Shown: piece by piece, positions 1-64,000 of the stretch | Layout: every line of letters starts with the position of its first letter | Position numbering within the stretch: the first letter of the stretch is position 1 | Assembly: GCA_019694155.1 (NCBI GenBank) | Contig: JAIBCN010000230.1 | Span: 3,536 to 67,535 of the forward strand | Reading direction: 5' to 3' | DNA: 64,000 nt | DNA from: Vicinamibacteria bacterium | GTDB lineage: Bacteria > Acidobacteriota > Vicinamibacteria > Fen-336 > JAGNNV01 | Made by a program: the position numbers and the translations under genes | The notes under the pieces: model-generated | The model's input: only the letters and a program-made list of their open reading frames with translations | Databases searched by the model: none | What the model was told of the DNA's origin: nothing

Positions 1-963
1 AATCCCAAGGACTGGCCGGGCGAGGTGGAAGAGCTGACCGGCGATCGCAACACCGGTGATCTTGCTTCACTCAAGGGGCGCACATGGGACGTCTGCATCG
101 ATAACCCGACGACTCTGCCCTTCTGGGTGCGCGACGCGGGGACGATCCTGAAGGGGCAGGTGGGCCATTACATCTTCGTCTCGACCCTCTCCGTGTACTC
201 CGACAATCGCGCGTCGGGAGAGGACGAGTCGGGCGCCCTGTTCAAGTACCAGGGCACCGACGAAGAGGTGATGAAGGAGACGCAGGAGAGCGTTCGCAAG
301 AACATGGGGAACCTCTACGGTCCGCTGAAGGCGCGGTCCGAGAAGGAGGCGGAGAAGTGGTTCCCGGGAATCACCACCATCGTGAGGCCCGGCCTCATCG
401 TCGGGCCGGGCGACGAGACCGATCGCTTCACCTACTGGCCGGTTCGTCTCGACCGCGGCGGCGACGTGCTCGCCCCGGGCGATGGAAGCGACGCGGTGCA
501 GTTCATCGACACCCGCGACTTGTCGGAGTGGATGATCCGGCTCGCGGAGGCGAAGGTCTTTGGGACCTTCAACGCCATGGGTCCGGGCTTCGAGCTGACC
601 ATGCAGGAGATGCTGCTGGGAATCCGCGCCGCCACCACCGCGGGCGCGCGGCTGCGCTGGGCGCCCGCCGACTTCCTCGAGAAGCAGAAGGTAAGTGCGT
701 GGAGCGACATGCCGGTGTGGGTGCCGGGTGGCGGCGAGGATGGGGGTTTCTCGCGGCGCAGCAACAAGAAGGCGATGGCCGCGGGCCTCACCTTCCGGCC
801 GCTCGCCCAGACCGCGCTCGACACACTCGCCTGGTTCAAGTCGCTTCCCGCCGAACGCCAGACGACACTGAAGGCCGGCATCAAACCGGAGCGAGAAAAG
901 GAAGTCCTCGCCGCCCTGGCCGCGGAATCCCGCACGGCGAAGAAGATCTTCACCAAACCCTGA
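1..963 (+). CDS. NAD-dependent epimerase/dehydratase family protein (5' partial; gene starts before the window)
   Basis: ORF 25..963 is in frame with position 1. It contains only the mid and C-terminal part of an extended SDR/epimerase fold (FIFVSTLSVY, YGPLKARSE, RPGLIVGPGD) and no Rossmann GxxGxxG, so the N-terminus lies upstream. Confidence 0.55.
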   Translation, partial: NPKDWPGEVEELTGDRNTGDLASLKGRTWDVCIDNPTTLPFWVRDAGTILKGQVGHYIFVSTLSVYSDNRASGEDESGALFKYQGTDEEVMKETQESVRKNMGNLYGPLKARSEKEAEKWFPGITTIVRPGLIVGPGDETDRFTYWPVRLDRGGDVLAPGDGSDAVQFIDTRDLSEWMIRLAEAKVFGTFNAMGPGFELTMQEMLLGIRAATTAGARLRWAPADFLEKQKVSAWSDMPVWVPGGGEDGGFSRRSNKKAMAAGLTFRPLAQTALDTLAWFKSLPAERQTTLKAGIKPEREKEVLAALAAESRTAKKIFTKP

Positions 964-1151
964 CCTCCTTGCCCCTCGACCCGGGACCCTGTGAGCGCTG
1001 ACCGTCGCACCATCTGATCGCGTCGGCGACGGTCATTGCGAGGAGCCAGCGGAAGGCGACACGACGAAGCAACCCCATCCAACCACTACCCACCCGCGCG
1101 GCGGGCGTCGACGCGGCGACACCCCGAGCCGTATGAGTTGGAGAAGGAGAC

Positions 1152-1733
1152 CTAGTCCGGCTCGCAGGCGACAGGAAACAGCGTGCGCTGGGCGCGGCGG
1201 GCTTCGGCCCGTCGCGTGGCGAGTGTCGATGTCTCACCTCGATGGCAGGTGACGCAGAGCGTGCGGTAATTGTCGAGACCGCAGCCGCCGCCGCCTTCGA
1301 CAACCGGATTTATGTGGTCGGCGTCCCAGAGTACGCGCGACTCGTCGGTGACGCCCCAGGCGGCGAGAATCAGGGCCACGGCCTCGCGTGACACCGCCGT
1401 GCGATCGCGGTTCTCGAGATAGGTGAGGCGGAAGTCCCAGCGGTCGATCCGGCGGATGTGCTCGATGGCGCGCATCGCGGCCCCTGCGTCCGACCCGCAG
1501 ATCGCGCAGATGCCCCGGTCGCGTTCCGCGACGAGGACCGGCGCCTTGACCACGCCGCAGCGCAAGGCCGCGTCGTTGAAGCACGCACGCGAGCACCATT
1601 CAGCCTGGTCGAAGTCGTCGATGACGTTCGGGTCGACGGGCAGACCGCACGCGCACCGGCCCTCGGCCCGCCGCGCCCGCACCGCGTTCCAGTCATGGAA
1701 CCGTTCGAAGTGCTTCTCCGGCCACGCGATCAT
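1152..1733 (-). CDS. HNH endonuclease domain protein
   Basis: 193 aa with Cys-rich N-terminus (CACG, CAICG) and C-terminal HNH-like block ADHINPVVEGGGGCGLDNYRTLCVTCH. Coding-like third-position GC. Confidence 0.5.
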   Translation of the reverse strand: MIAWPEKHFERFHDWNAVRARRAEGRCACGLPVDPNVIDDFDQAEWCSRACFNDAALRCGVVKAPVLVAERDRGICAICGSDAGAAMRAIEHIRRIDRWDFRLTYLENRDRTAVSREAVALILAAWGVTDESRVLWDADHINPVVEGGGGCGLDNYRTLCVTCHRGETSTLATRRAEARRAQRTLFPVACEPD

Positions 1734-1751
1734 GGCCCAGACCGGGGGCGG

Positions 1752-3011
1752 CTAGGCCGCCGCGATTTCCCTGAGGGCCCGCACGAACGCGTCGAGCTCA
1801 CCGGTGGTCGTGTACAGGTGCGGGGTGATGCGCGCGCCATGGACGTTCGCGGTGTCGATCGCCACCGTCCAGATCCTGTACTTCTCGAGCAGCCTCTTCG
1901 ACAACTCCTTCGGAGCCACACCCTCCACCCCCACGTTGGCGATGGCGCATGAACGACGCGGGTCGCTCGGGGTATTGAGCACGATGCGAGGCACGCCGCG
2001 GACCTGCTTCGTCCAGTAGTTCTGCAGGTACCTGAGCCGCGCCTCCTTCCGCGCGATCCCGATGCTCTCGTGGAAGTCGATCGCGCTCATGATCGCGAGA
2101 TCGGTGTGCACGGGGTGGGTGCCGGTGTGATTGAGCTTGCGGATGTCGGTATCGGCCATCCCCTTGTCCCCGTAAATCGGCCACAGCTTCTCGATGCGGT
2201 CCTTCCTGACATAGAGAATCCCCGCGCCGAGGTTCGCGCCCAGCCACTTGTGCAGGCTCGCACCGTAGTAATCGCAGTCGAGATCGGGGATCTTGAAGTC
2301 GAGGTGCGCGAAGGCATGCGCCCCGTCGACCATGACCTGGACGTTCCGGCTGTGAGCCATGTCCACGATCTTCCGCACGGGCAGGATGTGGCCGGTGATA
2401 TTGACCATGTGGCCGATCATGAGCAGGCGGGTTCTTTGGGTGATCGCGCCCGCGTAGAGGTTGACGATCTCCTCGTCCGACTTCGGGTCGAGGGGAAGCA
2501 GCACCCGCCGATTGACCATGCCGTAGCGGCGCGCCTGCAGGTCGAACTGGTCGAGCATGGCGCCGTAGTCCTGCTCGGCCATCACCGCCTCGTCGCCCGC
2601 CTTCCAGTCGAGGCCCGCGATCACGGTGTCGAGCGACTCCGTGGTGTTGCGGGTGATGATCAGCTCGTCGGACGAGCATCCGGCGAGCCCCGCGAGGCGG
2701 GTGCGGACCGCGAGCTTGTCGTCGTACTGCCGGGTGCGCATGTAGTACGACGCCTCGGTGTTGATCTCGCGGACCCTGCCGATGAACGCCTCCAGCACCT
2801 CCTGAGGCTGCATGCAGTAGTAGCCGTTCTCGAGGTTGATGTAGTCCGGCTTGAGCTTGAACTTCGCCCGGATGGCCGACCAGAACGCCTCGTCCCGGGC
2901 AAGTTCGGCGACGGGGATGTGGGCAGCCTCCGCGAAGAGGGATCTCACATCGCTCAACGCCACGCCGACCGAGGCGGCGGAGGTCGCTCGAAGGAAGTCA
3001 CGCTTGTTCAT
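1752..3011 (-). CDS. class V aminotransferase / PLP-dependent enzyme (isopenicillin-N-epimerase-like) with Tat-type signal
   Basis: Sits inside the 1030-aa fusion ORF 1752..4844. Real start is MNKRDFLRATSAASVGVAL (ATG complement 3009-3011), a twin-arginine-like KRDFL motif followed by a hydrophobic h-region. The body shows aminotransferase class V features (GAHAFAHLD..DYYGASLHKWLG). Confidence 0.7.
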   Translation of the reverse strand: MNKRDFLRATSAASVGVALSDVRSLFAEAAHIPVAELARDEAFWSAIRAKFKLKPDYINLENGYYCMQPQEVLEAFIGRVREINTEASYYMRTRQYDDKLAVRTRLAGLAGCSSDELIITRNTTESLDTVIAGLDWKAGDEAVMAEQDYGAMLDQFDLQARRYGMVNRRVLLPLDPKSDEEIVNLYAGAITQRTRLLMIGHMVNITGHILPVRKIVDMAHSRNVQVMVDGAHAFAHLDFKIPDLDCDYYGASLHKWLGANLGAGILYVRKDRIEKLWPIYGDKGMADTDIRKLNHTGTHPVHTDLAIMSAIDFHESIGIARKEARLRYLQNYWTKQVRGVPRIVLNTPSDPRRSCAIANVGVEGVAPKELSKRLLEKYRIWTVAIDTANVHGARITPHLYTTTGELDAFVRALREIAAA

Positions 3012-3016
3012 GGGTC

Positions 3017-4312
3017 CTACTTCTTGATGGTCGCGCCTGTGAGCTGGGCGATGGCCGCGAGCGTCGTCTGCGCGGCGTTCAGGCCCAGGCGGAAGTCCTT
3101 GTCCGAATAGGTCGAATACACGTCGCTCGGCTGGTGCCAGTTGGGATCCCAGCCGGCGCCCACGTGCATGCCGCGCTCGTTCTCGCGCAGGCTGATGGCG
3201 GGGACGAGATCCATGAAGGGAGTGGAGTCGGTGTTGGTCATATGGAAGCCGACCGCGGCCGGATAGTCGGTCGCGTACTTGTCGTTCGCGGCCCGGAAGA
3301 ACCAGGCGAGCTTCGCCGCCGCGTCCGCCTCTTTGGCCGTCGACTGGAACTCGATGTTCACGTCGGCCTCCAGGCGCTGCTCCTTCGGCGAGACGAACAC
3401 GGGCCGGCCGTTCGCGTCCATCACCGGTTTGCCGGCGGCGTCGAGCTGCGGGACCGGCATGCCGTGATCCCACATCATCATGTCGTGCTGGATCATGCCC
3501 AGCCACTTCGGCTCGGGGTACTTCCCCGAGCCCTTCGGGTTCTCGATACCCTGCAGGTCCTTGCGCTGAGCCACGTAGGCATAGGCGCCGTTCAGGCCCG
3601 ACTCCTCGTTGTTCCAGAGGATGAAGCGGATGGACCTCTCCGTCTCGACCCCGGGCTGATGGAAGACGCGCGCGAGTTCCATCACCAGCGCGGTGCCCGA
3701 GCCGTCGTCGTTCGCGGCCTCGCCCCAGCCGATGCCGTCCATGTGGCCGCCCACGATGTACATCTCGTTCGGGAACTTCGTGCCGATCTTGGTGCAATAG
3801 ACCTGCTCGCGCGGCGACGTGCCTTCCGGCGTCTGCTCCGTGTTGAGCGCGCGCAGCTTCTCGTCCTTCTGCGCCATGGGGTCGGTGTTGACCCCGGTGC
3901 GCGCGCGGTTGCCGAAGAGCGTGCTGCCGCCCTGCCCGGCCGGGCCGCCCAGGCCGCCGCCGCGAGGTCCACCCGGCCGGGGCGCAGGTGGCGCCGCCGG
4001 ACTCGCGCCGGGGGCCGGGGTGGGACGGGGCGTCGGCTGGGTGAATTCGTACCTGATCCGCTCGGTGTTCGCGCATCCGTAGCTCTTGAGCTGCCCTTCG
4101 ATCCAGTCCACGGCCTTGCGGTTGCGCTCCGTGCCCTGGCGGCGATCCCCGAACTGCGTCAGGCCCTTGATGGTGGCCTTGTACTTCTCGAGCTCGAGCT
4201 GCTTCACGAGAATGGCGACGGGATCGTCGGCCATGGGAACCGGTGCGGGCGCCTGCGCGTCTGCGACCTGGACGCCGAGGAGAGAAATGAGAATGCTGGA
4301 GGAAATGCGCAT
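3017..4312 (-). CDS. M28 family metallopeptidase (aminopeptidase), secreted
   Basis: Start at MRISSSILISLLGVQVADA (signal peptide), with a GGAG Shine-Dalgarno upstream. Contains HMDGIGWGEAANDDGSGTALVMELARV..NNEESGLNGA, typical of the M28 Zn-binding core, plus a Pro/Gly-rich linker. Confidence 0.7.
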   Translation of the reverse strand: MRISSSILISLLGVQVADAQAPAPVPMADDPVAILVKQLELEKYKATIKGLTQFGDRRQGTERNRKAVDWIEGQLKSYGCANTERIRYEFTQPTPRPTPAPGASPAAPPAPRPGGPRGGGLGGPAGQGGSTLFGNRARTGVNTDPMAQKDEKLRALNTEQTPEGTSPREQVYCTKIGTKFPNEMYIVGGHMDGIGWGEAANDDGSGTALVMELARVFHQPGVETERSIRFILWNNEESGLNGAYAYVAQRKDLQGIENPKGSGKYPEPKWLGMIQHDMMMWDHGMPVPQLDAAGKPVMDANGRPVFVSPKEQRLEADVNIEFQSTAKEADAAAKLAWFFRAANDKYATDYPAAVGFHMTNTDSTPFMDLVPAISLRENERGMHVGAGWDPNWHQPSDVYSTYSDKDFRLGLNAAQTTLAAIAQLTGATIKK

Positions 4313-4389
4313 GAGGGCTCCTTCTGAAAATCGCGCCGGGGTCTTTCGGGAGGGAGTGTAGCCGCTCCGCCCTCCCATAAGATCGCCGC

Positions 4390-5889
4390 ATGATGCAGAT
4401 CAAGCAAGGCCTCCTCGTCGTGGCCGCACTCTTCCTCGGCGTCGCGGCCGCCAGGGCCGAACCCGCCGGGTCGCTGGTGATCGTGGGCGCGCGGATCGCG
4501 GATGGAACGGGCGGCCCTCTTCGCGCGGCGAATGTCCGGGTGAGTGGGGGCCGCATCGCCGAGGTGGGCGAGTTCAAGCCGCTCGAGGGCGACACCGTCA
4601 TCGACGGCGAGGACCGCGTGCTCGCTCCCGGCTTCATCGATGTGCACAACCATTCGACCCAGGGCCTGGTGAAGGAGCCGCTTGCGGTCTCCCAGATCTC
4701 GCAGGGCATCACCACTCTCCTCGTCGGCCAGGACGGGAGTTCGCCCCTCCCCGTACAGGAGTACCTCGACGCGCGAAGGGCCTCACCCGCCGCGGTCAAT
4801 GTCGCCACCTGCGTCGGCCATGCGAGCGTGCGGCGCGCGGTCATGGGCGACGACTACAAGCGCGCGGCGCGGGCCGACGAGGTCAAGCGGATGGAGGAGC
4901 TCGTCGATCGCGGCTTCAAGGACGGCGCCTTCTGCCTGTCGAGCGGCCTCGAGTACGAGATCGGCGGCTACGCGACAGTGGAAGAGGTGATCGCACTCGC
5001 GAAGGTGGCGGCCCGTTACCATGGCTTCTACATCTCGCACATCCGCGACGAGGCCGACCTCGCCTTCGAGGCCATGACCGAGCTCGTGGCCATCGGCGAG
5101 CGCGCGGGGGTCGCGGTGCAGAACACGCACATCAAGCTCGGCACCGCGGGGGTGTGGGGTAAGGCGAAGGATGCCCTGAGGGTCTTCGACTCCGCGCGGC
5201 GCCGGGGCCTCGACATCACCGCCGACTGTTACCCGTGGGAAGCCTGGAGCTCGACCATCCTGGTTCTGATCCCGAACAAGAAGTATGACGATCCGAAGAG
5301 CGTGGAGCGCGGCCTCGCCGACGTGGGGGGTGCGCAGAACGTGATGATCACGTCTTACGAGAAGGACCGCTCGTACGAGTTCAAGAACATGGCCGAGATC
5401 GCGGCCGCCCGCGGAATCACGCCCGTGGATCTGTTCATCGAGATCGCGAAGAACGGCGGCGCCTCCGTGGTGGCGAAGTCGATGATGGACGAAGACATCC
5501 GCGCCTTCTACGCATGGCCCTTCACCATGGTGTCGAGCGACGGCGGCATCGAGTACCGCCACCCGCGCGGCGCCGGCACGTTCCCCCGCGTCCTCGGCCG
5601 CTTCGTGCGCGAGAGGCGCTGGCTCACCCTCGAAGAGGCGATCCGCAAGATGACCTCGCTCCCGGCCTCGCGCCTCGGGCTCAAGGACCGGGGCACGATC
5701 GCGCCCGGCCAGGTGGCGGATCTCGTCCTCTTCAATCCCGCGACCGTCATCGACAACGCGACCTTCCTGGAACCCTTCAAGCTCTCCACCGGGATCGACA
5801 AGGTGTGGGTCTCGGGCGCTCTCGCCTGGGACGAGGGAAAGTCGACGGGCGCCCGCCCCGGGCAGGTCCTCGTAGGCGCCGCGCGCTGA
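4390..5889 (+). CDS. N-acyl-D-amino-acid deacylase (D-aminoacylase) family amidohydrolase, secreted
   Basis: N-terminal signal peptide. GFIDVHNHS metal-binding motif near the N-terminus and a 499-aa amidohydrolase architecture. Confidence 0.65.
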   Translation: MMQIKQGLLVVAALFLGVAAARAEPAGSLVIVGARIADGTGGPLRAANVRVSGGRIAEVGEFKPLEGDTVIDGEDRVLAPGFIDVHNHSTQGLVKEPLAVSQISQGITTLLVGQDGSSPLPVQEYLDARRASPAAVNVATCVGHASVRRAVMGDDYKRAARADEVKRMEELVDRGFKDGAFCLSSGLEYEIGGYATVEEVIALAKVAARYHGFYISHIRDEADLAFEAMTELVAIGERAGVAVQNTHIKLGTAGVWGKAKDALRVFDSARRRGLDITADCYPWEAWSSTILVLIPNKKYDDPKSVERGLADVGGAQNVMITSYEKDRSYEFKNMAEIAAARGITPVDLFIEIAKNGGASVVAKSMMDEDIRAFYAWPFTMVSSDGGIEYRHPRGAGTFPRVLGRFVRERRWLTLEEAIRKMTSLPASRLGLKDRGTIAPGQVADLVLFNPATVIDNATFLEPFKLSTGIDKVWVSGALAWDEGKSTGARPGQVLVGAAR

Positions 5890-5936
5890 CCCCCCGGGTC
5901 ATGCCCCCGCGCGGGGGATATCCCTATAATCCGCGC

Positions 5937-6443
5937 ATGAGCCATCGAATCCCGCACTCGCTCCGTTTCGGATCGTCCGCGCTTCTTGCCCTTGCGCTGT
6001 CCATCCCGGCCGCCGCCCAGACCGCGCCCCCAGCCAAGGCCGAGGCTCCGAAGCCCGCGCCATCGACGCCCACCGGCACCGTCAACGAGAAGGATCCCGA
6101 CGTGGCGCTCGCCAAGAAGGCCGCCCTCGAATGGCTGGCCCTCGCCGACGCGGGGAAGTTCGAGGAGACCTGGGAGGAGGCCGCGAGCTCGTTTCAGAAG
6201 GCCCAGACCAAGGCCGCGTGGGCCAAGGGTCTTGGGGGCGCCCGTCCGACCATGGGCAAGCTCATCACCCGCACGTACCTGAATCACGAAATCCGCACCG
6301 CTCTCCCGAACCTGCCCCCGGGGAAGTACATCACCGTCCGCTTCAACTCCGTCTTCGAGAAGCACAAGGACGGCGCCGAGTCGGTGACGCTCATCAAGGA
6401 CGGAACCCGCGGGTTCCGCATGATGAGCTACTTCCTCAAATAA
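5937..6443 (+). CDS. secreted hypothetical protein (DUF4019-like)
   Basis: Starts at MSHRIPHSL inside ORF 5514..6443 and has a signal peptide (ALLALALSIPAAAQ). A TATAAT hexamer lies 9-14 nt upstream of the ATG. Confidence 0.45.
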   Translation: MSHRIPHSLRFGSSALLALALSIPAAAQTAPPAKAEAPKPAPSTPTGTVNEKDPDVALAKKAALEWLALADAGKFEETWEEAASSFQKAQTKAAWAKGLGGARPTMGKLITRTYLNHEIRTALPNLPPGKYITVRFNSVFEKHKDGAESVTLIKDGTRGFRMMSYFLK

Positions 6444-6468
6444 CCCCGCAGGGCGCGAGGCGCTCCGG

Positions 6469-7077
6469 TCACTTCCGGCAGCGATAGACGAACGCGGGCG
6501 GCACGTTCCGCCACACCACCTTCGAGGTCTCCACCTGCGCGAAGCGCGATTCGAGCAGCTCCCGGAACCGTCGCGCCGGAGGCGTCCAAGCCGCGTGGGA
6601 ATACGCGAAGGTCGAGAACCGGCCGCCAGGCTTGATGGGCATAACCGTCGCATCGAGAAGCCGGCGCTGCCGGTCGGGTGAGAACGCCGCCCACGGCAGC
6701 CCGCTCACCACCGCGTCGACGGTGTCGCGTCCCGCTTCTTTGAGGTAGTGCGCCAGGTTTTCGATCGAGTCGTTCACGACCTGGACATTCGGGAAGTTGT
6801 GTCGCAGCGCTTCCGCCATTTCGGGATTGATCTCGAAGCACAGGAAACAGGCGCCGGGCTTCAGCTCGTCCTGGATGACCCTGGTGAAGGGCCCCGTCCC
6901 CGGCCCCAGTTCGACCACGGTTTCGGCCTCACGCAGATCCATCCCCTCGACCATGGCCTCGGCCAGCTGCGCCGAGCTGGGCGTGATCGAGCCCGTGTCG
7001 AAAGGCCGCTTCACGAAAGCGGCGAGGAATTTGGCGCGGTCTCGCATGAGTGGAGCGCCGATTTTCGCACGGTGCAT
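6469..7077 (-). CDS. class I SAM-dependent methyltransferase
   Basis: 202 aa with motif I VVELGPGTGPFTRVI and a small Rossmann-fold methyltransferase layout. Confidence 0.6.
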   Translation of the reverse strand: MHRAKIGAPLMRDRAKFLAAFVKRPFDTGSITPSSAQLAEAMVEGMDLREAETVVELGPGTGPFTRVIQDELKPGACFLCFEINPEMAEALRHNFPNVQVVNDSIENLAHYLKEAGRDTVDAVVSGLPWAAFSPDRQRRLLDATVMPIKPGGRFSTFAYSHAAWTPPARRFRELLESRFAQVETSKVVWRNVPPAFVYRCRK

Positions 7078-7254
7078 GGGCCCCGGGGCGCTGTCCTGCT
7101 CTCGCAGGGTAGGTGCTGCTCACGCGCCTCGGCGAAGAAGGTCCCATCGAGAACGTCGCATGCAGCGGAGCCTCCGGCTGTCGACTTCGGGATCGTCCTC
7201 GCGGCCTCGCCCCAGGGAGTCATCGCGTCAAACGTACTTCTGGTCCGAGCCCGT

Positions 7255-7291
7255 TGATCGTGTGTGCTATCGTTGCACACGTCTGGGATCA
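7255..7291. promoter_or_regulatory. nested palindromic operator-like element upstream of the giant surface-protein gene
   Basis: TGATC-GTGTGTGC-tatcgtt-GCACACG-tctgg-GATCA. Outer 5-bp and inner 6-7-bp inverted repeats sit about 110 nt upstream of ATG 7402 in a lower-GC intergenic region. Confidence 0.3.
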
Positions 7292-7401
7292 GGTGGTGAA
7301 CGGTGGATCCAACGAATTCCGGGGCTGCTTCCCCCAAAGCACGTGCGGGTCACACGAGGGGTCAGTTTCCAGAAGCCGAAGTACTGTGAAGCGGAGGGTG
7401 T

Positions 7402-10400
7402 ATGGGAGCCAGTCGGTTTGGAGCAGGCGTGCTCTGTGTGCGCGGGTCAAGAAGGTTCCGAGGCGTGCGCGCCGTGACGCTCGCGGTTGGCAGCTGGTTG
7501 GTGTCGGGCGCCCCGGCGGTCGCGCAAGATGCCGTTCGATGGCAGCGCCCCGAAGGGGTCGAGGTTGGGCCCGGAACAGTGGCGAGAGCGGCCGGCGCCT
7601 CCAAGAGCGGAGCGACCTCCGCGCAGTTCATTACTTCCGGGAGTGGATACGCGAGCTTTACAGCCAATGAGGCCGCTGTGGCGAGGGCGTTGGGGCTGGC
7701 CCAAACGCCGCTGAACGACCTGCCGTCAATCAAGTTCGGGATTCAGCTGGGCAGCGATGGGAGCGTGGCCATCGTCGAGGATGGGGTTCCGAAGCCGCCA
7801 ATTGGAACCTATGGAACCGGCGATCAATTCACGGTGGCGGTGGAAGGCGCCAGTGTCGTCTATCGGCAGAACGCAGTCGCTCTCTACACCTCCAGCCTGG
7901 CGCCGGTTTACCCATTGTTTGCCCAGGTCGTTCTTCAGGAGAACGGCTCCCTCGGTTCATGCGTGATGGGAGGAAACCTCGGGGAGTGGGCCGAATGGAC
8001 GAATGTGGGCGCCCACGTCGCCGCTGCTCCAGGCTCGCTGGCCCGGGAACCGTTTTCGCCGGTCGCTTTGGAGGGCGCCACATCCACTCGTGGCATCACG
8101 AGTGGGGGAGGGTTCGTCGAGTTCCGGCTGAACAGCCCCACCAACTACATCTACACAGGACTGAGCCATGGAGACACGGACGGTGGCGCCGCCGACATCG
8201 ATTTTTCGTTCCGAATCTGGTCCACGTCGCTCACCGTCATCGAAAACGGCGTGACCCGTGGGAGCTTCGGCACGGCCGGAATCAACGATGTGCTTCGCAT
8301 TGGCGTCGAGAACGGCTCGATCGTGTATCGCAAGAATGGGACCGTTCTCTACACCTCGTTGACCGCGCCGCAGTTTCCGCTGACGATCGACTCTTCGGTA
8401 AACGCGGGCAGTGCAAGCGCCGCCTCCGTGACTCTCTCCGGAGCCTTGTCGGACGTCGCCGCACCTCCGGTATCCATGTCACCCTCGGGAGGCGCCTACC
8501 CTTCTTCGCAGTCGGTGACTCTCACTTCGGCCCCGGGACAGACAATCTATTACACGTTGGACGGGACCGAGCCCGGGGTCATGAGCCCGAGCGTGGCCAG
8601 TGGCGGTGCCATCACGGTGGATAGCTCGGCCCGCCTTCGCGCCCGAACCATCTCTTCTGGTCTCTGGCCCGGTACGGTGCGAAGCGCCTTCTATTCCATC
8701 GGAGCACCTCCGATTACGGAGGTGGTGGAATGGACCAATATCGGGGCAAACGTGTCTGCGCTCGCGGGCTCGATCTCACGTGATCCGAATGTGGGCTCGC
8801 CGAGCGTGAGTGAAGGCGCGGCGTCCACGAGGGGCATCAACTCGCCCGACGGGTATGTGGAGTTCAGAACCGGCGGATACTCATCCTTGGGCCTGAGCTA
8901 TGGCGATAACGGCGGTGACGCCAGCGATGTGGACTACGCCGTTCGATTTTGGGGTTCCGGCTTTTACATCACCGAAAACGGAACGAGCCTTGGCTATTTC
9001 GGGTCAACGGTAGCGGGAGATGTATTTCGCGTTGGCGTCGAAAACGGGGTGGTGACGTATCGGAAGAACGGAACGCTCGTGTACACATCGAGGATCGGGC
9101 CACGATTTCCGCTACTGGTCGACGCATCCATGCACCCGGCCGCAGGGAACGCAACCGCCGTGGCGCTCTCGGGCCACCTGGTCGATACAGCGACGGCCGC
9201 CGTGCAGATGGCGCCCGGTGGGGGCGCGTTCGGGGAGGCACAGTCGGTGACGCTCACAAGCGGGACGGGCGGGGCTACCGTCCGGTACACCCTGGACGGC
9301 AGTGAGCCCGGGCCAACGAGTCCGAGCGTCGCCAACGGTGGCAGTGTTGTCGTGCCCTCAACGGGCTGGCTCCGGGCCCGTGCCTTTGCTCCCGAAATGT
9401 GGCCGAGTGCCAGTCGCCGCGCCTTCTTCGCGATCGGCACCGCCGCAACAACAGAGGTTGTGGAGTGGGCGAATGTGGGGCCCAATTTGTCCGTCCAGGC
9501 CGGGGCGGTCTGGAGAAGCCCCAACGTAGGCTCGCCATCGCTGAACGAAGGCGCGGTCTCAACCCGCGCCATCAACTCACCGGACGGCTATGTCGAGTTC
9601 AAGGCCGGGGGATATGGATATCTGGGGCTGAGCTACGGCGATGCCGATGGAGGGGCAAATGACGTGGACTACGCGATCCAGTTCTGGGCCAGCGGGTTCT
9701 ACATCACCGAGAACGGAGTGAGCCGCGGCTACTTTGGCTCGCTGGCGGCCGGGGACATCGTGCGGGTCGCCGTTGAAAGCGGCAACGTCGTCTACCGCAG
9801 GAATGGCGCCCAGGTGTACGCCTCGGGGGTGACGCCACGATTTCCCCTTTTGGTGGATGTCTCGATGCACCCGGCGGCTGGAAACGCCACGGGGGTGACG
9901 ATATCGGGCCACCTGGTCGACGTCGCCACACTGCCTCCCTCCTTCAGCCTCCTTCCCGGCGACTACGCAACGGGGCAGGCCGTCACCGTGACCGATGCGA
10001 CTCCGGGCGCGATCATCTACTACACCACGAACGGAGCGGACCCGACCACAAACGATGCCGTTGTGGCGAACGGTGGAATCGTGACCATCGCCGATTCCGC
10101 GACTTTGAAGGCGCGAGCCTTCGCCCCTGGGCTATTTGCGAGCCGGGTGAGTTCGGCTCGTTACACGATCGGCCTGACGAAGGCCATCGAGGCGGTGACC
10201 TGGACCAATATCGTGAATGCTGGCGTAAGTGGCAATTCGATCTACAAGGCCACATCAGGCGCGGCATCAGACGGTGGGGGTGTCTCGCGACGGGCCATCA
10301 CCTCGACGGACGGCTACATGGAATTCACCGCCGGGACGCCCTGGGGGAACCGTGGCGCCGGCTTGAGTTTTGGCGACACCGATCGGAATCTGGCCGACAT

Positions 10401-13400
10401 CGACTACGCGATCTTTCCGAACAACTCCGGCACCATTCAGATTTACGAGGGGGGGGTGCCGCGGGGCGCCTTCGGAAGCTACGTGTCGAGTGACGTGCTG
10501 CGCGTCGAAGTCGAGAACGGGGTGGTGAAGTACAAGAAGAACGGCGCCCTCCTGTATGCGAGCGGCATCGCTCCCCGATACCCGCTGTTGGTGGACACAT
10601 CGCTTGCGATCAAGGGAGCCAACTTCGCCAACGTGATGATCTCAGGGGCGCTGGCTGATGTCAGTGTGGCGCCCGTGACGTTCAGTATCCCTGCCGGGGA
10701 CTACACCGAGCCGCAGGTGGTGACGCTCAACGCACCCACACTTGGCGCGGCGATCTACTACACGACCAATGGCGCGGATCCGACCACGAGCGATACACCG
10801 ATAGCGAGCGGGGCGACGGTGTCGGTCACGGGCACCATGACCCTCAAGGCCAGGGCTTTCCTGGCCGGCCTGTTTGCGAGCCCCACCACGGCCGCGCGCT
10901 ACACCATCGGCCTTGGCTCAACCACCGAGGCGGCCGCCTGGACGAACACCGTGAATGTGACCGCGACGGGGAACTCGATCACCAAGACCTCCGGGGGCTC
11001 ATCGGGTTTCGATGCCGGGGCAGTATCGACCCGGGCGATCTACTCGACGGATGGATATGTCGAACTCTCGGCTGGCACGGCTTTGAGCGGCGTTCGCTAT
11101 GCCGGACTGAGCAACGGCGACACGGATGTTTCGTACGGCGACATCGACTACGCCTTCTGCCCCGCGGGATCAAACGGCCTGCAGATCTGCGAGGGAGGCG
11201 TGGTGCGAGGCACCTTCGGATCCTACCTGGCAACCGATACCCTGCGAGTGGGGGTCGAGCAGGGCGTCGTCACGTACCGAAAGAACGGTGCTTTCCTGTA
11301 CGCGAGCCCTATCCCGCCCGCCTATCCGCTCCTGGTCGACACGACGCTCTACTATCTCTCTCACTCGATCTCGAACGTCTTCATCTCTGGCGCACTCGTT
11401 GACTCGCGGCTGCCCGCGCCCACAGCCGACCCCGCGGCCGGCGCATACGTGCCTCCCGTCAACGTCAGCCTCACGACCGTACCCGGCGCCACGATTCGCT
11501 ACACCACGGATGGCTCGACGCCGACCAGCGCCTCACCCCTCTATGGAGGGACGCCGATCGTCCTCGGAGCATCGACTTCAATCAAGGCAATCGCGGACGC
11601 CCCTGGCTACCTGACGAGCCCGGTCATGACCGCCGCGTACGTGGCTTTGGCTGCGACCCCGACGATCACGCCGAATGGCGGGGCCTTCATGGACTCGGTC
11701 CCCGTCACCCTGGCGACGGCCACTTCCGGCGCGACGGTCCGTTACACGTTGGACGGAACCGAGCCGACGACGGCATCGGTCGCATATTCCACTCCCCTTC
11801 TCCTTGTGTCCACGGCAACCCTCATGGCGAAGGCGTTCCACACCACGCTGGCGCCGAGCAGTACCGCGACGGCATTGTTCACGATAGCCCCAACCCCGCC
11901 GACGCTCTCTCCTGGGAGTGGAACCTACACGACGAGCGTCAGCGTGGCGATGAGCGGGCCGGCGGGGGCGTCCATCTATTACACCACCGACGGAAGCACG
12001 CCGACGCTACTTTCCACCCCGTATGCCGGCGCCGTTGTTCTCACGGAAACGACGACGATCAAAGCAGCAGCGTTCCTGGCTGGAGGGCAGAGCAGCGCCG
12101 TATCTACGGGCGTTTACAGCATCAAGGTGGCGGATCCGGTGTTGAGCCCGGCGTCTGGAAGGTGGTACACGCAGCAGACAATCGGGGTGACCACCGCGAC
12201 GCCTGGGGCGACGATCTACTACACGACGGATGGTACAGAGCCGACGACGAGTTCTGCCACGGTCGCCGGCACCGGCCAGCTGCTGATCGACCGAAGCATG
12301 GCAGTCAAGTTCAAGGCCTTCAAGGCAAACACCCAGCCATCGGCTACAGTGCATGCGAGTTACCTGATCACCGGCCAGATGGCGGCCGGCGACTACCACA
12401 CCCTCGCCCTGAAGGCCGATCGCACGGTGTGGGCCTGGGGTACGAACAACTACGGCCAGGTAGGCGATGGGTCCGCCACCGGCACGGTCCGGTCGAGTCC
12501 GATTCAGATAACGGCCCTGAGTGACATCGTCGAGATCGCCGCGGGCCGCTACTCGTCATACGCTCTCAAGGCCGACGGCACGGTCTGGGCCTGGGGATAC
12601 AACGTGTCCGGCGAGTTGGGAGATGGGAGCAACACCAATCGCTACCTGCCGGTTCAGGTGTCCGGGCTCACGGGCGTCCAGGCCATTGGCGCCGGGGGCT
12701 CGCATGGGTTGGCCGTCCTCTCGGACGGCACCGTGCGCACCTGGGGCCTCAACAACTACGGCCAGTTGGGACGTGGGAACAGCACGAATTCCAATGTTCC
12801 CGTGACCGCTACCGGGCTCGGCAGCGTGCGATCCGTGACGGGAGGCGACTCGCACAGCCTGGCGCTGAGAACGGACGGAACGGTTGCAGGATGGGGCTGG
12901 GGGGGGCTGGGGCAGCTTGGCAACGGAGGACAGAACAGCAATGTGCCGGTCACCCTGTCGGGCGTTGTGGCCACAGCCCTGGCCGCCAATGGGCACTCCT
13001 CGTTTGCCATAGTGGGCGCCACTCGACAACTGAAGGCCTGGGGCTTGAACAGCAACGGCCAGCTGGGCGATGGATCCACAACGAACCGCCTCACGCCGGT
13101 GCTGATCACATCGAACGTCCGCGCGGTGGCCGCGGGCGGAAGCCACATGGCGATGGTGGGCTCGGACGGACGGCTTCAGGGGTCGGGGAACAATGGCCTT
13201 CGTCAGCTCGGAGACGCGACAACGCTGAGCCGGACTTTACCCACCCGCTCGCGCGTCAGCAGGTTTGTCGTGACCCTAGCAGAGGGTTACTACCACTCGC
13301 TGGCCGTGGCCCCTGACGGTGCGGTCTGGGGGACGGGCAACAACATCAACGCGCAGTTGGGGCTCGGGAACAGCGTCTCGCCCGTCCTTCCCACGATGAT

Positions 13401-13782
13401 TCCTGCGTTCTCTCTGTTCAATGCAACCGAACTCCAGCAGGACCTCGACAATGACGGCCTGAACCTGTTCGAGGAGTTCATGTTCGGAACGGACCCGCTT
13501 CTGGGAGACACCAACGGCAACGGGCTGTCGGATGGGGCGGAGTGTGCCCTGGGATTCGACGCGACCGCTCTGGACAGTGATGGAGACGGACTCACGAACG
13601 ACGCGGAGGTCGTTGCCGGAACGAACCCCTTCTCCGCGGACACCGACGGCGATGGGTACGCCGATGGAGTGGACCAGCTTCCGCTCGACAGCAGCCAACA
13701 CACGTTGTCCCCGACGCCCGGCGACACAACGCCGCCCGTGATCACGCTCATCAAGCCCACTGGGGCGATATCCATTCCGTAG
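7402..13782 (+). CDS. giant secreted multi-repeat surface protein (8 chitobiase/hexosaminidase-C-like domains, 7-blade RCC1 propeller, thrombospondin-3-like Ca-binding repeats)
   Basis: ATG 7402 is preceded by a GGAGGG Shine-Dalgarno and a signal peptide follows.
- Six copies of an unrecognised ~150-aa module (W.N.G...GA.STR.I.S.DGYVEF...GLS.GD.DGG..D.DYA...).
- Eight copies of the GATIYYTTDGTEPT signature (CHB_HEX_C-like).
- Seven RCC1 blades (..H.LAL..DGTVWAWG.N.YGQLG.G).
- C-terminal D.DNDG / D.DGDG Ca-binding repeats. Confidence 0.8.
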   Translation: MGASRFGAGVLCVRGSRRFRGVRAVTLAVGSWLVSGAPAVAQDAVRWQRPEGVEVGPGTVARAAGASKSGATSAQFITSGSGYASFTANEAAVARALGLAQTPLNDLPSIKFGIQLGSDGSVAIVEDGVPKPPIGTYGTGDQFTVAVEGASVVYRQNAVALYTSSLAPVYPLFAQVVLQENGSLGSCVMGGNLGEWAEWTNVGAHVAAAPGSLAREPFSPVALEGATSTRGITSGGGFVEFRLNSPTNYIYTGLSHGDTDGGAADIDFSFRIWSTSLTVIENGVTRGSFGTAGINDVLRIGVENGSIVYRKNGTVLYTSLTAPQFPLTIDSSVNAGSASAASVTLSGALSDVAAPPVSMSPSGGAYPSSQSVTLTSAPGQTIYYTLDGTEPGVMSPSVASGGAITVDSSARLRARTISSGLWPGTVRSAFYSIGAPPITEVVEWTNIGANVSALAGSISRDPNVGSPSVSEGAASTRGINSPDGYVEFRTGGYSSLGLSYGDNGGDASDVDYAVRFWGSGFYITENGTSLGYFGSTVAGDVFRVGVENGVVTYRKNGTLVYTSRIGPRFPLLVDASMHPAAGNATAVALSGHLVDTATAAVQMAPGGGAFGEAQSVTLTSGTGGATVRYTLDGSEPGPTSPSVANGGSVVVPSTGWLRARAFAPEMWPSASRRAFFAIGTAATTEVVEWANVGPNLSVQAGAVWRSPNVGSPSLNEGAVSTRAINSPDGYVEFKAGGYGYLGLSYGDADGGANDVDYAIQFWASGFYITENGVSRGYFGSLAAGDIVRVAVESGNVVYRRNGAQVYASGVTPRFPLLVDVSMHPAAGNATGVTISGHLVDVATLPPSFSLLPGDYATGQAVTVTDATPGAIIYYTTNGADPTTNDAVVANGGIVTIADSATLKARAFAPGLFASRVSSARYTIGLTKAIEAVTWTNIVNAGVSGNSIYKATSGAASDGGGVSRRAITSTDGYMEFTAGTPWGNRGAGLSFGDTDRNLADIDYAIFPNNSGTIQIYEGGVPRGAFGSYVSSDVLRVEVENGVVKYKKNGALLYASGIAPRYPLLVDTSLAIKGANFANVMISGALADVSVAPVTFSIPAGDYTEPQVVTLNAPTLGAAIYYTTNGADPTTSDTPIASGATVSVTGTMTLKARAFLAGLFASPTTAARYTIGLGSTTEAAAWTNTVNVTATGNSITKTSGGSSGFDAGAVSTRAIYSTDGYVELSAGTALSGVRYAGLSNGDTDVSYGDIDYAFCPAGSNGLQICEGGVVRGTFGSYLATDTLRVGVEQGVVTYRKNGAFLYASPIPPAYPLLVDTTLYYLSHSISNVFISGALVDSRLPAPTADPAAGAYVPPVNVSLTTVPGATIRYTTDGSTPTSASPLYGGTPIVLGASTSIKAIADAPGYLTSPVMTAAYVALAATPTITPNGGAFMDSVPVTLATATSGATVRYTLDGTEPTTASVAYSTPLLLVSTATLMAKAFHTTLAPSSTATALFTIAPTPPTLSPGSGTYTTSVSVAMSGPAGASIYYTTDGSTPTLLSTPYAGAVVLTETTTIKAAAFLAGGQSSAVSTGVYSIKVADPVLSPASGRWYTQQTIGVTTATPGATIYYTTDGTEPTTSSATVAGTGQLLIDRSMAVKFKAFKANTQPSATVHASYLITGQMAAGDYHTLALKADRTVWAWGTNNYGQVGDGSATGTVRSSPIQITALSDIVEIAAGRYSSYALKADGTVWAWGYNVSGELGDGSNTNRYLPVQVSGLTGVQAIGAGGSHGLAVLSDGTVRTWGLNNYGQLGRGNSTNSNVPVTATGLGSVRSVTGGDSHSLALRTDGTVAGWGWGGLGQLGNGGQNSNVPVTLSGVVATALAANGHSSFAIVGATRQLKAWGLNSNGQLGDGSTTNRLTPVLITSNVRAVAAGGSHMAMVGSDGRLQGSGNNGLRQLGDATTLSRTLPTRSRVSRFVVTLAEGYYHSLAVAPDGAVWGTGNNINAQLGLGNSVSPVLPTMIPAFSLFNATELQQDLDNDGLNLFEEFMFGTDPLLGDTNGNGLSDGAECALGFDATALDSDGDGLTNDAEVVAGTNPFSADTDGDGYADGVDQLPLDSSQHTLSPTPGDTTPPVITLIKPTGAISIP
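7984..12375 (+). repeat. intragenic tandem domain-repeat region (approx. 5 X-modules + 8 CHB_HEX_C-like modules; about 50-70% aa identity between copies)
   Basis: Periodic recurrence of VVEWTN.G and IYYTTDG motifs in the translated giant ORF. Confidence 0.6.
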
Positions 13783-13800
13783 GAAGGCTTCGACAGATCT

Positions 13801-16800
13801 ATGCTGAAACGAACGAGAGTTCTCTCTGCCTTGGTCCTAGCCAGCGCGCTGTCGTTGGCTCCGGCAGACGAGGTAGCCGCGCAAATCCAGGTGGACTGTA
13901 CGGTTGCGCCAATGTTCACGCCCAGCCCGAACTATTGCCTTGGTGTTCAATACGTGTTCCCACCGAACGCCTGTGGGTGCTCCAATCGGCTCTTCGCCAC
14001 GTCGTGCGGTGGGGGTGCGATTACGGGGACAACGCAGGGCGGCGTGGCCGGGTGTCTCCTTTCTTTGGCTTGCAACATCGTTGAAACGGAGACGCCCTGC
14101 AACGGCGTCCTTGAGCCCACGCGTCCTCCGAAGACGCCGAAGGTGCCCTGTCTGGATTGCGGTGAGCCCGTCAACGTGACGACGGGGACGATGTACTTCA
14201 CCCACCGCGACGCCACCATCGGACGCCTCTCGTTCACGCGTACCTTCAGCACGCAGCGATTGTCGGCAAATCGCTATGGGATGTTTGGGCCCGGCTGGAA
14301 CACCGACTTCGAAAAGCGGCTGAGGAGTCTGGGAACCGGCGTTCTCGAGTACCGCGACGCCGATGGCGAGCCCACGTATTTTCAGGATCGAGACCTCGAT
14401 GGGAACTTCGAACAGTATGTTCCTTTCGGAAAGGACTCTTGGATTCTGGACACCGGTGTGGGCTACCAGCTGGTGCGCCGCGCGGGCGGGCACGAAGACT
14501 ACTCGACCACCGGCGTGCTCCTTGCGGAGACGGACGCAGCGGGAACCACGACGACGTACGCCCGTGACGGCAGCGCCCGGCTGACTTCGGTGACCAGAGA
14601 GGGCCGATCGTTCACCCTCACCTATTCGGGCGCCAACCTCAAGCCCGCCACCCTTCAGGGACCGGGCGGCGAGACGCTTGCGACCTATACCTACGAAACG
14701 GCGTCGGGCCGACTTGCCGCGGTTGACTATCCGGAGAGCGCGGGCTATCGGTACACCTACACCTCGGACGGCAAGGTGAGCTTCGTTGACGACGCCGACG
14801 GACGGCCCAGTGAGGCTCACGAGTACGACGCGCAGGGGCGTGCCACCACCTCGGAGATCGGCGACGGCCGGCAGAAGCTCACCTTCTCATATGACACAGT
14901 GAACAAGAAGACGACCGTCACCGACGCGCTCGGGCGACAAACGATCTACGAGTTCCAACTCGTGAAGCACGCGCAGGTATTGAAGAAGCTCATAGGGCCA
15001 TGCGCCGGCGCATGCGGACCGGCGGATGAGACGCGCGAGTGGACGTATGACGCCAGCACCGGGACACTGACGACGATGAAGGACCAGGCGGGAAAGATCT
15101 GGAGCTACACCTATGATCCGGTGACCCTGGACATGCTGACGGAGACCGATCCCCTGGCGCAGGTCACGACCTATTCCTATGACGCGCAAGGGCGCATGCT
15201 CACGCGAACTGGGCCGGACGGAGCGGTCACGACCTACGTTCAGAGCGACGCTGGGCCGACCAGCATCACCCAGAAAGTGGCGGCTTCACCGCTGGTCACC
15301 CGAACGACGGCGATTGCGTACTACGCCACGGCGGATGCCAAAAACGGAAAGGTCCACACGATCCAGGATCCCCGGGGGAAGGTGACCACCATGGACTACG
15401 ACGCCACCAAGGGAGACCTCCTGTCGGTCACGGATCCGCTCGGCCACGCGACCACATTCGGCTACGACGAGTCGCCGAGCCCCGCTGGGAGGGGCTTGCG
15501 GACGAGTGTGACCGATGCCCTCGGCCATGTCACCAAGACGGTGTACGAAGGCCGCAACCGGGTGAAGAAAGTAGTCAATCACGACAACACGTTCACCGAG
15601 TTCGGATATGACGCGGCCGGACGCAGGTCGACGGTGACGGATCCCATGGGTCGGGTGACCCGATACATCTACGATCGATACGGGCGTCTCGATACGGTGG
15701 TGGATCCGATGAATCAGACCACGCGTTATTCATATGACCTGATGGGGAATCTGCTCACGCTCACGGATGCGAAGAGCCAGACGACGACGTTCGAGTATGA
15801 CAGCCACGACCGGGTGAAGAAGACAATCTACCCAGGCGGGGCGTATGAGACGTTCACGTACGACTCGCGGGGGAGGCTTGAGACGATGGTCGACCGGAAG
15901 AACGTGACCACGACCTACGCCTACGACGACCTCGGGAGGCTCTTGGGGAAGACGTTCTCGAACGACCCATCGAATACGCCGCCGTTCAGCTACACCTACG
16001 ATGCGGCGGGAAGGATGCTCACGGCCGCGAACGGGACGGATACCCTCACGTGGACCTACAACCTGGCGGGGGAGTTGCTGAGCGAGCAGAGCGTGAAGAA
16101 CGCCAGCACGGTCGCCTACACCTACGACGACGGCGGCAACCGGCTGTCGGTGAGCCTGGACGGGACGCTCTTCGTCACGTACGCCTACGACGACGCGTCG
16201 AGGCTCACGACGATCACCCGCGGATCGAACGTGTTCGGCTTCGCCTACGACAACGCAAACCGAAGAACCAGCATGAGTTATCCAAACGGAGTCGATACGA
16301 CGTACACGTACGACACGCTCAATCGCCTCACGAACCTCGCGGCGACGAAGACGAGCACCGGAACGCCGATCACGAACTTCGGCTACCAGTACGACGCCGC
16401 GGGCAACCGGACGCAGAAGTCCACCCTCGACTACACGGAGGACTATGGGTACGACCCCCTCTACCGCCTGACCCGCGCGGACCGCACGAACCCAGGCGCC
16501 ACCCCGCCGAATCAGTGGACGTGGAGCTACGACGCGGTGGGCAACCGGACGAGCGCCCAGAAGGACAACGAGGCGACCACGTCCACCCACAACGAGAAGA
16601 ACCAGCTGCTACAGACGAGCGGAGGGGGGAAGATGCTCTGGCGCGGGGTCCTGGACGAGCCCGGGACCGCGACGTTCAACGCGGCCTCTGCGTCGATCAA
16701 CGGTCAGCCCGCGAGGATGCTTGCGGGGAACGTGTTCGAAGCGACGCTGGACCTGCCCGCGGGAGCGAACACGGTGACGATTCAAGCGCAGGACGGGAGC

Positions 16801-17919
16801 GGGAATGTGTCGAGCAAGAGCTACTCGGTGAACGTGCTCGGCGTGCCCGCGACCTACACCTACGACGCGAACGGCAACCTCGCGACGAAGACGGAAGGCG
16901 CGGACGCGTGGGCCTATCAGTGGAACGCTCTGAATCAGCTGACCGCCGTCTCGAAGAACGGCGTGATGGTCGCGTCCTACGGATATGACCCCGACGGGCG
17001 GCGTGTTGAGAAGACCGGTCCCGGACGGCTTCTCGCATGGGTCTACGATGGCGAGGATGTCCTGCGCGAGACCTCGACGTCTAGCGGCGTCAATATCTAC
17101 CAATGGCATGTGCACGGCCACGGTATAGACGAACCGCTCGCGACGGAGACGCTCAACGGAGTGTCTTACAGACACGGTGATGCCATCAACGCGGACCGAC
17201 GTCTAACCGATGCAAGCGGCAATGTCCTCGGCGGAGTGTCTACGGACCCCTGGGGCAACGGGGACTCGTCCTCTATGGGACCTTATGGCTTCGGAGGGAG
17301 AGAATGGGATCCTGAGGCACAGATGCATTTCTTCAGAGCTCGGTGGTACGACCCAAAGATCGGGCGATTTATCTCAGAAGACCCAATTGGATCGAGGGGC
17401 GGCTCTAACCTATTCTCCTACGTCGATTCGTCACCCCCGAACTTCGTTGATTCGCTCGGCCTATTCAAGATGAGCGGCTTTCCGCGGGACGGAGTTGCGG
17501 TATCAAAAGTAATCGACGCGATGGCGGCCGTTCGCAGGAGACTGACTGAACAGCCCTGTTGTACGGCCGACGCGCCTGACATCCTGAACTACATGGAGAA
17601 CGTCGACGTCGACTTCAAGCCCGACCTAAACATCAAGCGACAGAAGAAAGGGCAGAAACTGGCCTGTGCAACTGCTCAAGACACGAATTTCTTCTTCTTC
17701 AAGGTCCGAAAGATCCACTTCGCCCCCGAATCGTTCGGCCCAGAATGCGCGGCGCTCTCTCTGGAATGCATGCTCGTGCATGAGTACACCCATTTCGTGA
17801 CGGGCTATTCCGATACTGACCCTCGATATCACGGCCGTGAGTACAAGAATCAATTCACGTGTTTCGGCTGCGGCGACGGCACGGTCCCGCCGGGCGAGGG
17901 ACCGCGGGGGAAAGAATGA
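13801..17919 (+). CDS. RHS/YD-repeat polymorphic toxin (Sec signal, no PAAR) with HExxH metallopeptidase-like C-terminal domain
   Basis: Signal peptide followed by a Cys-rich region and many YD repeats (TYTYDANGNL, YAYDDLGRL). The RHS core ends in RARWYDP..GRFISEDPIG..DSLGL. After the DPxGL boundary comes a ~150-aa lower-GC tip containing LVHEYTHF (HExxH). Confidence 0.85.
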   Translation: MLKRTRVLSALVLASALSLAPADEVAAQIQVDCTVAPMFTPSPNYCLGVQYVFPPNACGCSNRLFATSCGGGAITGTTQGGVAGCLLSLACNIVETETPCNGVLEPTRPPKTPKVPCLDCGEPVNVTTGTMYFTHRDATIGRLSFTRTFSTQRLSANRYGMFGPGWNTDFEKRLRSLGTGVLEYRDADGEPTYFQDRDLDGNFEQYVPFGKDSWILDTGVGYQLVRRAGGHEDYSTTGVLLAETDAAGTTTTYARDGSARLTSVTREGRSFTLTYSGANLKPATLQGPGGETLATYTYETASGRLAAVDYPESAGYRYTYTSDGKVSFVDDADGRPSEAHEYDAQGRATTSEIGDGRQKLTFSYDTVNKKTTVTDALGRQTIYEFQLVKHAQVLKKLIGPCAGACGPADETREWTYDASTGTLTTMKDQAGKIWSYTYDPVTLDMLTETDPLAQVTTYSYDAQGRMLTRTGPDGAVTTYVQSDAGPTSITQKVAASPLVTRTTAIAYYATADAKNGKVHTIQDPRGKVTTMDYDATKGDLLSVTDPLGHATTFGYDESPSPAGRGLRTSVTDALGHVTKTVYEGRNRVKKVVNHDNTFTEFGYDAAGRRSTVTDPMGRVTRYIYDRYGRLDTVVDPMNQTTRYSYDLMGNLLTLTDAKSQTTTFEYDSHDRVKKTIYPGGAYETFTYDSRGRLETMVDRKNVTTTYAYDDLGRLLGKTFSNDPSNTPPFSYTYDAAGRMLTAANGTDTLTWTYNLAGELLSEQSVKNASTVAYTYDDGGNRLSVSLDGTLFVTYAYDDASRLTTITRGSNVFGFAYDNANRRTSMSYPNGVDTTYTYDTLNRLTNLAATKTSTGTPITNFGYQYDAAGNRTQKSTLDYTEDYGYDPLYRLTRADRTNPGATPPNQWTWSYDAVGNRTSAQKDNEATTSTHNEKNQLLQTSGGGKMLWRGVLDEPGTATFNAASASINGQPARMLAGNVFEATLDLPAGANTVTIQAQDGSGNVSSKSYSVNVLGVPATYTYDANGNLATKTEGADAWAYQWNALNQLTAVSKNGVMVASYGYDPDGRRVEKTGPGRLLAWVYDGEDVLRETSTSSGVNIYQWHVHGHGIDEPLATETLNGVSYRHGDAINADRRLTDASGNVLGGVSTDPWGNGDSSSMGPYGFGGREWDPEAQMHFFRARWYDPKIGRFISEDPIGSRGGSNLFSYVDSSPPNFVDSLGLFKMSGFPRDGVAVSKVIDAMAAVRRRLTEQPCCTADAPDILNYMENVDVDFKPDLNIKRQKKGQKLACATAQDTNFFFFKVRKIHFAPESFGPECAALSLECMLVHEYTHFVTGYSDTDPRYHGREYKNQFTCFGCGDGTVPPGEGPRGKE
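16448..16935 (+). repeat. direct repeat (copy 1) shared with orphan rhs cassette at 22451..22935
   Basis: Nucleotide alignment is near-identical across about 480 nt (GGGTACGACCCCCTCTACCGCCTGACCCGCGCGGACCG... through ...GGAAGGCGCGGACGCGTGGG), with a short diverged patch around the two-thirds point. Confidence 0.8.
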
Positions 17920-18353
17920 ACTTTTCAGTGAGATGTCTCGCAATCGCTTTGCTTTTCCTGCCCGCGCCTTCGTCGGCGTTCACCTGCATGCCCATTCGGC
18001 TCCTAGTCGAGGTACCCTCCCCTGAAGCGGGCTGGGCTTTGGACTTCGTCGCGAAGCCCGACCGCAAGACCCTAAAGGTCGCCCGCGAAGATGCGACTTC
18101 CATGACGTACGCGGTCTTCTTCGACACCCTTCGTGTGCGACCAGGCAAGGCGCAGGACTGCTCATGGGAGCCTTCGTCTCTTGTCGTTCGAATTCGTCAC
18201 GAGGATGGGACGGTGCGGGAGGATCAGATTCCATTCCCTCAGGGCTTTGTCCGAATTGAGGGAACCGCCCGGAGCTTCCGAGCGACGCGGCGCGCCTCTC
18301 TCGCTGAAAAACCGCCCGGCCTCAGTAAGGGCCCAGAAACCCCTCGCCGTTGA
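17916..18353 (+). CDS. putative cognate immunity protein for the RHS HExxH toxin (secreted)
   Basis: ATGA overlap with the rhs stop (ATG 17916, TGA 17917-19). Signal peptide [21 protein letters not shown]. 145 aa with no recognisable domain. Confidence 0.5.
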
Positions 18354-18414
18354 AGTGAATCAGATGGGTCGGGGATTCGGCCACCCAAACCTCGGTCTCC
18401 CAGGCGATATCGGT

Positions 18415-18490
18415 CTTCGCGCATCCGGGCGTCCGTGGTCACGGCCCCTCGCGCCTGGAGGCCCGGGGCGGACTAGCGGGGCTACGGCCG
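18415..18490 (+). other. conserved intergenic element, copy 1 (paralogous copy at 20885..20960)
   Basis: About 70 nt, roughly 80-85% identical to copy 2: GCAkCCGGGCGTCCGTGGTC.CG..CC.TCGCGCCTGGAGGC.CGGGGCGG. The CCGGGCG / CGCCUGG potential stem is conserved. Lies 30 nt upstream of gene A. Confidence 0.3.
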
Positions 18491-18520
18491 TAGGAGGGCG
18501 AAAGGGATAGCCATGAGAGG

Positions 18521-19249
18521 GTGCGAACGCAGATGCTCCAACGGCGTCTGGTCTCGATCGAAATGAGCCGATCGAAGCGCAGAGCACGGACCATCCAGCG
18601 AGATCAGGACATCGTGGATCTGCTCCAGCGAAGTGCCGGCGGCGCGGCATCTCTGAGCGATAGAGTCCACTACGACAGAGAGATCCAGCGCCTGGGAGCA
18701 GAGCTTGCCACAGCGAATGAGGCGTTCCAGTCTGACCTCAAGGAAGAGTACCAGCTGCGCTTGCTCGTGGTCGAGGAAGAGGGAAACCTGCTGCTGGACA
18801 TCCGCGCCCTTGAAGACGAGAACTCCCGTCGGGCCGGGCGTCCCACGCACCTTGAGCAGGCACGAGATGCCCTGCGACGACTACCCGAGGTGCCTGTGGA
18901 GCTCATGCACGCCGTCCCTTTTTGGACCGAGACGGACCTCGGATCTCTTCGGCCTCTGCCATCGCCTCACGCCCTGAATCAATATGAAAGATCCGTCGGT
19001 CGGGCCATTGAACGCTTCGGGCTGATGTCGAGTTGCGTGGAAGACTTCATTGAAGCGACCAGACTCAGGGAGTCCTTGGGGCACGTACCGCCAGGGACGG
19101 CTGACAGGGCCAAGGTTGATTTCGCCACCAATCAGGCGCAGATTCGCGTTGGACTGGACCAGATGGCGTTGCTGCCTCCCAGAATGCGAGCGGACCGGGC
19201 AGCCAATCTCGCGAAGCGCGCAGCCCTCGTCGCAGCATTGAAGCTCTGA
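18521..19249 (+). CDS. hypothetical protein (gene A; upstream partner of HEPN-like protein)
   Basis: 242 aa and protein-like, with GC lower than the flanks. Its stop overlaps the start of the next gene (TGATG). Confidence 0.45.
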   Translation: MRTQMLQRRLVSIEMSRSKRRARTIQRDQDIVDLLQRSAGGAASLSDRVHYDREIQRLGAELATANEAFQSDLKEEYQLRLLVVEEEGNLLLDIRALEDENSRRAGRPTHLEQARDALRRLPEVPVELMHAVPFWTETDLGSLRPLPSPHALNQYERSVGRAIERFGLMSSCVEDFIEATRLRESLGHVPPGTADRAKVDFATNQAQIRVGLDQMALLPPRMRADRAANLAKRAALVAALKL

Positions 19250-19914
19250 TGGTGGTCCATCTGCGTCGCCGCGGCCACAGACTCGAAGGGCTGGTCAACC
19301 GGTTCTGTTGGCATATCGAGAAGACCCAGAAGTACGTGACTGTCGTCATGCCTGCGATTAAGCAGCAAGATGATCCGGGTGTCGAGCAGTACCTATTCCA
19401 GTCTCTGGCCTTGATGCTTCACTCCTACATGGAGGACTTTTTCAAGGGTGTCATCAGAACAGCGGCGCCAAATCGCCCGATGGAATTGCGTGAGCATATG
19501 AGCACGTACTATTCCGAGGACATCAAGGGATCTGGAACTCTTCACATTCTTGAGCTCGCCCGGATGGCCGCGAAGCGCGAGGTGTCGTTCGAAAGGAAGG
19601 CCGAACGACTGAAGCGGGTCTTTCGTGTGCTTTTCGACGCTGATCCGTTTTGCGACGCGGAAGCCGAGTCCGACTGCCTCGACCTAGTCGTGGTTCGAAA
19701 CACCATTACGCACGACGGGGCGTGGCCCGATGGAAGAGTCCACCAGAGCCTCTCCCGGAAAGACATCGTCGTCGAAACTACCCTCGTGAACGGGGCGAGC
19801 TTCTACACACTCCAGATTCCGCCGCAGTTCTTTGCGAACGTGCTGGCAGGCCTTGGCAGAAGCGTCCTCGATTTGGACCGGCAGCTCCGAGAACACCCGG
19901 TCTATCGAATATGA
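19249..19914 (+). CDS. HEPN-like domain protein (gene B; RNxxxHxG motif) - candidate RNase toxin / abortive-infection effector
   Basis: 221 aa. LDLVVVRNTITHDGAW matches the HEPN R-[NHQ]-x3-H-x-G signature. GC is markedly lower than the locus average. Translationally coupled to gene A. Confidence 0.4.
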   Translation: MVVHLRRRGHRLEGLVNRFCWHIEKTQKYVTVVMPAIKQQDDPGVEQYLFQSLALMLHSYMEDFFKGVIRTAAPNRPMELREHMSTYYSEDIKGSGTLHILELARMAAKREVSFERKAERLKRVFRVLFDADPFCDAEAESDCLDLVVVRNTITHDGAWPDGRVHQSLSRKDIVVETTLVNGASFYTLQIPPQFFANVLAGLGRSVLDLDRQLREHPVYRI

Positions 19915-19968
19915 CCTTGAAATCCCCGCAGCTGTCACAACAGAAGGGACCCCAGCCCAAGGAGAGGC

Positions 19969-20667
19969 GTGATGAGCCCAGATGCACCTCTGAATAGTCG
20001 CGACGTTGTCCTCCTGCCGTACCTGCGCCTTGTTGGCAGGCTCTCCGTGGGTCCTTGGGAAGTGATTCCGCGGCCCGAGCTGACGCGGGCTGACACCACG
20101 ACCCAGCAGGTGTTCGAGGTGGTGCCCAAGTATCTCGACCTCTATGCCATCCCGAAGCATCAACCAAGAGAGAAGTGGGGTTGCCTTGTGAAGAAGAAGG
20201 CCGTTCGCTTTGGCGACTTCGTGGAGCGGCACGAGCTGGTGCCAGTACACCATGCGATTCTGGTTGGTGTGCTCGCCAGCAACCCAGAAGCGAACGCGAG
20301 GAACCCCGGTCGCTCAATGTCGACGTCAGAGAGCTGCATGATGTTCGGCCACCCGATCAGCGAGGAAGGTCGAGTCTCGGTCGAAAACGGGGCGATGTTC
20401 CACCAGGTTGTCGTTGCCGGGCTCAGGCTGGGCGACGATGACGGCTACGTCAGCCACCCCACGTCGCTCTGCGCTCCTTGGGACGGCAACCAGGTTGACG
20501 AAGCTCTTGCAGCCGCGACGCATACTGCTTTGACGCTGGGCACGGAAGGCGCCCGGCGCCTGTCGACCGCGATTGAATGGCTCCAAACGGTCTGGATGAA
20601 TACCGAGGCTGTAAGTTGGGACGTGCGCGTCATGGCACTGAAGGCAGCCTGGGTGAGAGCCACGTGA
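19969..20667 (+). CDS. hypothetical protein (gene C)
   Basis: 232 aa with coding-like codon bias and lower GC than the flanks. No recognisable domain. Confidence 0.4.
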   Translation: MMSPDAPLNSRDVVLLPYLRLVGRLSVGPWEVIPRPELTRADTTTQQVFEVVPKYLDLYAIPKHQPREKWGCLVKKKAVRFGDFVERHELVPVHHAILVGVLASNPEANARNPGRSMSTSESCMMFGHPISEEGRVSVENGAMFHQVVVAGLRLGDDDGYVSHPTSLCAPWDGNQVDEALAAATHTALTLGTEGARRLSTAIEWLQTVWMNTEAVSWDVRVMALKAAWVRAT

Positions 20668-20884
20668 TGATCGCTCAAAGGCGGTTGTTGGAAGTCATTC
20701 GGAAGCTGGTCTAGACGGGCGCGATGATCGGAACGTCCGCCACCGCGACCTGGGCCAGCAGGGCAAGCTGTGCCTGCACCCGTTCTCTGGAGATTGCCCC
20801 GTGTTGAGTAGCGGGTGGGTCGGTGAGCGAGTGGTCGCACACGCGTGGTACGGGGGCGCGCCGTCGTTTGTGGCCTTGCACATG

Positions 20885-20960
20885 CGGGCTGTCGAGCCTC
20901 GCGCAGCCGGGCGTCCGTGGTCGCGATCCATCGCGCCTGGAGGCTCGGGGCGGCTCGGCG
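20885..20960 (+). other. conserved intergenic element, copy 2 (see 18415..18490)
   Basis: Aligned to copy 1. Located 220 nt downstream of gene C and 220 nt upstream of gene D. Confidence 0.3.
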
Positions 20961-21176
20961 GGGCTGTGACTGACGGCGTGCGGCTGAGTTGCCTTTCCGA
21001 GGACGCGAGTGGCCTGCTCGGGATGCTGGACTTCACTACGCGCCGCGTCAAGGCTGCTCCGCTGCGCTCCGCACTTTTTTGCTTCGCAAAAAAGCCTTCG
21101 GGCCTGGACACGGCCCTACGTGAAGTCGTGATGAGAGGGCGCAGGCCACTTTCGGCCTGCGGAAAGGCAACCTCTC

Positions 21177-21716
21177 ATGTACACGTCAACCACACAGCCC
21201 CGCAACGCAGGCCCCGAGCCAACGCCGCGGCTTTCGGGTTCTCCCTCGTTCGGCCTTCGCGTCCGCGTGGCACTCGATACCACGCAGCAGTACCTGTTCG
21301 GCAACGATGGTCCGTCGGTCCTCACTCGTCTGGCCGAGGAACTCTGCATTCAGATGGCACGCATCGTCGTCTGCGACTTTCGCATTCACTCTCGGCTGAA
21401 CCGCACGGTTCCGGCAGTTCTGCGGAACGTCCGTCTGAGCTTCTGGTCCTGCGCTCGGCGGGCGGCACTCGATACCTCGGCAGCTCTTGCGGCGGGCGCC
21501 AAGCGTCGCGTGGTCCAGTCGGATCTGGCTATCCAGGCGGCGAATCTCGCTCTGCGCATCGCGGATCTCTGCGAGAAGGCGGAGCAGTCGGTTCGTTCCG
21601 AGAAGCAGATCGTGGAGAACTACGATCGGGCTCGGCGTTCGGAGCTTTCGGCGATGCATCGCGATCGACGGGAGCAGGAAGCTCGGCGTCGTGCCGAAGC
21701 CGAGGAGTCGCTCTAA
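21177..21716 (+). CDS. hypothetical protein (gene D), translationally coupled to Avd-like gene
   Basis: 179 aa. The frame-0 translation is protein-like, whereas the overlapping long frame (ORF 20801..22231) is R/S/G-rich junk upstream of 21716. Stop overlaps the next ATG (TAATG). Confidence 0.4.
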   Translation: MYTSTTQPRNAGPEPTPRLSGSPSFGLRVRVALDTTQQYLFGNDGPSVLTRLAEELCIQMARIVVCDFRIHSRLNRTVPAVLRNVRLSFWSCARRAALDTSAALAAGAKRRVVQSDLAIQAANLALRIADLCEKAEQSVRSEKQIVENYDRARRSELSAMHRDRREQEARRRAEAEESL

Positions 21717-22231
21717 TGAGCGCTGAACTCTCACTTCAGCAGGCCGGGGCTTCCGCCCCGGCCGTTTCCGCTTCGCAGTCGGCCGCTGGGCCTGGTGCCG
21801 AGCTTGCAGCAGTCCTCGCCGGTTCGGCCGCGGCGGAGTCCGCCGCTCGCGAGGACTCGATCCTCCTCGACGCTGAGAAGCTCGAGGTCTACGCGTTGGC
21901 CTTGGAGCTTCACGCATTCGCCGCATCGAAGGTCCCCACGCTGAGCCGTGTCCTCAAGGACCAGCTTGAGCGTGCCAGCCTCAGCGTGGTCTTGAACATC
22001 GCAGAGGGCGGGGGCCGTCGAAGCCGCAAGGACAAGTCGCGGCACTACACGTACGCGCGAGGCAGCGCCACGGAGGTTGCTGCCTGCTTCGACGTGCTCA
22101 AGATCCGGAAGCTCGCTCCGGCGTCCGAGTGCGCTCGTGGCCGAACCCTCGCGCTGCGCGTGGTCCAGATGCTCACGAAGCTCTGCGCATCACTTCAGCC
22201 GAAGTCCACCGAAGCGCAGGAGGCGGCTTGA
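21716..22231 (+). CDS. four-helix-bundle protein (23S rRNA intervening-sequence / Avd-like family)
   Basis: C-terminal 120 aa (LEVYALALELHAFA..LKDQLERASLSVVLNIAEGGGRRSRKDKSRHYTYARGSATEVAACFDVLKIRKL) matches the four-helix-bundle, DGR-Avd-like family. The N-terminal Ala/Ser-rich extension leaves the start uncertain. Confidence 0.55.
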   Translation: MSAELSLQQAGASAPAVSASQSAAGPGAELAAVLAGSAAAESAAREDSILLDAEKLEVYALALELHAFAASKVPTLSRVLKDQLERASLSVVLNIAEGGGRRSRKDKSRHYTYARGSATEVAACFDVLKIRKLAPASECARGRTLALRVVQMLTKLCASLQPKSTEAQEAA

Positions 22232-22431
22232 GCCTCACGCAGTCGTGTTTCAACGCTCGTCAGGCTAAGGCAGGACTGCGTTCGTCTCTCAAGAAGGTGG
22301 CGGTCGGCCAGCCCTTTTCGTGGGCCGAACGCGTTTGTCGTCAATCCGGCCTTCGGCCGGAACGGAGACGGACGGGACACGGGGCACGTTGCACGGCCGA
22401 GGTGGTGCGGCTGGTGACCTCGCCTTCGGCT

Positions 22432-23868
22432 TCGTCACCCAGCCACACCCTCGGGTACGACCCCCTCTACCGCCTGACCCGCGCGGACCGCACGAACCCA
22501 GGCGCCACCCCGCCGAATCAGTGGACGTGGAGCTACGACGCGGTGGGCAACCGGACGAGCGCCCAGAAGGACAACGAGGCGACCACGTCCACCCACAACG
22601 AGAAGAACCAGCTGCTACAGACGAGCGGAGGGGGGAAGATGCTCTGGCGCGGAACGTTGAGCGAGCCCGGGACGGCGACGTTTAGCGCAGCCTCGGCGTC
22701 GATCAACGGCCAGCCCGCGAGGATGCTTGCGGGGAACGTGTTCGAAGCGACGCTGGATCTGCCCGCGGGAGCGAACACGGTGACGATTCAAGCGCAGGAC
22801 GGGAGCGGGAATGTGTCGAGCAAGAGCTACACGGTGAACGTGCTCGGCTCTCCCGCGACCTACACCTACGACGCGAACGGCAACCTCGCGACGAAGACGG
22901 AAGGCGCGGACGCGTGGGTCTACACCTGGAACGCGCTGAATCAGCTGATTGCGGTAACGAAGAACGGCGTGACGCAGGCGACGTATGCCTACGACCCTGC
23001 CGGAAGGCGCGTTCAGAGATCGGCGAGCGTGACCACGACTTGGACCTACGACGACGAAGACGTCATTCGCCAGGCTGCTGGTCCCGTGGTATCGCTTGTT
23101 CTTCACGGGCCCGGCGTCGACGAGACGCTTGCAACTGAGGCACAGGGGATTACGACGTTCCTGCAAGTGGACGGCCTCGGATCCATTGTTCGTCATACGT
23201 CAACGTCTGGCGCCGTCGCGCAATCCGTTGGGTACGATGCTTGGGGCGTTGCCACTAGCACGGCCCCAGACACGTATGGTTTCACGGGAAGAGAGTGGGA
23301 CGCCGATGTGGCTCTCTATTACCTCCGCGCACGGTGGTACGACCCGAGGAGCGGCGGTTTCCTTGGGCCGGACCCGTCGATGACCCCTGGCCTTCCCGGA
23401 CACTACCTTTATGTGGGTGCCAACCCAACGGGATTCAGGGATCCGTCGGGACTGAAGCGCGAAGCGACGTGGATCGACCCGCCGGGCATCAAGGACTTCT
23501 CAGCTACGTATCAAGGGCCGATATATCCGGGGGAGTATTGGTCCCTCTTCCCGCCACAGGTCGGACTATATGGCGAATGGTGGCTCTTCAAAGGGAATGT
23601 CTCAGGGACAGTGAAATGCACGGATACTGACAAGTGTGCTGGGGATCAAACGAAGATCAAGAGTGTCAAGCTTCCGATCTGGAAGACCATTGGCATCGGG
23701 GTTGGAATGACAATGTATCCGTACATTCACTACATGAAGCGAGGCAAGCACATCATTGACGCCTTCCAGGAGGCCTACGACGCCTACTACAATTACTGGG
23801 TCCAGATCGCGAAGAACATGCTTGAAGATCCGATGACGTGGTGTCGAGTCCTCGGGGGGTTCAACTGA
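22432..23868 (+). CDS. orphan rhs C-terminal cassette (5'-truncated RHS core + alternative lower-GC C-terminal toxin domain)
   Basis: Homology to the main rhs begins at LGYDPLYRLTRADRT. The RHS core ends RARWYDPRSGGFLGPDP..DPSGL and is followed by a ~135-aa tip at about 50% GC with no motif recognised. There is no N-terminal signal or repeats. The upstream in-frame part of ORF 22129.. is probably non-coding. Confidence 0.7.
   Translation, partial: SSPSHTLGYDPLYRLTRADRTNPGATPPNQWTWSYDAVGNRTSAQKDNEATTSTHNEKNQLLQTSGGGKMLWRGTLSEPGTATFSAASASINGQPARMLAGNVFEATLDLPAGANTVTIQAQDGSGNVSSKSYTVNVLGSPATYTYDANGNLATKTEGADAWVYTWNALNQLIAVTKNGVTQATYAYDPAGRRVQRSASVTTTWTYDDEDVIRQAAGPVVSLVLHGPGVDETLATEAQGITTFLQVDGLGSIVRHTSTSGAVAQSVGYDAWGVATSTAPDTYGFTGREWDADVALYYLRARWYDPRSGGFLGPDPSMTPGLPGHYLYVGANPTGFRDPSGLKREATWIDPPGIKDFSATYQGPIYPGEYWSLFPPQVGLYGEWWLFKGNVSGTVKCTDTDKCAGDQTKIKSVKLPIWKTIGIGVGMTMYPYIHYMKRGKHIIDAFQEAYDAYYNYWVQIAKNMLEDPMTWCRVLGGFN
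22451..22935 (+). repeat. direct repeat (copy 2) of rhs segment 16448..16935
   Basis: See copy 1. Identity decays gradually 3' of about 22935 while protein-level RHS-core similarity continues. Confidence 0.8.
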
Positions 23869-23869
23869 C

Positions 23870-24223
23870 ATGCGCGGGCAGGGACTAGTCAAGGTTGGAC
23901 TTGGAGTGGCCTTGCTCGTCGCGTTTGGCGTCGTAGGCACCCTGGCCGTTCTCGCGCTCGACGGTCACTTTGCCGTCGCTCGACCCGAGCTGGAATGCGA
24001 GATCGTCAGGCGGATTGCGGCGAGCAGCACACTGGATGGAACCCCCATTTCGTCAGTCTGGGAGATCAAGGTCGCGCAAGGGCGAGTGGAGAAGTTCACG
24101 TTTCAAGGGTCTCCACCCTTGCACGCTGGCGACCGCGTCAAGGTCCGCTACGTCGAGGCGAGGCTCTCCGGAGAGAAGGGCGTCACCTCCTATTACATCA
24201 TCCAAAGACACCCGGTGCCGTAG
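23870..24223 (+). CDS. putative immunity protein for orphan toxin (membrane-anchored)
   Basis: Starts 2 nt after the orphan stop. 117 aa with N-terminal TM helix VGLGVALLVAFGVVGTLAVLAL. Confidence 0.45.
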   Translation: MRGQGLVKVGLGVALLVAFGVVGTLAVLALDGHFAVARPELECEIVRRIAASSTLDGTPISSVWEIKVAQGRVEKFTFQGSPPLHAGDRVKVRYVEARLSGEKGVTSYYIIQRHPVP

Positions 24224-24508
24224 ATTGTGCGTCGAGCGGTCCCGCGTCGGTTGACCTAGAGTGAGGCGCAATGACTGCCAAGGCGAAGAAACCCGAGCCA
24301 CTCTTCAACGTTGGTGATCCAGGGATTCTCCGGACGGGGAACTGACAAATGGGAGTTGTAGGGCGAATCCGTACGCCCCATTAGGCGAGTTTGGACCCGC
24401 AGAGACCAGACGCCGCGACGCTCTCCGCCGACCTGTTTGCCTTCTGAGCCGAGTTCTGGCTGCTCGAGCGCAGCTCCGCCCAGGGTCACTCGTTCGGAGA
24501 CCGTCGGC

Positions 24509-25735
24509 CTATGCGGGCTGGAGGTAGGGAAATCGACGCGCGACCCGATCGAGCCACGCGACGCGCATTGGCGGCGGTCCGTGATTGATGCCGGGTCTTG
24601 CGCGTGGCGGCTGGATGGCGGTCGCGGCCTTCGGTTGGACTCCGGCCAAACGCTCAGCCGGAGTGGCGCCATCGAGAGAGTAGATCGGTCGCTGGTAGGT
24701 GTAGTAGTTCAGGGCCGCGGCGAGCCGCTCTTCGAAGTCTGACAGCGTGAGCGGCTGCGCGAGGGGAAGGCCCATCAGCCAATCGAGAGTTCTCCAGAAG
24801 CGCTCGATGAGCCCGGTGATCGTGGTCCTGCCCGGGCTGCCGAGGCGTATCCGCGAACCCAGGCGCTTGGCTGCCATTCTGAAGGCGCCCTTGAACTCCG
24901 GTCCTCCGTCTATGGCGACGTACCGCGGCCTTCCCCAGGCTGCGGCTACGCGCTTCAGCAGCCTTGCTGCCGCGTCCGCGGTCGGAGGCGTCGCCGAGGC
25001 GTGGATGCCGAGTGGAGCCTGGGAGTAGGCGTCAAGGACCCCAGTGACCCAGAACTTCCGGAAGCCGAGGAAGCTCTTCACCTCGTGAGAGTCGAGGATG
25101 AAGACATGGCCAACGAACGTCGCCTTGAGGGGCATGCGGCTCGAGGAATCCGGAAGGTCGGGTGAGGCTTCCGTGGGTTCGCTCTTGAGGACGCTCTCCA
25201 CGTAGCTCTTCGAGACCTTCCATCCACCACGCGCGACGTGGGCCGCGATCTGATGAGCGCGTCCGAGGTGGAGGCGTTCCGCCAGGCGCACCAGCGCGCG
25301 GACGACATCGGCGTATCGGCGGATGGGCGGGTCGGGTTGGATGTCGGGGCCGACGGTTTGCCGCGCGGGATCGGCGGCGTCTTCCCACCGTGTGAAGGTG
25401 GTGGGAGTGACGACGAACTGAGCGGCGGCCTCCTCGATCGACCAGCCCATTGTCTGACGCAACTGGAGGGCCTTGAAGCGCGCAGGGCCGGAGTAATGGG
25501 GACGCTTCTTGGGAGCGATCTTCCGAAGCCGCGTCTGGAACGTCTCGACCATCTCGGTGAGGATTCCGTTCCGGGTTTCGAGTTCCTTGATGCGGGCAAG
25601 GGCCATCGTGAGCGCATCATCAGAGAGGCGGAGGCGCCGGAGTTGAGCGTCGAGGGCACAGCCCAGGATGCGAACGGCTCTCAAAGTCGCCTTGGACGCA
25701 ATCTTCTCGGCAGCCTCGTGAATGCGCAGGTTCAT
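24509..25735 (-). CDS. DDE transposase (integrase-core rve domain; IS481/IS3-superfamily-like)
   Basis: Start MNLRIHEAAEKIA. N-terminal HTH with coiled coil, and C-terminal rve/rve_3-like YTYQRPIYSLDGATPAERL. Confidence 0.7.
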   Translation of the reverse strand: MNLRIHEAAEKIASKATLRAVRILGCALDAQLRRLRLSDDALTMALARIKELETRNGILTEMVETFQTRLRKIAPKKRPHYSGPARFKALQLRQTMGWSIEEAAAQFVVTPTTFTRWEDAADPARQTVGPDIQPDPPIRRYADVVRALVRLAERLHLGRAHQIAAHVARGGWKVSKSYVESVLKSEPTEASPDLPDSSSRMPLKATFVGHVFILDSHEVKSFLGFRKFWVTGVLDAYSQAPLGIHASATPPTADAAARLLKRVAAAWGRPRYVAIDGGPEFKGAFRMAAKRLGSRIRLGSPGRTTITGLIERFWRTLDWLMGLPLAQPLTLSDFEERLAAALNYYTYQRPIYSLDGATPAERLAGVQPKAATAIQPPRARPGINHGPPPMRVAWLDRVARRFPYLQPA

Positions 25736-26122
25736 GAGGCGAGCATGGCGGACCGAGCGTGCCTGGCCCTCAGGCGCGGTACCGCGGGGCGCGAGGACCC
25801 CGCGGGCGGAGGCCAAAGCACCGTTCCCGAACGGAGTGGGGCCCAAGGCTCCTCTGAGTCAAAGCGGGGCGGTCAGCCCCGCTCCATTCATTGAAGACGA
25901 CATTGGGCCCCACGTATGTGAGGGAACGCCCGGGTGCTTTGGCCGCAGCATGACCACGCGGCCGCGGTGTTCACGGATGGCCCGCGGTCGGCGCGGTGGC
26001 TTTCGCGGGATTGCTTCGTCGCACTACCGACGGAATGGCTCCTCGCAATGACGGGGGGTGCCTCTCCCCGAAGCGCGGAGGAGGCTGGGCGGTGCGGTTC
26101 GCAATGACGTGGGCGGGGCGTT

Positions 26123-26900
26123 TCACCTCACCGAGGAGCGTCGCTCGCGAAAGTGCTCGCGCCATTCGGCGGAGCGGTAGCGGATGACCTTGAGCAGCGC
26201 GAGATCGACTCGCTTCGCGTCGCCGAGGGCTTCGGCGTCGTAGAGGTCGAAGCCGTCGGGCTGGAAGGAGAGGGTCAGGTACTGGCCGTATTGAACCGCG
26301 TTCTGCATGTCCTCGAAGCTCGGGACGTCGCCGCCGGTCCAGTTGCCGTTCGCGTCGTGGGGGGCGTGGGTGTGCCAGCCTCCCACGTAGCGGCCATGCC
26401 AGTCGGTGCTGGTGATGAGGGCCAGTTGTTCCTCGGGGCCGAGGGAGTAGGTGGGGGCGGCGTTTTGGGCCACGGTGAGAAGGGCGCGCCTCACTTCCTC
26501 TGCGCTGCCGGGTGAGCCGAGGCGGAAGCGCGCCACTGCGACTTTGATGAGGCCGTGGGTGTCGACCTTGGCGACTTCGGCCGCGCGGGTTTCGCACAGC
26601 GAGGCGATGGCTTTGGGGTCTCCGGCGACTTTGACGAGGTCCTGGACCGTCGACCACCGCGGGTCGCGGGCCTCGACTAGGCGCAGCTCCTTGTCGATGG
26701 TCGCTTCGCCTCCGGTTTCCGGGGTGAGCCACTTGGGACCGATCCGCACGCCGCGCTCGATCATGGCCTCGAAGAGCGCGCGGATCCGATCGACGGAGGC
26801 GGGTGAGAGAGCGGCCGCGCGGAGCTGGCGTGGGTGATGGGGTTGTTCTTCGGGGCGGCGAGGCCATGCCACTGGTCGAGGCGCGAGAGGGTTCGCGCCA
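26123..26900 (-). pseudogene. fragment (C-terminal ~260 aa) paralogous to secreted protein gene 29076..30146, fused in frame to a truncated transposase
   Basis: About 88% nt identity to 29121..29880. Homology breaks, with a frameshift, near 26860-26900. Confidence 0.5.
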
Positions 26901-27039
26901 TGGTGGCTGAGACTTTGATCGCACCGGCGGCCTGGCGGGATTGCTTCGTCGGGCGGTCTACCGAACCCTCCTCGCAATGATGGAGGAGTGTCTCGTTGAT
27001 TCCTTGCCCCGACCGACATCGCGACCGATGGCATGGGCG

Positions 27040-27787
27040 GGCTCGCCGAGGCGTGGATGCCGAGTGGAGCCTGCGAGTAGGCGTCGAAAACGCCAGTGAT
27101 GAAGAACTTCCGGAAGCCGAGGAAGTTCTTCACCTCGTGAGAGTCGAGGATGAAGACATGGCCAACGAACCTGGCCTTGAGGGGCATGCGGCTCGATGAA
27201 TCGGGCAGGTCGGGCGAGGCCTCCTCGGGCTCGCTTCTGAGCACGCTCTCGACGTAGCTCTTGGAGATCTTCCAGCCGCCACGCGCGACGTGAGCGGCGA
27301 TCTGGTGGGCGCGTCTCATGCCGAGGCGCTCGGCAAGGCGCACCAAATTGCGAACAACGTCGGCATACCGCCGGATGGGCGGGTCGGTTTGGATGTCGGG
27401 TCCCACGGTTTGTCGAGCGGGGTCGGCGGCGTCCTCCCACCGCGTGAAGGTGGTGGGAGTGACGAGGAATTGAGCGGCGGCTTCCTCGATCGACCAGCCC
27501 ATAGTCTGGCGCAGCTGGAGAGCCCTGAACCGCGCGGGGCCGGAGTAGTGGGGACGCTTCTTGGGAGCGATCTTCCGAAGCCGCGTCTGGAACGTCTCGA
27601 CCATCTCGGTGAGGATTCCGTTCCGGGCTTCGAGTTCCTTGATTCGGGCGACGGCCTGCGTGAGCGCGTCATCGGAGATGCGGAGGCGACGGAGTTGTGA
27701 ATCGAGGACCCGGGCGAGGATCCGAACGGCTCCGAGTGTCGCTCTTGTGGCGATGGCCTCGGCCGCATCGTGCAGGCGCAGGTTCAT
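27040..27787 (-). pseudogene. truncated transposase paralog (N-terminal ~250 aa only; catalytic rve core missing)
   Basis: Start MNLRLHDAAEAIA. About 80-85% nt identity to 24985..25735 and ends abruptly at about 27040. Part of chimeric ORF 26123..27931. Confidence 0.55.
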
Positions 27788-27878
27788 GAGGAGAGCACCC
27801 CCTTTTGCAGGTTCCCGAAGGGGATCGGCTCGCAAGGAAGACCGAGCGCATTTCGCCAAGGACGGAATGGCTCCGCCC

Positions 27879-29024
27879 TCAGAGATCCTCCGCGATCCTC
27901 GACGCCGCAAGCGCCGTGATGTCCTTCGCAAGCGGGAAGGTCTCTACTCCCGCGTGGATGATGTACGCATGGCGCAGCCCGAGCACGGAGATTGCCGATC
28001 GGAGGGACTTCGTGACTTGCGGCGCGCTCGTGCGCTTCGCCTCGAACCCGATGCGCCTCGATCCTCTGATCCAGAGCATGTCGAGCTCGGCGCCGCCATG
28101 AGTGGCCCAGAAGAACGTCTCCGAGGAGTCGGCCTCGACCCGGGCCGCCGCCTGCTGAAGCACGAATCCTTCCCACGAGGCGCCGAGGAGAGGGTGGCGC
28201 TCGAGGTCGCGGAGCGTCGGGATTCCCAGGAGGGCGTGAAGAAGGCCGGAGTCGCGGATGAGAACCTTCGGCGCTTTGACCTGGCGACGGTCGATGTTGA
28301 CGTGCCAGGGCTTGAGGGTGCGCACCACGAGCGCCTTTTCCAGGATCTCGAGGTAATGGCCCACCGTTCCCTCACTGACCGCGAGCGAGCGGGCCAGCTC
28401 GGCCGCGTTCCAGGTGCGCGCGTGGTAGTGGGCGAGCATGCTCCAGAAACGCGAGAGGCGCGGCGCTTCGATGCGGATGCCGAGCTGGGGGATGTCCCGC
28501 TCGATGAATGTGCGGATGAACGCCCGTCGCCATTCCAGGCTTCGCGCTTCGGAAGGCGCCGCGTAGCTTCGCGGAAAGCCGCCGCGGAGCCAGAGACGAT
28601 TGAGGTGCGGCGCGCCCACGTCGCGGAGACGCAGCCCTTCGAGGGTGTGGTAGGCGATGCGTCCGGCGAGGCTCTCCGACGACTGCCGGAGCAGCTCTGG
28701 CGATGCGCTCCCCAGGATGAGAAAGCGGGCGGGCAGGGGGTGGCGGTCGGCGAGGACGCGGAGGGTTTCGAAAAGGCCCGGGCGGCGCTGGATCTCGTCG
28801 AGGATCACAAGGCCGCGAAGGGGCTTGAGGGCAAGGCCCGGGTCCGAGAGCCGGGCGAGGTCGTCCGGATCCTCGAGGTCGAAGCTCTCCACCGAGCGGC
28901 TGGCCGCCGCGATCTGGCGGGCCAGGGTTGTCTTGCCCGATTGGCGCGGTCCCAGGAGAGCCACGACGGGGAAGTGCCCGAGAAGTCGGCGAACGGCAGA
29001 GATCTCGTCAAGCCGCGGAATCAC
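27879..29024 (-). CDS. AAA+ ATPase (DUF4143 family)
   Basis: Walker A LLGPRQSGKTTLARQ, Walker B ILDEIQR, and the C-terminal DUF4143-like region. Confidence 0.7.
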   Translation of the reverse strand: MIPRLDEISAVRRLLGHFPVVALLGPRQSGKTTLARQIAAASRSVESFDLEDPDDLARLSDPGLALKPLRGLVILDEIQRRPGLFETLRVLADRHPLPARFLILGSASPELLRQSSESLAGRIAYHTLEGLRLRDVGAPHLNRLWLRGGFPRSYAAPSEARSLEWRRAFIRTFIERDIPQLGIRIEAPRLSRFWSMLAHYHARTWNAAELARSLAVSEGTVGHYLEILEKALVVRTLKPWHVNIDRRQVKAPKVLIRDSGLLHALLGIPTLRDLERHPLLGASWEGFVLQQAAARVEADSSETFFWATHGGAELDMLWIRGSRRIGFEAKRTSAPQVTKSLRSAISVLGLRHAYIIHAGVETFPLAKDITALAASRIAEDL

Positions 29025-29075
29025 GGCCGGAATCGTACTATGAAAATCCGTATCTTAGCTACGGATTTTCATACA

Positions 29076-30146
29076 TCAGGATCCCCCTTTCGTCGAGGGG
29101 TGCAGGCTTCGAAAGTGCTCACGCCATTCGGCCGAGCGGTATCGGATGACCTTCAGCAGGGATAGGTCGACTCGCTTCGCGTCGCCGAGCGCTTCGGCGT
29201 CGTACAGATCGAACCCGTCGGGCTGAAAGGCGAGCGTCAGGTATTGCCCGTACTGAATCGCGTTCTGCATATCCTCGAAGCTCGGGACGTCGCCGGCGAT
29301 CCAGCCGCCGTTCGCGTGATGGGGGGCATGGGTGTGCCAGCCGCCCACGTACCGCCCCTGCCAGTCGGTGCTGGTGACCAGGGTCAATTGTTCCTCGGGG
29401 CCGAGGGAGTAGGTGGGGGCGGCGTTTTGGGCCACGGTCAAAAGGGCGCGGCGGACTTCTTCCGCGCTGCCGGGTGAGCCGAGGCGGAAACGCGCCACTG
29501 CGACTTTCAGCAGACCGTGGGTGTCGATCACCGCGACTTGAGCGGCGCGCCTTTCGCAAAGCCCTGCGATGGCCCTGGCGTCTCCCGCTGCTTTGACGAG
29601 ATCCTGGATCGTCGACCACCGCGGGTCGCGGGCCTCGACGAGGCGCAGCTCGGTGTCCAGCGTTGCTTCACCGCCGGTTTCCGGCGTGAGCCACTTCGGG
29701 CCGATCCGCACGCCGCGCTCGATCATGGCTTCGAAGATCGCGCGAATGCGAGCGATGGAGGCGGGCGAGAGGGCGCCCCCGCGGAGCTGCGCGTGAGTGA
29801 TGGGGTTGTCCTTCGGGGCTTCGAGGCGGCGCCACTGGTCAAGGCGCGAGAGCGTGCGCGCCATGGTGGCTGAGAGTGCGAGCGTTCCCGAGGCCGCGTC
29901 TTGAAGAAGCAGATCGTGCGGCCGGAGGATGAACGGTTTCGGATGCGAGCGGATCCAGGGAATGAGCGCCCGGGCTTCCGCTCCCAGGCCAAGGTGATCG
30001 ATGCCGATGATCTGCGGCAGATCTTCGGCGATCACCGCGTCCTTCAGGGGCACGCTGGCCGGACGGGACTGCGGCGGGCCTGCGGCGATCGAAAAGGCGG
30101 CGAGAGCCGGGATCAGGAGAAACGATCGGGCGGCCCGGTGTGGCAC
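29076..30146 (-). CDS. secreted hypothetical protein with possible JAMM/MPN (RadC-like) motif
   Basis: Signal peptide. GGWHTHAPHHANGGWIAGDVPSFEDMQ resembles the RadC/JAB motif HNHPSGDPTPSQADIQ (HxH...GD.PS..D.Q) with an insertion. Confidence 0.45.
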   Translation of the reverse strand: MPHRAARSFLLIPALAAFSIAAGPPQSRPASVPLKDAVIAEDLPQIIGIDHLGLGAEARALIPWIRSHPKPFILRPHDLLLQDAASGTLALSATMARTLSRLDQWRRLEAPKDNPITHAQLRGGALSPASIARIRAIFEAMIERGVRIGPKWLTPETGGEATLDTELRLVEARDPRWSTIQDLVKAAGDARAIAGLCERRAAQVAVIDTHGLLKVAVARFRLGSPGSAEEVRRALLTVAQNAAPTYSLGPEEQLTLVTSTDWQGRYVGGWHTHAPHHANGGWIAGDVPSFEDMQNAIQYGQYLTLAFQPDGFDLYDAEALGDAKRVDLSLLKVIRYRSAEWREHFRSLHPSTKGGS

Positions 30147-30330
30147 GCCTCATCCTAGAAGACGGAGGCTGGCCACGCCGGATTGCCCCGAGGCGGGGCA
30201 GGCTTGTCCTTGTCCGGGCGGGCGAGAGAGTGCGGGCTGGAGGGCCCAAGTTGTTCGGAAGGAGACGCTTAGAGCTCCCGGATCCGCCTTCGACTACGGC
30301 GGCACAGGCCTTGAACCACAGCCGGCCGTC

Positions 30331-31089
30331 ATGCCCCTCCGAAAGCCCGCGCTCGATCCCGAGACCCTTGCCGAGCTGAGCCTTCTTGGCGAACGGTACG
30401 GTGTCGATTTCACTCGCCCGATCGTGAACCTCTTTCGCCGCGATGCTCCGGCCCGCCTCGAGCAACTTCACAAGGCCGTCGTTTCGGACGATTTCGAAGG
30501 CACCGAGCGGGCCGCCCACAGTCTGCGCGGCAGCGCCGCCCAGGTGGGGGCGATGCGGCTCGCGTCCCTTGGCCGCTACGTGGAGACGCGGCCGACCGGG
30601 CACACCACGCAGAGCCTGCGACGCTGGATTCCCGTTCTCGAGAACGAGCTGAATCGGGTGCTCGCCGCGCTGCCGGGCGACGCCCCGGAAGTTCCTTCCA
30701 CGCCGGCCTCGCGGCGGACTCGCGTTCTGGTGGCCGACGATGAACCTCACATCTCGCTCTTTCTCTCGAGCGTCCTTGGCGCCGAAGGGTACGACACGCG
30801 CGAGGCCGCGACCGAAGCGCGGATCATGGATGAAGTCGCTTCGTTCCATCCGGACCTCCTGCTCCTCGACTGGTTCCTGACCGACACCACGGCCCCCGAC
30901 ATCATGGGGCGGCTCGACGGCACGGTGAACCGGCCCGCCGTGGTCGTGCTCTCGTCTCGCGCGCAGGACTCTTCCCTCCTTCGACAGCTCGACAAGCACG
31001 GCCTCACCGCCTGCCTGCCCAAACCCATCGGCCCGCGCGCCCTCGTCCAGGCGTTGCGCGACGCCGGCTTTGGAGCCCGAACATGCTGA
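30331..31089 (+). CDS. Hpt domain + response-regulator receiver protein
   Basis: Hpt-like HSLRGSAAQVGA followed by a receiver domain (VLVADDEPH..LLLLDW..LPKP). Confidence 0.6.
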   Translation: MPLRKPALDPETLAELSLLGERYGVDFTRPIVNLFRRDAPARLEQLHKAVVSDDFEGTERAAHSLRGSAAQVGAMRLASLGRYVETRPTGHTTQSLRRWIPVLENELNRVLAALPGDAPEVPSTPASRRTRVLVADDEPHISLFLSSVLGAEGYDTREAATEARIMDEVASFHPDLLLLDWFLTDTTAPDIMGRLDGTVNRPAVVVLSSRAQDSSLLRQLDKHGLTACLPKPIGPRALVQALRDAGFGARTC

Positions 31090-32354
31090 TGCACGAAACC
31101 TCGCCGGATGCCGTGGTCTCCGGCCTCGTGGGCGAACTCGCCCGGGCCTGGGACGGACTCGATGCTCTCTCCAAGATCATCGCCGCGCGGGGCGGCACGG
31201 ATGGCGGGGGACCGGTGCTGCACCGGTTGCTGGAAACCGCCTGCATCGCGCGTCCCGAGGTTCGGTCCGCGGTCTGGAAGACCGAAGGAGAGCAGCTGAT
31301 CCCGGTCGCGCAGTTCGGCTGCCTCACCATCGACCCCACGGCCCTCGCTCTGGCCGAGGCGTGCTCGCGGAGCGGCCGCACCCGCATCCTCAACGCTGAC
31401 GGTGTCTCCTCCTCCGACTCCACCGGACGCGACCCCCGGGTCATCGCCACCCCCGGCCGCTCTCCATCGGGCCGCCGGGCGGTTCTCGCTTTCTGGAGTC
31501 CCGCGGACGCCGCGCCGTTCGATTCGCACACCGTGCGGATCGCGGAGGCGCTGGCCCTTCAGGTGGCTCTCATCTTCGAGGAAGAGGAATGGACGAGCCG
31601 CCTCCTCAATCAGGAGCGCGCCGATGCCGACCTCGGGGCGGCCCGCCGCATCCAGGCCTCGCTGCTCGAATCGCCGCGGGTGGGAGAGAGCGGCCCCGTC
31701 TCGTGGGCGAGCTTCTCGCGGCCGTCGCGCGTGGTGGGCGGCGACTTTCACGATGTGAATGTCCGGCCCGGCGGCGGCGTCGACGTGGTGCTCGGCGACG
31801 TGATGGGGAAGGGGCTTCCCGCGGCCCTTCTTGGCGCGGCCTGCCTGAACCATGTCTTTCGCGCCGCCGCGGCGTCGGACCCTTCGGCAAGGCTCTGCCA
31901 GATCCTCAGCCGCACCAACGAAACACTCACGCCGGAGCTCGTCCGCCTGGAGACCTTCGCCAGCATGATCCTCGTCCGCATCGACGGCGACCCGCTGCGG
32001 CTGACCGTGGCGGATGCCGGCCACGCGAGCCTCGTGATCCGCGGCGCCGACGGCGGCGTCTTCAAGCCCCGCGGGCGCGAGACGCTCCTCGGCGTGGAGC
32101 GCGAGCCCTTCGGCGAGACCACGGTGGCGCTGTCCCCGGGCGACCTGATCGTCGTCTTCACCGACGGCCTCACGGACGTGGGGCGAAAGAGCCGCCATAC
32201 CTTCGACGTGGCCGGGTGGCTTGCGGACTCGCGCGCCCTGACGCCTGCCGACGTGGTGTCCGAGCTGTCCGCGATGATCGAGAAATTCTGTCCGGCGGGC
32301 GATGCGCCCGAGGACGACATCACTTTCGTGGCCATCGGGATCGGTGACCGCTGA
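31083..32354 (+). CDS. GAF-domain PP2C-type Ser phosphatase (RsbU/SpoIIE family)
   Basis: C-terminal PP2C motifs GGDFHDV, VLGDVMGKG and FTDGLTD, with an N-terminal GAF-like region. Confidence 0.75.
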   Translation: MLMHETSPDAVVSGLVGELARAWDGLDALSKIIAARGGTDGGGPVLHRLLETACIARPEVRSAVWKTEGEQLIPVAQFGCLTIDPTALALAEACSRSGRTRILNADGVSSSDSTGRDPRVIATPGRSPSGRRAVLAFWSPADAAPFDSHTVRIAEALALQVALIFEEEEWTSRLLNQERADADLGAARRIQASLLESPRVGESGPVSWASFSRPSRVVGGDFHDVNVRPGGGVDVVLGDVMGKGLPAALLGAACLNHVFRAAAASDPSARLCQILSRTNETLTPELVRLETFASMILVRIDGDPLRLTVADAGHASLVIRGADGGVFKPRGRETLLGVEREPFGETTVALSPGDLIVVFTDGLTDVGRKSRHTFDVAGWLADSRALTPADVVSELSAMIEKFCPAGDAPEDDITFVAIGIGDR

Positions 32355-32806
32355 TGGAACCCGTCCCCGTCGCTCAGGTCGACGTCCCCGCCGCGGAGGC
32401 GAGCCTCCCTTTCTTGAGGCGCTGGGCCGAGACGGTGTGGAACGAATCCTGTCCCCTCGCACCTCCGCAAGGCCTCCACACCTTCGTTCTCGCCGTGCAC
32501 GAGGCCTTCCGCAACGTGATCGAGCACGGTTGCGAGGAGGGCCGAGGTCCCATCCGCATCGAGGTGACGCGCACCCGCGGCGCGCTCACCGTGCGCCTCA
32601 CTTATGACGGCATCCCGTTCGACGGGGTCGCCGCGCCCGCGAGCTTCGACGGGTCCCGGGACCGCGGCTTCGGCATGTACCTCATGACCCGCTCCTTGAG
32701 CCGGGTGACGCACACGACGCTGCGCGAAGGCCGGCAGCAAATGGAACTGACCAAGTCGATCCCGCGCCCGAAGCGCGCCGACAACATCTCTGGAGATAAG
32801 AAATGA
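32354..32806 (+). CDS. anti-sigma regulatory factor / RsbW-like Ser-Thr kinase (HATPase_c)
   Basis: 150 aa. EAFRNVIEHG.. (N-box) and DRGFGMYLM (G-box). One-nucleotide start/stop overlap with the PP2C gene. Confidence 0.65.
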   Translation: MEPVPVAQVDVPAAEASLPFLRRWAETVWNESCPLAPPQGLHTFVLAVHEAFRNVIEHGCEEGRGPIRIEVTRTRGALTVRLTYDGIPFDGVAAPASFDGSRDRGFGMYLMTRSLSRVTHTTLREGRQQMELTKSIPRPKRADNISGDKK

Positions 32807-33129
32807 TCAAGAACGCAGGCGTATCGAACGGGTGGACCGTCCTTTCGGTCAACTCGGAAACCGTGGACAGCAGCAACGTCTTCCAGTTCAAGGCCGGCAT
32901 GCAGCCCTTCCGCACCGCGGGAGCGAAGCTCATCCTGGACCTCGGAGCCGTGGAGTTCATGGACAGCTCCGCTCTCGGCGCTCTCCTCACCGCCACCCGC
33001 GCCGTCGAGGCGTCGGGCGGGGCCTTGAGGCTCGTGAGCCTCACCCCGCCGGTGCGGACGCTCTTCGAGCTCGTGCGGCTCCATCGCGTCTTCGACATCA
33101 TGAACGACCTGGCCGAGGCCGCCGCGTGA
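32803..33129 (+). CDS. STAS-domain anti-sigma-factor antagonist (RsbV/SpoIIAA-like)
   Basis: 108 aa containing LDLGAVEFMDSSALGALL, where the phosphorylatable Ser lies. ATGA coupling to the preceding gene. Confidence 0.7.
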   Translation: MIKNAGVSNGWTVLSVNSETVDSSNVFQFKAGMQPFRTAGAKLILDLGAVEFMDSSALGALLTATRAVEASGGALRLVSLTPPVRTLFELVRLHRVFDIMNDLAEAAA

Positions 33130-34334
33130 ACTCTCCGGAACTCCGGCCGGGCCCGCCCTCTTCGCGCGGCAAGAGCCTGACCCTGGCGGTCTTCATCGAT
33201 GCCCTGGGCGCCGAGGTCGCGGAGCGCCACGGTTTCCTCGAAGGACACCTCGAGACCCGCGCCCGCGTCGACACCGTCCTCGGCTACAGCTGCACCTGCG
33301 TCCCGACCATCCTTACCGGCCGCCTGCCCGAAGAGCATGGGCATTTCTCGTTCTTCCGGTTCGATCCCGAAAGGTCGCCCTTCCGCGGCCTCGAGTGGCT
33401 GCGCTTCATGCCGAAGGCCGTGACCTCGCGCGCCCGCGTGCGGAACGCGATCTCCAAGGTGGTGGGGTCGTACCTCGGGTTCAACGGCTACTTCAACCTC
33501 TACAACGTCCCCTTCGAGCGCCTGCCCTACCTCGACTACACCGAGCGCAAGGACCTCTACGAGCCGGGCGGCATCATCGAAGGCCAGGAGACGCTCTTCG
33601 ACCACATGCGCTCGGAGAGGATCTCCTTCGCCCTCGCCGACTGGCGGGCCAATGAGGCGTCGAACGTGGAGGCGCTCGGCCGGGCCATCCGTTCGAGGGA
33701 GGTGGACTTCGCGTATCTCTACCTCGCCCGGCTCGACGGCATCATGCACGCGGCCGGTCCCGAGGACGACGCGGCTTCCGCCCACATCCGCGGTTACGAG
33801 CAGACCATCCTCAGGATGGTCGATCTCGCCCACAAGAACTACGACCAGGTCCGCCTTCACGTCTTCTCGGATCACGGCATGACCCCGATCCGCGAGACGG
33901 TGGACATAAGGTCGCGCATCGACGCCCTCGGCCTCACTTTCGGACGCGATTACGGCGCGGTGTACGACTCGACCATGGCGCGCTTCTGGTACCTGCGCGA
34001 AGGCGTGCAGGGCCGCATCGAAGACGCCCTGCGCCATTGTGCACAGGGGCGCTGGTTCGAAGCGCAGCAGCAGAAGCTCGCGGGATGTCACTTCGAGGAC
34101 GCGCGCTACGGCGAGGGCATGTTCCTGCTGAATCCCGGAGTGCTGCTGTGCCCGAGCGACATGGGCGAACGGCCGATCGCGGGGATGCACGGCTATCACC
34201 CCGCCGATGCCGACTCCACCGCCTTTTTCGGCTCCACGGAGACGATCGCTCCGCCCCGGCGCCTCGACGGCCTTCATGACCTCCTTCTGGGCTCGGCCCG
34301 CGAGAACAGCGCTCTTCGATCGGAGGCCGCGTGA
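33126..34334 (+). CDS. alkaline-phosphatase-superfamily protein (type I phosphodiesterase / nucleotide pyrophosphatase-like)
   Basis: GTG start overlapping the STAS stop (GTGA). The fold has GYSCTCVPTILTG near the N-terminus and FSDHGM near the C-terminus. Confidence 0.55.
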   Translation: MNSPELRPGPPSSRGKSLTLAVFIDALGAEVAERHGFLEGHLETRARVDTVLGYSCTCVPTILTGRLPEEHGHFSFFRFDPERSPFRGLEWLRFMPKAVTSRARVRNAISKVVGSYLGFNGYFNLYNVPFERLPYLDYTERKDLYEPGGIIEGQETLFDHMRSERISFALADWRANEASNVEALGRAIRSREVDFAYLYLARLDGIMHAAGPEDDAASAHIRGYEQTILRMVDLAHKNYDQVRLHVFSDHGMTPIRETVDIRSRIDALGLTFGRDYGAVYDSTMARFWYLREGVQGRIEDALRHCAQGRWFEAQQQKLAGCHFEDARYGEGMFLLNPGVLLCPSDMGERPIAGMHGYHPADADSTAFFGSTETIAPPRRLDGLHDLLLGSARENSALRSEAA

Positions 34335-35899
34335 CCGCCACCGCAGCCGGGGAACAAGGCGTGGTGGGCCGTGTCGCCTGGGGAACCTTCGCGAGCCTGG
34401 GGCGGATCGGCGTCACTTTCGCCGTCTGGTTCCTGCTCACCCCCTTCATGATCCACTCGCTCGGCGCCGAGGGGTACGGCCTGTGGTCGCTTCTCTTCTC
34501 GATGGTGGGTTTCCTCTCCCTGCTCGACCTCGGCACGGGAGCGGGTGTGGTCCGCTGCGTCGCCGAGACGCGCGGCCACGGGCGGCTCCACGAGCGCGAC
34601 GAGGCGCTCTCCACCTATCTTGCGTCGTCCCTGGTGCTCTCCCTGATCGGCGTGCTGGGCATCGGAGCCATGGATCTTTGGGCCCTGCCCGCCCTGGGCA
34701 TTCCCACGGGGGCGCTTCCCATCGCGCGCACGGCTCTGTGGCTCGTCGGCCTGCGCAGTTTCATCCTGGCGGTCCCGCTCGGCTTCGTCCGGGGCGTCCT
34801 CTTCGGAGAGAACCGCCTGGTGGCGCTCAATGTCGCGCAGGCGGTGTCCACGGTGATTGGCGGCCTGCTGACCGCGGGCGTTCTGGCCCTGGGGGCGGGT
34901 GTGCGCGGCGTGGCGTGGGCCGGGCTCTTGGGCATGCTCATCGAGCATCTCTTCTATCTGCGGCTCGCCCTGCCCTACCTGCGCGGCATGCGGCTTTCCT
35001 GGCGGCGCGTGACGCTTCGCGCTCTGCGCCGAGCCTCGTCCCTGGGTTTGGCGCAGCTGATGATTGCGGCTTCCGGCCTCGTCCTGCTTCGCACGGATCC
35101 TCTGATCGTCCAGGCCTTCTTCGGCATGGCCGCGGTATCGATGTACGCAGTGGCCATGAAGGTGGCGGAGAACACGTTCCTCATCATCAAGCAGTTCGTG
35201 AACGCCCTCTCGCCGCTGATCGCGGAGTGGCACGCCGCCGGGAAGACGACCGAGTTACGGGAACTCATGGTGCGGGCCACGAGGCTCGCCGGGATTCCCG
35301 CGGCCCTGATCGGTGGCGCGGCCATCGGCGGCGGCTCTTCCCTCCTGCGCCTGTGGCTTGGTCCCGAGTTCGAGGCGGCGGCGCTGCCCATGCGGATCCT
35401 GGTGCTGTCCATGGTGCTGACCGTGCCGCAGATGGTGGTGTTCGGGCTGCTCACGTATTCCGATCGGCACCACCTGCCCGCGCGGGCCTCGGTGGTGGCG
35501 GCTCTCGTCAACCTCGCCCTCTCCCTTCTCCTGGTTCGCCCCTTCGGTCTATCGGGGGTGGCGCTTGGAACACTGGGGGCGACCGCCATCGTCGATGTGG
35601 TCTACGTTCTTCGCTCAGGGACGTCGGCGTTTGGCCTGTCGTTCCCCGAACTCGCGCGTCGGGCCCTTCTGCCCACGTGGACTCCTCTCGTGCTGCTGAG
35701 CGCGTTCCTCGCGGTCTGGTTCCAGGCGGCTCCGCCGCGAAACCTCGTTGACTTCGCTTTGAAGACGGGCATCGGGATGTCTCTCGGCGCTCTCCTGCTG
35801 GGCCGCCTGGCCCTCGAACCCGAAGAGCGGGCGCTGATCCTGGGGAAGATGCAGCGGCTCGCCGCCTCGTTCCCGAGCCCCTCGTGGAGGACCGCGTGA
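34331..35899 (+). CDS. polysaccharide flippase (Wzx / MOP superfamily)
   Basis: 522 aa with 12-14 predicted TM helices. GTG start coupled to the preceding stop. Confidence 0.7.
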   Translation: MTATAAGEQGVVGRVAWGTFASLGRIGVTFAVWFLLTPFMIHSLGAEGYGLWSLLFSMVGFLSLLDLGTGAGVVRCVAETRGHGRLHERDEALSTYLASSLVLSLIGVLGIGAMDLWALPALGIPTGALPIARTALWLVGLRSFILAVPLGFVRGVLFGENRLVALNVAQAVSTVIGGLLTAGVLALGAGVRGVAWAGLLGMLIEHLFYLRLALPYLRGMRLSWRRVTLRALRRASSLGLAQLMIAASGLVLLRTDPLIVQAFFGMAAVSMYAVAMKVAENTFLIIKQFVNALSPLIAEWHAAGKTTELRELMVRATRLAGIPAALIGGAAIGGGSSLLRLWLGPEFEAAALPMRILVLSMVLTVPQMVVFGLLTYSDRHHLPARASVVAALVNLALSLLLVRPFGLSGVALGTLGATAIVDVVYVLRSGTSAFGLSFPELARRALLPTWTPLVLLSAFLAVWFQAAPPRNLVDFALKTGIGMSLGALLLGRLALEPEERALILGKMQRLAASFPSPSWRTA

Positions 35900-37047
35900 A
35901 GCCGCTTCTCTTTATCGTTCCCGCTCTTCCTCAGCCGCCCACCACGGGCGGGGAGATCTTCAACCAGCGCCTCGCCCACGGGCTCGCCGCGGAATGGGAT
36001 CTCACAGTGGCGACCTTCGCGGACCTGGGCGGCAGCGCGCAGATGACGGCCGCGGAATTTGAAAGGCGTCTCGTCGCGTTCGTGAAGGGCGGCGTGGAGC
36101 CGGGTCCGGTTCTCCTCGACACGTACCTGTACCGTCAGTTCGACGGCGCCCTCGACCGGCTGCGTGCGCTCGGTTTCGGACCCTTCATCGGCTTCGGCCA
36201 GGCCTGGTATCCCGGGCGCTACCGCTCGTTCCTTTCGCGCGCGCGCGTTCAGGCCCGCCTCATGCGCCTCCTGCGAAGGCTCGATCATCACGTGGTGGTG
36301 AGTGAGTCGCTCGAGTCGGATTACGCGCGGCTCGGCATCCCGCCCGCGATGGTCGATGTCGTCCTGCCGGGTTTCGATCTCGCCTCGTCTCTTCCTTCGG
36401 CCCCCTCCGAACGATCGGGCCCCTTGCGCGTGAGGATCGCGGGGACCTACATGCCGGCCAAGGGCCAGCACCTGCTGATCGAAGCGATCGAGCGCCTGGT
36501 CGCGGCGAATCCCGATCTTCCGGCCGTGATGAGGATCGAGGCTATCGGTCCGAAGGGCCAGGCTCCCGAATATGTTCGAGACCTGCAGGCGCGCGCCGAC
36601 CGGCTGCCTCCGGGCCTCGTGACATTGTCCGGCGCCACCACTCAGCCGGAACTGTGGAAGGCCTTCAGCGACACCGATGTCTTCTGCTTCCCGGCCGCCG
36701 GGGAAGGCCTTGGAATGGTCGTGGTCGAGGCGATGCTGTGCGGCGCCTTTCCCCTGGTGAGCCCGGATGGGCCGCTCGTCGAGGTGGTGGGCAAGGCGGG
36801 ACGTGTGGTTCCGCGCGACGCCACGTCGATCGCGGCGGCCCTGTCCGAACTGCTCGCGGACCCCGCGCTCCCGTCCCGGCGAAGGGAAGCGATGGAGAGG
36901 GCCCGCGCGATAGCGCCCGCATGGTCACAATCGGTCGAGCGCGTGGGACACTCGGTCAGCCGCGCTCTCGATCGCGTCATGGCGGGGCAGGATGGCCCCA
37001 GGGTGGGGCTGCTTGGCCGGCTGATACCGGGCTGGCTTCCAAGATAA
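35884..37047 (+). CDS. glycosyltransferase family 4
   Basis: C-terminal GT4 motif FPAAGEGLGMVVVEAMLCGAFPLVS. An alternative GTG start at 35896 would give a GTGA overlap with the flippase stop. Confidence 0.7.
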   Translation: MEDRVKPLLFIVPALPQPPTTGGEIFNQRLAHGLAAEWDLTVATFADLGGSAQMTAAEFERRLVAFVKGGVEPGPVLLDTYLYRQFDGALDRLRALGFGPFIGFGQAWYPGRYRSFLSRARVQARLMRLLRRLDHHVVVSESLESDYARLGIPPAMVDVVLPGFDLASSLPSAPSERSGPLRVRIAGTYMPAKGQHLLIEAIERLVAANPDLPAVMRIEAIGPKGQAPEYVRDLQARADRLPPGLVTLSGATTQPELWKAFSDTDVFCFPAAGEGLGMVVVEAMLCGAFPLVSPDGPLVEVVGKAGRVVPRDATSIAAALSELLADPALPSRRREAMERARAIAPAWSQSVERVGHSVSRALDRVMAGQDGPRVGLLGRLIPGWLPR

Positions 37048-37113
37048 ACCCATAAGAAGCAGTGTGTTGCCGGCCGGGGCAGCGCGGCACGCGGGTTGCC
37101 CGTCTAGCGGCCT

Positions 37114-39567
37114 GTGCAAGACCAGCCTTCCGCCCCTCCGCCCGCCGAAGAGGGCCTCCCGTTCCACCCCGCGACCGTCCTGCGCTCTCTTTGGCGTCGT
37201 CGGACCGTGGTCGTGACCTTCGCCGCCATAGGCGCGGTGATCGGCCTTCTCGTCGCGCTGAGCGTCGGCGAGCGTAAGTTCGTTTCAGAGACGGTGCTGA
37301 TGTTCCGGCCCGCGGCCGCCGGACCCGACGACCCCGGCGCCTCCGTGGAGACCATCCTGAATCTCGTCAAGGTGCCGGCGAACCTGGAGCAGGTGCGCGA
37401 GAAGCTGAACGAGAGCACACCCATCCCCGCCCTTGCTTCATCGTATGAAGTGGCCGCCCTCAAGAACACCGACCTCGTGGCCATCCGCGCGACGGGCGAT
37501 ACAGCGAAGCAGGCCGCCGACCGCGCCAATGCCCTCCGCGAAGCGTTCCTGCTCAACCAGGCAAAGCTCGCGGCCGAGAAGGGCGAGAGGCAGTCCGGCG
37601 TGGTGGCGAGGCAGCTCGAGGAAGTGAAGGCGGCGCTTTCGCTCGCGGATCAAAAGCGGATCGAGATCGGAATTCAGACGGGCATCGTGGATCTCGAGAA
37701 GCAGACCGGCACCTACCTTCAGCAGCAGGCGTCCATGGAGATCTTCTACGGACAGGCGCTCGCCGATCGCACCGCGGTGGACGAGCAGAACCAGACCCTG
37801 GAAAAGACCGCCGCCGAGTTGCAGAAGAAGATCGACAAGGAGCAGAAGATGGCGGGGGCTCAGGAAGACCTGACCTCGCTCAACATCCGCAGCGGCCGGC
37901 TGCGCTCGTCGATCGAGGAAGACCGGAAGGACCGCGCGGCGAAGGCTGAACTCGCGCAGAAGGAAGCCGAGTTCAAGCGGGCGAGCGATCTGTTCGAGCA
38001 GGGCCTCCTGTCCAAGTCCCTCCTCGACAAGGCGCGGGCCGAGTACGAGGCGCAGAAGGCGCGGGCCACCGACACCGATCAGATCCAGCAGTGGAAGGCG
38101 GAGCTCGCACGCCTCGACTCGGGCGTCATTCCCACCAAGCCCACCGACTCGGCCAGCACGGGAATCCTGCGCGAGGTCATGTCGAAGCGCCTCAACCTCG
38201 GTCTCGAGAAGACCGCGGTCGAGGAGCGGGTCAAAGCACTCGATGCCTCGCGCGCGCAGATCAAGGCGCGGGTGGAGGGCCTGCCGGAACTGAAGCGGCA
38301 ACTGGCCAACGTGGAGCGCGAGGTGGAGAGTCTCGAGCAGCGGCGCCGCACCCTCGAGGATCTTCTGGCCAAGGCGCGCGCGGCCGGAGGCGCCACCTCC
38401 GCCGATTTCACCCTCGTCTCGCCCGCGATCCCGCCTCTCTTCCCCAAGTCCTCCAATCGGTCTCTCGTCCTCGTCGCGATCTTCGGCCTTTTCTTCGGCG
38501 CCGGTCTTGTCCTGGTGGTGGGTGTGGAGCTTCTCGACACCACGCTGCGCTCGGGCCCCGAGGTCCTGGTGAAAGCCGGGGCAAGGCTCCTCGCTTCGAT
38601 CCCGAGGCTTCCCGATGACATCGCCTCGCTGCCCACGAGCGAAGACTCGCCCGCCTTCGCCTTCTTCCGCCGCCTCGCCTACCAGATTCGCCGCGACAGG
38701 GACGACGGGCCTCTGCGCATCCTCGTGACCACGCCCCATCGCGGCGAGGGCGCGACCTTCGTCGCCTCGCATCTGGCCGCCGCCTTCGGGCGTCTGGACG
38801 AACGCGTGGTCTACGTGGACTCGCGCCTCGCGGGCGTTAGCCCGGTCGATCTGCGATCTCTGGCACTCACGCGCGACCCGATGCACGGCGGTTTCGTCCT
38901 GCCCTCCGAGATCGAGGAGAAGATCCTGTCCTCGTCCCGCGAGGCCGTGGCGCGCGCCCGGGCGGTTCTCTCCCGCGGGAAGTCCAGGCGAAGGCCGTGG
39001 CCGATCCATGTGAAGCGTCCCCTCGTTCACGTCCGCCGCTTCGTGCGGGCCGGGGCGAATCGCGCGAGCGCCGGATCCCACGCGCTCTATACGCTGATCG
39101 CGTCGATCCTGTGGCCGGCGGCGGTGGCCGAGACCCCTTCCCTCGCCTTCTCGACGCCCGGCGACGAAGGGCTTGGCTCCTACCTTTCATATCAGCGCGA
39201 GTCTTCCCGCGAGGTGGCGCACCCCACACCACTCATGGGTCTTGCCTGCCTCCCCGCGGACAACGTGCCGGCGCCGCTCCGCGAGAGCATCGCCTGGAGG
39301 CGCATGCGGGACCTGGTCGCGGAGCTCTCGGGTCGATACCCCGTGGTGGTGTTCGATGCGTCCGGGCTGCTCGACGATCCTGATCCCGAGGTGCTGGCCG
39401 ATCAGGTCGATCTCGTCCTCGTGGTGGCCCGGGCCGAGAAGACGCCGGTGCGCGATCTCAAGCGCACACTGAATCGTCTCTCGTCCGCGAAGGGGCGGAC
39501 GGCGGGCGTCATCCTGAACGGCGTGGACCGGGCGTTCGCGGATCTTCTGACCGAGGCGGAGGCGTGA
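37114..39567 (+). CDS. Wzc/GumC-like polysaccharide co-polymerase with degenerate BY-kinase domain
   Basis: N-terminal TM followed by a long coiled-coil periplasmic region, a second TM (LVLVAIFGLFFGAGLVLVV), and a C-terminal P-loop-like domain whose Walker A reads TPHRGEGAT (Lys replaced). No C-terminal Tyr cluster. Confidence 0.7.
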   Translation: MQDQPSAPPPAEEGLPFHPATVLRSLWRRRTVVVTFAAIGAVIGLLVALSVGERKFVSETVLMFRPAAAGPDDPGASVETILNLVKVPANLEQVREKLNESTPIPALASSYEVAALKNTDLVAIRATGDTAKQAADRANALREAFLLNQAKLAAEKGERQSGVVARQLEEVKAALSLADQKRIEIGIQTGIVDLEKQTGTYLQQQASMEIFYGQALADRTAVDEQNQTLEKTAAELQKKIDKEQKMAGAQEDLTSLNIRSGRLRSSIEEDRKDRAAKAELAQKEAEFKRASDLFEQGLLSKSLLDKARAEYEAQKARATDTDQIQQWKAELARLDSGVIPTKPTDSASTGILREVMSKRLNLGLEKTAVEERVKALDASRAQIKARVEGLPELKRQLANVEREVESLEQRRRTLEDLLAKARAAGGATSADFTLVSPAIPPLFPKSSNRSLVLVAIFGLFFGAGLVLVVGVELLDTTLRSGPEVLVKAGARLLASIPRLPDDIASLPTSEDSPAFAFFRRLAYQIRRDRDDGPLRILVTTPHRGEGATFVASHLAAAFGRLDERVVYVDSRLAGVSPVDLRSLALTRDPMHGGFVLPSEIEEKILSSSREAVARARAVLSRGKSRRRPWPIHVKRPLVHVRRFVRAGANRASAGSHALYTLIASILWPAAVAETPSLAFSTPGDEGLGSYLSYQRESSREVAHPTPLMGLACLPADNVPAPLRESIAWRRMRDLVAELSGRYPVVVFDASGLLDDPDPEVLADQVDLVLVVARAEKTPVRDLKRTLNRLSSAKGRTAGVILNGVDRAFADLLTEAEA

Positions 39568-40736
39568 AGCTGCTCGTGATTTCGAATCTCTACCCGCCCG
39601 ACGTGCAGGGCGGCTACGAAATCCTGTGCGCGCAGGTGGTGGAGGGCCTCCGGGCCATCGGCCACAGCGTCGTGGTTCTCACTTCCGGATCTGAAGACGG
39701 GAACGCGGATCCCGCGGTGTGGCGCCGGCTCGAACTCACCGGGCGATTTCCCGAGCCGGTGCGCGCCAGCCGCTGGGACTCCCTCGCCATTCACCGTCGG
39801 AACGCCGCGATCACGAGAAGGGCGATCAGGGACCTTCGTCCCGACCGGATCTTCATCTGGAGCCAGCTTCGCCTGACCCTTGGCTGCGCGGAGGCGGCCG
39901 AGGAGTCGGGTCTTCCCGTGAGCTACACCTTCAACGACGAGCATCCCACGGGGTTCTTGCCGCGGACCGCGAACGGCACCGTGCGGTCGCATGTGGGGGC
40001 GATGATCGACGCCGTTTTCCCGCGCCCGACCGCACGGTCGCGCCGCTTCGCGCACACAACCTGCATCAGCGCGACTCTCAAGGAAGCTCTCGTGGCCAAA
40101 GGGATGCAGATTCCGGGCTGCCGCGTGATCTATCAGGGGATCCCGATCGAGCGCTTCCCGCCTCTCCTCGATCGCGTCCGCGGTCCGGAGTTCCGGATCC
40201 TCTACGCGGGGCAGCTCCACGAGTACAAGGGAGTGCACACGCTGCTCGAAGCCGCGGCCCTGCTGTCGCGCCGGGGCAGCCGCCGTTTCGAAGTGTCGAT
40301 CGCGGGCGACGGGCCGTCCGCCTACAAGGCCCGCCTTTCCGAGCTGGCCCGCGTGGTCGGAGCGCCCGTGCGGTTCCTCGGCCGGGTGCCGCACGACAAG
40401 ATCCCCGCCCTCTACCAGACGCACGACGTCTTCGTCTTTCCATCGATCTGGCGCGAGCCTTTCGGCCTGACCCATCTCGAGGCCATGGCCTCGGGCACGC
40501 CCGTGGTGAGCACCACCGAGGGAGGCCCGGGCGAGTTTCTCGAGGACGAGAAGAACGCGCTCACCTTCCCGAAGGCCGACCCTGCGCGGCTCGCCGATGC
40601 CCTCAGACGGCTCGCCAATGACGAGGACCTGGCCCGCCGCATCGCCCGAAACGCCCGGGCCATGGTCGAAACCCGTTTCACCCTCGATCGCTACGTGCGC
40701 GACCTCGAGGCCTTTCTTGGAGAAGCGCCCCAGTGA
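39564..40736 (+). CDS. glycosyltransferase family 4
   Basis: GT4 motif FVFPSIWREPFGLTHLEAMASGTPVV. GTGA start/stop coupling. Confidence 0.75.
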   Translation: MKLLVISNLYPPDVQGGYEILCAQVVEGLRAIGHSVVVLTSGSEDGNADPAVWRRLELTGRFPEPVRASRWDSLAIHRRNAAITRRAIRDLRPDRIFIWSQLRLTLGCAEAAEESGLPVSYTFNDEHPTGFLPRTANGTVRSHVGAMIDAVFPRPTARSRRFAHTTCISATLKEALVAKGMQIPGCRVIYQGIPIERFPPLLDRVRGPEFRILYAGQLHEYKGVHTLLEAAALLSRRGSRRFEVSIAGDGPSAYKARLSELARVVGAPVRFLGRVPHDKIPALYQTHDVFVFPSIWREPFGLTHLEAMASGTPVVSTTEGGPGEFLEDEKNALTFPKADPARLADALRRLANDEDLARRIARNARAMVETRFTLDRYVRDLEAFLGEAPQ

Positions 40737-42022
40737 AGAGCATCCAGATCCCCCGTCGTTTCACCCGCAACGCATGGGGCGGCACCGAGACGGTGGTCCT
40801 CGAAACCAGCAAGCGGCTGAACGCCATGGGCCATGAAGCGAAGATCTTCTGCCCGGGCGCTCTCGATCCCGTCCGCGAGGAGACGATCGACGGGGTGTCG
40901 GTCACGCGCCTGCCTTACTTCTACCCCTACCTCGGCCTGTCCGCCGCATCGAGGTCTCAGATGGACCGTAAGGGCGGCAATCTCTTCTCTCCGCAGATCC
41001 TCGCGCGGCTGCTCCTGGAGCCGGACGTGGATGTCCTTCACGCGCACACCGGCAAGCGGCTCGGCGGCATCGTCCGGCTGGCCGCCCGCCTGCGCGGCAT
41101 TCCCTACGTGGTGTCCCTGCACGGCGGCGCCTACGATGTTTCGAGCGGGGAAGCCGCCTCCTGGACCGAGCCTTCGCGCGGCGCGGTCGAATGGGGCCGC
41201 GCCCTCGGCTTCCTCGTCGGGTCGAGACGCGTCCTGAGCGACGCGGCCGCGGTGATCTGCCTGGGCGAGAACGAACGCCGGCTCGTGGAACGCGCGCATC
41301 CGAGAACGCGGGCGGTGGTTCTGCCGAACGGAGTCGACCCTGTCCGCTTCAAGTCGGGGGACCGGAACTCGCTCCGCGCCCGGCTCGGCGTCGACCCCCT
41401 CGACGAACTTCTCCTCGTGGCCGGACGCATCGATCCGCAGAAGAACCAGGCGCTCGCCCTCGATATCCTGGCCGCCCTGCAGCCTTCGAGGCCTCGCCTG
41501 CGCCTGGCCTTCATGGGGCCCGTCACCTCTCCCGCCTATCTGGAATCGCTCCGGCAGAGCGCCGAGCGGCTCGGCGTCGCGGAGCGCGTCATCTTCTTCG
41601 AGGCGGCTCAGGGGTCGAAAGACCTCGCGGACGCCTACGCCGCGGCCGACGTCGTGCTCGTGCCTTCGGCGCATGAGCCCTTCGGCATTGTCGTCCTCGA
41701 GGCCTGGGCCTCCACTCGTCCGGTGATCGCGAGCCGGGTCGGGGGACTCGTCGACCTCATCTCGGACGGCCGCGATGGCCGGCTGATAGACCCGGCCGAT
41801 GTCGGGTCCTGGATCCACGCCGTCGTGCATGTCCTCGATCGCCGGCCAGCCGCCTGGTCGATGGCCTGCGCGGGCCGCGCGAAAGCGCTCAAGAGCTACA
41901 CCTGGGACGCAGTCGCGGGGAAGCTGCTCGCCCTCTACGAGGAAGTCTCCCGCGCCGGAGTCGCCAAAACGCCCCGGGCCGTGGCGAACCTGAGCGCGGA
42001 GCCGAGCCGGCTGTCTCTCTAA
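40733..42022 (+). CDS. glycosyltransferase family 4
   Basis: GT4 motif LVPSAHEPFGIVVLEAWASTRPVIAS. GTGA coupling. Confidence 0.75.
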   Translation: MKSIQIPRRFTRNAWGGTETVVLETSKRLNAMGHEAKIFCPGALDPVREETIDGVSVTRLPYFYPYLGLSAASRSQMDRKGGNLFSPQILARLLLEPDVDVLHAHTGKRLGGIVRLAARLRGIPYVVSLHGGAYDVSSGEAASWTEPSRGAVEWGRALGFLVGSRRVLSDAAAVICLGENERRLVERAHPRTRAVVLPNGVDPVRFKSGDRNSLRARLGVDPLDELLLVAGRIDPQKNQALALDILAALQPSRPRLRLAFMGPVTSPAYLESLRQSAERLGVAERVIFFEAAQGSKDLADAYAAADVVLVPSAHEPFGIVVLEAWASTRPVIASRVGGLVDLISDGRDGRLIDPADVGSWIHAVVHVLDRRPAAWSMACAGRAKALKSYTWDAVAGKLLALYEEVSRAGVAKTPRAVANLSAEPSRLSL

Positions 42023-42058
42023 GACCCTCATCAATAAAGACTTCTGGGGTCGGGCGGG

Positions 42059-43258
42059 ATGGCACGGAACGCGCTCTCTACAGGCGCCGTGAAACTCCTT
42101 CCTTCCTCACCCATGCGACTCGGGGTGGCCGCGTTCGGGACCGACGGCGCGAAGTCGGGGATCGGTTCGTATCTGCGGCAGTGGCTCGAAGCCTTCGACG
42201 GCTCGGATCCCGCGATCGACATGGACTTTATGGCGCCTCGCTCGGAGATGTCCGAACTGGTTCCGCCGACTCTCCTCGCAAAACTCAGTCCGACTTCGGA
42301 CACGCTGCGCTCGCCCATGCGAAGCGTGGTCTGGCACCAGGGAGGCCTGCCCCTCGCGGCGCGGCGCGGCTCGTGGGACGTCGCGTTCCTTCCCGCCGCC
42401 AACCGGAGACTCGCGGCCTGGATGCCCTGTCCGACGGTGGGAACGGTCCACGACATGTCCATGGCCCGGGTGAAGGGGAAGTACGACCGCTTCCATTCCG
42501 CCTACTTCCATACCCTCCTGCCCGCCCTCATCCGCCGGCTCACCCGCGTCGTCACGGTGTCCGAATGCAGCAAGCGCGACATCGTCGAACTGGCCCAGGT
42601 CGACCCGGGGCGCATCGATGTGATTCCCCATGGCGTCAATCGCGAGCGCTTCCACCCGCGGGACGATGCGGCGGCCCAGGCGACCCGCTCGGCGATGGGC
42701 CTCACCGCTCCCTACCTGCTCTACGTGGCCCGGTTGGAGCATCCGGGCAAGAACCACGTGGCTCTCATTCGCGCCTTCGATCGGATGAAGACGCGCCTTG
42801 GAGCTCCGCACCAGCTCGTGCTCGCGGGTTCACCGTGGAATGGAGCCGAGGACGTCTACGCGGCGGCGCGGGCGGCGCGGCACTCCGCGGACATCGTCTT
42901 CACCGGGTTCACTTCCGAGGCTTCCCTTCCCGCTCTCTACCGCGGTGCTTTCGCTTACGTCTTCCCTTCGCTCTACGAAGGTTTCGGGATGCCTCTTCTC
43001 GAGGCCATGGCATCGGGGACACCCGTCGCCTGTTCCAATACGTCCTCGCTTCCGGAAGTGGCGGGGGACGCCGCGCTCTACTTCGATCCCGCCGACCAAG
43101 ATGCGATGGAAGCCGGACTCGAGACGCTCGTCTCGGATCCGGCCCGCCGCCAGGATCTCATCGAGCGAGGGCTGCGCCGGGCTTCGGCATTCAGCTGGCG
43201 CGCGTCCGTGGACCGGACCGTCGCCGCCTTTCGACAAGCCGTGAAGGAGGCCGCATGA
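42059..43258 (+). CDS. glycosyltransferase family 4
   Basis: GT4 motif VFPSLYEGFGMPLLEAMASGTPV. Confidence 0.75.
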   Translation: MARNALSTGAVKLLPSSPMRLGVAAFGTDGAKSGIGSYLRQWLEAFDGSDPAIDMDFMAPRSEMSELVPPTLLAKLSPTSDTLRSPMRSVVWHQGGLPLAARRGSWDVAFLPAANRRLAAWMPCPTVGTVHDMSMARVKGKYDRFHSAYFHTLLPALIRRLTRVVTVSECSKRDIVELAQVDPGRIDVIPHGVNRERFHPRDDAAAQATRSAMGLTAPYLLYVARLEHPGKNHVALIRAFDRMKTRLGAPHQLVLAGSPWNGAEDVYAAARAARHSADIVFTGFTSEASLPALYRGAFAYVFPSLYEGFGMPLLEAMASGTPVACSNTSSLPEVAGDAALYFDPADQDAMEAGLETLVSDPARRQDLIERGLRRASAFSWRASVDRTVAAFRQAVKEAA

Positions 43259-43953
43259 GCATGACCCACACTCTCGACGCCCGCGACCGGGCGCTGCGCC
43301 GGTTCCGGCATGCCGCGGGACTCCTGCGCGCCCGATGGTCCTTCGCCCTGGGTCCCGCTCAGAAGCGCGCGCTCGACATCCTTGTCTCCGGCCTGGCCCT
43401 TCTGGCACTCGCGCCTTTGTTCGCGGTCGTCGCGCTGGCCATCAAGCTGACGGACTTCGGGCCCGTGCTGTTCTGGCAGACGCGAGTGGGCCGCTACGGA
43501 AAGCCGCTTCGGTTCCCCAAGTTCCGTTCGATGGTCTTGGACGCCGAGGCGGTCAAGCAGCGCCTGCTCGCCGAGAACGACCACGGCGGCGGTGGAGTCA
43601 CCTTCAAGATGAAGCGCGATCCCCGCATCACGGGAATCGGCCGCATCATCCGCCGCCTCAGCATCGACGAGCTGCCCCAGCTCTACCTCGTACTCAAGGG
43701 CGACCTGACCCTCGTGGGCCCGCGGCCCCCCGTGCCCGCGGAAGTCGCGCGCTACACCCTGCGTCAGCGCCGCCGCCTCGATGTTGTCCCCGGCCTCACC
43801 TGCATCTGGCAGGTGTCGGGACGCTCGGAGATCCCCTTCGAGCGCCAGGCGCGCATGGACATCGAGTACATCGACCGCCGCAGCCTCTGGTTCGACCTCG
43901 CCCTCCTTCTTCGCACCATTCCGGCCGTTCTCTTCGGCCGCGGAGCCTACTGA
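43255..43953 (+). CDS. bacterial sugar transferase (priming polyprenyl-phosphate hexose-1-phosphate transferase, small WbaP/EpsL type)
   Basis: GAAGGAGG Shine-Dalgarno. Motifs KFRSM, DELPQLYLVLKGDLTLVGPRP, GLTCIWQVSGRS. ATGA coupling. Confidence 0.8.
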   Translation: MSMTHTLDARDRALRRFRHAAGLLRARWSFALGPAQKRALDILVSGLALLALAPLFAVVALAIKLTDFGPVLFWQTRVGRYGKPLRFPKFRSMVLDAEAVKQRLLAENDHGGGGVTFKMKRDPRITGIGRIIRRLSIDELPQLYLVLKGDLTLVGPRPPVPAEVARYTLRQRRRLDVVPGLTCIWQVSGRSEIPFERQARMDIEYIDRRSLWFDLALLLRTIPAVLFGRGAY

Positions 43954-43955
43954 TC

Positions 43956-45209
43956 ATGAGAATCCTCGACTTCGTCGCGGGCGCCCTCGGGCTGCCCCTG
44001 TTCTCTCTCGCCCTGGGCTTGCTCTCCGCGCTGGGTCTGCGCTTCGACGTGAAAGAAACCCTCACTGTGACCGCGGGAGCGCGGCTCTTCTGGCGGCGCC
44101 GCCTCGTGTTTCGCGACGGGCCGCTCGCGGGATTCGCGAACCGGCTCGGCCTCGCGCACACCCTCGATTGCCTGGCCCTGATGAGGGGTCACCTCGCTCT
44201 CGTGGGCCCGCGGCCGCTGCCGCCCCTCGCCGCCCATGCCGTCGCGTCATACCGGATCGCGCTGCGGCCCGGCCTCGTCTCACCCTTCGCGGTGCGCCAG
44301 TGGGCGCATATCGCCTACGACAGTGAGGAAGCCGTCGACTTCGCGTATGCCGGGAATCGTTCGTGGCGCGGCGACCTCGGCATCCTCGTGCGCTCTCTTC
44401 TCGCCCGCGCTCACGGCTCCGTCCGCGCGTCGAGCCTCGACCGTGTGGAGATCGACGGCATCCCGGTCGACAACCTGACCCTGGGAGACGCGGTCGGGCG
44501 CATCGTCGGCTTCCTGGACAAACCGCAGCACAGAGTGGTGAGCTTCGTGAACGCGGACTGCATCAACAAGGCCGCGCACGACGAGAAGTACGGGAGCGCC
44601 CTGCGCGTCTCCGACCTCGTGCTCGGCGACGGTGTGGGCGTGCGCCTCTTCAGCCGCCTGATCGGGGAGCCGTTGCGGGAGAACGTGAACGGCACCGATC
44701 TGTTCCCCCGTCTGTGCGAGGCGCTTCAGGGCACCTCTCACTCCATCTATCTCCTCGGCGGCCTGCCGGGCGTCGCGGGCGCGGTGAGCACTTGGATCCA
44801 GTCCACCTATCCCCGATGCCGCGTGGCGGGGTTCTATGACGGCTACTTCTCCGCGGAGGAGGAGCGAGAGGTGATCCGGGACATCGAACGCTCGAAGCCG
44901 ACGCTGATCCTCGTGGCGTTCGGTGCGCCGCGGCAGGAGATCTGGCTGCGCGAGAATCTCGCGTCCACGGGAGCGAAAGTGGGCATCGGTGTGGGCGGGC
45001 TTTTCGACTTCTTCTCGGGGCGGATTCCGCGCGCGCCCATGTGGATGCGCGAGGCCGGCCTCGAATGGGTGTACCGGCTCAGCCGCGAGCCGAAGCGTCT
45101 CTTCTGGCGCTACGGTCCCGGCAATGTGGAATTCCTCGGCCGGGCTCTGTGGGCCGCGTTCCGAAGGCAGCTGGAGCGACGTCGTCTCGTCGCCCGCAAC
45201 GCCCATTGA
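43956..45209 (+). CDS. fusion protein: degenerate Bac_transf-like N-terminal domain + WecB/TagA/CpsF (GT26) glycosyltransferase
   Basis: The N-terminal 150 aa parallel the preceding sugar transferase (LALMRGHLALVGPRPL, PGLVSPFAV) but lack KFRSM. The C-terminal part is GT26 (LLGGLPGVA..FGAPRQEIWL..GIGVGGLFDF). Confidence 0.65.
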   Translation: MRILDFVAGALGLPLFSLALGLLSALGLRFDVKETLTVTAGARLFWRRRLVFRDGPLAGFANRLGLAHTLDCLALMRGHLALVGPRPLPPLAAHAVASYRIALRPGLVSPFAVRQWAHIAYDSEEAVDFAYAGNRSWRGDLGILVRSLLARAHGSVRASSLDRVEIDGIPVDNLTLGDAVGRIVGFLDKPQHRVVSFVNADCINKAAHDEKYGSALRVSDLVLGDGVGVRLFSRLIGEPLRENVNGTDLFPRLCEALQGTSHSIYLLGGLPGVAGAVSTWIQSTYPRCRVAGFYDGYFSAEEEREVIRDIERSKPTLILVAFGAPRQEIWLRENLASTGAKVGIGVGGLFDFFSGRIPRAPMWMREAGLEWVYRLSREPKRLFWRYGPGNVEFLGRALWAAFRRQLERRRLVARNAH

Positions 45210-45235
45210 GACTCCCGGCAACGAAAGGCATCTCC

Positions 45236-46723
45236 ATGAAAGGCCTCATTCTCGTCAGCGATGCCGCCCACAGCGCCTCCGTCCTGGGCGTCGAGGGCCT
45301 TCGGCCCCTGCTGGGCCGTCCCTTCGTCGTTCACGTGCTGGAACAACTCGTCTTGAAGGGGATCACGGATATCGATGTGGTCCTTGATACCCCGCGGCCG
45401 CTCGACTACGAGCGGGCCCTCGGCACGGGCGAGCGACACGGCGCTTCCATCCGATATCACCTGGTGCGGGATCCGGGCCGGCCTGGATCCAGGCTGCGTC
45501 GCTTCCGCGGGCCCGTCCTGCTGGCGCTCGCCCATCGCCTGGTGAACGTCGCCCAGATCCTCGATTCCAACGACGCGCCGGAGCGGCCGATCGTGTGGTG
45601 CTCGTCGATCGCGTCTTCCACCCGCTGGTCGGGCTGGGCGGCGCTTCCGGAAGCAGCGCTCGCCGACATTCCCGAATCGATCACTCTCAACGAGCTCGCG
45701 GAGCGGTTCCTCCTCATGGGAGAAGAGGATGGCCTCCTCTCCGCCGCGCGCCCCCTGCTGGCCGCAGACGATGCGGCCCTGCTCCTGCGGGCGCAGGGTG
45801 TGGCCTTCCATGCCGACTTCCTGCAGCTGCGCGGAGAGACGCTGCCCGGCGACATCCGGGTGGGCCGGGGAGTGAGGATCGACCCCTCGGCCCGCCTCAT
45901 CGGCCCGGTGTTCCTGGGAGACCAGTCGCGCATTGGCGCGGGCGCGGTGATCGGTCCGCATGCCTACATCGGCGGCGGCGCGATGGTGGGCCGGAACACC
46001 GTGCTCCGGGACGCCGTGGTCACGAGGCGCACGAGCGTCGGTGAGCGGCTCGACATCGAGAGCGCGATCGTGTCCGGCGCCGGCATCGCCCGGGCCGCGG
46101 GCGCCCTGGAGATTCGCGTGACGGATCCTTTCATCCTGAGTCCGCTGAGCCGGCCGCCGGTCGATGTCCGCGGCCTGTCACAACGCGCGGTCGCCGCCGG
46201 TCTCTTCGTCGGGGGCGTCCCCCTGACTCTCCTCGCCCTTCCCTGGCTTGCCGCGACCGGCTACCGCCTCCGCGCGGAGCCCGTTCCCGGCTCGCGCACC
46301 GGTGAGCGGACGTGGAGGTTGCGCCGCCACGCGAGCGCGATGGCGGCGCCCGACCGGCCGTCCCTGCGAGACTTCCTGACGCGTGTCGTGCCGTCCCTCC
46401 CTTCGGTCGTGCTCGGGCGCGTCGCCCTTGCCGGCAGGGAAGCGGCGCGCCTGGAATCGCCCGAGGCCATGCCGGCCGGCTGGCGCGAGCGCCTCCAGTC
46501 GCTTCGGCCGGGCGTCATCTCGGCCGCCGTCGTGGATGGGGACCCGACGCCGCTCGTGCGGCATCTGAGCGACCTCACGTTTGGCGCCGCTCCCTCGGTT
46601 CGCGCGGATCTGAAGCTCGTGCTTCGCTACTTCGTCGAGGCGGCCAGACGCCGCGCGGCGCGCGCCTTGCCCGCGCAGGACGCGGCATGGGCCATGGCGG
46701 CGGCGGCCAGGATCAGGAACTGA
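45236..46723 (+). CDS. sugar-nucleotidyltransferase-like / left-handed beta-helix protein with degenerate Bac_transf-like C-terminus (probable pseudo-enzyme)
   Basis: The N-terminal NTP-transferase-like fold has lost LAGGxGTRL (it reads LVSDAAHSAS). Hexapeptide repeats follow (IRVGRGVRIDPSARLIGPVFLGDQSRIGAGAVIGPHAYIGG). The C-terminus has a TM segment and SLRDFLTRVVPSLPSVVLGRVALAG, which resembles the sugar-transferase DELPQL..LKGD.SLVGPRP block. Confidence 0.5.
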   Translation: MKGLILVSDAAHSASVLGVEGLRPLLGRPFVVHVLEQLVLKGITDIDVVLDTPRPLDYERALGTGERHGASIRYHLVRDPGRPGSRLRRFRGPVLLALAHRLVNVAQILDSNDAPERPIVWCSSIASSTRWSGWAALPEAALADIPESITLNELAERFLLMGEEDGLLSAARPLLAADDAALLLRAQGVAFHADFLQLRGETLPGDIRVGRGVRIDPSARLIGPVFLGDQSRIGAGAVIGPHAYIGGGAMVGRNTVLRDAVVTRRTSVGERLDIESAIVSGAGIARAAGALEIRVTDPFILSPLSRPPVDVRGLSQRAVAAGLFVGGVPLTLLALPWLAATGYRLRAEPVPGSRTGERTWRLRRHASAMAAPDRPSLRDFLTRVVPSLPSVVLGRVALAGREAARLESPEAMPAGWRERLQSLRPGVISAAVVDGDPTPLVRHLSDLTFGAAPSVRADLKLVLRYFVEAARRRAARALPAQDAAWAMAAAARIRN

Positions 46724-47961
46724 TACACGATCGGGGTCACCCGGAACCCCCATTCGAGAAGGCCCTGCGTGTGCAGGGCCATCATCCCGAGCGCGAACGC
46801 GATCTGCAGGCCGCCGTCGAACCCGGGCGTCCGAAGGCCCGTCCAGGCGGGTATGGCGAGAAACCGCCCGAGGACGAGCAGGAAAACGGCGAGCGCCGAC
46901 CAGCCCATTTCCGCCGCGGTGAGGAGATAGATGTGATGGGCCACCCCGCCCTGCTCCTCGCTCTTCATGACCACGAGATGGGCGTGATAGCTCTCGTTCT
47001 CGGTGAGGGCCCGCGAGAAGTTGTTGAGACCCACGCCGAGTGCGTGATCCCGCGCCATGTCCAGGGCCGCGGCGTTGAATTCCTTGCGCGCCTCCTCGCT
47101 GCTTTCCGGCGCCTCCTGGAAACGGCGGATGATGGTGTCCGCGGCCATGGCGCCTCCGATCGCGAGGATCACGAGAACCGCCCACGAGACCCGGGTGACG
47201 CGCCGCGAAGGAGCCTTCCACCTTGCCACGATCAGGGTGGCCGCGACGAGGCCTCCCGCGAGGATGGTGCCCGCTCGCGACTGCGTGGTCACGACGGAGA
47301 AGACCAGGCCCAATGCGGCGGCGAGGGTCATGCGGGCCTCGCGGCGGGCGAGCATCCGATCGCTCACCGCGCAAAACAGGAGCAGGGGAATCGCCAGGTT
47401 GGCATAGAGGGGAACCCCGTTTGAATGGTCGAAGGTGCCGTGGATGCGGTACAGGCCTTCGATGTACTTCTGCTTGACCGCGAAGAGCGTCATCCACAGG
47501 CCCGCCGCGACGAGCCCCCGGCGGATCCAGGCCAGGTCGACGCCCGAGGCCACCGCGTTGTAGACGGTCCAGTAGAGGAGGTACAAGCGCAGGCCCTTGA
47601 AGAGGGTGAACGCCGAGAGGAGCGGAGACGAGGCTCCGAACATGGAGGCCACGCCCCAGGTGAAGAGCAGGGCCATCGGGAGCGTGTTGGTGGGGATCCA
47701 GCGGAGATGCTTCGAGCTCTTGAGCACGACGGCCAGGGCAAGAGCCAGGACGAGCAGGTCGGTGAGTGTGACTTCGAAGCCTCGATCGGGCCCGCGGTAG
47801 AGCTCGGTGGAAAAGAAGTTGATGCCCGCCGCGTCTCCAAGGACGGCGGAGGCGGCGATGGCGCCGAGGAGAAGGCCGCGTTTCCGCTCCGAGCCGAACG
47901 CCAGCATCGCGAGGACAGGGACCAGAACGACGAGGGCGAACGCGAACGCGATGTACTTCAA
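46627..47961 (-). CDS. O-antigen ligase / Wzy-family polysaccharide polymerase
   Basis: 10-12 TM helices with the Wzy_C-like stretch VVTTQSRAGTILAGGLVAA. Start uncertain: TTG at 47961 is assumed, because the ORF's first ATG (48156) overlaps the upstream gene and the next ATG would cut off the first TM helix. Confidence 0.55.
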   Translation of the reverse strand: MKYIAFAFALVVLVPVLAMLAFGSERKRGLLLGAIAASAVLGDAAGINFFSTELYRGPDRGFEVTLTDLLVLALALAVVLKSSKHLRWIPTNTLPMALLFTWGVASMFGASSPLLSAFTLFKGLRLYLLYWTVYNAVASGVDLAWIRRGLVAAGLWMTLFAVKQKYIEGLYRIHGTFDHSNGVPLYANLAIPLLLFCAVSDRMLARREARMTLAAALGLVFSVVTTQSRAGTILAGGLVAATLIVARWKAPSRRVTRVSWAVLVILAIGGAMAADTIIRRFQEAPESSEEARKEFNAAALDMARDHALGVGLNNFSRALTENESYHAHLVVMKSEEQGGVAHHIYLLTAAEMGWSALAVFLLVLGRFLAIPAWTGLRTPGFDGGLQIAFALGMMALHTQGLLEWGFRVTPIVYQFLILAAAAMAHAASCAGKARAARRLAASTK

Positions 47962-47974
47962 AACGTCCGTATTC

Positions 47975-49039
47975 TCACTGAACCAGACGCCGGATGCCGG
48001 GAACGCGCGAAAGCACCCACGCGAGCGCGAGAGAGATGCAGGCGATGAGGCCGAAGCTCGCGAACTCGAGCCCGGCCTGATGGGGCGGACGCGGCCCCAG
48101 CCGCCGCACTCCGTCGAGGACGAGCACGGCGACGAGGGTGTGGCACGCGTAGACACCCAGAGTCAGCCGGCCGACGATGGCGAGGCGGTGCACGATGACT
48201 CCGCGCGCCGATCGGGCCAGGGTCAGGATGAAGGGGCCGGCCAGGAAGAAGCCCACAAGCGCGTCGTGCGATACCGGAGACGCGCCGCGGCGCTCGGAGA
48301 ACCACAGCCCCTCGAACGCGGTGAGGGCGAGGGCCGAAGCAAGGCCGGCCCAGGCCAGGCGCATCCGGATTCTCGCGCCCGTGGCGCACCAGGCTCCGAT
48401 GGTGACGAGCGGGAATGCCAGCAGCGGGCCGCTGCGGGGATTGAGAGTGATCGGAAGGTCGATGAGGCCATACGACCCGGCCGCGAGGCCGATGAGCGCG
48501 ATGGCGGCGGCGGCCGCGGGGCGCCAGGCCCGCCAGGACGGACGATGATCGAAGGCCACGTAGAGAAGCAGCCCCATGACGAGCGCCGGCAGGAACCAGA
48601 GATGCTCCTCGGGCCCGCAGAGAAGAACGTCCACCGGCCGAGCTAGGAAGTCGCTCCCAAGACGTGCGAATGGTTCGAGGAATTCGGCGCCCGAACCGCG
48701 ATGAAGGGCCCGGAGTGCGCCTCGGAAGCAGAGGGCTATCAGGGACCACGCGGAGAACAGGAACAGGATGCGCCTTGACTGGGCCCGGGCCGCGGACGCG
48801 AGCGTTCCCGGTTCCCCTCGCCGGGCCAGGAGATAGCCGGAGGTGGCGAAGAAGAAGGGAACGGCCATCCGGGCCAGGAAGGACGCAAGCAGAGAGAGCA
48901 TGCCGAGCGCCGTTCCGTCGTATTCGGAGCCTCGGAATGGACCGAAATGGAGCTGGATCACCCCCAGGGCGCCGAGGGCGCGGAAGGCATCGATCCCGTC
49001 CTCGCGAGACCTCGAGCCTGGAGGAGCCTGGAGAAACAT
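47975..49039 (-). CDS. acyltransferase family 3 (polysaccharide O-acyltransferase, OafA-like)
   Basis: Start MFLQ..GIDAFRALGALGVIQLHF. Ten TM helices with acyltransferase-3 topology. Confidence 0.7.
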   Translation of the reverse strand: MFLQAPPGSRSREDGIDAFRALGALGVIQLHFGPFRGSEYDGTALGMLSLLASFLARMAVPFFFATSGYLLARRGEPGTLASAARAQSRRILFLFSAWSLIALCFRGALRALHRGSGAEFLEPFARLGSDFLARPVDVLLCGPEEHLWFLPALVMGLLLYVAFDHRPSWRAWRPAAAAAIALIGLAAGSYGLIDLPITLNPRSGPLLAFPLVTIGAWCATGARIRMRLAWAGLASALALTAFEGLWFSERRGASPVSHDALVGFFLAGPFILTLARSARGVIVHRLAIVGRLTLGVYACHTLVAVLVLDGVRRLGPRPPHQAGLEFASFGLIACISLALAWVLSRVPGIRRLVQ

Positions 49040-49296
49040 GGGCAGCCGGTGCGCGGAATGAACGTGGTTCAAGATGCTCGTCTTTAGTGCAACGCGCGTT
49101 CCAGGCTTAACGGTCCCCGGGCCCTCTCGGTTTGAACGACTTGAGTCAATTGGAGCGCCGCGCGGACGGGGCAAAGTGCCTCGCCTTGGGGCGTGGAGGG
49201 TCGGCTTCGAGCCCGCCCTTCTCCGCGCTCACCGTTGGAAATGAGGGACTTAACCCCTCCACCGGAACGGCACAGGCCTTGAAGTAGGAATCGCGC

Positions 49297-50499
49297 GTGA
49301 ACACTCTGACCTCCCGAAGCTTCCCACCCTCGTCCAGGCCCCTTCCCACCGCCGACATCAGGCGCGTGGCCTGGGTGAATGAACACGCCGCCTTCGTGGG
49401 CGGAGCCGAGCAGTACGTCTTCGAAGCCGCCTCTCTCCTGGCCGCGGAAGGCGTCGAGAACACGCTGCTCTACGACCCCCTTTCGCGCTTCGACCCTGCC
49501 TTTCTCAAGCCCTTCGCCCGCGCCTATCCCCTGATCAAACCCGCCGACCAGCTGCCCGCCCTTCGCGCTGATGTCGTCTACATCCATCGGGTCGCGGGAG
49601 CGGAGCGCCTGCGGCAGATCGGCGAAGCCACGAGGCGAGCCGTCCGGTTCTTCCACGACCATCGGTCTCTCTGCCTGCGCGAGCACAAGTACACGACCCT
49701 CGGTCAGCACACCTGCGTGCGCCCGATCGGCGCCCACTGTTACACCTGCCTGGGATTCGTGGCGAAGACCGGCGGCTCGCTGACCTTCCGGACTCTCGGA
49801 CCGCTCCGGGACGAACTCGACGAGAGCCGGAAGCTCGCGGGTTCGGTCGTGGCTTCGCACTACCTGAAGAAGCACCTCGTGGCCCACGGCTTCGATCCGG
49901 CCCGCATCCACGTCGCCCCCCTGTTCTCGGCTCCGCCGCCCGCGGTTCTGGTTCCGCGCGATGAGAAGCGGATCGTGTTCGTCGGGCAGCTCGTGCGCGG
50001 CAAGGGCGTCGACGTGCTGCTCGAGGCCATGAAGATCCTGCCCGAATACACGCGGCTGACCGTCGTGGGCACAGGAAGCCAGGAACTCGAACTTCATGCG
50101 CTCGCCGACAAGCTGGGCCTCTCGACCCGCGTGCTCTTCGTCGGCGAGAAACGGGGGCTCGACCGCGATCGCCTGGTGGCCTCGGCGGCGGCGCTCGCTC
50201 TGCCGAGCCGGTCGCCCGAGACCTTCGGCCTCGCGGGTCTCGAGGCCTTCCGTCTGGCGACGCCGGTGATCGCGTCGAACGTCGGTGGGATTCCCGAATG
50301 GCTCATCGAGGGCGAGGGCGGCCATCTCGTTCCCTCAGGGAGCCCGGAGAAGCTCGCCGAGGCCTTGCGTCTCCTCGTGGACGCGCCCTCCTACGCGCGC
50401 GCCCTCGGCGAGCGCGGCCGGGACGTCTGGCGCTCGCGGTTCCAACCCCACCACCATCTCGGCCGATTGAAGGCCGCTTTCACCAAGGTGATCTCATGA
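49297..50499 (+). CDS. glycosyltransferase family 4
   Basis: GT4 motif LALPSRSPETFGLAGLEAFRLATPVIAS. Confidence 0.75.
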   Translation: MNTLTSRSFPPSSRPLPTADIRRVAWVNEHAAFVGGAEQYVFEAASLLAAEGVENTLLYDPLSRFDPAFLKPFARAYPLIKPADQLPALRADVVYIHRVAGAERLRQIGEATRRAVRFFHDHRSLCLREHKYTTLGQHTCVRPIGAHCYTCLGFVAKTGGSLTFRTLGPLRDELDESRKLAGSVVASHYLKKHLVAHGFDPARIHVAPLFSAPPPAVLVPRDEKRIVFVGQLVRGKGVDVLLEAMKILPEYTRLTVVGTGSQELELHALADKLGLSTRVLFVGEKRGLDRDRLVASAAALALPSRSPETFGLAGLEAFRLATPVIASNVGGIPEWLIEGEGGHLVPSGSPEKLAEALRLLVDAPSYARALGERGRDVWRSRFQPHHHLGRLKAAFTKVIS

Positions 50500-51722
50500 A
50501 CGAAACGACTCTGGGCCGGCTGACCCTGATCGGCGGACCGCAGGTGGAGAAGACCCTGCGCGAGCTGGTCGTGAAGGCGACGCGCGCCATCTGCGGCCTC
50601 GTGCCGAAGGAGAACCTCAAGGCTCTGGTCCTCGCCGGGGGCTATGGCCGCGGCGAAGGAGGGATCCGCGTCGGCGAGGACGGCGAACGTCCGGCCAACA
50701 ACCTCGACCTGCTCCTGTTCACGGTCGGGCTTCGGGCTTCGGCCCGCGCCCAATTGACCGCGAAGGTGAATCACGCGCTCGACACCCTGCGCCGTCGGTC
50801 GGGGATGGGCTTCGACTTCTCTGCGGTCGACGCCCGCCGGGTGGAGCGGGACCGGGTGCGCGTGCTTTGGTACGACGTGCGGCACGGGCACAAGCTGCTC
50901 GCGGGCGACCCGGAGTTCCTGCCCGGACTGAAGCGCTTCACCGCGGAGAACATCGACCGCACGGAAATGGCGGACCTCGTGATCAACCGGGGCGCCCTCC
51001 TGGTGCTGAACGACATCATCCTCGCGAACGGCCCCCTGACGCCCGTAAGGCGGGAGGCTGTCCTGACCCACACCGCCAAGGCGGTGATCGGCTACGGCGA
51101 CGCCTTCCTCTTCACGCGCGGCGCCTACCACTGGAGCTACGCCGAGCGGCGGCACACGATGGCCGATATGAAGATCCCGGCCTCCCAGGAGTTCAAGGCG
51201 CTCTACGAGACGGCGATGCGCTACCGGTTCTCAGGCGAGTCCCGGGCCGCCGATCGCCTCGTGGCCGAAGCGGAGAGCGGGAATCTCACCCGCGTCCTCG
51301 CCGCCGTTCATCTGGAAGTCGAAAGACGGCGCTTGCGCGCGCGCCACATGACCTTCGACGGTTATGTCGCCCGCTCCCTTCGTCACGAACTCGACGACTT
51401 CAAGTCCTCGCTGCGAAAGCTGGCCAAGGGAGCCCTGGTTCTCGTGAGGGGCGGCCTGGGGGTGGGCGGCGGAGCGATATCACTGCGCATGGCCCTGCAG
51501 GCGGGAGGCGAGCAGGGGGTGGTGCGCGCCCTCTTCCCCCTGATGCTCTACGGCCAGGGCGGCGCGGAAGACCTGGCGGCGGCACGCTCCCTCCTCGACG
51601 TGAAGAAGCCGAAGTCGACCGCCGGCAAGATGGCCTGGCTTCGTCTGTGGGGCCGGGTGTTCGATCCCAATCTCGTGTTCACCTTCAAGCGGCTCGGCCT
51701 GCCCGTCGAGGTCGCGGCATGA
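50496..51722 (+). CDS. GlnD/GlnE-like nucleotidyltransferase-fold protein (variant catalytic motif)
   Basis: LVLAGGYGRGEGG..NNLDLLLF resembles the GlnD NTase motif GGYGRGEL..SDIDLL, but with N-L-D in place of D-x-D. ATGA coupling to the preceding GT4. Confidence 0.4.
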   Translation: MNETTLGRLTLIGGPQVEKTLRELVVKATRAICGLVPKENLKALVLAGGYGRGEGGIRVGEDGERPANNLDLLLFTVGLRASARAQLTAKVNHALDTLRRRSGMGFDFSAVDARRVERDRVRVLWYDVRHGHKLLAGDPEFLPGLKRFTAENIDRTEMADLVINRGALLVLNDIILANGPLTPVRREAVLTHTAKAVIGYGDAFLFTRGAYHWSYAERRHTMADMKIPASQEFKALYETAMRYRFSGESRAADRLVAEAESGNLTRVLAAVHLEVERRRLRARHMTFDGYVARSLRHELDDFKSSLRKLAKGALVLVRGGLGVGGGAISLRMALQAGGEQGVVRALFPLMLYGQGGAEDLAAARSLLDVKKPKSTAGKMAWLRLWGRVFDPNLVFTFKRLGLPVEVAA

Positions 51723-52549
51723 AGATCTGTCTTACCGGCGATCTGCACCACGCGAGCCTGCGCACCGGCAACCAGGCGCACGCCGACCGTTCGGAGATCG
51801 ACATCGCCGCGGACTACACGCGCACGCTCGCCCGGGCCGGCGTGAAGGTCACGTACTTCGTGAGCGGCCGGGCCATGGAGGAGGAATGGCCGTCGCTCCA
51901 GTCCATCTGCGCGAACCCCAACGTCGAGCTGGGCGGCCACAACTACTCCTGCTTCACGCCGCCTCTCGCCCACCGGATCTACAAGAAGGTCGTGGGCTCC
52001 TACAACGGGCCCGCCTTCGTGCAGCGGCGCGACTGCCTGCGCACGATCGACGCCATCGAAAAGCGGACGGGCCGGCGGATCCGCGCCTTCCGCAACCACA
52101 TGTACATGCATGGTCCCGGCACCGAGGCGGTTCTCGCGTCCTGCGGCATCGAGGTCTGTTCGGATGGCGTGCGCGCGGCGTCGCGGGGCCCCGAGTGGCA
52201 CGAGGGGGGCCTCTTCAACCTGCCGCTCAATGTCATTCCAGACCACGAGCACCTCTATCACGCGGAGCGCACCCGCGAATGGGTCGACGCCTGGCAGCGC
52301 CGCTACCGCTTCTCCGACGACTTCGGCTCCCTCTCCTATGAGGTGGAGGAGTGGACCGATCTCGTGATCTCCCAGCTCCACGCAAACGCGGAGCGGGGCG
52401 CCCTCTCCACCATGATCATTCACCCGATCACCCTGTATCTGTGCGATCGGTTCCGCGCCTTCGAGCGCATTCTGGACGTCCTCTCCCGCGCCGAGACGCT
52501 CTTCGTCAGCGAAGCGCTCGCCGCCCTCGCCACCCGCCGCGCCGCATGA
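51719..52549 (+). CDS. putative polysaccharide deacetylase-like protein (divergent)
   Basis: 277 aa with His/Asp-rich putative metal site (LTGDLHHAS, GGHNYS). Sits in a polysaccharide operon. Family assignment is tentative. Confidence 0.35.
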   Translation: MKICLTGDLHHASLRTGNQAHADRSEIDIAADYTRTLARAGVKVTYFVSGRAMEEEWPSLQSICANPNVELGGHNYSCFTPPLAHRIYKKVVGSYNGPAFVQRRDCLRTIDAIEKRTGRRIRAFRNHMYMHGPGTEAVLASCGIEVCSDGVRAASRGPEWHEGGLFNLPLNVIPDHEHLYHAERTREWVDAWQRRYRFSDDFGSLSYEVEEWTDLVISQLHANAERGALSTMIIHPITLYLCDRFRAFERILDVLSRAETLFVSEALAALATRRAA

Positions 52550-53478
52550 ACTCCTTCAAGGACGAACAAAACCCCATGACTCATCCCTCCGTCACCGTCA
52601 TCATGCGCACCAAGGATGTGGAGGACATCGTCGGGCAGACCCTGGCCGCCCTCTACTCCCAGACCGTCACGGATTTCGACCTCCTGGTCGTCGATTCGGG
52701 CTCGAAGGACCGGACGCTCGAGATCGTCGGGCGCTATCCCGCCCGGGTGATCTCCATCCGCCCCGAGGACTACTACCCGGGCCGCGTGCTGAATCGAGCG
52801 ATCGCCGAGACGGACGGAGACATCGTGGTCTTCATGAACTCCGATGTGGTGGCCCTGCGGCCCGATACCCTCGCCCGGCTCCTCGCCGCCTTCTCCAATC
52901 CGACGACCATGGCTGCCTTCGCCCGCCAGCTGGTACGGCCGGAGGCGCACGACTGGGTGATCCGCGACTACATCGAGGCGTACCCTTCGGTGGGTGAGGC
53001 GCCCGTCTGGCAGCCCTACTCCCTGCCCCTCGCCGCCATGCGCCGCGAGGCCTGGCAGATCCAGCCCTTCTATACCGATGCCTGGGGATCCGAGGACACG
53101 GAGTGGGGCGTGCGCGCCCGCGAACGCGGATTCGAGGTCGCCTACGTGCCGGAGTCGCTCGTGATGCACTCGCACAACTACACCCTGCGCCAGCTCTACG
53201 GGCGCCGCTTCATCGAGGGCGAGGCCGACGCCTTCATCTACAGGAATCACGACTCGCGGCGCGCCCGCGTCCTTGCCGCGATCCGATCCATGGCGCACGA
53301 TGTCGCGTTCTCCCTCTCCCGCGGGCATCTGTTCCAGGCCGCTCTCGCCATTCCCCGTCGCGTCGTCTACCACTGGGCCTATTTCAAGGGCCGCGCGCTC
53401 GGCGAGAGGCGGCGTCTTCAGAACGACAACGACACGAGTCTCGGTCAGAAAGCCGTCCTTTCGCGCTATGCCGCCTGA
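52546..53478 (+). CDS. glycosyltransferase family 2
   Basis: SVTVIMRTKD..DLLVVDSGSKD..FMNSDV (DxD) layout. ATGA coupling. Confidence 0.7.
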   Translation: MNSFKDEQNPMTHPSVTVIMRTKDVEDIVGQTLAALYSQTVTDFDLLVVDSGSKDRTLEIVGRYPARVISIRPEDYYPGRVLNRAIAETDGDIVVFMNSDVVALRPDTLARLLAAFSNPTTMAAFARQLVRPEAHDWVIRDYIEAYPSVGEAPVWQPYSLPLAAMRREAWQIQPFYTDAWGSEDTEWGVRARERGFEVAYVPESLVMHSHNYTLRQLYGRRFIEGEADAFIYRNHDSRRARVLAAIRSMAHDVAFSLSRGHLFQAALAIPRRVVYHWAYFKGRALGERRRLQNDNDTSLGQKAVLSRYAA

Positions 53479-53485
53479 GGTGAAC

Positions 53486-54664
53486 ATGAAGCGAGCGTCT
53501 CTTATGTCCGGACCCGCCTTGAAGGCGATGATCCTCGCCGCCGGGCGCGGCACGCGGGCGAGGCCCTTGAGCCTCACCGCACCCAAGCCCATGATCCCGA
53601 TCCTCGGCCGGCCCGTCCTCGAGAGGCTCCTCGAGTATCTCGCGGCCGCGGGCTTTGCGGACGTGGTCATCAACACCTCCTACCGCGCTCCGGAAATCGA
53701 GGACGCGATCCGCGACGGGTCTCCCTACGGCCTCTCCGTGGGCTACTCGTTCGAGGGCCACATCGACTCCCAGGGGCGGGTGATCGACGTGCCCCTGGGC
53801 AGCGCGGGAGGCATGCGGCGGGTTCAGGATCATTCCGGCTTCTTCGACTCGACGTTCGTGGTCCTGTGCGGCGACGCGCTTATCGACGTCGACCTGCAGG
53901 ACGTCGTGGCGGAGCACCGCCGGCGCGGCGCGCTCGCGACCCTCGTCGCCAAGAGAGTGCCCATGGACGAGGTGTCGTCCTACGGCGTCGTGGTCGCGGA
54001 GTCCTCGGGCAAGGTGGTTTCCTTTCAGGAGAAGCCTCAGCCGGAGGACGCGAAGAGCAACCTTGTGAACACCGGCATCTATGTCTTCGAGCCCCGGATC
54101 TTCGATTTCATCCCGAAGGACTCGACCTACGACATCGGATCCCAGCTTTTCCCCGACCTCGTGGAAGCAGGCGAGAGCCTGTTCGTCAGCGAGCGGGAGT
54201 TCCGCTGGGTCGACCTCGGCTCCGCCAAGGACTACTGGTCGGCCACCCAGTTTCTCCTCACCGAAGGGCGGGATCTCGCAAGACCCGCGGGACGCGAGGT
54301 GCGTCCCGGCCTCTTCGTTGGCGCGAACGTCTCCGTGGACCTGAGCAAAGTGCGAATCACCGGACCCGTGATCCTCGGCTCGTCCTGTCGGGTCGCCGAC
54401 GGCGCCACCATCGTGGGCCCGTCGGTCATCGGGCAGGGCGCGGTGCTCGCGGCCGACGTGAATCTCGTCCGCTCCATCGTCTGCGACCGGACGCGCCTGT
54501 GGCTGGCCCCCATCGAGGACGCGATCTACACCCCGTCCCACCTCATCATGAGCAGCGGAGCGGTGATCCCCTCGCCGAGCCTCTCGGGCGTTCCGCTTGT
54601 GGGGGACCGCCGGGCGAGCCCGCACCAGACCGGGCAGGTGCGGGCGTTTCCCGCCTCCGCCTGA
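53486..54664 (+). CDS. sugar-1-phosphate nucleotidyltransferase (mannose-1-P guanylyl / glucose-1-P nucleotidyltransferase-like) with C-terminal hexapeptide domain
   Basis: MILAAGRGTRARPLS..PKPMIPILGRP signature followed by a C-terminal left-handed beta-helix. Confidence 0.75.
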   Translation: MKRASLMSGPALKAMILAAGRGTRARPLSLTAPKPMIPILGRPVLERLLEYLAAAGFADVVINTSYRAPEIEDAIRDGSPYGLSVGYSFEGHIDSQGRVIDVPLGSAGGMRRVQDHSGFFDSTFVVLCGDALIDVDLQDVVAEHRRRGALATLVAKRVPMDEVSSYGVVVAESSGKVVSFQEKPQPEDAKSNLVNTGIYVFEPRIFDFIPKDSTYDIGSQLFPDLVEAGESLFVSEREFRWVDLGSAKDYWSATQFLLTEGRDLARPAGREVRPGLFVGANVSVDLSKVRITGPVILGSSCRVADGATIVGPSVIGQGAVLAADVNLVRSIVCDRTRLWLAPIEDAIYTPSHLIMSSGAVIPSPSLSGVPLVGDRRASPHQTGQVRAFPASA

Positions 54665-54741
54665 GTTGCGCGCTTGGATTTCCGGGCACGAGTCGCGTGA
54701 CGTAGCCGCAGTGGCGGAGCGAGGCTAGACTGATCGCCTCC

Positions 54742-56103
54742 ATGTCCGCCATCCTGATCGTCGACGATGACGAGTCGATCTGCACGCTTCTGGAACAGGC
54801 CCTGGCGAAGCCCGGGCGAAGGGTTCAGACGACCACCGACGACGAAGAGGCCCTCGCCCTCGCCGAAGACTCCCACTTCGATGTCGTCCTGTCGGACGTC
54901 AACCTGAAGTCCCGCCGCAACGGCATCGACGTCCTGAAGGCTTTTCGCGCGCGGTCGCCCCGCACCCAGGTCATCCTCATGACCGGCTACGGCACGGTGG
55001 AGAGCGCGGTCGAGGGCGTCCGGGCGGGCGCCTTCGACTATCTGAGCAAGCCCTTCGATGTCCGGGATGTGATCGCCACGGTCGAGCGGGCCCTGACCAG
55101 CGCCTCCGAGGAAGCGCCGAAAGACGCGCCGCTGCGGGCGCCGATGCCGGTGGGGCTCGTCGGCCGGACCGCCTCGATGCTCGCCGTCTACAAGCAGATC
55201 GCCATGGCCGCGGACGCCGCCACCCCCATCCTCATTGTCGGCGAGACAGGCACGGGCAAGGAACTGGTGGCGCGGGCGATTCACTCGTTCGGGAAGGTCT
55301 CGGGCCGGCCCTTCGAGGCCTTGAACTGCGCGGTGGTCCCCGAGACCCTTCTCGCCTCCGAACTCTTCGGTCATGTGAAGGGCTCGTTCACGGGCGCGGT
55401 GGCGGACAAGAAGGGGCTCTTCGAGGTCGCGAACGGCGGCACCGTCTTTCTCGACGAGATCGGAGAGACGACCCCGGGCCTTCAGGTGAGTCTCCTGCGC
55501 GTCCTGCAGGAGGGCGAGATCCGGCCGGTGGGCGGCACCCGCACGGTCAAGGTGAATGCGCGCGTTCTCGCGGCCACCAACCGTGATCTCGATCTCGAAG
55601 TCGCGGAGAAGCGTTTCCGGCAGGACCTCTTCTATCGCCTGAGCGCTTTCGTGATCCGCGTGCCGCCGCTTCGAGAGAGGCGCGAGGACATTCCCCTGCT
55701 GGTCCTGGCCTTCCTTCGAAACGCCTGCGCGCGCGCCGGGCGCCACGTCGAATTGACTCCGGCCGCGGTCGACCTGCTCTCCTCCCACTCCTGGCCCGGG
55801 AATGTGCGCGAACTTGAGAACACCATCGAGCGCCTGGTCCTGACCACGCGGAGCGCCCGCGTGCGCGAGGAGGAGGTGGCCGAGCACTTCCGCGGCCTGG
55901 TGAGCCCCGCCGCGCGCGCCTTCGCGGACCTTCCCTCGCTCGAGGAACTGGAGCGCCGCTACCTGATTCACGTCATCGATGCCGCGAAGGGGAACCGCAC
56001 CCGCGCCGCGGAGATCCTGAAGATCGACCGGCGCACGCTCTACCGGATGGCCGCGCGCTTCGGCATCGAGCTCAACGCGGACGGCGACGAGTCGGGCGGT
56101 TAG
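54742..56103 (+). CDS. sigma-54-dependent Fis-family response regulator (NtrC-like)
   Basis: Receiver domain, AAA+ sigma54-interaction domain (GETGTGKELVARAIH, GAFTGA, ESELFGH) and C-terminal Fis-type HTH. Confidence 0.85.
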   Translation: MSAILIVDDDESICTLLEQALAKPGRRVQTTTDDEEALALAEDSHFDVVLSDVNLKSRRNGIDVLKAFRARSPRTQVILMTGYGTVESAVEGVRAGAFDYLSKPFDVRDVIATVERALTSASEEAPKDAPLRAPMPVGLVGRTASMLAVYKQIAMAADAATPILIVGETGTGKELVARAIHSFGKVSGRPFEALNCAVVPETLLASELFGHVKGSFTGAVADKKGLFEVANGGTVFLDEIGETTPGLQVSLLRVLQEGEIRPVGGTRTVKVNARVLAATNRDLDLEVAEKRFRQDLFYRLSAFVIRVPPLRERREDIPLLVLAFLRNACARAGRHVELTPAAVDLLSSHSWPGNVRELENTIERLVLTTRSARVREEEVAEHFRGLVSPAARAFADLPSLEELERRYLIHVIDAAKGNRTRAAEILKIDRRTLYRMAARFGIELNADGDESGG

Positions 56104-56118
56104 CCCTCCGATCGAGGC

Positions 56119-56487
56119 TCAGGCGAGTCCCGCAGCCGCCCTCACCTGCGCCGCCAGCTCCCTCGGGTCGAAGGGCTTGGTAATGACGCCCCGCGCTCCC
56201 GCCGCCACCAGGCGCTCGATCTCGCTGGACATCGCCTTGGCCGTGAAGAAGACAACGGGAATCGAGCGCGTGCGCTCGTCCGCCAGCAGCACGGCGAGCG
56301 CCGTGGGCCCGTCGACTTCCGGCAGCATCACATCGAGCAGGATGACATCCGGCTTTTCCGCGACCGCCGCTTCGACGAGGGTGCGGGCCTCGGCCCGCTC
56401 CACCACCTCGAACTTCCCGACGAGTCTCAGGGCCATGGCGGAGAGGGTCCGGGCGTCCTCTTCGTCGTCGACCAGCAGGATTTTCAT
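56119..56487 (-). CDS. single-domain response regulator (CheY-like receiver)
   Basis: MKILLVDDEED..ILLDVMLPEVDG..TKPF. ATGA overlap with the upstream histidine-kinase stop. Confidence 0.75.
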   Translation of the reverse strand: MKILLVDDEEDARTLSAMALRLVGKFEVVERAEARTLVEAAVAEKPDVILLDVMLPEVDGPTALAVLLADERTRSIPVVFFTAKAMSSEIERLVAAGARGVITKPFDPRELAAQVRAAAGLA

Positions 56488-58856
56488 GCGGCGGCCACGA
56501 TGGGAATGGTGAAGTGGAAGACCGAGCCGCCCGCGGGGGTCGAGCTCACGCCGATGCTGCCGCCATGCAGTTCCACGATCGCCTTGCAGATGGAGAGGCC
56601 CAGGCCGCTCCCGCCCTTCCTTCGCGAATCGGACCCCTCGATCTGCCGGAAGGGTTCGAAGATCATCTGGCGCGCGTGCTCGGGGATGCCCGGCCCCTGG
56701 TCCGCCACCGCGAAGCGCACCAAAGCCCCCTCGGGCGAAGCGCTCACCGTGATGGAGGTGCCGCCGGGCGCGAACTTCACCGCGTTCGAAAGGAGGTTCA
56801 CGAGGACCTGGGTCAGCCGCTCCGCGTCTCCCGCCATCTCGCCATGGACCCCGGCCACGACCAGGGTCATGTGCTCGTGGGCGGCGAGAGGCGAAACCGC
56901 CTCGATCGCGCGATCCACCACCGCGCGGGCGCTCACGGGCGCGATCTTCAGTTTCAGATGCCCTCCTTCCGCACGTTCGAGGTCGATGATGTCGTTGATC
57001 AGGCCGACCAGGCGATCGGTGCTGCGCTCGGCGATGGCCACGATCTTCGCGGCCTCGGGAGGCAGTTCGCCCGCGGATCCGAGGGCGAGCAGTCCCAGCG
57101 AAACGCGAATCGAGGTGAGCGGCGTCCGCAGCTCGTGGCTCACCGTGGATACGAACTCTTTCTTGAGGCGATCGATCTCTCTTCGGGCGGAGAGATCGCG
57201 GACATGGGCCACGAGCAGGCGTCCCTCGTCGGTCACGATCGGATGCACGAGCACGCTCGCGGGGAAGGTGGAACCGTCGGCCCGGCGGGCTTCGCACTCG
57301 TGCGAGGGCAGCCCCCGCTCCGGGTCGATGGCTTCGGCCCGGGCGGTCTCGACGTACCTTTGAAGCGGTGTGCCCGGAAGCGCGTCCTTTCCCGGGCTCA
57401 GCAGGCGCTTGGCCGCGGGGTTCGCCTCGAGGATCGAGCCCCCGGTCTCACAGAGGAGCAGACCCTCATCGATGCTCTCGACCACCGCGCGGAATCGCGC
57501 CTCGCTCGATCGCACGCGCGCCGTCGCCCGCTGGCGGGCGAGGAACTGGCCGAGCTGGTCCGCCGCGCCGGCGATCACGCGCGTTCGCGCGTCGCTGGGC
57601 TCCCGGGGCTCCGCGTCCAGCAGTTCGAGGACGCCCACGATGCGGTTGTCCCCGTGCACGGGGGTAAGCGTCGCCGCGCGCAGGCCCATCTCCGTCAGCA
57701 GGTTGGCGCGCGGGAAGTCGGGCGCGAGGCCGATGTTCGGGATCCAAAGCGCCTGCCCCACGGACGCGCAGCGGCGCAGCACGTCGCGCTCTTTCTCGAG
57801 GGCGGGATCACGGGAGGCGGCCGCGAAGCGGCCCCGATCGAAGGCATCGTCGGTCCAGCAGGCCGTGAGACCGAGACGTCCTTCCGCGTCCAGTTCCCAG
57901 AGGCTGCCGGCGTGAAAGTCCAGCCCCTCCATGAGCGTTCTCAAGACCCGTTCCGACGCGTCGACGGCGTCGTTCGACATGACCAGGGCGAGGCTCACCT
58001 GGAACCAGGTGTCGAGGGAGCGCAGGTTCCGGACCCGCTCCGAGACATCGCGGAACTGGTAGATGTGTCCCACGCCGTCGGGACCTCGCACGGGCAGGGA
58101 GTCGATCTCGAGAGTGCGGCCGTCCGTGGTCTCGAAGGTCTGCCCCAGTTGTCGCTGGGTGCTGCGCCGCTCCGGTTCGGCGAGGGCGACGAAGTCTTCG
58201 GGCTGGGAGAAGCGGATGGCCATCTGCGCGAACACTTCGAGGGTGGGGCGGCCGATGACCGAGGCCCCGCTGATGGACAGGGCGAAACGCCGCAGGAAGG
58301 CGCCGTTCACCACCACCACCCGGCGGTCATCGTCCTCGAGGAGGAGCCCGGAGTCGAGGCCCTCCACGAGAGTGGAGAAGTTCGCCTGCGCGCGGCCGAG
58401 CGCGGCTTCCGCGGCGCGGAGGTCGCGGGCCTGCTGGCGCAGTTCCAGGCTCTCGGCCAACCGGCGACCGAGGGTGCGCAGGGTGGCCTCGTCCGAGGGA
58501 TCGGCTTCGCGCGGCTCGGTGTCGCCGACGAGCAGGAAGCCGATCACCGGCCCGCCGGCCGCGGAAACAGGAGATGCCACCAAGTAACGAAGTCCGAGCG
58601 GGATTTGACCGATGTAGGAGCCGCCCGCGGCGAGCTTGCGGGCCACGGCCGAGAGGGCCGCGAGGGTCTCCACGTCGTCGGGGTCGAGGCCCAGCAGCCC
58701 CAGGAGGGGGGTGCCGCTTTCCACCTCGACGCGCGCGAAGGCGATGGGAGCGCGACAGACCTTGCCCGCGAGGCGCGCGGTTTCGGCGGCCTCCGCGGCG
58801 AAGTAGGAGAGAGCCGAGTGCGGGACGGTTCCCGGCGCGGTCCCTGCGGGCGACAT
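56484..58856 (-). CDS. sensor histidine kinase with GAF/PAS sensory domains
   Basis: HisKA block HELRTPLTSI, and HATPase_c blocks (N, G1 DQGPGIP, G2 GGSGLGL). Confidence 0.8.
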   Translation of the reverse strand: MSPAGTAPGTVPHSALSYFAAEAAETARLAGKVCRAPIAFARVEVESGTPLLGLLGLDPDDVETLAALSAVARKLAAGGSYIGQIPLGLRYLVASPVSAAGGPVIGFLLVGDTEPREADPSDEATLRTLGRRLAESLELRQQARDLRAAEAALGRAQANFSTLVEGLDSGLLLEDDDRRVVVVNGAFLRRFALSISGASVIGRPTLEVFAQMAIRFSQPEDFVALAEPERRSTQRQLGQTFETTDGRTLEIDSLPVRGPDGVGHIYQFRDVSERVRNLRSLDTWFQVSLALVMSNDAVDASERVLRTLMEGLDFHAGSLWELDAEGRLGLTACWTDDAFDRGRFAAASRDPALEKERDVLRRCASVGQALWIPNIGLAPDFPRANLLTEMGLRAATLTPVHGDNRIVGVLELLDAEPREPSDARTRVIAGAADQLGQFLARQRATARVRSSEARFRAVVESIDEGLLLCETGGSILEANPAAKRLLSPGKDALPGTPLQRYVETARAEAIDPERGLPSHECEARRADGSTFPASVLVHPIVTDEGRLLVAHVRDLSARREIDRLKKEFVSTVSHELRTPLTSIRVSLGLLALGSAGELPPEAAKIVAIAERSTDRLVGLINDIIDLERAEGGHLKLKIAPVSARAVVDRAIEAVSPLAAHEHMTLVVAGVHGEMAGDAERLTQVLVNLLSNAVKFAPGGTSITVSASPEGALVRFAVADQGPGIPEHARQMIFEPFRQIEGSDSRRKGGSGLGLSICKAIVELHGGSIGVSSTPAGGSVFHFTIPIVAAA

Positions 58857-58880
58857 CGGGTCGAGGGTAGCACGGCCGGG

Positions 58881-60206
58881 CTAGGGCGTCTTCCGCGCGA
58901 ACCTCTCCGCGTAGCCGCTCGCCTTCAGGAAGGCGCCGCAGTCCTTGATCGCGAGCATGTCCCGAACCGCCGCATCCTTCGCTGGCGCATTCTGGAAGTA
59001 CGCCTCGCCGATTTTGAATCCCATCCAGTAGCCGAGGTCCACCGGCCGTCCGTTCCCTCCGCTGCTGCCATACAGCCAGCGCGACGTGTCCTTTCCGTCC
59101 ATGTCCTTCTCGAACTCGGTCCACAATTCGCGCTCGCGGGCGTTCGCCCAGGCGTGGGTCTGGTTCATGCGTGCGATGAGCTCCCCGGAGGTGAGCTGCC
59201 CGAGGAAGTCCGCGATTCCTTCCTTCAGCACCGAGCACAGCAACGTACCCTGAGGGTACTCCTGAAGGAAGTGGATCGACTCGTGCGCCACCAGGGCCGG
59301 GATCTCCGCGGGAGCCATGATCGCGGTTCTTTCCCAGTCGTTGAGCTCGGCGGTGGGCACGGCCGGGTCGCGCGCGAACATCTCCGCGCCCATGAGCAGG
59401 CCGCTCCCAGCCGAAGTGCCGCCGCTGTTCACCTGCCCGACGACGAAGTAGACGTCGGGGAAGACCGCGTCCTTGTCGAACGATTTCAGCTTGCGGAAGG
59501 CTTCGATGATGCGGGGGAACCGGGCGCTCAGGTGCTTGGTGAGAGGCCGGATCGCCCGATAGAAGTCCGGCCGCGCTTCGACGGCCTTGACCAGGGCCGC
59601 GGCTTTGAGCCGCCCGCTCGCTGCCCAGTCCCGCAGGCCCGGCGTGCCGGGATCCAAGTATTCGCTCTGAAAGATCGCCGCGCGCTCTTCGGCGGGTGAC
59701 TTCATCGCGTGATCGTAGGCCGGCCAGAACCGGTCGATATCGGTGGTGATGAAGCGGGCCCGGTCCGGGTCGGAGTGGTCCTTCCTCCATTGGGCCTGCT
59801 GCGCCTCGGCGGCCGCGAGGGTCTTCGCCCAGCGCGAGTCGTCACGGAGGGATTTGAGATCGGGATCCGCCTGGAGGACGCCCACGCTCCGGAATCCCTC
59901 CTCCGTTGCGGCCTCGAGGAACCGGAAGGCGGCGTCGCGATCGCCGGAGAGGGCGAGCGAACACGCCGTGTTGTACAGGGTGTCCGTATCGCGAGCGCCG
60001 CGCTCGGTCGCGGCCTGGAAGAGCCTGGCGGAGAGAGCGTAGTCCTTCTTCTGGTAGGCGGCCATGGCCTCGGCCGCGAGTTCAGCGGCCGTCTTCGGGG
60101 ACTGGACTGCCGGTGGCGCCTGACCGGCCCGGCCTCCCCCCGCGAAACCGGCCACAAAGACGAAGAGCCCGAGGGTCAGTCGAGGGAGACGGCGAGGCGG
60201 TGTCAT
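58881..60206 (-). CDS. secreted TPR-containing putative Zn-dependent peptidase (HExxH)
   Basis: Start MTPPRRLPRLTLGLFVFVAG (signal peptide), then TPR-like helices, and LVAHESIHF (HExxH) in the C-terminal half. Confidence 0.5.
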   Translation of the reverse strand: MTPPRRLPRLTLGLFVFVAGFAGGGRAGQAPPAVQSPKTAAELAAEAMAAYQKKDYALSARLFQAATERGARDTDTLYNTACSLALSGDRDAAFRFLEAATEEGFRSVGVLQADPDLKSLRDDSRWAKTLAAAEAQQAQWRKDHSDPDRARFITTDIDRFWPAYDHAMKSPAEERAAIFQSEYLDPGTPGLRDWAASGRLKAAALVKAVEARPDFYRAIRPLTKHLSARFPRIIEAFRKLKSFDKDAVFPDVYFVVGQVNSGGTSAGSGLLMGAEMFARDPAVPTAELNDWERTAIMAPAEIPALVAHESIHFLQEYPQGTLLCSVLKEGIADFLGQLTSGELIARMNQTHAWANARERELWTEFEKDMDGKDTSRWLYGSSGGNGRPVDLGYWMGFKIGEAYFQNAPAKDAAVRDMLAIKDCGAFLKASGYAERFARKTP

Positions 60207-60228
60207 GGGTGCTTCGAGGAAGCGCGGT

Positions 60229-61635
60229 TCAGCGCGCCCGGGCGAGCGACTCCACGATGTCGTGCTGGAAGCGCACGAATCGGTAAAGCTCGGACTCGAG
60301 GATGCGTTCCTGATCGGAGTGCGCCCCGAAGCCTTTGGGGCCGTCCTCGGCATCGAGGCCGGGCCCGATTCCGTAGCACTGCATGCCCTTCGCGCGCAGG
60401 TAGGACATGTCGGTGGCGCCCGTGCTCATCATGGGGATCATGGTGGTGTTGTAGGTCTTCTTCACCGCGGCTTCGATCGCGACCATGGCTTCCGAATCGA
60501 GGCGGGTGGCGATGAACGCGGGCCGGACATCGCGCGACGCGTAGGCCACCTCCACGCTCGGGTCCCCGATCACGCCGCGCACGATGTCGAGGAACTTTGC
60601 GGGGTCCTCATCGGGCAGGGTCCGCACATCGAGGGTTGCCTTCGCCTCCGAGGGAATCACGTTCACGCGGTACCCGCCGCTGAGCATGGTGGGCGATACC
60701 GAGGTCCGCAGCGTCGAGGCGGTGCGCGGCTCGTTGGTGAGGAACCACTCATCCGCCGCTTCGACGGCCCGGGCGTCGCCCGACACCACCGCCTTGTACC
60801 GCGCCGATTCCTCACCGCTGCTCACGCTCGCGAGCCTCGTGAAGTACGCGCGCGTCGTGTCGTTGAGGCGAACCTCCGGCTTCCAGGCTCCGATCTTCGC
60901 CACCGCCGCGGAGAGGCGCACCACCGCGTTCGCGCGCAGGGGAACCGAGGCGTGACCGGAGACACCTCGCGCGGTGAGCTCGATCGCGCGGGGGATCTTC
61001 TCGAGCGTCTGCACGCCGGCGAACTTCACCGCTCCACCGCCGCGCACGACATTCGCGCCCTCGGCGAAGCAGTACTCGGCGTCAATCTTCTGGAAATTCT
61101 GCTCGGTCATGAACTTGATGCCCACGCGGGTCGTTCCCTCCTCGCCCGCCTCCACGAGCAGGATGACGTCACGGTCGAGGGGCACGTTGCGGCGCTTGAG
61201 AGAGAGCAGGGTCATGAGGCCCGCGATCACGTTGTCCTTGTCATCGACGGTTCCCCGCCCGTAGATGTAGCCGCCCGTCCGAGCCGCGGAGAAGGGGGGC
61301 TCGGTCCACTTCTTCTCGTCGATATTCACGGTGTCGGAGTGTCCCATCATCAGGAGAGGCTTCTTCTTGCCGGAGCCCCGGAGCCGCGCCACCAGATTGG
61401 GGCGGTTGGGCTCGACGGCGAAGGTCTCGACGGGGATTCCCTCGGCCTCGAGAACGCCCTTCAGGTATTCCACCACCGGCTTCTCGTTCCCCGGCGGGTC
61501 GGTCGAGTTCATTCTCACGATGGCCTGGAAGTGGCGCAAGGTCTCTTCGTCGGAGAGAGGTTGCGCGGCAGGGGTCTGGGCCGAGGCGGCGGCCGAAAGA
61601 GCGACGAGCAGGGCGAGAGCGGGGGTGAATCTCAT
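60229..61635 (-). CDS. M20 family metallopeptidase (dipeptidase/carboxypeptidase), secreted
   Basis: Start MRFTPALALLVALSAAASA. Motifs HSDTV, GTVDDKDN, EEGT. Confidence 0.7.
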   Translation of the reverse strand: MRFTPALALLVALSAAASAQTPAAQPLSDEETLRHFQAIVRMNSTDPPGNEKPVVEYLKGVLEAEGIPVETFAVEPNRPNLVARLRGSGKKKPLLMMGHSDTVNIDEKKWTEPPFSAARTGGYIYGRGTVDDKDNVIAGLMTLLSLKRRNVPLDRDVILLVEAGEEGTTRVGIKFMTEQNFQKIDAEYCFAEGANVVRGGGAVKFAGVQTLEKIPRAIELTARGVSGHASVPLRANAVVRLSAAVAKIGAWKPEVRLNDTTRAYFTRLASVSSGEESARYKAVVSGDARAVEAADEWFLTNEPRTASTLRTSVSPTMLSGGYRVNVIPSEAKATLDVRTLPDEDPAKFLDIVRGVIGDPSVEVAYASRDVRPAFIATRLDSEAMVAIEAAVKKTYNTTMIPMMSTGATDMSYLRAKGMQCYGIGPGLDAEDGPKGFGAHSDQERILESELYRFVRFQHDIVESLARAR

Positions 61636-61685
61636 GCCGCGGATCGTACCGCGTTCCTTTCCGCCCAATGGCCGCCCGAACGCCC

Positions 61686-63278
61686 TCACGCCCGTTCGCG
61701 CAGGCGGCCCAGGTCCACCGCGATCGTTCCCGGGCTCGTGCCCCTCAGGGCCACTCGCCTCAGGGAGGCCCCTTTGACGCGCCACCACTCTCGAGCGGTC
61801 TCCATGTCCCACACACGATCGTGCGACGCGGAGAGTTCTTCCGCGGCCTCGATCGCTCCGGCTGGCCGGCGTGCGGGCGCCTTCTCGAGGCAGCGCAACA
61901 CCCACGCTTCCAGCCGTGGCGGAAGGGAGCGGCCGGAGCGTTGTGAGGGCGGGACCGGGGGCGTCAGCAGATGGTGGCTGCACACTTCGAGAGCGGTCTT
62001 CCCCGTGAAAACGTGGGAGCCGGTCAGCAGGTAGTAGGCGACGGCCCCCACGGCGTACAGGTCGGAGGCGGCGGTCGCTTCGCCGGAACCGATGGACTCG
62101 GGAGCCATGTAAAGAGGCGTGCCCACGAGAGCATCCTCCCGGCTCTCACCGGCCGAAGCGTCCACCTCCTTCACCAGGCCGAAGTCGACCACCTTGGCCA
62201 CATCGGGCAGGCCGCCCCTCTCGCACAGGATGATGTTCGCGGGCTTGATGTCGCGGTGGATCAGCCCGACGCCGTGGGCTTCCGCGAGAGCCCCGAGCAC
62301 CTGGCGCAGGACATGGACGACCCGCTCGGGCGGCTGCGCGCCGTCTTCCGCGACGAGCCGCTGCAGGTCGGCTCCGTCGAGATACTCCATCGCGTAGTAG
62401 AAGACGCCGTCGCGCGTGCGGCCGTAGTCGTGGATCGCCACGGTGTTGGGATGGCTCAGCGCCGCCGTGCGCTGCACCTCGCGCTCGAAGCGCTCCAGGC
62501 CGCGTTCTCCCGAGTTCTCGGGGCGAAGCAGCTTCACCGCCGTCGGGCGGCGCAGCATGGCGTGGCTCGCCCGGTAGACGACGCCCATCCCGCCTTCTCC
62601 CAGCTTCTCCTCCAGGGTGTACTGCCCGAGGCGCCGGGCCGCCGCCACCTCGAGCCCCAGTCCGTAGATGACGCGCGAGCCGAAGTAGGCGAAGGCCACG
62701 GCCACCAGGGGGCCGAACGCGATCGCGAAGTAGGCGTCGACCGGGGCCTCGACCCAGCCCGCGAGGCTGTCGATAAAGAGGCCGACGGGCGCGGTGGCGG
62801 CCGCGATCGCCGCGGTGATCAGAGTCCGTCGGGGCGGGCAGGGCACGATCAGGGGGAAGAAGATGATGAGGGGTGTGACCCAGGTGAGGACCGGGACCGA
62901 TTTGTGGTCCTGGTAGAAGCTCACGGGGTTCGAGATCGAGATGAAGAAGCAGTGCGCCACTTCGAAAGCCAGGGCATAGGAGAGGAGCGCCCCATCGCGC
63001 ACCCGGAGGCTTCGAGCCGCCACGATCATCCCGATGGTGATGACGAGAGCGATGGGGCTGCAGACCATCCAGACCAGCGGCGGCCGATCCGTGAGGATGC
63101 CCTGCTCGAAGCTGATCAGGTTACCCACGAGCATCACGGTGTCGAGGCCGGTGCCGAGCAGGATCAGCCAGGCCACGGTTTCGATGCGCCGGCGCGACTT
63201 GTCGAGCAGATCCCGGGGCAGGCCGAAACCCGAACTCGTGTCGACCCGCGTGTTCGTGGGAGGTTCGAAAGAAGTCAT
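61686..63278 (-). CDS. membrane-anchored Hanks-type Ser/Thr protein kinase
   Basis: About 6 N-terminal TM helices, then a kinase domain (GEGGMGVVYRA, VAIK-like AVKLL, HRDIKPANI, DFG, APE). Confidence 0.8.
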   Translation of the reverse strand: MTSFEPPTNTRVDTSSGFGLPRDLLDKSRRRIETVAWLILLGTGLDTVMLVGNLISFEQGILTDRPPLVWMVCSPIALVITIGMIVAARSLRVRDGALLSYALAFEVAHCFFISISNPVSFYQDHKSVPVLTWVTPLIIFFPLIVPCPPRRTLITAAIAAATAPVGLFIDSLAGWVEAPVDAYFAIAFGPLVAVAFAYFGSRVIYGLGLEVAAARRLGQYTLEEKLGEGGMGVVYRASHAMLRRPTAVKLLRPENSGERGLERFEREVQRTAALSHPNTVAIHDYGRTRDGVFYYAMEYLDGADLQRLVAEDGAQPPERVVHVLRQVLGALAEAHGVGLIHRDIKPANIILCERGGLPDVAKVVDFGLVKEVDASAGESREDALVGTPLYMAPESIGSGEATAASDLYAVGAVAYYLLTGSHVFTGKTALEVCSHHLLTPPVPPSQRSGRSLPPRLEAWVLRCLEKAPARRPAGAIEAAEELSASHDRVWDMETAREWWRVKGASLRRVALRGTSPGTIAVDLGRLRERA

Positions 63279-63406
63279 TCGCCGGCCCCGAGGCCCGACC
63301 GCGGTTGGGAACGACAGGAGGGCCGTCGGCGCGCCCTTCCTGACGAGCGAGGATCTGCCCGGAGCCTAACCGAGAAGCGCTCGATCGGGCGAGGGACGCC
63401 TGGCTT

Positions 63407-64000
63407 CTAGGCGCTCCTTCGTATCTCCTTGACTCCAAGGCCGAGGCGCCGCCGCAGGAGCGTTCTCAAGGTCACGCCGTCCGAGTAGCCCACCCGGGCC
63501 GCGATCTCCTCGACTCCGTGATCCGTGGTCTTGAGAAGGTGCACCGCGCGTTCGACCCTCAGGTCCTGGAAGTAGGCGTGGGGCGACTTCCCGAGAACGG
63601 TCTGCATGCGGCGGGCGAGTGTGCGCTTGCTCGACGAGGTCGCCTCGGCCGCTTCTTCCAGAGAGAACCCCCGCTCCAGTGCGCCCCGCGCCCAGTTCTC
63701 GAACCGCTCGACCAGCGGGTCGGTGTGGGCGAGATGGTCGACGAGGACGTAGGCCGACTGCGACGGCCGGGAGTCGACGATCAGATAGCGCGCGGTGAGA
63801 GCGGCGAGACGCGGGCTCTTCTGGCGGATGATCCACAGGGCCAGGTCCATGTGCCCAAGGGCCGCCCCTGCGGTGACGACCTTTCCCGACTTCACGATCA
63901 TGCGTCCTTCGTCGAGGCGCACGCTCGGATAGCGATGGCGGAAGAGGGGAGCGAGCCACCACGTCGTGGTCGCCTCGCGGTGGTCGAGGAGGCCCGATTC
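63407..64000 (-). CDS. AraC-family transcriptional regulator with DJ-1/PfpI-like domain (GlxA-like); N-terminus beyond window
   Basis: C-terminal AraC HTH (VEEIAARVGYSDGVTLRTLLRRRLG). The upstream part resembles a class-I glutamine-amidotransferase-like domain. The gene continues past position 64000. Confidence 0.55.
   Translation of the reverse strand, partial: ESGLLDHREATTTWWLAPLFRHRYPSVRLDEGRMIVKSGKVVTAGAALGHMDLALWIIRQKSPRLAALTARYLIVDSRPSQSAYVLVDHLAHTDPLVERFENWARGALERGFSLEEAAEATSSSKRTLARRMQTVLGKSPHAYFQDLRVERAVHLLKTTDHGVEEIAARVGYSDGVTLRTLLRRRLGLGVKEIRRSA

Follow-up and report, generated by a model that had tools for sequence, protein, structure and literature searches.

The stretch of Vicinamibacteria DNA that we analysed, hereafter the window, is 64 kb long and contains a conserved module of ~1.7 kb (20763-22455) that occurs in about 35 Vicinamibacteria-type loci. 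From 5′ to 3′, the module consists of a ~290-nt leader hairpin, two small genes (D and an Avd-like gene, hereafter Avd), a structured spacer and a terminal hairpin of 58 nt. The conserved unit begins ~410 nt before D and continues for 224 nt past Avd. The leader, D and Avd form a conserved head that is joined directly to a downstream RHS toxin fragment, and in related soil bacteria the same head is also joined to other giant secreted-protein genes. This head module has apparently not been described before.

Table 1. Features of the locus, in window coordinates
Feature	Position	Strand	Basis or remark
Orphan copy of leader 5′ arm (P0 5′ strand)	18410..18500	+	repeat search; 77% identical; no partner arm
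Gene C	19969..20667	+	homologue comparison; 3′-truncated relic of a ~340-aa HEPN-family gene
5′ extension of conserved module	20763..20934	+	blastn and alignment; common to one subfamily
Structured leader, one long imperfect hairpin	20935..21230	+	MFE, shuffles, compensatory changes
Leader helix P0	20942-20966 with 21195-21220 (D codons 7-15)	+	pairing
Leader helix P1	20989-21004 with 21155-21170	+	pairing; contains SD GAAAGG at 21162-21167
Leader helix P2	21006-21017 with 21141-21152	+	pairing
Leader helix P3	21028-21036 with 21120-21128	+	pairing
Leader apical A/U hairpin	21074-21094	+	pairing
Gene D, 179 aa	21177..21716	+	ORF, homologues, codon-position bias
Avd-like gene, 171 aa	21716..22231	+	PF05635/TIGR02436, AF2 fold
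GC hairpin GGCCGGGGC-UUCC-GCCCCGGCC in Avd codons 9-16	21742..21763	+	z = -3.75
ORF X, 546 aa ("orphan RHS")	22228..23868	+	TTG start overlaps Avd TGA
Spacer ("pre") region	22232..22396	+	translated in frame; behaves like structured non-coding sequence
Terminal 58-nt hairpin ("junction block")	22397..22454	+	alignment of 13 blocks
RHS core segment homologous to main RHS 16447-17370	22453..23361	+	repeat comparison
Small membrane ORF, 117 aa	23870..24223	+	starts 2 nt past X stop; no Pfam match

A preliminary description of this DNA had listed C, D and the Avd-like gene as three ORFs, all of which are present as described, and had regarded them as lower-GC cargo lying between two RHS modules. 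The GC content is slightly low (0.64-0.65 in C, D and Avd versus ~0.67 in the whole window), but the three genes are not one cargo unit. Rather than merely lying between RHS modules, D and Avd are the conserved head of the orphan RHS module, which follows in frame via a TTGA overlap. Of the C-D-Avd neighbourhood, D and Avd stay together in all 23 distinct loci, whereas C is absent from every other D-Avd locus.

Gene C, previously taken to be a partner of D-Avd with no recognisable domain, is a truncated HEPN-family relic. It has only four homologue clusters, one of which is 100% identical (K1Y01_20210, from a Vicinamibacteria MAG). The homologues P0067 and P0069 extend ~110 aa further and carry an RNxIxHG motif ~60 residues past the end of gene C, which itself has no Rx4-6H motif. 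The missing part was found nowhere else in the window, and tblastn of gene C against the D-Avd loci gave no match in any other locus. Gene C sits 55 nt after an upstream HEPN-like gene and is truncated ~100 nt before the head. It probably belongs to the upstream operon (18521-19914), outside the conserved module.

D and Avd are adjacent throughout the loci compared. The TAATG at 21714-21718, by which D ends within the Avd start, is present, and the same 1-nt stop/start overlap occurs in 23 of 23 distinct related loci. With this invariant overlap, the two genes are translationally coupled, as had been proposed. A second overlap of the form NTGA is found at the Avd stop in 20 of the 23 loci. The Avd type co-varies with the spacer and block type, whereas D does not: relative to the window, locus L002a stands at 89% in D and 49% in Avd, and L010 at 76% and 89%, respectively.

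The earlier assignment of Avd to the four-helix-bundle family withstood a profile search, in which residues 59-160 exceeded the cut-offs of both PF05635 (62.8 bits, cut-off 33.8) and TIGR02436 (65.5 bits, cut-off 24). The AF2 model, which is based on database homologues, has four helices (pLDDT 71). In Foldseek comparisons, it resembles 2gsc most closely (E 3e-4, TM 0.80-0.82, rmsd 1.9 A), followed by 2rld (TM 0.70-0.75) and the bAvd structures 4dwl and 8ub7/8ub8 (TM 0.62-0.70). The protein carries NIAEG and ARGSxxE motifs, and its core has a pI of 9.9 with a basic loop, GRRSRKDKSRH. By HMM score and predicted fold, it is a genuine Avd/IVS-family four-helix bundle.

Like the usual PF05635/TIGR02436 proteins (2gsc, 2rld), this protein is small and basic and shares their profile score and fold. 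It differs from them in having a conserved N-terminal extension of 55 residues ahead of the PF05635 bundle, in which codons 9-16 form a GC hairpin, and in always being preceded by gene D within an RNA-rich module. There is no in-frame alternative start for the gene. The GC hairpin is terminator-like, encodes an invariant AGASAPAVS and is unchanged in 13 loci. Genes for stand-alone Avd/IVS four-helix bundles abound in bacterial genomes, and we know of no established function for the family outside diversity-generating retroelements (DGRs).

D was previously listed as an unknown gene. It has no match in Pfam or NCBIfam, and its sequence matches in the PDB are noise only. However, its AF2 model (pLDDT 82) contains a basic four-helix core (residues 27-109, pI 11.3) and a C-terminal helix of 64 residues, and its top PDB folds in Foldseek are 2gsc and 2rld (prob 0.98, TM 0.59-0.61, with a weak E of 0.23). 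An hhalign comparison of the D family with the linked Avd set gave E 1e-4 at a probability of only 58%, pairing NVRxGFW/ARRAALD of D with NIAEG/ARGSATE of Avd; the basic loop is deleted in D. These predictions modestly link the two proteins, and D is probably a diverged second Avd/IVS four-helix-bundle paralogue that lacks the basic loop. The D family is small, with 65 homologue clusters (59-94% identity); a set of 1.84 billion proteins contains just 33 representatives. Counted by codon position, substitutions number 101/72/291 in D and 16/13/185 in the Avd core. Given this bias, both genes are under purifying selection, and the GC frame plot agrees.

The leader folds into one long hairpin with an MFE of -162.8 kcal/mol (z = -6.3), a stability equalled in 0 of 200 shuffles. 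In helices P1-P3 and the apical hairpin, 93% of cells are paired, versus 34-50% when the pairing is slid (0 of 500 shuffles), and compensatory changes occur in seven pairs (27 cells), including the helix that sequesters the SD. P0 is 90% paired (23-50% when slid) and shows little covariation. P2 and the hairpin inside Avd are invariant, and therefore neither gives a covariation signal; P2 has three conserved G-U pairs, which are consistent with the + strand. From its sequence, the leader hairpin is predicted to bury the ribosome-binding site, the start codon and the first 15 codons of D. An alternative local hairpin at 21141-21160 would, in the modelled fold, release the SD, an arrangement that is typical of a switch.

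By blastn and alignment, all loci are homologous from about -215 relative to the leader hairpin onwards, and in about half of them homology already starts at -330 to -390. The 5′ extension includes the start of a 91-nt repeat whose second copy is the orphan leader arm, upstream of an operon with a 242-aa and a HEPN-like gene. We considered this repeat (18410/20892) as a shared promoter but dropped this idea, given that its core is the 5′ arm of the outermost leader helix, which pairs with D codons 7-15. A scan for sigma-70 promoters and terminators yielded 0 promoters. No Rfam model matched the window, including leader, spacer and block, at the gathering score; with relaxed thresholds, none matched at E <= 5 in 17800-22400, and two noise matches (E 4-6) lie in 22150-22700.

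The spacer has hairpins at 22302-22330 and 22346-22360 (CCGGCC-UUCG-GGCCGG), of which the UUCG hairpin has z = -2.95. Its stems are kept while its loops change (window, L008 and L010 compared), and its substitutions by codon position (46/62/53) show no coding bias. The conserved stretch of the junction block begins at ~22385. The stem of the block covaries across the 13 aligned blocks (GCGGATGCC/GGCATCCGC versus GGCTGGTGAC/GTCACCCAGCC). Although both regions are translated in frame, neither spacer nor block is constrained as protein. The z-score of the block hairpin is -3.4 for the + strand and -5.0 for the - strand; since it folds at least as well on the - strand, it could act as DNA. We also rejected a group II intron origin, in which the block would be the 3′ terminus of the intron, as Rfam gives no match and domain V/VI features are absent. 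The introns in L022 and L014 are separate insertions, apart from the block. An integron attC site was likewise rejected, since core motifs and an IntI gene are both missing.

Homology between loci stops exactly at the end of the terminal hairpin, CCCTCGG. Past the block lie unrelated coding segments, in 14 junction types, comprising RHS fragments, giant Ig-like proteins and decayed pieces of rpoC and acrB. The rpoC fragment does not represent a true insertion into rpoC, because the copy in L043 is a decayed remnant that is followed by unrelated genes. Codon phase is kept across the block in 13 of 14 independent junctions, and the downstream coding segments usually begin at an NTG that overlaps the Avd stop (TTGA at 22228 in the window). 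The frame from this start to the block has 0 stops in the window (1-2 in the other frames), and also 0 stops in the long versions in L036, L039, L042 and L083, where the other frames have 5-15. The long open frame before the block may be a mere shadow of antisense PIN-antitoxin genes; its 0 stops, versus 10-15 in the other frames across several diverged loci, argue against this, but the caveat stays.

In the window, the downstream gene, ORF X, consists of a 75-codon spacer, which includes the terminal hairpin, followed by an RHS C-terminal fragment (PF05593) and a toxin tip. Relative to the main RHS, the first 200 nt of the RHS core are 100% identical, identity is then 87-95% to about nt 500, and ~55% thereafter. 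At the protein level, ORF X is 70% identical to main RHS residues 883-1190 before diverging. With its TTG at 22228 and a frame open to the RHS part, as in most related loci, ORF X is not a silent fragment. Because it joins in phase and its NTG start overlaps the Avd stop, the orphan RHS is the third, translationally coupled gene of the D-Avd operon. A signal-peptide-like N-terminus lies right after the coupled start in L002, L009, L025, L034 and L039; X in the window lacks it, and therefore this copy may be degenerate. By its position, the 117-aa membrane ORF is a candidate immunity gene.

Orphan toxin-immunity cassettes of Rhs and CdiA, and the displacement of C-termini, have been described (Poole et al. 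2011, PMC3150448), and orphan Rhs toxin/immunity pairs can be expressed internally (PMC7043789). The window locus resembles such cassettes in that a main rhs is followed by a 5′-truncated rhs fragment with core homology, a different tip and a small ORF, and in its signs of recent recombination (a stretch of 200 nt that is 100% identical). Unlike classical Rhs orphans, which have no dedicated upstream operon, the window orphan continues in frame from a conserved spacer and is translationally coupled to a pair of conserved genes that have a structured leader. Also unlike them, the same head precedes full-length giant Ig-like proteins.

An Avd-fold protein, tetraloop-capped stems that follow the gene like those in DGR spacer RNA, and the fact that the window is only 64 kb of a genome could suggest a standard or degenerate DGR whose reverse transcriptase (RT) and template repeat are elsewhere. 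We regard this as highly improbable. As the preliminary description stated, the window has no RT: [YF]xDD occurs in no likely gene except in a YD repeat of the main RHS, and tblastn with the Bordetella phage bRT gave only noise (E = 6.6). Over the window and 46 related loci, the only RT matches of this search are in L022, where a group II intron (RVT_1 and GIIM) with an RT and maturase domain is inserted into the module 9 nt past the Avd-codon hairpin, and in L014, where a short, uncharacterised RT fragment lies upstream of the leader. Precomputed Pfam gene tables of L002, L003 and L080-L086 (including two 20-kb loci) list no RT family. A search for a template/variable repeat pair found the RHS core duplication as the only long repeat in the window, and its mismatches (G>A, C>T, T>C, C>G, A>G, T>G) are not adenine-specific. 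Moreover, avd adjoins the template repeat and RT in DGRs. The locus is thus not a DGR.

Nevertheless, bAvd of DGRs (4dwl; RNP 8ub7/8ub8) may offer the best functional analogy for Avd in the window, namely stem-loop RNA binding. The two share a fold (TM 0.62-0.70), positive charge and nearby tetraloop-capped RNA stems; in one study, a ~9-bp stem capped by a tetraloop was present near avd in 207 of 278 DGRs (10.1101/2023.10.23.563531). In contrast to bAvd, the window locus has no adjacent RT, no TR/VR pair and no adenine mutagenesis signature. Its Avd has no tblastn similarity to bAvd, and its partner is a probable second Avd-fold protein instead of an RT.

The anatomy, conservation, coupling, folds and RNA structure of the head are documented above; beyond these, we infer RNA binding by D and Avd and its regulatory outcome. 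Our tentative proposal, which we consider plausible though short of an even chance, is that D and Avd regulate their own three-gene operon via stem-loops of the transcript. The operon would run from D through Avd to X, with two basic four-helix-bundle proteins heading a translationally coupled unit. X would be a polymorphic protein, represented in the window by the C-terminal part of an RHS protein and its toxin tip, and the small putative immunity gene would follow. The mRNA would begin with the ~290-nt hairpin, locking the SD, AUG and first 15 codons of D, and further tetraloop-capped stem-loops would lie at the Avd start, after Avd and at the boundary of constant and variable sequence. D and Avd, possibly as a mixed oligomer, would act on these stem-loops, by analogy with the Avd of DGRs, which binds a UNCG-capped stem adjoining its own gene. 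In this way, they could gate translation of, or read-through into, X and the immunity gene. We count the basic cores of D and Avd in favour of such RNA regulators.

Locus-head regulator pairs and antitermination that depends on leader RNA are known from UpxY/UpxZ of Bacteroides, LoaP and the N-nut system of lambda. As in these systems, two small genes and a long conserved 5′ leader recur as the head of several variable, very long surface or toxin loci. However, the head in the window has no NusG-like or N-like protein, and the likeness is architectural only.

Certain observations point to DNA rearrangement and are left unexplained by a purely regulatory model: the abrupt point at which homology ceases, the decayed remnants of rpoC and acrB past the block, the truncated gene C and the frequent rve integrases. 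A less probable, though by no means negligible, explanation is that the ~1.7-kb head serves recombination or mobility and that its terminal hairpin, possibly as folded single-stranded DNA, is the joining site for new coding bodies. The head and a captured fragment would travel together and enter resident genes by homologous (Campbell-type) recombination via that fragment, displacing the old RHS tip downstream, and D and Avd would be accessory factors that handle nucleic acids, possibly with an rve integrase or an RT in trans. The 14 different sequences that follow CCCTCGG, including rpoC at two positions and an acrB-like gene, fit this idea, as do nested junction points within one giant-protein family (L005, L006, L025). 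A single contig or MAG can carry several copies of the head, which is also a frequent breakpoint of contigs. D and Avd form a mosaic with respect to one another, gene C is cut off shortly before the head, an orphan half-leader lies at 18410-18500, and the sequence past the block is at first identical to the main RHS. Opposite-strand rve integrases occur directly upstream (L007, L019, L020/22) or just downstream of the cassette (window, L003, L008, L010), and the - strand gives the more stable block hairpin. However, no recombinase is linked in all loci, and terminal inverted repeats, target duplications and empty sites are lacking. The head is absent from 2.9 million viral contigs, by exact match of a leader 20-mer, and from 72,556 plasmids, by blastn of the whole head; viral-contig matches to the block core are due to chance, since the rest of the block is missing there. 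The phase preference and the maintained open frame argue for selection on expression of the fusion, and the non-toxin junctions are decayed or uncoupled ones. Finally, two small all-helical proteins under strong purifying selection, without catalytic motifs, provide no enzymology for recombination.

D and Avd could instead act at the protein level, as a pair of small helical chaperones or targeting factors for the N-terminal region of X, which we consider quite unlikely. Small helical partner proteins are encoded upstream of LXG toxins, and Rhs effectors of the T6SS have Eag chaperones. Similarly, two small helical proteins are here encoded directly upstream of a polymorphic toxin or adhesin gene and co-translated with it, many X proteins have a signal-peptide-like N-terminus just past the coupled start, and the long C-terminal helix of D would suit coiled-coil contacts. 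Yet the part of X nearest to D-Avd has no codon-position bias and differs between subfamilies, neither sequences nor profiles resemble known chaperone families, the high pI and Avd-family membership fit nucleic-acid binding better, and the elaborate RNA leader would be left unexplained. Even less credible is an independent two-gene selfish or defence module (toxin-antitoxin, abortive-infection or immunity) that merely accumulates in RHS islands. The island is rich in pairs of the HEPN-like, PIN-antitoxin and DUF433/PIN-like kinds, and the two-gene architecture is compact. By contrast, PADLOC and PHROGs profiles gave no match above noise for D, Avd or C, nor was there a Pfam toxin-antitoxin or defence match, at E <= 1, and D-Avd is never alone but always continuous with the leader, spacer, block and in-phase downstream ORF. 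The conserved D-Avd pair accompanies different toxins in different cassettes and hence does not represent cognate immunity.

Regulation by D and Avd of their own operon remains our preferred reading. The junction block resembles known joining sites. The gix sites of phage Mu and the sfx sites of shufflons are in-frame recombination sites at boundaries between constant and variable sequence, and attC sites of integrons are hairpins. In common with these, a short, conserved, structured sequence lies exactly at the in-phase joining point of variable coding segments. Unlike them, the window lacks genes for an invertase, Rci or IntI, as well as inverted or partner sites and attC core motifs, and the block occurs once per head. 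A bolder and rather unlikely idea is that the head, with its leader RNA, two Avd-fold proteins and terminal hairpin, is a new type of nucleic-acid machine, independent of an RT or with an RT in trans, that captures or swaps coding segments at the hairpin and fuses them in frame behind a portable head for expression and secretion. If true, this would be a cassette exchange for polymorphic toxins and adhesins, and a role for the Avd family outside DGRs.

The locus gives one clade of stand-alone Avd/IVS proteins a concrete, testable context, in which the partner protein and the downstream client are constant and an extensive conserved RNA structure conceals the ribosome-binding site. It also calls for a new reading of "orphan" RHS modules in this lineage: the one in the window is the third cistron of a conserved operon and not silent spare DNA. 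Together, the exact hairpin boundary and the in-phase joins to unrelated genes are a lead on how genes for polymorphic toxins and adhesins are reassorted.

The Avd-like gene belongs, as the preliminary description held, to the four-helix-bundle family that includes Avd, the accessory protein of diversity-generating retroelements (DGRs). It scores 62.8 bits against PF05635 (cut-off 33.8) and 65.5 bits against TIGR02436 (cut-off 24), both matches covering residues 59-160, and 2gsc, 2rld and the bAvd of 4dwl and 8ub7/8ub8 can all be superposed on its AF2 model. We found no in-frame alternative start between 21716 and the Avd domain, and the N-terminal extension is kept in all relatives. Judged by its sequence, the gene is an ordinary family member. 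Its proposed coupling to gene D through a TAATG overlap is real: a 1-nt stop/start overlap occurs in 23 of 23 distinct loci.

D had been called an unknown gene. Its homologues form 65 clusters (59-94% identity), indels among them are whole codons, and substitutions fall mostly in third positions (101/72/291 by codon position); D is a real gene. The family is tiny (clustered at 50% identity, 1.84 billion proteins yield 33 representatives), and its distant members (~135 aa) lack the C-terminal helix. The AF2 model of D (pLDDT 82) has four helices at 27-109 followed by a 64-residue helix, and its best PDB matches are both solved PF05635 proteins, 2gsc and 2rld (probability 0.98, TM ~0.6, but E 0.23). 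Aligning the D family with the linked Avd proteins (hhalign) gave E 1e-4 but 58% probability, spanning all four helices, with NVRxGFW...ARRAALD opposite NIAEG...ARGSATE and the basic loop deleted in D. The core pI is 11.3 for D and 9.9 for Avd. From model and profile alignment, D is probably a second Avd-fold protein, a reading that falls short of proof.

A conserved C-D-Avd neighbourhood had also been considered, and its D-Avd part stands. All loci that D retrieved, from 13 mainly Vicinamibacteria GTDB genomes and from JGI/ENA contigs, have the Avd-like gene directly after D; so do about 22 of 28 loci found with a leader 20-mer. Gene C is not a partner. An annotated protein of a Vicinamibacteria (Acidobacteriota) MAG matches C at 100% identity, and C has four clusters of homologues, of which the two informative ones extend ~110 residues further, with a HEPN RNxIxHG motif absent from C; the missing C-terminal part was not found in the rest of the window. 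C starts 55 nt after a HEPN-like gene (RNTITH), and both are called as a single gene string on a Logan contig. Therefore, C is what remains of a truncated gene from the upstream operon, severed ~100 nt before the start of the conserved module, or head. The HEPN-like gene, whose motif has the form Rx4H, matches RiboL-PSP HEPN (PF18735) weakly (E 0.007, below cut-off), and together with the overlapping 242-aa gene it may form a TA or defence pair based on HEPN.

Features of the window (GC ~67%) and of related loci (L numbers)
Locus	Feature	Position	Strand
Window	Surface protein, 2126 aa	7402-13782	+
Window	Full-length (main) RHS toxin	13801-17919	+
Window	Small ORF	between main RHS and 18521	+
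Window	242-aa gene overlapping 221-aa HEPN-like gene	18521-19914	+
Window	Gene C	19969-20667	+
Window	Gap, 510 nt	between genes C and D	
Window	Gene D	21177-21716	+
Window	Avd-like gene	21716-22231	+
Window	RHS C-terminal fragment (orphan RHS)	3′ of Avd-like gene	+
Window	rve-type integrase (rve/HTH_23), 3′ of RHS fragment	24509-25846	-
Window	Partial second integrase copy, 86% aa identity	27020-27796	-
Window	Duplicated 317/356-aa gene adjoining the integrase copies	25971-26932, 29076-29895	
Window	DUF4143 AAA gene near the integrases	27879-29024	
Window, L002/3, L009, L010, L034	After block: RHS repeats		
L005, L006, L025/L083	After block: giant Big/LamG proteins, nested points of same domain		
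L039, L042	After block: giant Big/LamG proteins joined elsewhere		
L011, L043, L038	After block: rpoC (RNA polymerase beta′) fragments, two positions	1412-1668 (L011), 1682-1936 (L043); 1470-1592 (L038)	
L080	After block: acrB-like (RND-pump) C-terminus	12764-13149	
L080	HSP70-like 836-aa gene and AAA ATPase	3843-7734	-
L022	Group II intron (RVT_1 + GIIM)	221-2030	-
L014	RT-like fragment	13-309	

DNA conservation reaches beyond the ORFs. It begins ~215 nt before a hairpin at 21141, i.e. ~250 nt before the D start (~330-390 nt before this hairpin in one subfamily), and on the far side of Avd it extends for 220 to 1550 nt (~2.2 kb in L080-82, whose copy is decayed). Some contigs carry several heads. 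The phylogenies of D and Avd conflict (window and L002a, D 89%, Avd 49%; window and L010, D 76%, Avd 89%), and the head is therefore itself mosaic; the downstream spacer type tracks the Avd type. On its 261-kb contig, L080 has, upstream of the head, an HSP70-like gene and AAA ATPase that are possibly another defence-type pair.

Upstream of D, positions 20935-21230 fold as a single long hairpin (-162.8 kcal/mol, z = -6.3). In helix P1, TTGCCTTTCCG... is paired with ...CGGAAAGGCAA, so the Shine-Dalgarno (SD) sequence lies inside P1; the rod continues as P2 and P3 to an A/U hairpin at the apex. Among 22 sequences, 93% of cells are paired, versus 34-50% with the partner slid, and the compensatory change at seven pairs (27 cells), two of them in P1, was reached by none of 500 shuffles. 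An outer helix, P0, pairs a motif at 20942-20966 with D codons 7-15 (90% versus 23-50% slid, with little covariation), which explains the strong conservation of D's disordered N-terminus. The local hairpin at 21141-21160 is an alternative to P1/P2 that would leave the SD exposed. A search of Rfam gave no match. By its predicted fold and compensatory changes, the leader sequesters the SD and AUG of D.

Downstream, 20 of 23 loci have NTGA at the Avd stop, N being G, T or A; in the window, TTG at 22228 overlaps the TGA at 22229-22231. The frame opened by this TTG crosses the spacer, then a conserved block of ~70 nt, and enters the RHS fragment. The block folds as a hairpin of 58 nt (22397-22454), with covariation in the stem from one subfamily to another, and homology between loci stops exactly after CCCTCGG, with different sequence beyond in different loci (table). 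Of 14 distinct junction types, 13 keep the block in phase with the frame native to the gene that follows, and these include the housekeeping-type fragments directly after the block (L011, L043, L038, L080; decayed in L043); the single out-of-phase junction, in L008, has its own ATG. The NTG-to-block frame is stop-free in the window, L003, L006, L008, L009, L010 and L034. Versions of 0.8-1.5 kb (L036, L039, L042, L083) have 0 stops versus 5-15 in other frames, a comparison to be read with the caveat that the long versions hold an opposite-strand PIN-antitoxin pair. The loci with this PIN-domain toxin and small antitoxin are L025, L036, L039, L083-L086, L080-L082, L017 and L015; the pair sits after Avd and, if the terminal hairpin is visible, before it. 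The sense frame across the pair is open in L036, L039 and L083 and has 17 stops in L080-82. The rpoC and acrB copies are those out of frame or stop-filled. Codon-position bias is absent from spacer (46/62/53) and block (8/9/6), and stems are kept while loops vary. Both regions thus appear translated, yet constrained as nucleic acid. In the spacer of one subfamily (L006, L009, L011, L013, L034, L002), a REP-like hairpin recurs, CCCCACCCCAGACCCCTCCC...GGGAGGGGCTCGTGTCACGTG.

The window indeed contains no reverse transcriptase (RT): YxDD occurs in no likely gene, and the Bordetella phage RT, as tblastn query, gave only noise. Over the 200 nt that follow the block (16447-16646 / 22453-22652), main and orphan RHS show 100% identity, which looks like a recent gene-conversion tract; a mismatch cluster follows, with 87-95% identity to ~nt 500 and unrelated sequence afterwards. 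The mismatches between them are not adenine-specific. The main RHS tip (17371-17919) has no Pfam match, and its HExxH motif (LVHEYTHF) suggests a metallopeptidase-type toxin. In 365 kb of related loci, RT matches occur only in L022 and L014. In L022 the match is to an RT (RVT_1 + GIIM) encoded by a group II intron, which sits 9 nt past a GC hairpin formed by Avd codons 9-16. Terminator-like motifs precede the insertion points of class C introns, and the L022 insertion marks this hairpin as terminator-like. L020 shares the flanks of L022 but ends ~190 nt after D, so that no intron is visible in it. The short L014 fragment, upstream of the leader and seen by bRT tblastn only, may be a second intron. 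Given these RT matches and the lack of adenine specificity, the D-Avd locus is not a DGR.

The loci share a conserved operon head with coupled D and Avd genes, a leader, capped stems and an in-phase polymorphic ORF downstream. The stems are capped by tetraloops, UUCC in Avd and UUCG in the spacer, block core and leader. A likeness to the D-Avd transcript is seen in the DGR RNP, whose Avd pentamer is bound to a UNCG-capped stem of 11 bp; a capped stem of ~9 bp also lies close to avd in most DGRs (10.1101/2023.10.23.563531). By analogy, D and Avd may bind the capped stems in their own mRNA and, so bound, could gate translation or read-through into the downstream ORF and its putative immunity gene. 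Orphan Rhs toxin-immunity pairs offer a precedent for internal expression (PMC7043789). For the leader, three G-U pairs of P2, invariant throughout, point to the + strand, i.e. RNA. The main rival is a role at the DNA level: as a portable module, the head would become joined to new bodies at the hairpin and insert into resident genes through homologous recombination. Such a role better explains the sharp homology boundary, the junk fragments after the block, truncated gene C and the multi-copy heads. It also better accounts for a half-leader at 18410-18500, a 91-nt, 77%-identical copy of the leader 5′ arm without its partner arm, just upstream of the 242-aa/HEPN-like operon, that looks like the scar of another head. 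The same holds for the recurrent rve integrases, homologues of which flank D-Avd heads in at least eight other loci, on the opposite strand every time. Gating of the mRNA and the DNA-level role are not mutually exclusive.

In full-text literature covering part of the journals, PF05635, TIGR02436, IVS protein and Avd-like led only to DGR papers and passing annotations, and we found no description of a D-Avd module. The architecture surrounding this Avd-like gene is well conserved and undescribed, and its function is one that we infer.

Follow-up and report, generated by a model that had tools for sequence, protein, structure and literature searches.

An orphan Rhs cassette with a rare toxin tip lies downstream of a complete rhs gene and shares a 565-bp direct repeat with it in a Vicinamibacteria contig

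The window, the whole 64,000-nucleotide stretch of Vicinamibacteria DNA analyzed here, harbors a complete rhs gene plus a second, truncated rhs fragment downstream of it. The main rhs gene (13801..17919, + strand) encodes a 1372-aa protein with an N-terminal Sec-type signal peptide followed by DUF6531, RHS repeats, an Rhs_assc_core, and a C-terminal tip. The repeats match PF05593 in 12 stretches (E 9e-70) and TIGR01643 (E 3e-51), and the core matches TIGR03696 (Rhs_assc_core) at residues 1149–1221 (E 1e-19). The core ends in RARWYDPKIGRFISEDP...DSLGL and is followed by a 151-aa tip that contains an HEYTH motif and has no family match. The multiple RHS/YD repeats and the PxxxxDPxGL-type core that precedes a variable tip identify the protein as an Rhs/YD-repeat polymorphic toxin. 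It does not look like a T6SS-delivered Rhs effector of the enterobacterial type, as judged from its N-terminal Sec-type signal peptide and DUF6531 and from the genes through 46720; PAAR, VgrG, and T6SS families were not detected among the predicted genes scanned through that position. The ATG of a candidate immunity gene for the main tip (17916..18353, + strand) overlaps the rhs stop codon (ATGA). Its product has a signal-peptide-like N terminus and no family match. Upstream, 19 nt separate the rhs start from the end of the gene for a 2126-aa CHB_HEX_C/RCC1/TSP3 protein.

Five genes occupying 4.1 kb separate the main immunity gene from the orphan. A 67-nt direct repeat (copy a, 18417..18483, + strand) marks the left edge of an insert of three cargo genes (18521..20667, + strand) that encode proteins of 242, 221, and 232 aa. 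Copy b of this repeat (20899..20965, + strand) is 85% identical to copy a. A related metagenome contig, L086, lacks the cargo genes and has a single copy of the repeat at the equivalent place. The 67-nt repeat folds no better than shuffled sequences, Rfam gave no match in 17800–24600, and neither the intervening genes nor the immunity candidates had a PADLOC match. A weak HEPN RiboL-PSP match at 19249–19914 (E 0.007) fell below the cut-off. The insert is followed by a conserved gene for a 179-aa protein without a family match (21177..21716, + strand) and by a four-helix-bundle (4HB) gene (PF05635/TIGR02436; 21851..22231, start approximate, + strand). Both are under purifying selection when compared to L086, and 22 of the 29 substitutions in the 179-aa gene are at codon position 3. 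The 4HB gene is the conserved upstream neighbor of the orphan slot in L086 and in a second related contig, L087. The right edge of the locus is an rve-type integrase/transposase-like gene (24509..25846, − strand), one of two paralogous rve/HTH transposase-like genes downstream of the orphan, and a gene of this type also follows the L087 orphan. GC3 is 0.70–0.79 across the whole rhs region compared to 0.80–0.91 in the flanking genes, which fits an acquired island.

The orphan (22453–23868) lies on the same strand (+) as the main rhs gene and lacks the N-terminal part of an Rhs protein. Its 334-aa shell/core fragment (22453..23454, + strand) consists of one RHS repeat, an Ig-like insert detected as a weak Glucodextran_B match, and an Rhs_assc_core (TIGR03696, E 7e-18). 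Past the core (RARWYDP...DPSGL), which ends in RARWYDPRSGGFLGPDP...DPSGL, come a 137-aa tip and a stop codon (23455..23868, + strand). Homology to the main gene starts abruptly at 22453, which corresponds to residue 883 of 1372. The mechanically called ORF is longer (22129–23868, + strand), and the open frame between 22129 and 22453 has a low-complexity translation with no similarity to Rhs. In-frame GTG codons are located upstream of the orphan at 22402, 22405, and 22414. The 1416-nt orphan frame is intact, with no stop codon and no frameshift. A candidate cognate immunity gene (23870..24223, + strand) begins one base past the tip stop codon and encodes a 117-aa protein with an N-terminal transmembrane helix and a beta-rich domain. 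This protein is identical to NCBI MBX7187483.1 from a Vicinamibacteria MAG except for the start site. The composition agrees with the first-pass annotation, which had described a high-GC RHS core (GC 0.62), an unrelated tip of about 50% GC (GC 0.53; no blastp similarity to the main tip), and a membrane-anchored small ORF after the tip (23870–24223, with its N-terminal hydrophobic helix). The locus thus contains a 5′-truncated, same-orientation rhs fragment downstream of a complete gene, a DPxGL motif followed by an unrelated tip, and an adjoining small ORF that covaries with the tip, and these features define an orphan rhs-CT/rhsI module.

A direct repeat is shared by the orphan and the main gene. 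Copy B (22453..23017, + strand) is the 5′ part of the orphan, and copy A (16447..17011, + strand) lies inside the main gene, where it encodes residues 883–1070 including the Ig-like insert. The copies align without gaps at 92.0% identity over 565 nt (blastn; 817 bits, E 0.0) with an offset of 6006 nt (3 x 2002), and blastn found no second repeat pair of this kind in the 64-kb window. Identity measured from the 5′ end is 100% over 180 nt, 95.7% over 300 nt, 96.0% over 450 nt, 95.1% over 490 nt, and 92.0% over 565 nt. The 5′ end is an exact run of 200 nt (16447–16646). This length could be inflated if the assembler collapsed near-identical repeats, since the window seems to come from a short-read MAG. 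Of the 45 mismatches in 565 nt, 23 fall at codon position 3, and the encoded proteins differ at 15 of 188 residues. The two edges of the repeat are different. In 30-nt windows, identity jumps from 7/30 to 30/30 at 22453/16447, stays at 30/30 for six windows, and then ranges from 23/30 to 30/30; the 3′ edge is gradual, with decay across 22900–23017 and loss past ~23017. The earlier proposal that 22451..22935 and 16448..16935 are nearly identical was right about the identity, but those coordinates are a few bases out of register with the true offset of 6006 nt. The length of ~480 bp it gave describes the part with >95% identity, whereas the whole repeat extends to 565 bp. The concern that identity might be much lower than it appeared by eye was dispelled by the alignment (92.0% over 565 nt, 96.0% over 450 nt).

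The orphan tip belongs to a rare, uncharacterized family; among billions of proteins, about 20 members are known. Fifteen tip proteins came from an exhaustive HMMER search of 1.84 billion representatives, and a profile search of a 5.8-billion-cluster collection added a few more; a word-indexed search that used just the tip gave no hit. In homologs with N-terminal sequence, the tip always directly follows a PxxxxDPxGL-type Rhs core. The sole complete protein found with a tip of this family is P0006, which has 600 aa with a signal peptide, SpvB, and RHS. The other homologs are orphan-like stand-alone fragments or are cut by contig ends. The closest relative, P0002, is 40% identical and is encoded in L082, an NCBI MAG contig. 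Five positions are invariant in the tip alignment (C55, C61, G82, P126, and C130), and no acidic, basic, or histidine residue is. The window tip retains all of the invariant and near-invariant positions of the family. The AlphaFold2 model of the tip consists of three long beta-hairpins and C-terminal helices and was predicted with moderate confidence (pLDDT 78, pTM 0.63). We did not detect a significant structural neighbor of the model with Foldseek in PDB or BFVD (best E 0.025), the tip profile gave no match to PDB sequences or Pfam, and no entry of Pfam, NCBIfam, or PDB matches the family.

Small membrane proteins accompany this tip family. In L082, the P0002 tip is followed by a 119-aa protein of the same build that is homologous to the 23870–24223 product (29% identity, E 6e-9). 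A second downstream family of ~110–130 aa with several hydrophobic segments follows the tip in seven further distinct loci (L083, L084, L085, L088, L089, L091/L092, and L093). In L090, neither of the called downstream genes matches the family with several hydrophobic segments. A small membrane protein thus adjoins the tip in every locus with intact downstream sequence except L090, and this consistency supports a cognate toxin/immunity pair. The membrane-protein neighbors together with the invariant cysteines suggest that the tip acts at the envelope. The absence of invariant charged residues, the three invariant cysteines, the predicted hairpin/helix fold, and the neighboring small membrane proteins point to a toxin that is probably envelope- or membrane-acting and non-enzymatic.

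Two close relatives of the locus were recovered with a degenerate DNA pattern for GYDPLYRLTRADRTNPGATPPNQWTW, which retrieved the metagenome contigs L086 and L087. L086 carries a main-type rhs gene that is 84% identical to window 15845–16963 and ends in a third, unrelated tip (HENLH motif); an immunity candidate with a signal peptide and one additional gene accompany this tip. A block that is 91% identical to window 20804–22277 contains the single 67-nt repeat copy, the 179-aa gene, and the 4HB gene. L087 shows the end of the 4HB gene, an inserted gene of 383 aa, an orphan, and a transposase region (86% identical to window 24332–25779). Its orphan has the same upstream junction (window 22373–22452) and retains an additional 33 nt of rhs sequence (QKSTLDYTEDY); the tip is a fourth, unrelated one and is followed by a lipoprotein-like immunity candidate. 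The four tips and the four immunity candidates of the window, L086, and L087 have no pairwise similarity, and the flanks of these cassettes are 84–93% identical. These data show that the main and orphan slots hold different cassettes in close relatives. The closest genome match of the Rhs fragment is the Vicinamibacteria MAG L002 (52%). Among more distant related loci, 19 of 80 have at least two tandem, same-strand Rhs C-terminal cores, so orphan arrays of the kind predicted for related genomes do exist. The orphan 5′ ends in the distant arrays are mostly near main residues 1017–1060. In main-residue numbering, the orphan starts at ~875 in the distant L082, ~872 in L087, and 883 in the window, and these near-equal starts hint that the truncated cassette is an old transferable unit.

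The first-pass annotation proposed that an incoming core plus tip displaced the ancestral 3′ end of the main gene, which survived as the orphan. The arrangement fits displacement, and the core plus tip does behave as a unit. Six cassettes were compared over the last ~160 residues of the core, where they are mutually 39–52% identical, and this divergence indicates that each tip travels with its own core end. The lower GC of the last ~900 nt of the main gene is also as described (0.58/0.57 compared to 0.62–0.67 upstream). However, the assignment of the main 3′ end as the incomer and the orphan as the ancestor was not established, because the drop in GC3 is equal in both genes. The 5′ part of the main gene has a GC3 of 0.80, and both repeat copies have 0.88–0.89. 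The last ~150 core codons are lower, at 0.64 (main) and 0.65 (orphan), and so are the tips, at 0.70 and 0.71. Neither GC3 nor core 3′ identity discriminates the main gene from the orphan with respect to the polarity of displacement.

A comparison of the four repeat copies in 60-nt windows reveals a mosaic. The main and orphan copies of the window are 100% identical over 16464–16643, where each is 83–98% identical to the L086 main gene and the L087 orphan. The window main copy is 100% identical to the L087 orphan in 16704–16763 and 16824–16883, and the window orphan is 98% identical to the L086 main gene in 16884–16943. The orphan junction shared with L087 places the main/orphan duplication before the lineage split, and paralogs that are identical where orthologs differ by 7–17% indicate gene conversion or an equivalent exchange after that split, with the proviso that a short-read assembler may have merged small differences within the identical run. 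From these patterns, and from the different tips that relatives carry in equivalent slots, we infer that the copies have undergone gene conversion and that strains have exchanged whole cassettes. The 565-bp direct repeat would allow homologous recombination. By deletion, or following a tandem duplication as in Salmonella, a crossover would join main residues 1–882 to the orphan in frame. The computed product is a stop-free Rhs chimera of 1353 aa, and its frame is intact because the copies are gapless and spaced by 6006 nt (3 x 2002). The chimera would end in the orphan tip, and the orphan immunity gene would come immediately after it. The main tip, the main immunity gene, and five further genes would be lost unless the crossover were preceded by a duplication. 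Recombinant junctions were not found in the two related contigs recovered (L086 and L087), which are both of the parental type. The proposal that the repeat permits toxin switching is indirectly supported by the mosaic identity among the four copies and by the in-frame spacing.

Two other origins for the repeat were considered. A chimeric MAG contig, joined through the repeat of two strains, would make the arrangement an assembly artifact. An exact run of 200 nt exceeds common assembler k-mers, and the Logan contig L001 (SRR1027651) breaks within the repeat and starts at 22889. This contig is nevertheless 100% identical to window 22889–25020, and both halves of the locus recur independently: L087 has the 4HB gene, the orphan fragment, and the transposase in this order with the same upstream junction, and L086 has the main rhs gene, its tip and immunity gene, and the 4HB block. 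The window order also appears to be the sole linear arrangement in which every flank of the two copies is used, and we regard a misassembly as very improbable. The accessory protein Avd of diversity-generating retroelements (DGRs) has the four-helix-bundle fold of PF05635/TIGR02436, and the Avd-like 4HB gene (~21851–22231) just upstream of the orphan raises the idea that the repeat is the template/variable pair of a DGR. There is no reverse transcriptase among the flanking genes scanned (through 46720), and the 45 mismatches involve all base pairs rather than being adenine-specific. The repeat is 565 nt long and lies in the shell instead of a C-terminal variable domain. The mismatch spectrum and the lack of an RT domain in the scanned genes led us to reject a DGR, for which the chance is negligible.

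The orphan itself could have a function of its own or none. It would not be delivered on its own because the N terminus required for secretion and shell formation is missing. It might instead be translated independently from an internal start (GTG 22402, 22405, or 22414, or further downstream) and act as an addiction or toxin-antitoxin-like module that stabilizes the locus, as reported for Salmonella rhs orphans (PMC7043789). The public gene call does start at GTG 22414 (P0001, 484 aa) with a GAGG 11 nt upstream, the orthologous L087 ORF has an ATG that overlaps the stop codon of the upstream gene, and stand-alone fragments of 433–462 aa with their own start codons occur in L082 and L084. Against this, no sigma-70-like promoter was found in 17700–24700, a weak test for Acidobacteriota, and the leader (22373–22452) differs from L087 at 7 of 28 codons and looks unconstrained. 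The membrane-anchored immunity protein and the three invariant cysteines also suggest an extracytoplasmic target, which would be unreachable without a signal peptide. Independent expression as an addiction module is unlikely, at roughly one chance in five. Such translation would be compatible with a role in recombination. Less likely still is that the orphan is a decaying, functionless relic of a past tip replacement and the repeat a remnant of the old core. The missing N terminus and obvious promoter would fit a relic, as would the 33 nt of 5′ rhs sequence that the window orphan lacks relative to L087 and the truncated remnants of the tip family elsewhere, such as P0011 after a full-length Rhs in L088. 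Evidence against decay comes from the intact 1416-nt frame, the retention of every invariant tip residue, the intact immunity ORF one base past the tip stop codon, and a repeat that was recently homogenized with the main gene.

We consider it highly probable that 22453–24223 is an orphan rhs-CT/rhsI module, that its repeat is a recombination substrate, and that cassettes have been exchanged in the past; the tip probably acts on the envelope or membrane. The locus is of an ordinary, well-understood kind, an orphan Rhs cassette downstream of a complete rhs gene, and the very rare, undescribed tip family is its sole unusual part. The consistent pairing with small membrane proteins makes this family a candidate new envelope-targeting toxin. 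A broader proposal is more tentative, and we hold it at somewhat less than even: the tip may found a family, so far undescribed, of antibacterial toxins that are borne by Rhs proteins, act on the envelope or membrane, and are neutralized by either of two unrelated families of small membrane proteins, with the cassette itself being transferred horizontally as a unit over long periods.

Pore-forming colicins and membrane-targeting T6SS effectors have immunity proteins that are small integral inner-membrane proteins. The tip-family loci resemble the loci of both kinds of toxin by analogy, in that a small (~110–130 aa) membrane protein is encoded beside the toxin gene. The likeness is one of context only, since the tip has no sequence or structural similarity to known pore-formers. 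Orphan rhs-CT/rhsI modules were defined by Poole et al. 2011 (PMC3150448). The window cassette resembles these and the cdiA-CT/cdiI modules of the same work, as well as the polymorphic toxin cassettes of Zhang et al. 2012 (PMC3482391), in having a PxxxxDPxGL-demarcated tip followed by a small immunity ORF, homologous flanks around tips and immunity genes that are unrelated between strains, and a stretch of upstream rhs sequence whose length varies between strains (L087 keeps 33 nt more). It differs from them in a tip family that has no Pfam, NCBIfam, or PDB match. Classic arrays are tightly packed, whereas the window cassettes are 4.1 kb apart. The closest precedent is the STM0291/STM0292 pair of Salmonella Typhimurium LT2 (Koskiniemi et al. 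2014, PMC3967940), in which a full-length rhs gene is likewise followed by a same-orientation, 5′-truncated orphan that ends in a different tip and has its own immunity gene. The Salmonella main and orphan genes recombine through 522 bp at 95% identity (PMC3967940), compared to 565 bp at 92%, or 450 bp at 96%, in the window. Unlike the LT2 pair, the window Rhs has a Sec signal peptide with no T6SS gene among the predicted genes scanned through 46720, the orphan is set apart from the main immunity gene by five unrelated genes (4.1 kb), the host is an acidobacterium, and recombination is deduced from sequence mosaics. The current understanding of how Rhs loci diversify is unchanged by this locus, which extends the main/orphan architecture with its ~0.5-kb repeat to a Sec-signal Rhs and to uncultured Vicinamibacteria (Acidobacteriota).

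The 5′-truncated rhs fragments, or orphans, begin at similar positions in three loci. The starts of the orphans on L082 (1700–3474), the contig with the closest tip relative, and L087 (1245–2864), a related metagenome contig, lie no more than about 3 codons apart (STLD and QKSTLD), and the window orphan starts at 22453, 8–11 codons inward of both. L082 belongs to a distant MAG, and its orphan fragment is 42% identical to the window main protein; an unrelated gene precedes that fragment, and the contig has no rhs upstream of it. The repeat shared by the main rhs gene and the orphan contains an Ig-like segment (window 16678–16833, main residues 960–1011, and 22684–22839) with a weak match to Glucodextran_B. 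This segment is an insertion in the Rhs shell, approximately 210 residues N-terminal to DPxGL, and it is also found in L082, L087, the main-type contig L086, and the Vicinamibacteria MAG L002.

Upstream of the orphan is a conserved pair of genes. One encodes 179 residues (window 21177–21716) and had no match in a family search; the other encodes a four-helix bundle (23S rRNA IVS/TIGR02436; window ~21851–22231). In comparisons with L086, codon position 3 takes 22 of the 29 substitutions in the 179-residue gene and 33 of 40 in the four-helix-bundle gene. A 2.4-kb insert with three genes of unknown function (18521–20667) is enclosed by 67-nt direct repeats (18417–18483 and 20899–20965) that are 85% identical to each other. 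L086 lacks the insert and has a single copy of the repeat. The 67-nt repeat had no match in Rfam, and its predicted fold did not exceed that of shuffled sequences.

The main rhs gene starts 19 nt after the end of a same-strand gene (window 7402–13782), and the two may be co-transcribed. The 2126-residue product of this gene carries eight CHB_HEX_C domains, RCC1 repeats, and a TSP3 repeat. The rhs island is bordered on its right side by two paralogous rve/HTH transposase-like genes on the minus strand (24509–25846 and 26123–27931), 86% identical over 24991–25745 and 27043–27797, and such a gene likewise follows the L087 orphan. The GC3 of rhs-region genes (7402–24223) is 0.70–0.79 compared to 0.80–0.91 for flanking genes, a compositional shift consistent with a horizontally acquired island. 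Four clustered group-1 glycosyltransferase genes adjoining a MatE-like transporter gene (35884–43258) are probably a polysaccharide biosynthesis locus and are unrelated to the rhs orphan finding.

At the rhs locus of the three related genomes, all four immunity candidates (window 17916–18353 and 23870–24223, L086 2020–2529, and L087 2771–3253) have a signal peptide, TM anchor, or lipobox-like sequence, which suggests that the Sec-signal Rhs lineage of these loci delivers envelope-acting toxins. In more distant members of the tip family (on L083–L085, L088, L089, and L091–L093), the tip is followed by a conserved protein of approximately 110–130 residues with several hydrophobic segments; L090 has no matching downstream gene. 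The window and L082 instead encode a single-TM protein, to which this one bears no relation. Thus, a single toxin tip family is paired with two candidate immunity families.

Follow-up and report, generated by a model that had tools for sequence, protein, structure and literature searches.

Four-protein phosphorylation switches built from a phosphatase, a kinase and a STAS protein normally control sigma factors. In a soil acidobacterium (Vicinamibacteria), such a switch heads an exopolysaccharide (EPS) gene cluster, which raises the question of what the switch controls there. We analysed a 64-kb stretch of DNA containing the cluster, hereinafter the window; features are on its forward strand unless stated otherwise.

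Composition of the switch

The switch occupies 30331–33129 and comprises an Hpt-REC protein, a GAF-PP2C phosphatase, an RsbW-type Ser kinase and a STAS protein. The sequence motifs that hold their catalytic or acceptor residues are all intact, and the four proteins all look catalytically competent. The Hpt-REC protein (30331–31089, 252 aa) has an N-terminal Hpt domain (Pfam Hpt, E = 3.6e-13) and a C-terminal receiver (Response_reg, E = 1.8e-13). Its orthologues keep the start M-x-x-RKP(S/A)L, the His (AAHSLRGSAAQ), DDEPH, the Asp of LLLDWF and the Lys of LPKP.

The phosphatase (31083–32354, 423 aa) belongs to the SpoIIE family (Pfam SpoIIE/PP2C, E = 4e-32) and conserves the motifs GGDFHD, GDVMGKG, TDGL and DDIT. 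The best PDB matches of its AF2 model (pLDDT 82) are the PP2C domains of SiaA, RsbX, SpoIIE and RssB. The GAF domain has no Pfam match. The N-terminus aligns with the Pfam-recognised GAF domain of a distant homologue (E = 3e-15), and the AlphaFold model of residues 1–199 (pLDDT 78) has only GAF domains among the best PDB matches listed; alignment and model together support a predicted GAF fold.

The kinase (32354–32806, 150 aa; Pfam HATPase_c_2, E = 6.6e-14) is of the RsbW/SpoIIAB type, and its start overlaps the phosphatase stop (TGATG). E50 and N54 of the N box, G86..F89 and G105xG107 are invariant, and the profile matches RsbW (6m36_A, E = 1e-14). The single-domain STAS protein (32803–33129, 108 aa; Pfam STAS, E = 7e-16) matches SpoIIAA (1th8_B, E = 7e-19) in profile comparison. 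Its predicted phospho-acceptor is Ser55 in FMDSSALG, where D54-S55 is invariant, and it has the C-terminal signature PVRTLFELVRLHRVFEI.N. The module is thus composed as the original prediction described it, with the GAF domain recognised by alignment and model and the other domains by Pfam.

The EPS cassette and its relatives

The switch genes are translationally coupled (1–7 nt overlaps) to genes for an alkaline-phosphatase-superfamily enzyme, a Wzx flippase and a full Wzx/Wzy EPS cassette. Read from the sequence, the junctions from 30331 on are −7 (or −1), −1, −4, −4, −4, −16, +66, −4, −4, +36, −4, +2 and +26 nt, in agreement with the overlaps or spacings below 70 nt noted originally. Because the STAS stop codon overlaps the next start, there is no room for a terminator after the STAS gene.

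The alkaline-phosphatase-superfamily gene (33126–34334; Phosphodiest PF01663, E = 1.6e-16) shares a GTGA overlap with the STAS gene, and its product matches NCBI 'alkaline phosphatase family protein [Vicinamibacteria bacterium]' (P0121) at 100% identity. It is followed by a Wzx-like flippase (34331–35899; Pfam MatE/Polysacc_synt_3, NCBIfam WZX_like), a GT4 glycosyltransferase (35884–37047; Pfam), an 817-aa Wzc-like chain-length determinant/tyrosine autokinase (37114–39567) and three further GT4 glycosyltransferases (39564–40736, 40733–42022 and 42059–43258; Pfam). The Wzc-like protein has no Pfam hit, and its NCBIfam matches (XrtA-associated Tyr autokinase, Wzc and EpsG) are partial and all below cut-off.

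Next in order are a small, complete Bac_transf priming sugar-phosphate transferase (43255–43953, 232 aa) and a degenerate Bac_transf C-terminal part fused to a WecG/TagA glycosyltransferase (43956–45209; domain search), a fusion also present in L026 and L087. A single gene at 43335–45209 was rejected by frame and GC3 analysis, which resolves this ORF into the two genes just named; the complete transferase gene, hidden in the misread ORF, had been missed originally. NCBI 'sugar transferase [Vicinamibacteria bacterium]' (P0241) matches its product at 100% identity. A left-handed beta-helix (LbH, hexapeptide) protein (45236–46723, start corrected to 45236) completes a conserved trio. Its homologues in L008 and L026 carry weak segments, NTP_transferase in L008 and Bac_transf-like in both, that are known from the homologues alone. 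The cluster continues with a Wzy-type polymerase (46627–48156, reverse strand), an acyltransferase_3 (47975–49174, reverse strand), a GT4 (49297–50499), a conserved protein of unknown function (50298–51722, 474 aa; from sequence), a GT2 (52351–53478) and a sugar-nucleotidyl transferase (53273–54664), the others being assigned by domain search.

Orthologous contigs (L001, L002, L089 and L090) keep the order Hpt-REC, PP2C, kinase, STAS, PF01663 and Wzx at 54–97% identity, an arrangement far beyond chance. Together with the translational overlaps, this conserved order bears out the predicted coupling of switch and EPS genes. That the regulatory genes are mere neighbours without a functional link, a reading for which the only argument is that adjacency in general does not prove function, is very improbable: stop and start codons overlap through the switch–EPS junction, and the linkage is kept at 54–97% identity and has formed anew, with the genes in other orders, in five phyla.

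A STAS subfamily of its own, accompanied by (GAF-)PP2C-kinase fusions, lies within the same EPS cassette in Acidobacteriota, Planctomycetota, Chlamydiota, Betaproteobacteria and Deltaproteobacteria. Among 30 metagenome loci that are anchored on STAS and at least 5 kb long, 21 have homologues of the cassette and 14 have the Bac_transf/WecG/LbH trio. The wiring, called unusual in the original prediction, therefore recurs widely in metagenomes, and it has experimental precedents in Vibrio fischeri SypE/SypA (PMC4517449, PMC3610818) and Anabaena HenR/All4160 (PMC13555669). The PF01663 and Wzx genes do adjoin the switch as first described, but we assign them to the EPS cassette and not to the switch, because the pair occurs without any switch in other phyla; the PF01663 family is ~50% identical across phyla and is found in EPS clusters that have no switch.

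Output of the switch

The Bacillus kinases RsbW and SpoIIAB sequester sigma-B and sigma-F, respectively, which are encoded in the same operons. The phosphatase, kinase and STAS antagonist of the window are bona fide homologues of RsbU/RsbW/RsbV and SpoIIE/SpoIIAB/SpoIIAA, with the same conserved Ser, and the kinase might accordingly be an anti-sigma for a sigma-70/ECF-family factor that is encoded beyond the 64 kb in view and transcribes EPS or other genes. However, the window, unlike the Bacillus operons, has no such sigma gene: domain searches of the plausible ORFs in the 64 kb returned no sigma-70-family domain, and the genes called in L001 and L002 include no sigma-70-family gene. Moreover, distant relatives have the kinase and the phosphatase in one polypeptide (by Pfam in L007, L008, L016, L026 and L117; in L014 judged solely from ORF length and tblastn hits), and in L033 REC, PP2C, kinase and STAS form one 669-aa protein. 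Such fusions are hard to square with sigma sequestration; a free anti-sigma role is therefore unlikely, and the fusions point to STAS as the output. Since relatives in at least five phyla link the switch with sugar-polymer genes and not with a sigma factor, the switch most likely acts directly on polymer synthesis, turning it on and off. We regard the anti-sigma reading as improbable, and the output is probably control of polysaccharide synthesis, as the original prediction held.

Comparable systems are known. In Pseudomonas aeruginosa HptB-HsbR-HsbA, as apparently in the window, a PP2C/kinase pair under receiver control takes its input from an Hpt protein and determines how far a STAS protein is phosphorylated, with a biofilm-related output. 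HsbR is a single REC-PP2C-kinase protein, the system is not known to lie inside an EPS cluster, and HsbA has FlgM and the diguanylate cyclase HsbD as partners; the 64-kb window contains neither an FlgM nor a GGDEF gene.

The V. fischeri syp system, whose proteins were compared by description, encodes a STAS protein, its Ser kinase and a PP2C phosphatase within a polysaccharide locus (PMC4517449, PMC3610818, PMC11112999). The balance between kinase and phosphatase depends on a receiver domain, a relay with an Hpt domain (SypF) and a sigma-54-dependent response regulator (SypG) control the same locus, and a sigma factor is not among the known targets. SypA, the STAS protein, is controlled by SypE, is active when unphosphorylated and acts below syp transcription (PMC4517449, PMC3610818). 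SypE is one kinase-REC-PP2C polypeptide, whereas the window divides these functions among Hpt-REC, GAF-PP2C and a separate kinase and adds a GAF sensor; the Hpt domain is fused to a receiver in the window and to a hybrid kinase in the syp system; and the host is an acidobacterium with a different EPS cassette.

In Anabaena, the receiver-controlled SpoIIE-type phosphatase HenR and the RsbW-type kinase Alr3423 set the phosphorylation of All4160, a STAS-Bac_transf fusion that requires HenR and is inactivated by phosphorylation, and so govern a polysaccharide priming enzyme (PMC13555669); Synechocystis XssP, likewise a STAS-Bac_transf fusion, is the priming transferase there (PMC8205485). The fused system is regarded by its authors as cyanobacterial and lineage-specific (PMC13555669), whereas the unfused arrangement occurs in at least five other phyla. 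The window cluster has a Bac_transf, and relatives have one adjoining STAS. Compared with All4160, the STAS protein of the window is free and encoded 10 kb from the transferase, and the extra domain of the phosphatase is GAF where HenR has REC.

By analogy with SypA and All4160, the phosphorylation state of STAS probably gates EPS synthesis post-translationally. Specifically, the RsbW-type kinase would phosphorylate STAS Ser55 and inactivate the protein; the GAF-PP2C phosphatase would strip the phosphate when stimulated by the phosphorylated Hpt-REC receiver, by a GAF ligand or by both; and dephosphorylated STAS would bind and activate a component of the EPS assembly line, with no sigma factor released. 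The predicted REC-to-PP2C coupling is supported by the L033 fusion and by stand-alone REC genes 5' of the phosphatase in L007 and L008.

The leading candidate for the target, put forward tentatively, is the priming transferase (43255–43953), alone or with its two paralogue-containing partners (43956–46723). Transferases 56–68% identical to it are encoded directly 3' of STAS genes of other phyla (L008, L026, L033, L042 and L043), and Bac_transf shares the STAS operon in L016 and is divergent from it in L014. Strict downstream adjacency occurs in only 3 of 55 metagenome loci with downstream room, and none of the 120 closest Bac_transf homologues has a STAS fusion. The gene directly 3' of STAS varies, being PF01663 in the window's clade, a nucleotidyl transferase in ~8 loci and a GT4 in others, so the neighbourhood points to the whole cassette more strongly than to the priming enzyme.

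Dephosphorylated STAS or the kinase may instead act on the PF01663 enzyme, Wzx, the Wzc-like tyrosine autokinase or, through activated-sugar supply, the nucleotidyl transferase. We consider this rather less likely than the priming transferase. PF01663 and Wzx lie directly 3' of STAS and are the sole EPS genes kept beside the switch in L002, PF01663 follows STAS in L091, L094, L095 and L132, and the module is bordered by a Wzc-like gene in L007 and L008. However, Sumerlaeia have a PF01663–Wzx pair free of any switch, and PF01663 occurs in switch-free EPS clusters of Myxococcota and of Uabimicrobium (Wzx further along the cluster). No STAS fusion with the PF01663, Wzx, Wzc-like or nucleotidyl transferase families was seen in our data, and STAS-Bac_transf is the only Rosetta-stone fusion with experimental support (PMC13555669).

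Sigma-54-type motifs and a proposed second layer of control

The predicted absence of a sigma factor from the circuit holds for the sigma-70 family. Overlooked, however, were a sigma-54-dependent response regulator (REC-AAA+-HTH_8, 54742–56103; Pfam Sigma54_activat, E = 1e-63) and a cytoplasmic PAS-GAF-PAS histidine kinase (56484–58856, reverse strand; domain search), a candidate phosphodonor, which together close the locus. Among NCBIfam models, NtrC, AtoC and the PEP-CTERM-box regulator come nearest to the regulator, none reaching cut-off, and its counterpart in the deletion variant L003 is 83% identical. No rpoN lies within the 64-kb window.

Candidate sigma-54 promoters were found at 30300–30315 (CGGCACAGGCCTTGAA, 16 nt 5' of the Hpt-REC start codon), at 37085–37100 (CGGCACGCGGGTTGCC, in the 66-nt gap, the only sizeable one, 14 nt 5' of the next gene) and at 49268–49283 (a 16-mer identical to that at 30300, 14 nt 5' of the next gene). 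CGGCAC-N5-TTG has only these three matches in 64 kb, with 0.57 expected. The motifs persist at orthologous positions amid diverging flanks: GGCAC-N5-TTGA is kept at the site orthologous to 30300 in L001, L002, L090 and L003/4/6, and GGCAC-N5-TTGC at the place matching 37085 in L001 (9726). The GGCAC-N5-TTG(A/C) motifs preceding three units are thus candidate promoters, two of the three having A for the near-invariant C at −12 and the predicted leaders being only 3–5 nt. Because this conserved motif precedes three units, the single transcript originally proposed is doubtful.

The switch might feed back on transcription: STAS or the kinase would modulate either the histidine kinase or the sigma-54 activator, and the output would be sigma-54-dependent expression of the cluster and not enzyme activity. 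The regulator and histidine kinase at the end of the locus and the candidate promoters 5' of its units are consistent with this, as is L117, where GAF-PP2C-kinase, STAS, REC-Hpt and a sigma-54 regulator 49% identical to that of the window lie side by side. However, the neighbours of the module in most related loci are EPS enzymes and not an activator, SypE/SypA acts below syp transcription (PMC3610818), and one relay feeding both layers explains L117 equally well. Such feedback is, in our estimate, slightly less probable even than the anti-sigma reading.

We favour, with somewhat better than even confidence, a Wzx/Wzy-type EPS cluster under two layers of one phosphorelay. In the transcriptional layer, suggested by the motifs, the sigma-54 activator would drive at least three units from 30300, 37085 and 49268; in the post-translational layer, STAS would gate polymer synthesis. 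Through the Hpt domain, this one relay would reach the receiver of the sigma-54 regulator as well. With the priming transferase as target, the system would be an unfused equivalent of the STAS-Bac_transf proteins of cyanobacteria.

Gene content of the EPS cluster and its switch proteins

Genes of the window (G+C about 68%) were called by third-position GC bias and cross-checked with Pfam and NCBIfam. Pfam identifies four consecutive plus-strand genes of the switch, encoding an Hpt-receiver protein (30331-31089), a SpoIIE/PP2C phosphatase with a 225-residue N-terminal domain (31083-32354), a HATPase_c_2 kinase (32354-32806) and a STAS protein (32803-33129). On the same strand follow a PF01663 alkaline-phosphatase-family enzyme (33126-34334), a Wzx-like flippase (34331-35899), a GT4 (35884-37047), a Wzc-like protein (37114-39567), three GT4s (39564-43258) and the priming-transferase trio (43255-46723). 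The junctions from 30331 to 46723, read from the sequence, measure -7/-1, -1, -4, -4, -4, -16, +66, -4, -4, +36, -4, +2 and +26 nt, so the overlaps and short gaps described in the original prediction are accurate. The intact phosphatase, kinase and STAS genes and their receiver/Hpt partner share the locus with the EPS cassette, to which they are translationally coupled.

A single ORF at 43335-45209 was rejected; in its place stand a Bac_transf gene (43255-43953) and a Bac_transf-like/WecG fusion (43956-45209). The Bac_transf gene is complete (232 aa), lies in a different frame from the rejected ORF and is identical to the NCBI-annotated sugar transferase P0241. The start of the hexapeptide (LbH) gene was corrected to 45236. 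The window belongs to a Vicinamibacteria MAG (Acidobacteriota), and two of its proteins match NCBI entries of one 76,436-bp contig at 100% identity. The cluster continues beyond 46723, a part that the original prediction overlooked. Specifically, Wzy and acyltransferase genes lie on the minus strand, followed by genes for a GT4, a conserved uncharacterised protein, a GT2 and a nucleotidyl transferase. At the far end of the cluster lie the genes of a sigma-54-dependent response regulator (54742-56103) and of a histidine kinase with PAS-GAF-PAS architecture (56484-58856). The convergent LbH (plus strand) and Wzy (minus strand) ORFs share 97 nt at their 3' ends (46627-46723). Rfam and tRNA scans over the window gave no matches.

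The Wzx/Wzy pathway parts found are a Bac_transf priming transferase, Wzx and Wzy_C, and a Wzc-like co-polymerase gives partial matches below the cut-off. No Poly_export/SLBB match, as expected of an outer-membrane export protein (Wza/OPX), is present in the window; such a protein is present in the Blastocatellia relative L007. The Wza/OPX function may be encoded elsewhere or reside in a 474-aa protein (50298-51722, plus strand). This protein has no Pfam or NCBIfam match and is kept across cassettes, with 30% identity in the Uabimicrobium cluster L085 and 51% in L003, a deletion variant of the locus.

Orthologues of the Hpt-REC protein keep its Hpt histidine (AAHSLRGSAAQ) and, in the receiver, the DD, Asp, Ser and Lys residues. 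The phosphatase (Pfam SpoIIE, E = 4e-32) has intact metal-binding Asp motifs GGDFHD, GDVMGKG, TDGL and DDIT, with GGDFHD, GDVMGKG, TDG and DD invariant. The best matches of its AlphaFold model (pLDDT 82) are the PP2C domains of SiaA, RsbX, SpoIIE, RssB and Rv1364c, with Foldseek E-values of about 1e-12 for SiaA, RsbX and SpoIIE; an exact-sequence look-up with the phosphatase gave no match. The GAF label given to its N-terminus in the original prediction is unseen by Pfam, with no GAF match even at E up to 0.1. The region aligns, however, with the Pfam-recognised GAF domain of a Blastocatellia homologue (E = 3e-15), and when it is modelled alone (pLDDT 78), all of the best 50 PDB matches listed are GAF domains, including those of PtsP, DosS/DosT, PDE6 and phytochromes (TM 0.5-0.7). 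The alignment and the fold search thus support the label.

The kinase is a GHKL-type HATPase_c_2 protein with an N box (E50, N54), a DxGxxFD-type G1 box and a GxG G2 box, in which E50, N54, G86, F89, G105 and G107 are invariant; it matches RsbW (6m36_A, E = 1e-14) and SpoIIAB. The STAS protein is a single domain (Pfam STAS, E = 7e-16) that matches SpoIIAA (E = 7e-19). Its invariant D54-S55 pair aligns with the DSSG motif, and S55 occupies the position that we take to be the phospho-Ser of SpoIIAA, S58.

Upstream of the switch, a segment of about 22 kb with lower G+C (0.60-0.65; 7078-29075) separates a methyltransferase gene (6469-7077, minus strand) from the gene of a conserved 356-aa protein (29076-30146, minus strand), which are adjacent in the relatives L001 and L003. 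The insertion encodes a 2126-aa RCC1/CHB_HEX-repeat protein (7402-13782), a 1372-aa RHS-repeat protein (13801-17919), an orphan RHS fragment (22129-23868), two rve/HTH_23 transposase-like genes (24509-25846; 26123-27931, minus strand) and an AAA_14/DUF4143 ATPase (27879-29024, minus strand). The insertion resembles a mobile RHS toxin island.

Candidate sigma-54 promoters and transcription units

No sigma-70-family domain was found across the plausible ORFs of the 64-kb window, and no sigma-70-family gene among the called genes of the relatives L001 and L002. The claim that the locus lacks a sigma factor holds, within this scope, for the sigma-70 family, although a cognate factor may be encoded elsewhere in the genome; it missed the sigma-54-dependent response regulator at 54742-56103.

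The core CGGCAC-N5-TTG has exactly three matches on both strands of the 64 kb (0.57 expected). All three are on the plus strand, at 30300-30315, 37085-37100 and 49268-49283, 14-16 nt ahead of the genes that start at 30331, 37114 and 49297, and the first and third are an identical 16-mer. A loose sigma-54 pattern with two mismatches is not enriched (13 found versus 18 expected), so only the stricter core is informative. GGCAC-N5-TTGA is kept 5' of the Hpt-REC gene in L001, L002 and L090 and 5' of a remnant phosphatase gene in L003/4/6, and GGCAC-N5-TTGC is kept 5' of the Wzc-like gene in L001, while the surrounding sequence has diverged in every case. Two of the three candidate promoters have A (TTGA) at -12; the regulator is present, and rpoN is not in the window. 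Judged by its conservation, we read the motif as the phylogenetic footprint of a putative -24/-12 promoter, despite the A at -12 in two copies. Because such candidate sites precede three genes, the cluster is probably divided into three or more sigma-54-dependent units, between which read-through may occur.

The 14-16 nt spacing from promoter to start codon is an odd yet consistent geometry at the three sites, and it implies near-leaderless mRNAs, with leaders of 3-5 nt in the window and about 12 nt in L001. A sigma-70 promoter scan of the window found none. An intrinsic-terminator scan returned 12 weak sites (7.7 +/- 3.4 expected), none convincing and none at the STAS/PF01663 junction, which is neutral as to the operon.

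Orthologues, a deletion variant and distant switch-EPS loci

Full-length phosphatase orthologues are rare and all metagenomic; the genome-collection scan returned only a deleted remnant. L001 (54% identity) retains complete synteny through the GT4s, L002 (68%) keeps the block from Hpt-REC to Wzx and diverges after it, and L089 and L090 are two further orthologous contigs. Near its six-gene block, L002 also has an exosortase (EpsH) gene (9849-11255, minus strand), a hint of a connection with PEP-CTERM/exosortase systems; in the window, no such gene was detected. At its contig edge, L089 (2-160) has the Hpt part of the Hpt-REC gene swapped for unrelated sequence, which could reflect either chimeric assembly or a break by recombination; the remainder of L089 is 93-97% identical to the window.

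The remnant belongs to a deletion variant found in two Acidobacteriota MAGs in the same flanking context as the window. What it retains are the promoter motif, 280 aa of a degenerate phosphatase, part of a Bac_transf, the counterpart of the conserved 474-aa protein and the sigma-54 regulator (83% identical). In this natural variant (L003/L005/L006, uncultured Acidobacteriota MAGs; for example L003 9971-13939), the entire switch and most EPS genes are lost, the phosphatase is truncated with degenerate catalytic motifs (GGLADKG, TDEL), the Bac_transf fragment is 163 aa long and the conserved protein is 51% identical to that encoded at 50298-51722 of the window.

The six-gene block of L002 raised the idea that the PF01663 enzyme and Wzx are parts of the switch. 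The PF01663 enzyme is about 50% identical across many phyla, and in Sumerlaeia, Myxococcota and Uabimicrobium it lies in EPS cassettes of this kind that have no switch. Specifically, the PF01663-Wzx pair is found in a switch-free Sumerlaeia EPS cluster, and PF01663 also in further EPS clusters of Uabimicrobium and Myxococcota. We therefore assign both genes to the cassette rather than to the switch.

Distant relatives place the switch beside EPS genes in various orders. L007 (Blastocatellia) encodes a REC-REC-Hpt hybrid kinase, a REC protein, a GAF-PP2C-kinase, STAS, an acetyltransferase, a GT4, Wza, a Wzc-like protein and further GT4s; L008 (Isosphaeraceae) a Wzc-like protein, REC, PP2C-kinase, STAS, Bac_transf and LbH; and L026 (Acidobacteriota) PP2C-kinase, STAS, Bac_transf, Bac_transf/WecG and LbH. 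In L016 (Ferrovum), a MASE1-CHASE-PAS-PP2C-kinase is divergent from Bac_transf, Bac_transf/WecG, LbH and STAS, and L014, L042 and L043 resemble the other distant modules. In L033, a Parachlamydiaceae MAG, a single 669-aa REC-PP2C-kinase-STAS protein (9632-11638) is directly followed by Bac_transf, with a similar arrangement in L043; the whole partner switch of these environmental chlamydiae is thus contained in one polypeptide. In a soil metagenome locus (L117, 138-5391), GAF-PP2C-kinase, STAS, REC-Hpt (the reverse of the Hpt-REC order in the window) and a sigma-54 response regulator are consecutive, a gene row that ties relay protein, switch and activator into one regulatory set.

A STAS-anchored metagenome scan recovered 80 loci (39-97% identity). 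A kinase or phosphatase lies directly 5' of STAS in 32 of the 47 loci with upstream room. Thirty of the loci span 5 kb or more; 21 of these contain cassette homologues, 14 the Bac_transf/WecG/LbH trio, eight a nucleotidyl transferase and three PF01663. The association of the switch with EPS genes is conserved and has been re-invented in different gene orders across phyla. The observation behind the original prediction is real and its core inference reasonable; the wiring that it called unusual is recurrent, conserved across relatives and has experimental precedents.

The trio of full Bac_transf, partial Bac_transf-WecG fusion and LbH is found at 43255-46723 in the window, 11433-15026 in L026 and 8063-11512 in L087, and the LbH homologues of L026 and L008 carry a partial Bac_transf-like segment at the C-terminus. 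Full Bac_transf proteins of distant loci are 56-68% identical to that of the window (43255-43953) across phyla. The composition of the trio hints at a hetero-oligomeric priming complex.

Known partner switches and a candidate target of STAS

The window locus shares three core families with the Rsb/SpoIIA partner switches; these carry their own sigma factor alongside, whereas the window locus has no sigma-70-family gene. As in the HptB-HsbR-HsbA system, the input includes an Hpt; that system acts on FlgM and the diguanylate cyclase HsbD, whereas neither a FlgM nor a GGDEF domain was found in the window.

The closest functional analogue is the syp locus of V. fischeri, whose component list matches, although the protein architectures differ. 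As in Syp, the STAS gene with its kinase and phosphatase lies inside a polysaccharide locus. The window also contains a sigma-54-dependent response regulator, with three candidate -24/-12 sites. SypE, however, combines kinase, REC and PP2C in one polypeptide, whereas the window has separate Hpt-REC, GAF-PP2C and kinase genes. The syp system involves SypA (STAS), SypE and a sigma-54 regulator, of which SypA acts below transcription (PMC4517449, PMC3610818); a 2024 paper still gave the target of SypA as unknown (PMC11112999).

The closest mechanistic analogue is HenR/Alr3423/All4160 of Anabaena. A SpoIIE-type phosphatase, a receiver and an RsbW-type kinase are likewise all present in the window, where REC is on a separate protein; a REC-PP2C fusion is found in the relative L033. 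In cyanobacteria, STAS is fused to the Bac_transf family and its phospho-control is genetically proven (PMC13555669), with XssP as an example of the fusion (PMC8205485); the All4160 system was judged lineage-specific (PMC13555669). Unlike in All4160 and XssP, STAS (32803-33129) and Bac_transf (43255-43953) are separate genes in the window. New here are the split architecture, the GAF sensor, the Hpt-REC fusion and the acidobacterial host, while the design itself is recurrent and has precedents.

Relatives have kinase and phosphatase joined in one protein, in one case together with STAS, which argues against the kinase being a diffusible anti-sigma factor and makes STAS the likely output of the switch. 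In our model, the kinase would phosphorylate STAS at Ser55 and thereby inactivate it, a phosphorylated receiver and/or a GAF ligand would activate the phosphatase, and free STAS would turn EPS assembly on. Through the Hpt, the same relay could also feed the sigma-54 regulator, so that control of transcription and control after translation would act coherently. We consider post-translational gating of EPS synthesis by STAS, as a general model, rather probable.

If one protein is to be named as the STAS target, the priming transferase is the strongest candidate, because no other conserved neighbour is as frequent and the cyanobacterial STAS is fused to the same enzyme family; we make this assignment tentatively. 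STAS and Bac_transf genes are adjacent and unfused in L008, L026, L033, L042 and L043, and no STAS-Bac_transf fusion occurs among the closest 120 Bac_transf homologues. The gene directly 3' of STAS varies, and Bac_transf is strictly next in only three of 55 metagenome loci, so we infer the target and claim no more. It is conceivable, if doubtful, that a dedicated regulatory cassette acts on lipid-carrier priming to gate a widespread Wzx/Wzy EPS cassette. The parts of the proposed regulatory cassette are a receiver, alone or with Hpt, a GAF-PP2C phosphatase, an RsbW-type kinase, a distinct STAS subfamily marked by the PVRTLFELVRLHRVFEI signature and, in many cases, a sigma-54 activator; it is found in Acidobacteriota, Planctomycetota, Chlamydiota and Proteobacteria.

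How EPS synthesis is controlled after transcription is poorly understood; among STAS regulators of polysaccharide loci, SypA has been studied best, and All4160 is the sole mechanistic case so far. The window locus, with its gene map corrected, is now explained as an EPS cluster probably regulated in two layers. Together with its relatives, it presents the same parts, unfused, attached to a single conserved EPS cassette that occurs in several phyla of uncultured bacteria from soil and peat, and it offers a compact switch for engineering EPS output and a concrete interaction to examine, that of STAS with the 232-aa priming transferase. The value of these findings is mainly comparative, in that they suggest that phospho-STAS control of EPS priming extends beyond cyanobacteria. 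If so, the cassette would correspond to the cyanobacterial STAS-Bac_transf fusion in free-standing form, the priming transferase would be nominated as the long-sought target of SypA-type STAS proteins, and phosphorylation control of this enzyme would be a general bacterial, not a cyanobacterial, strategy.
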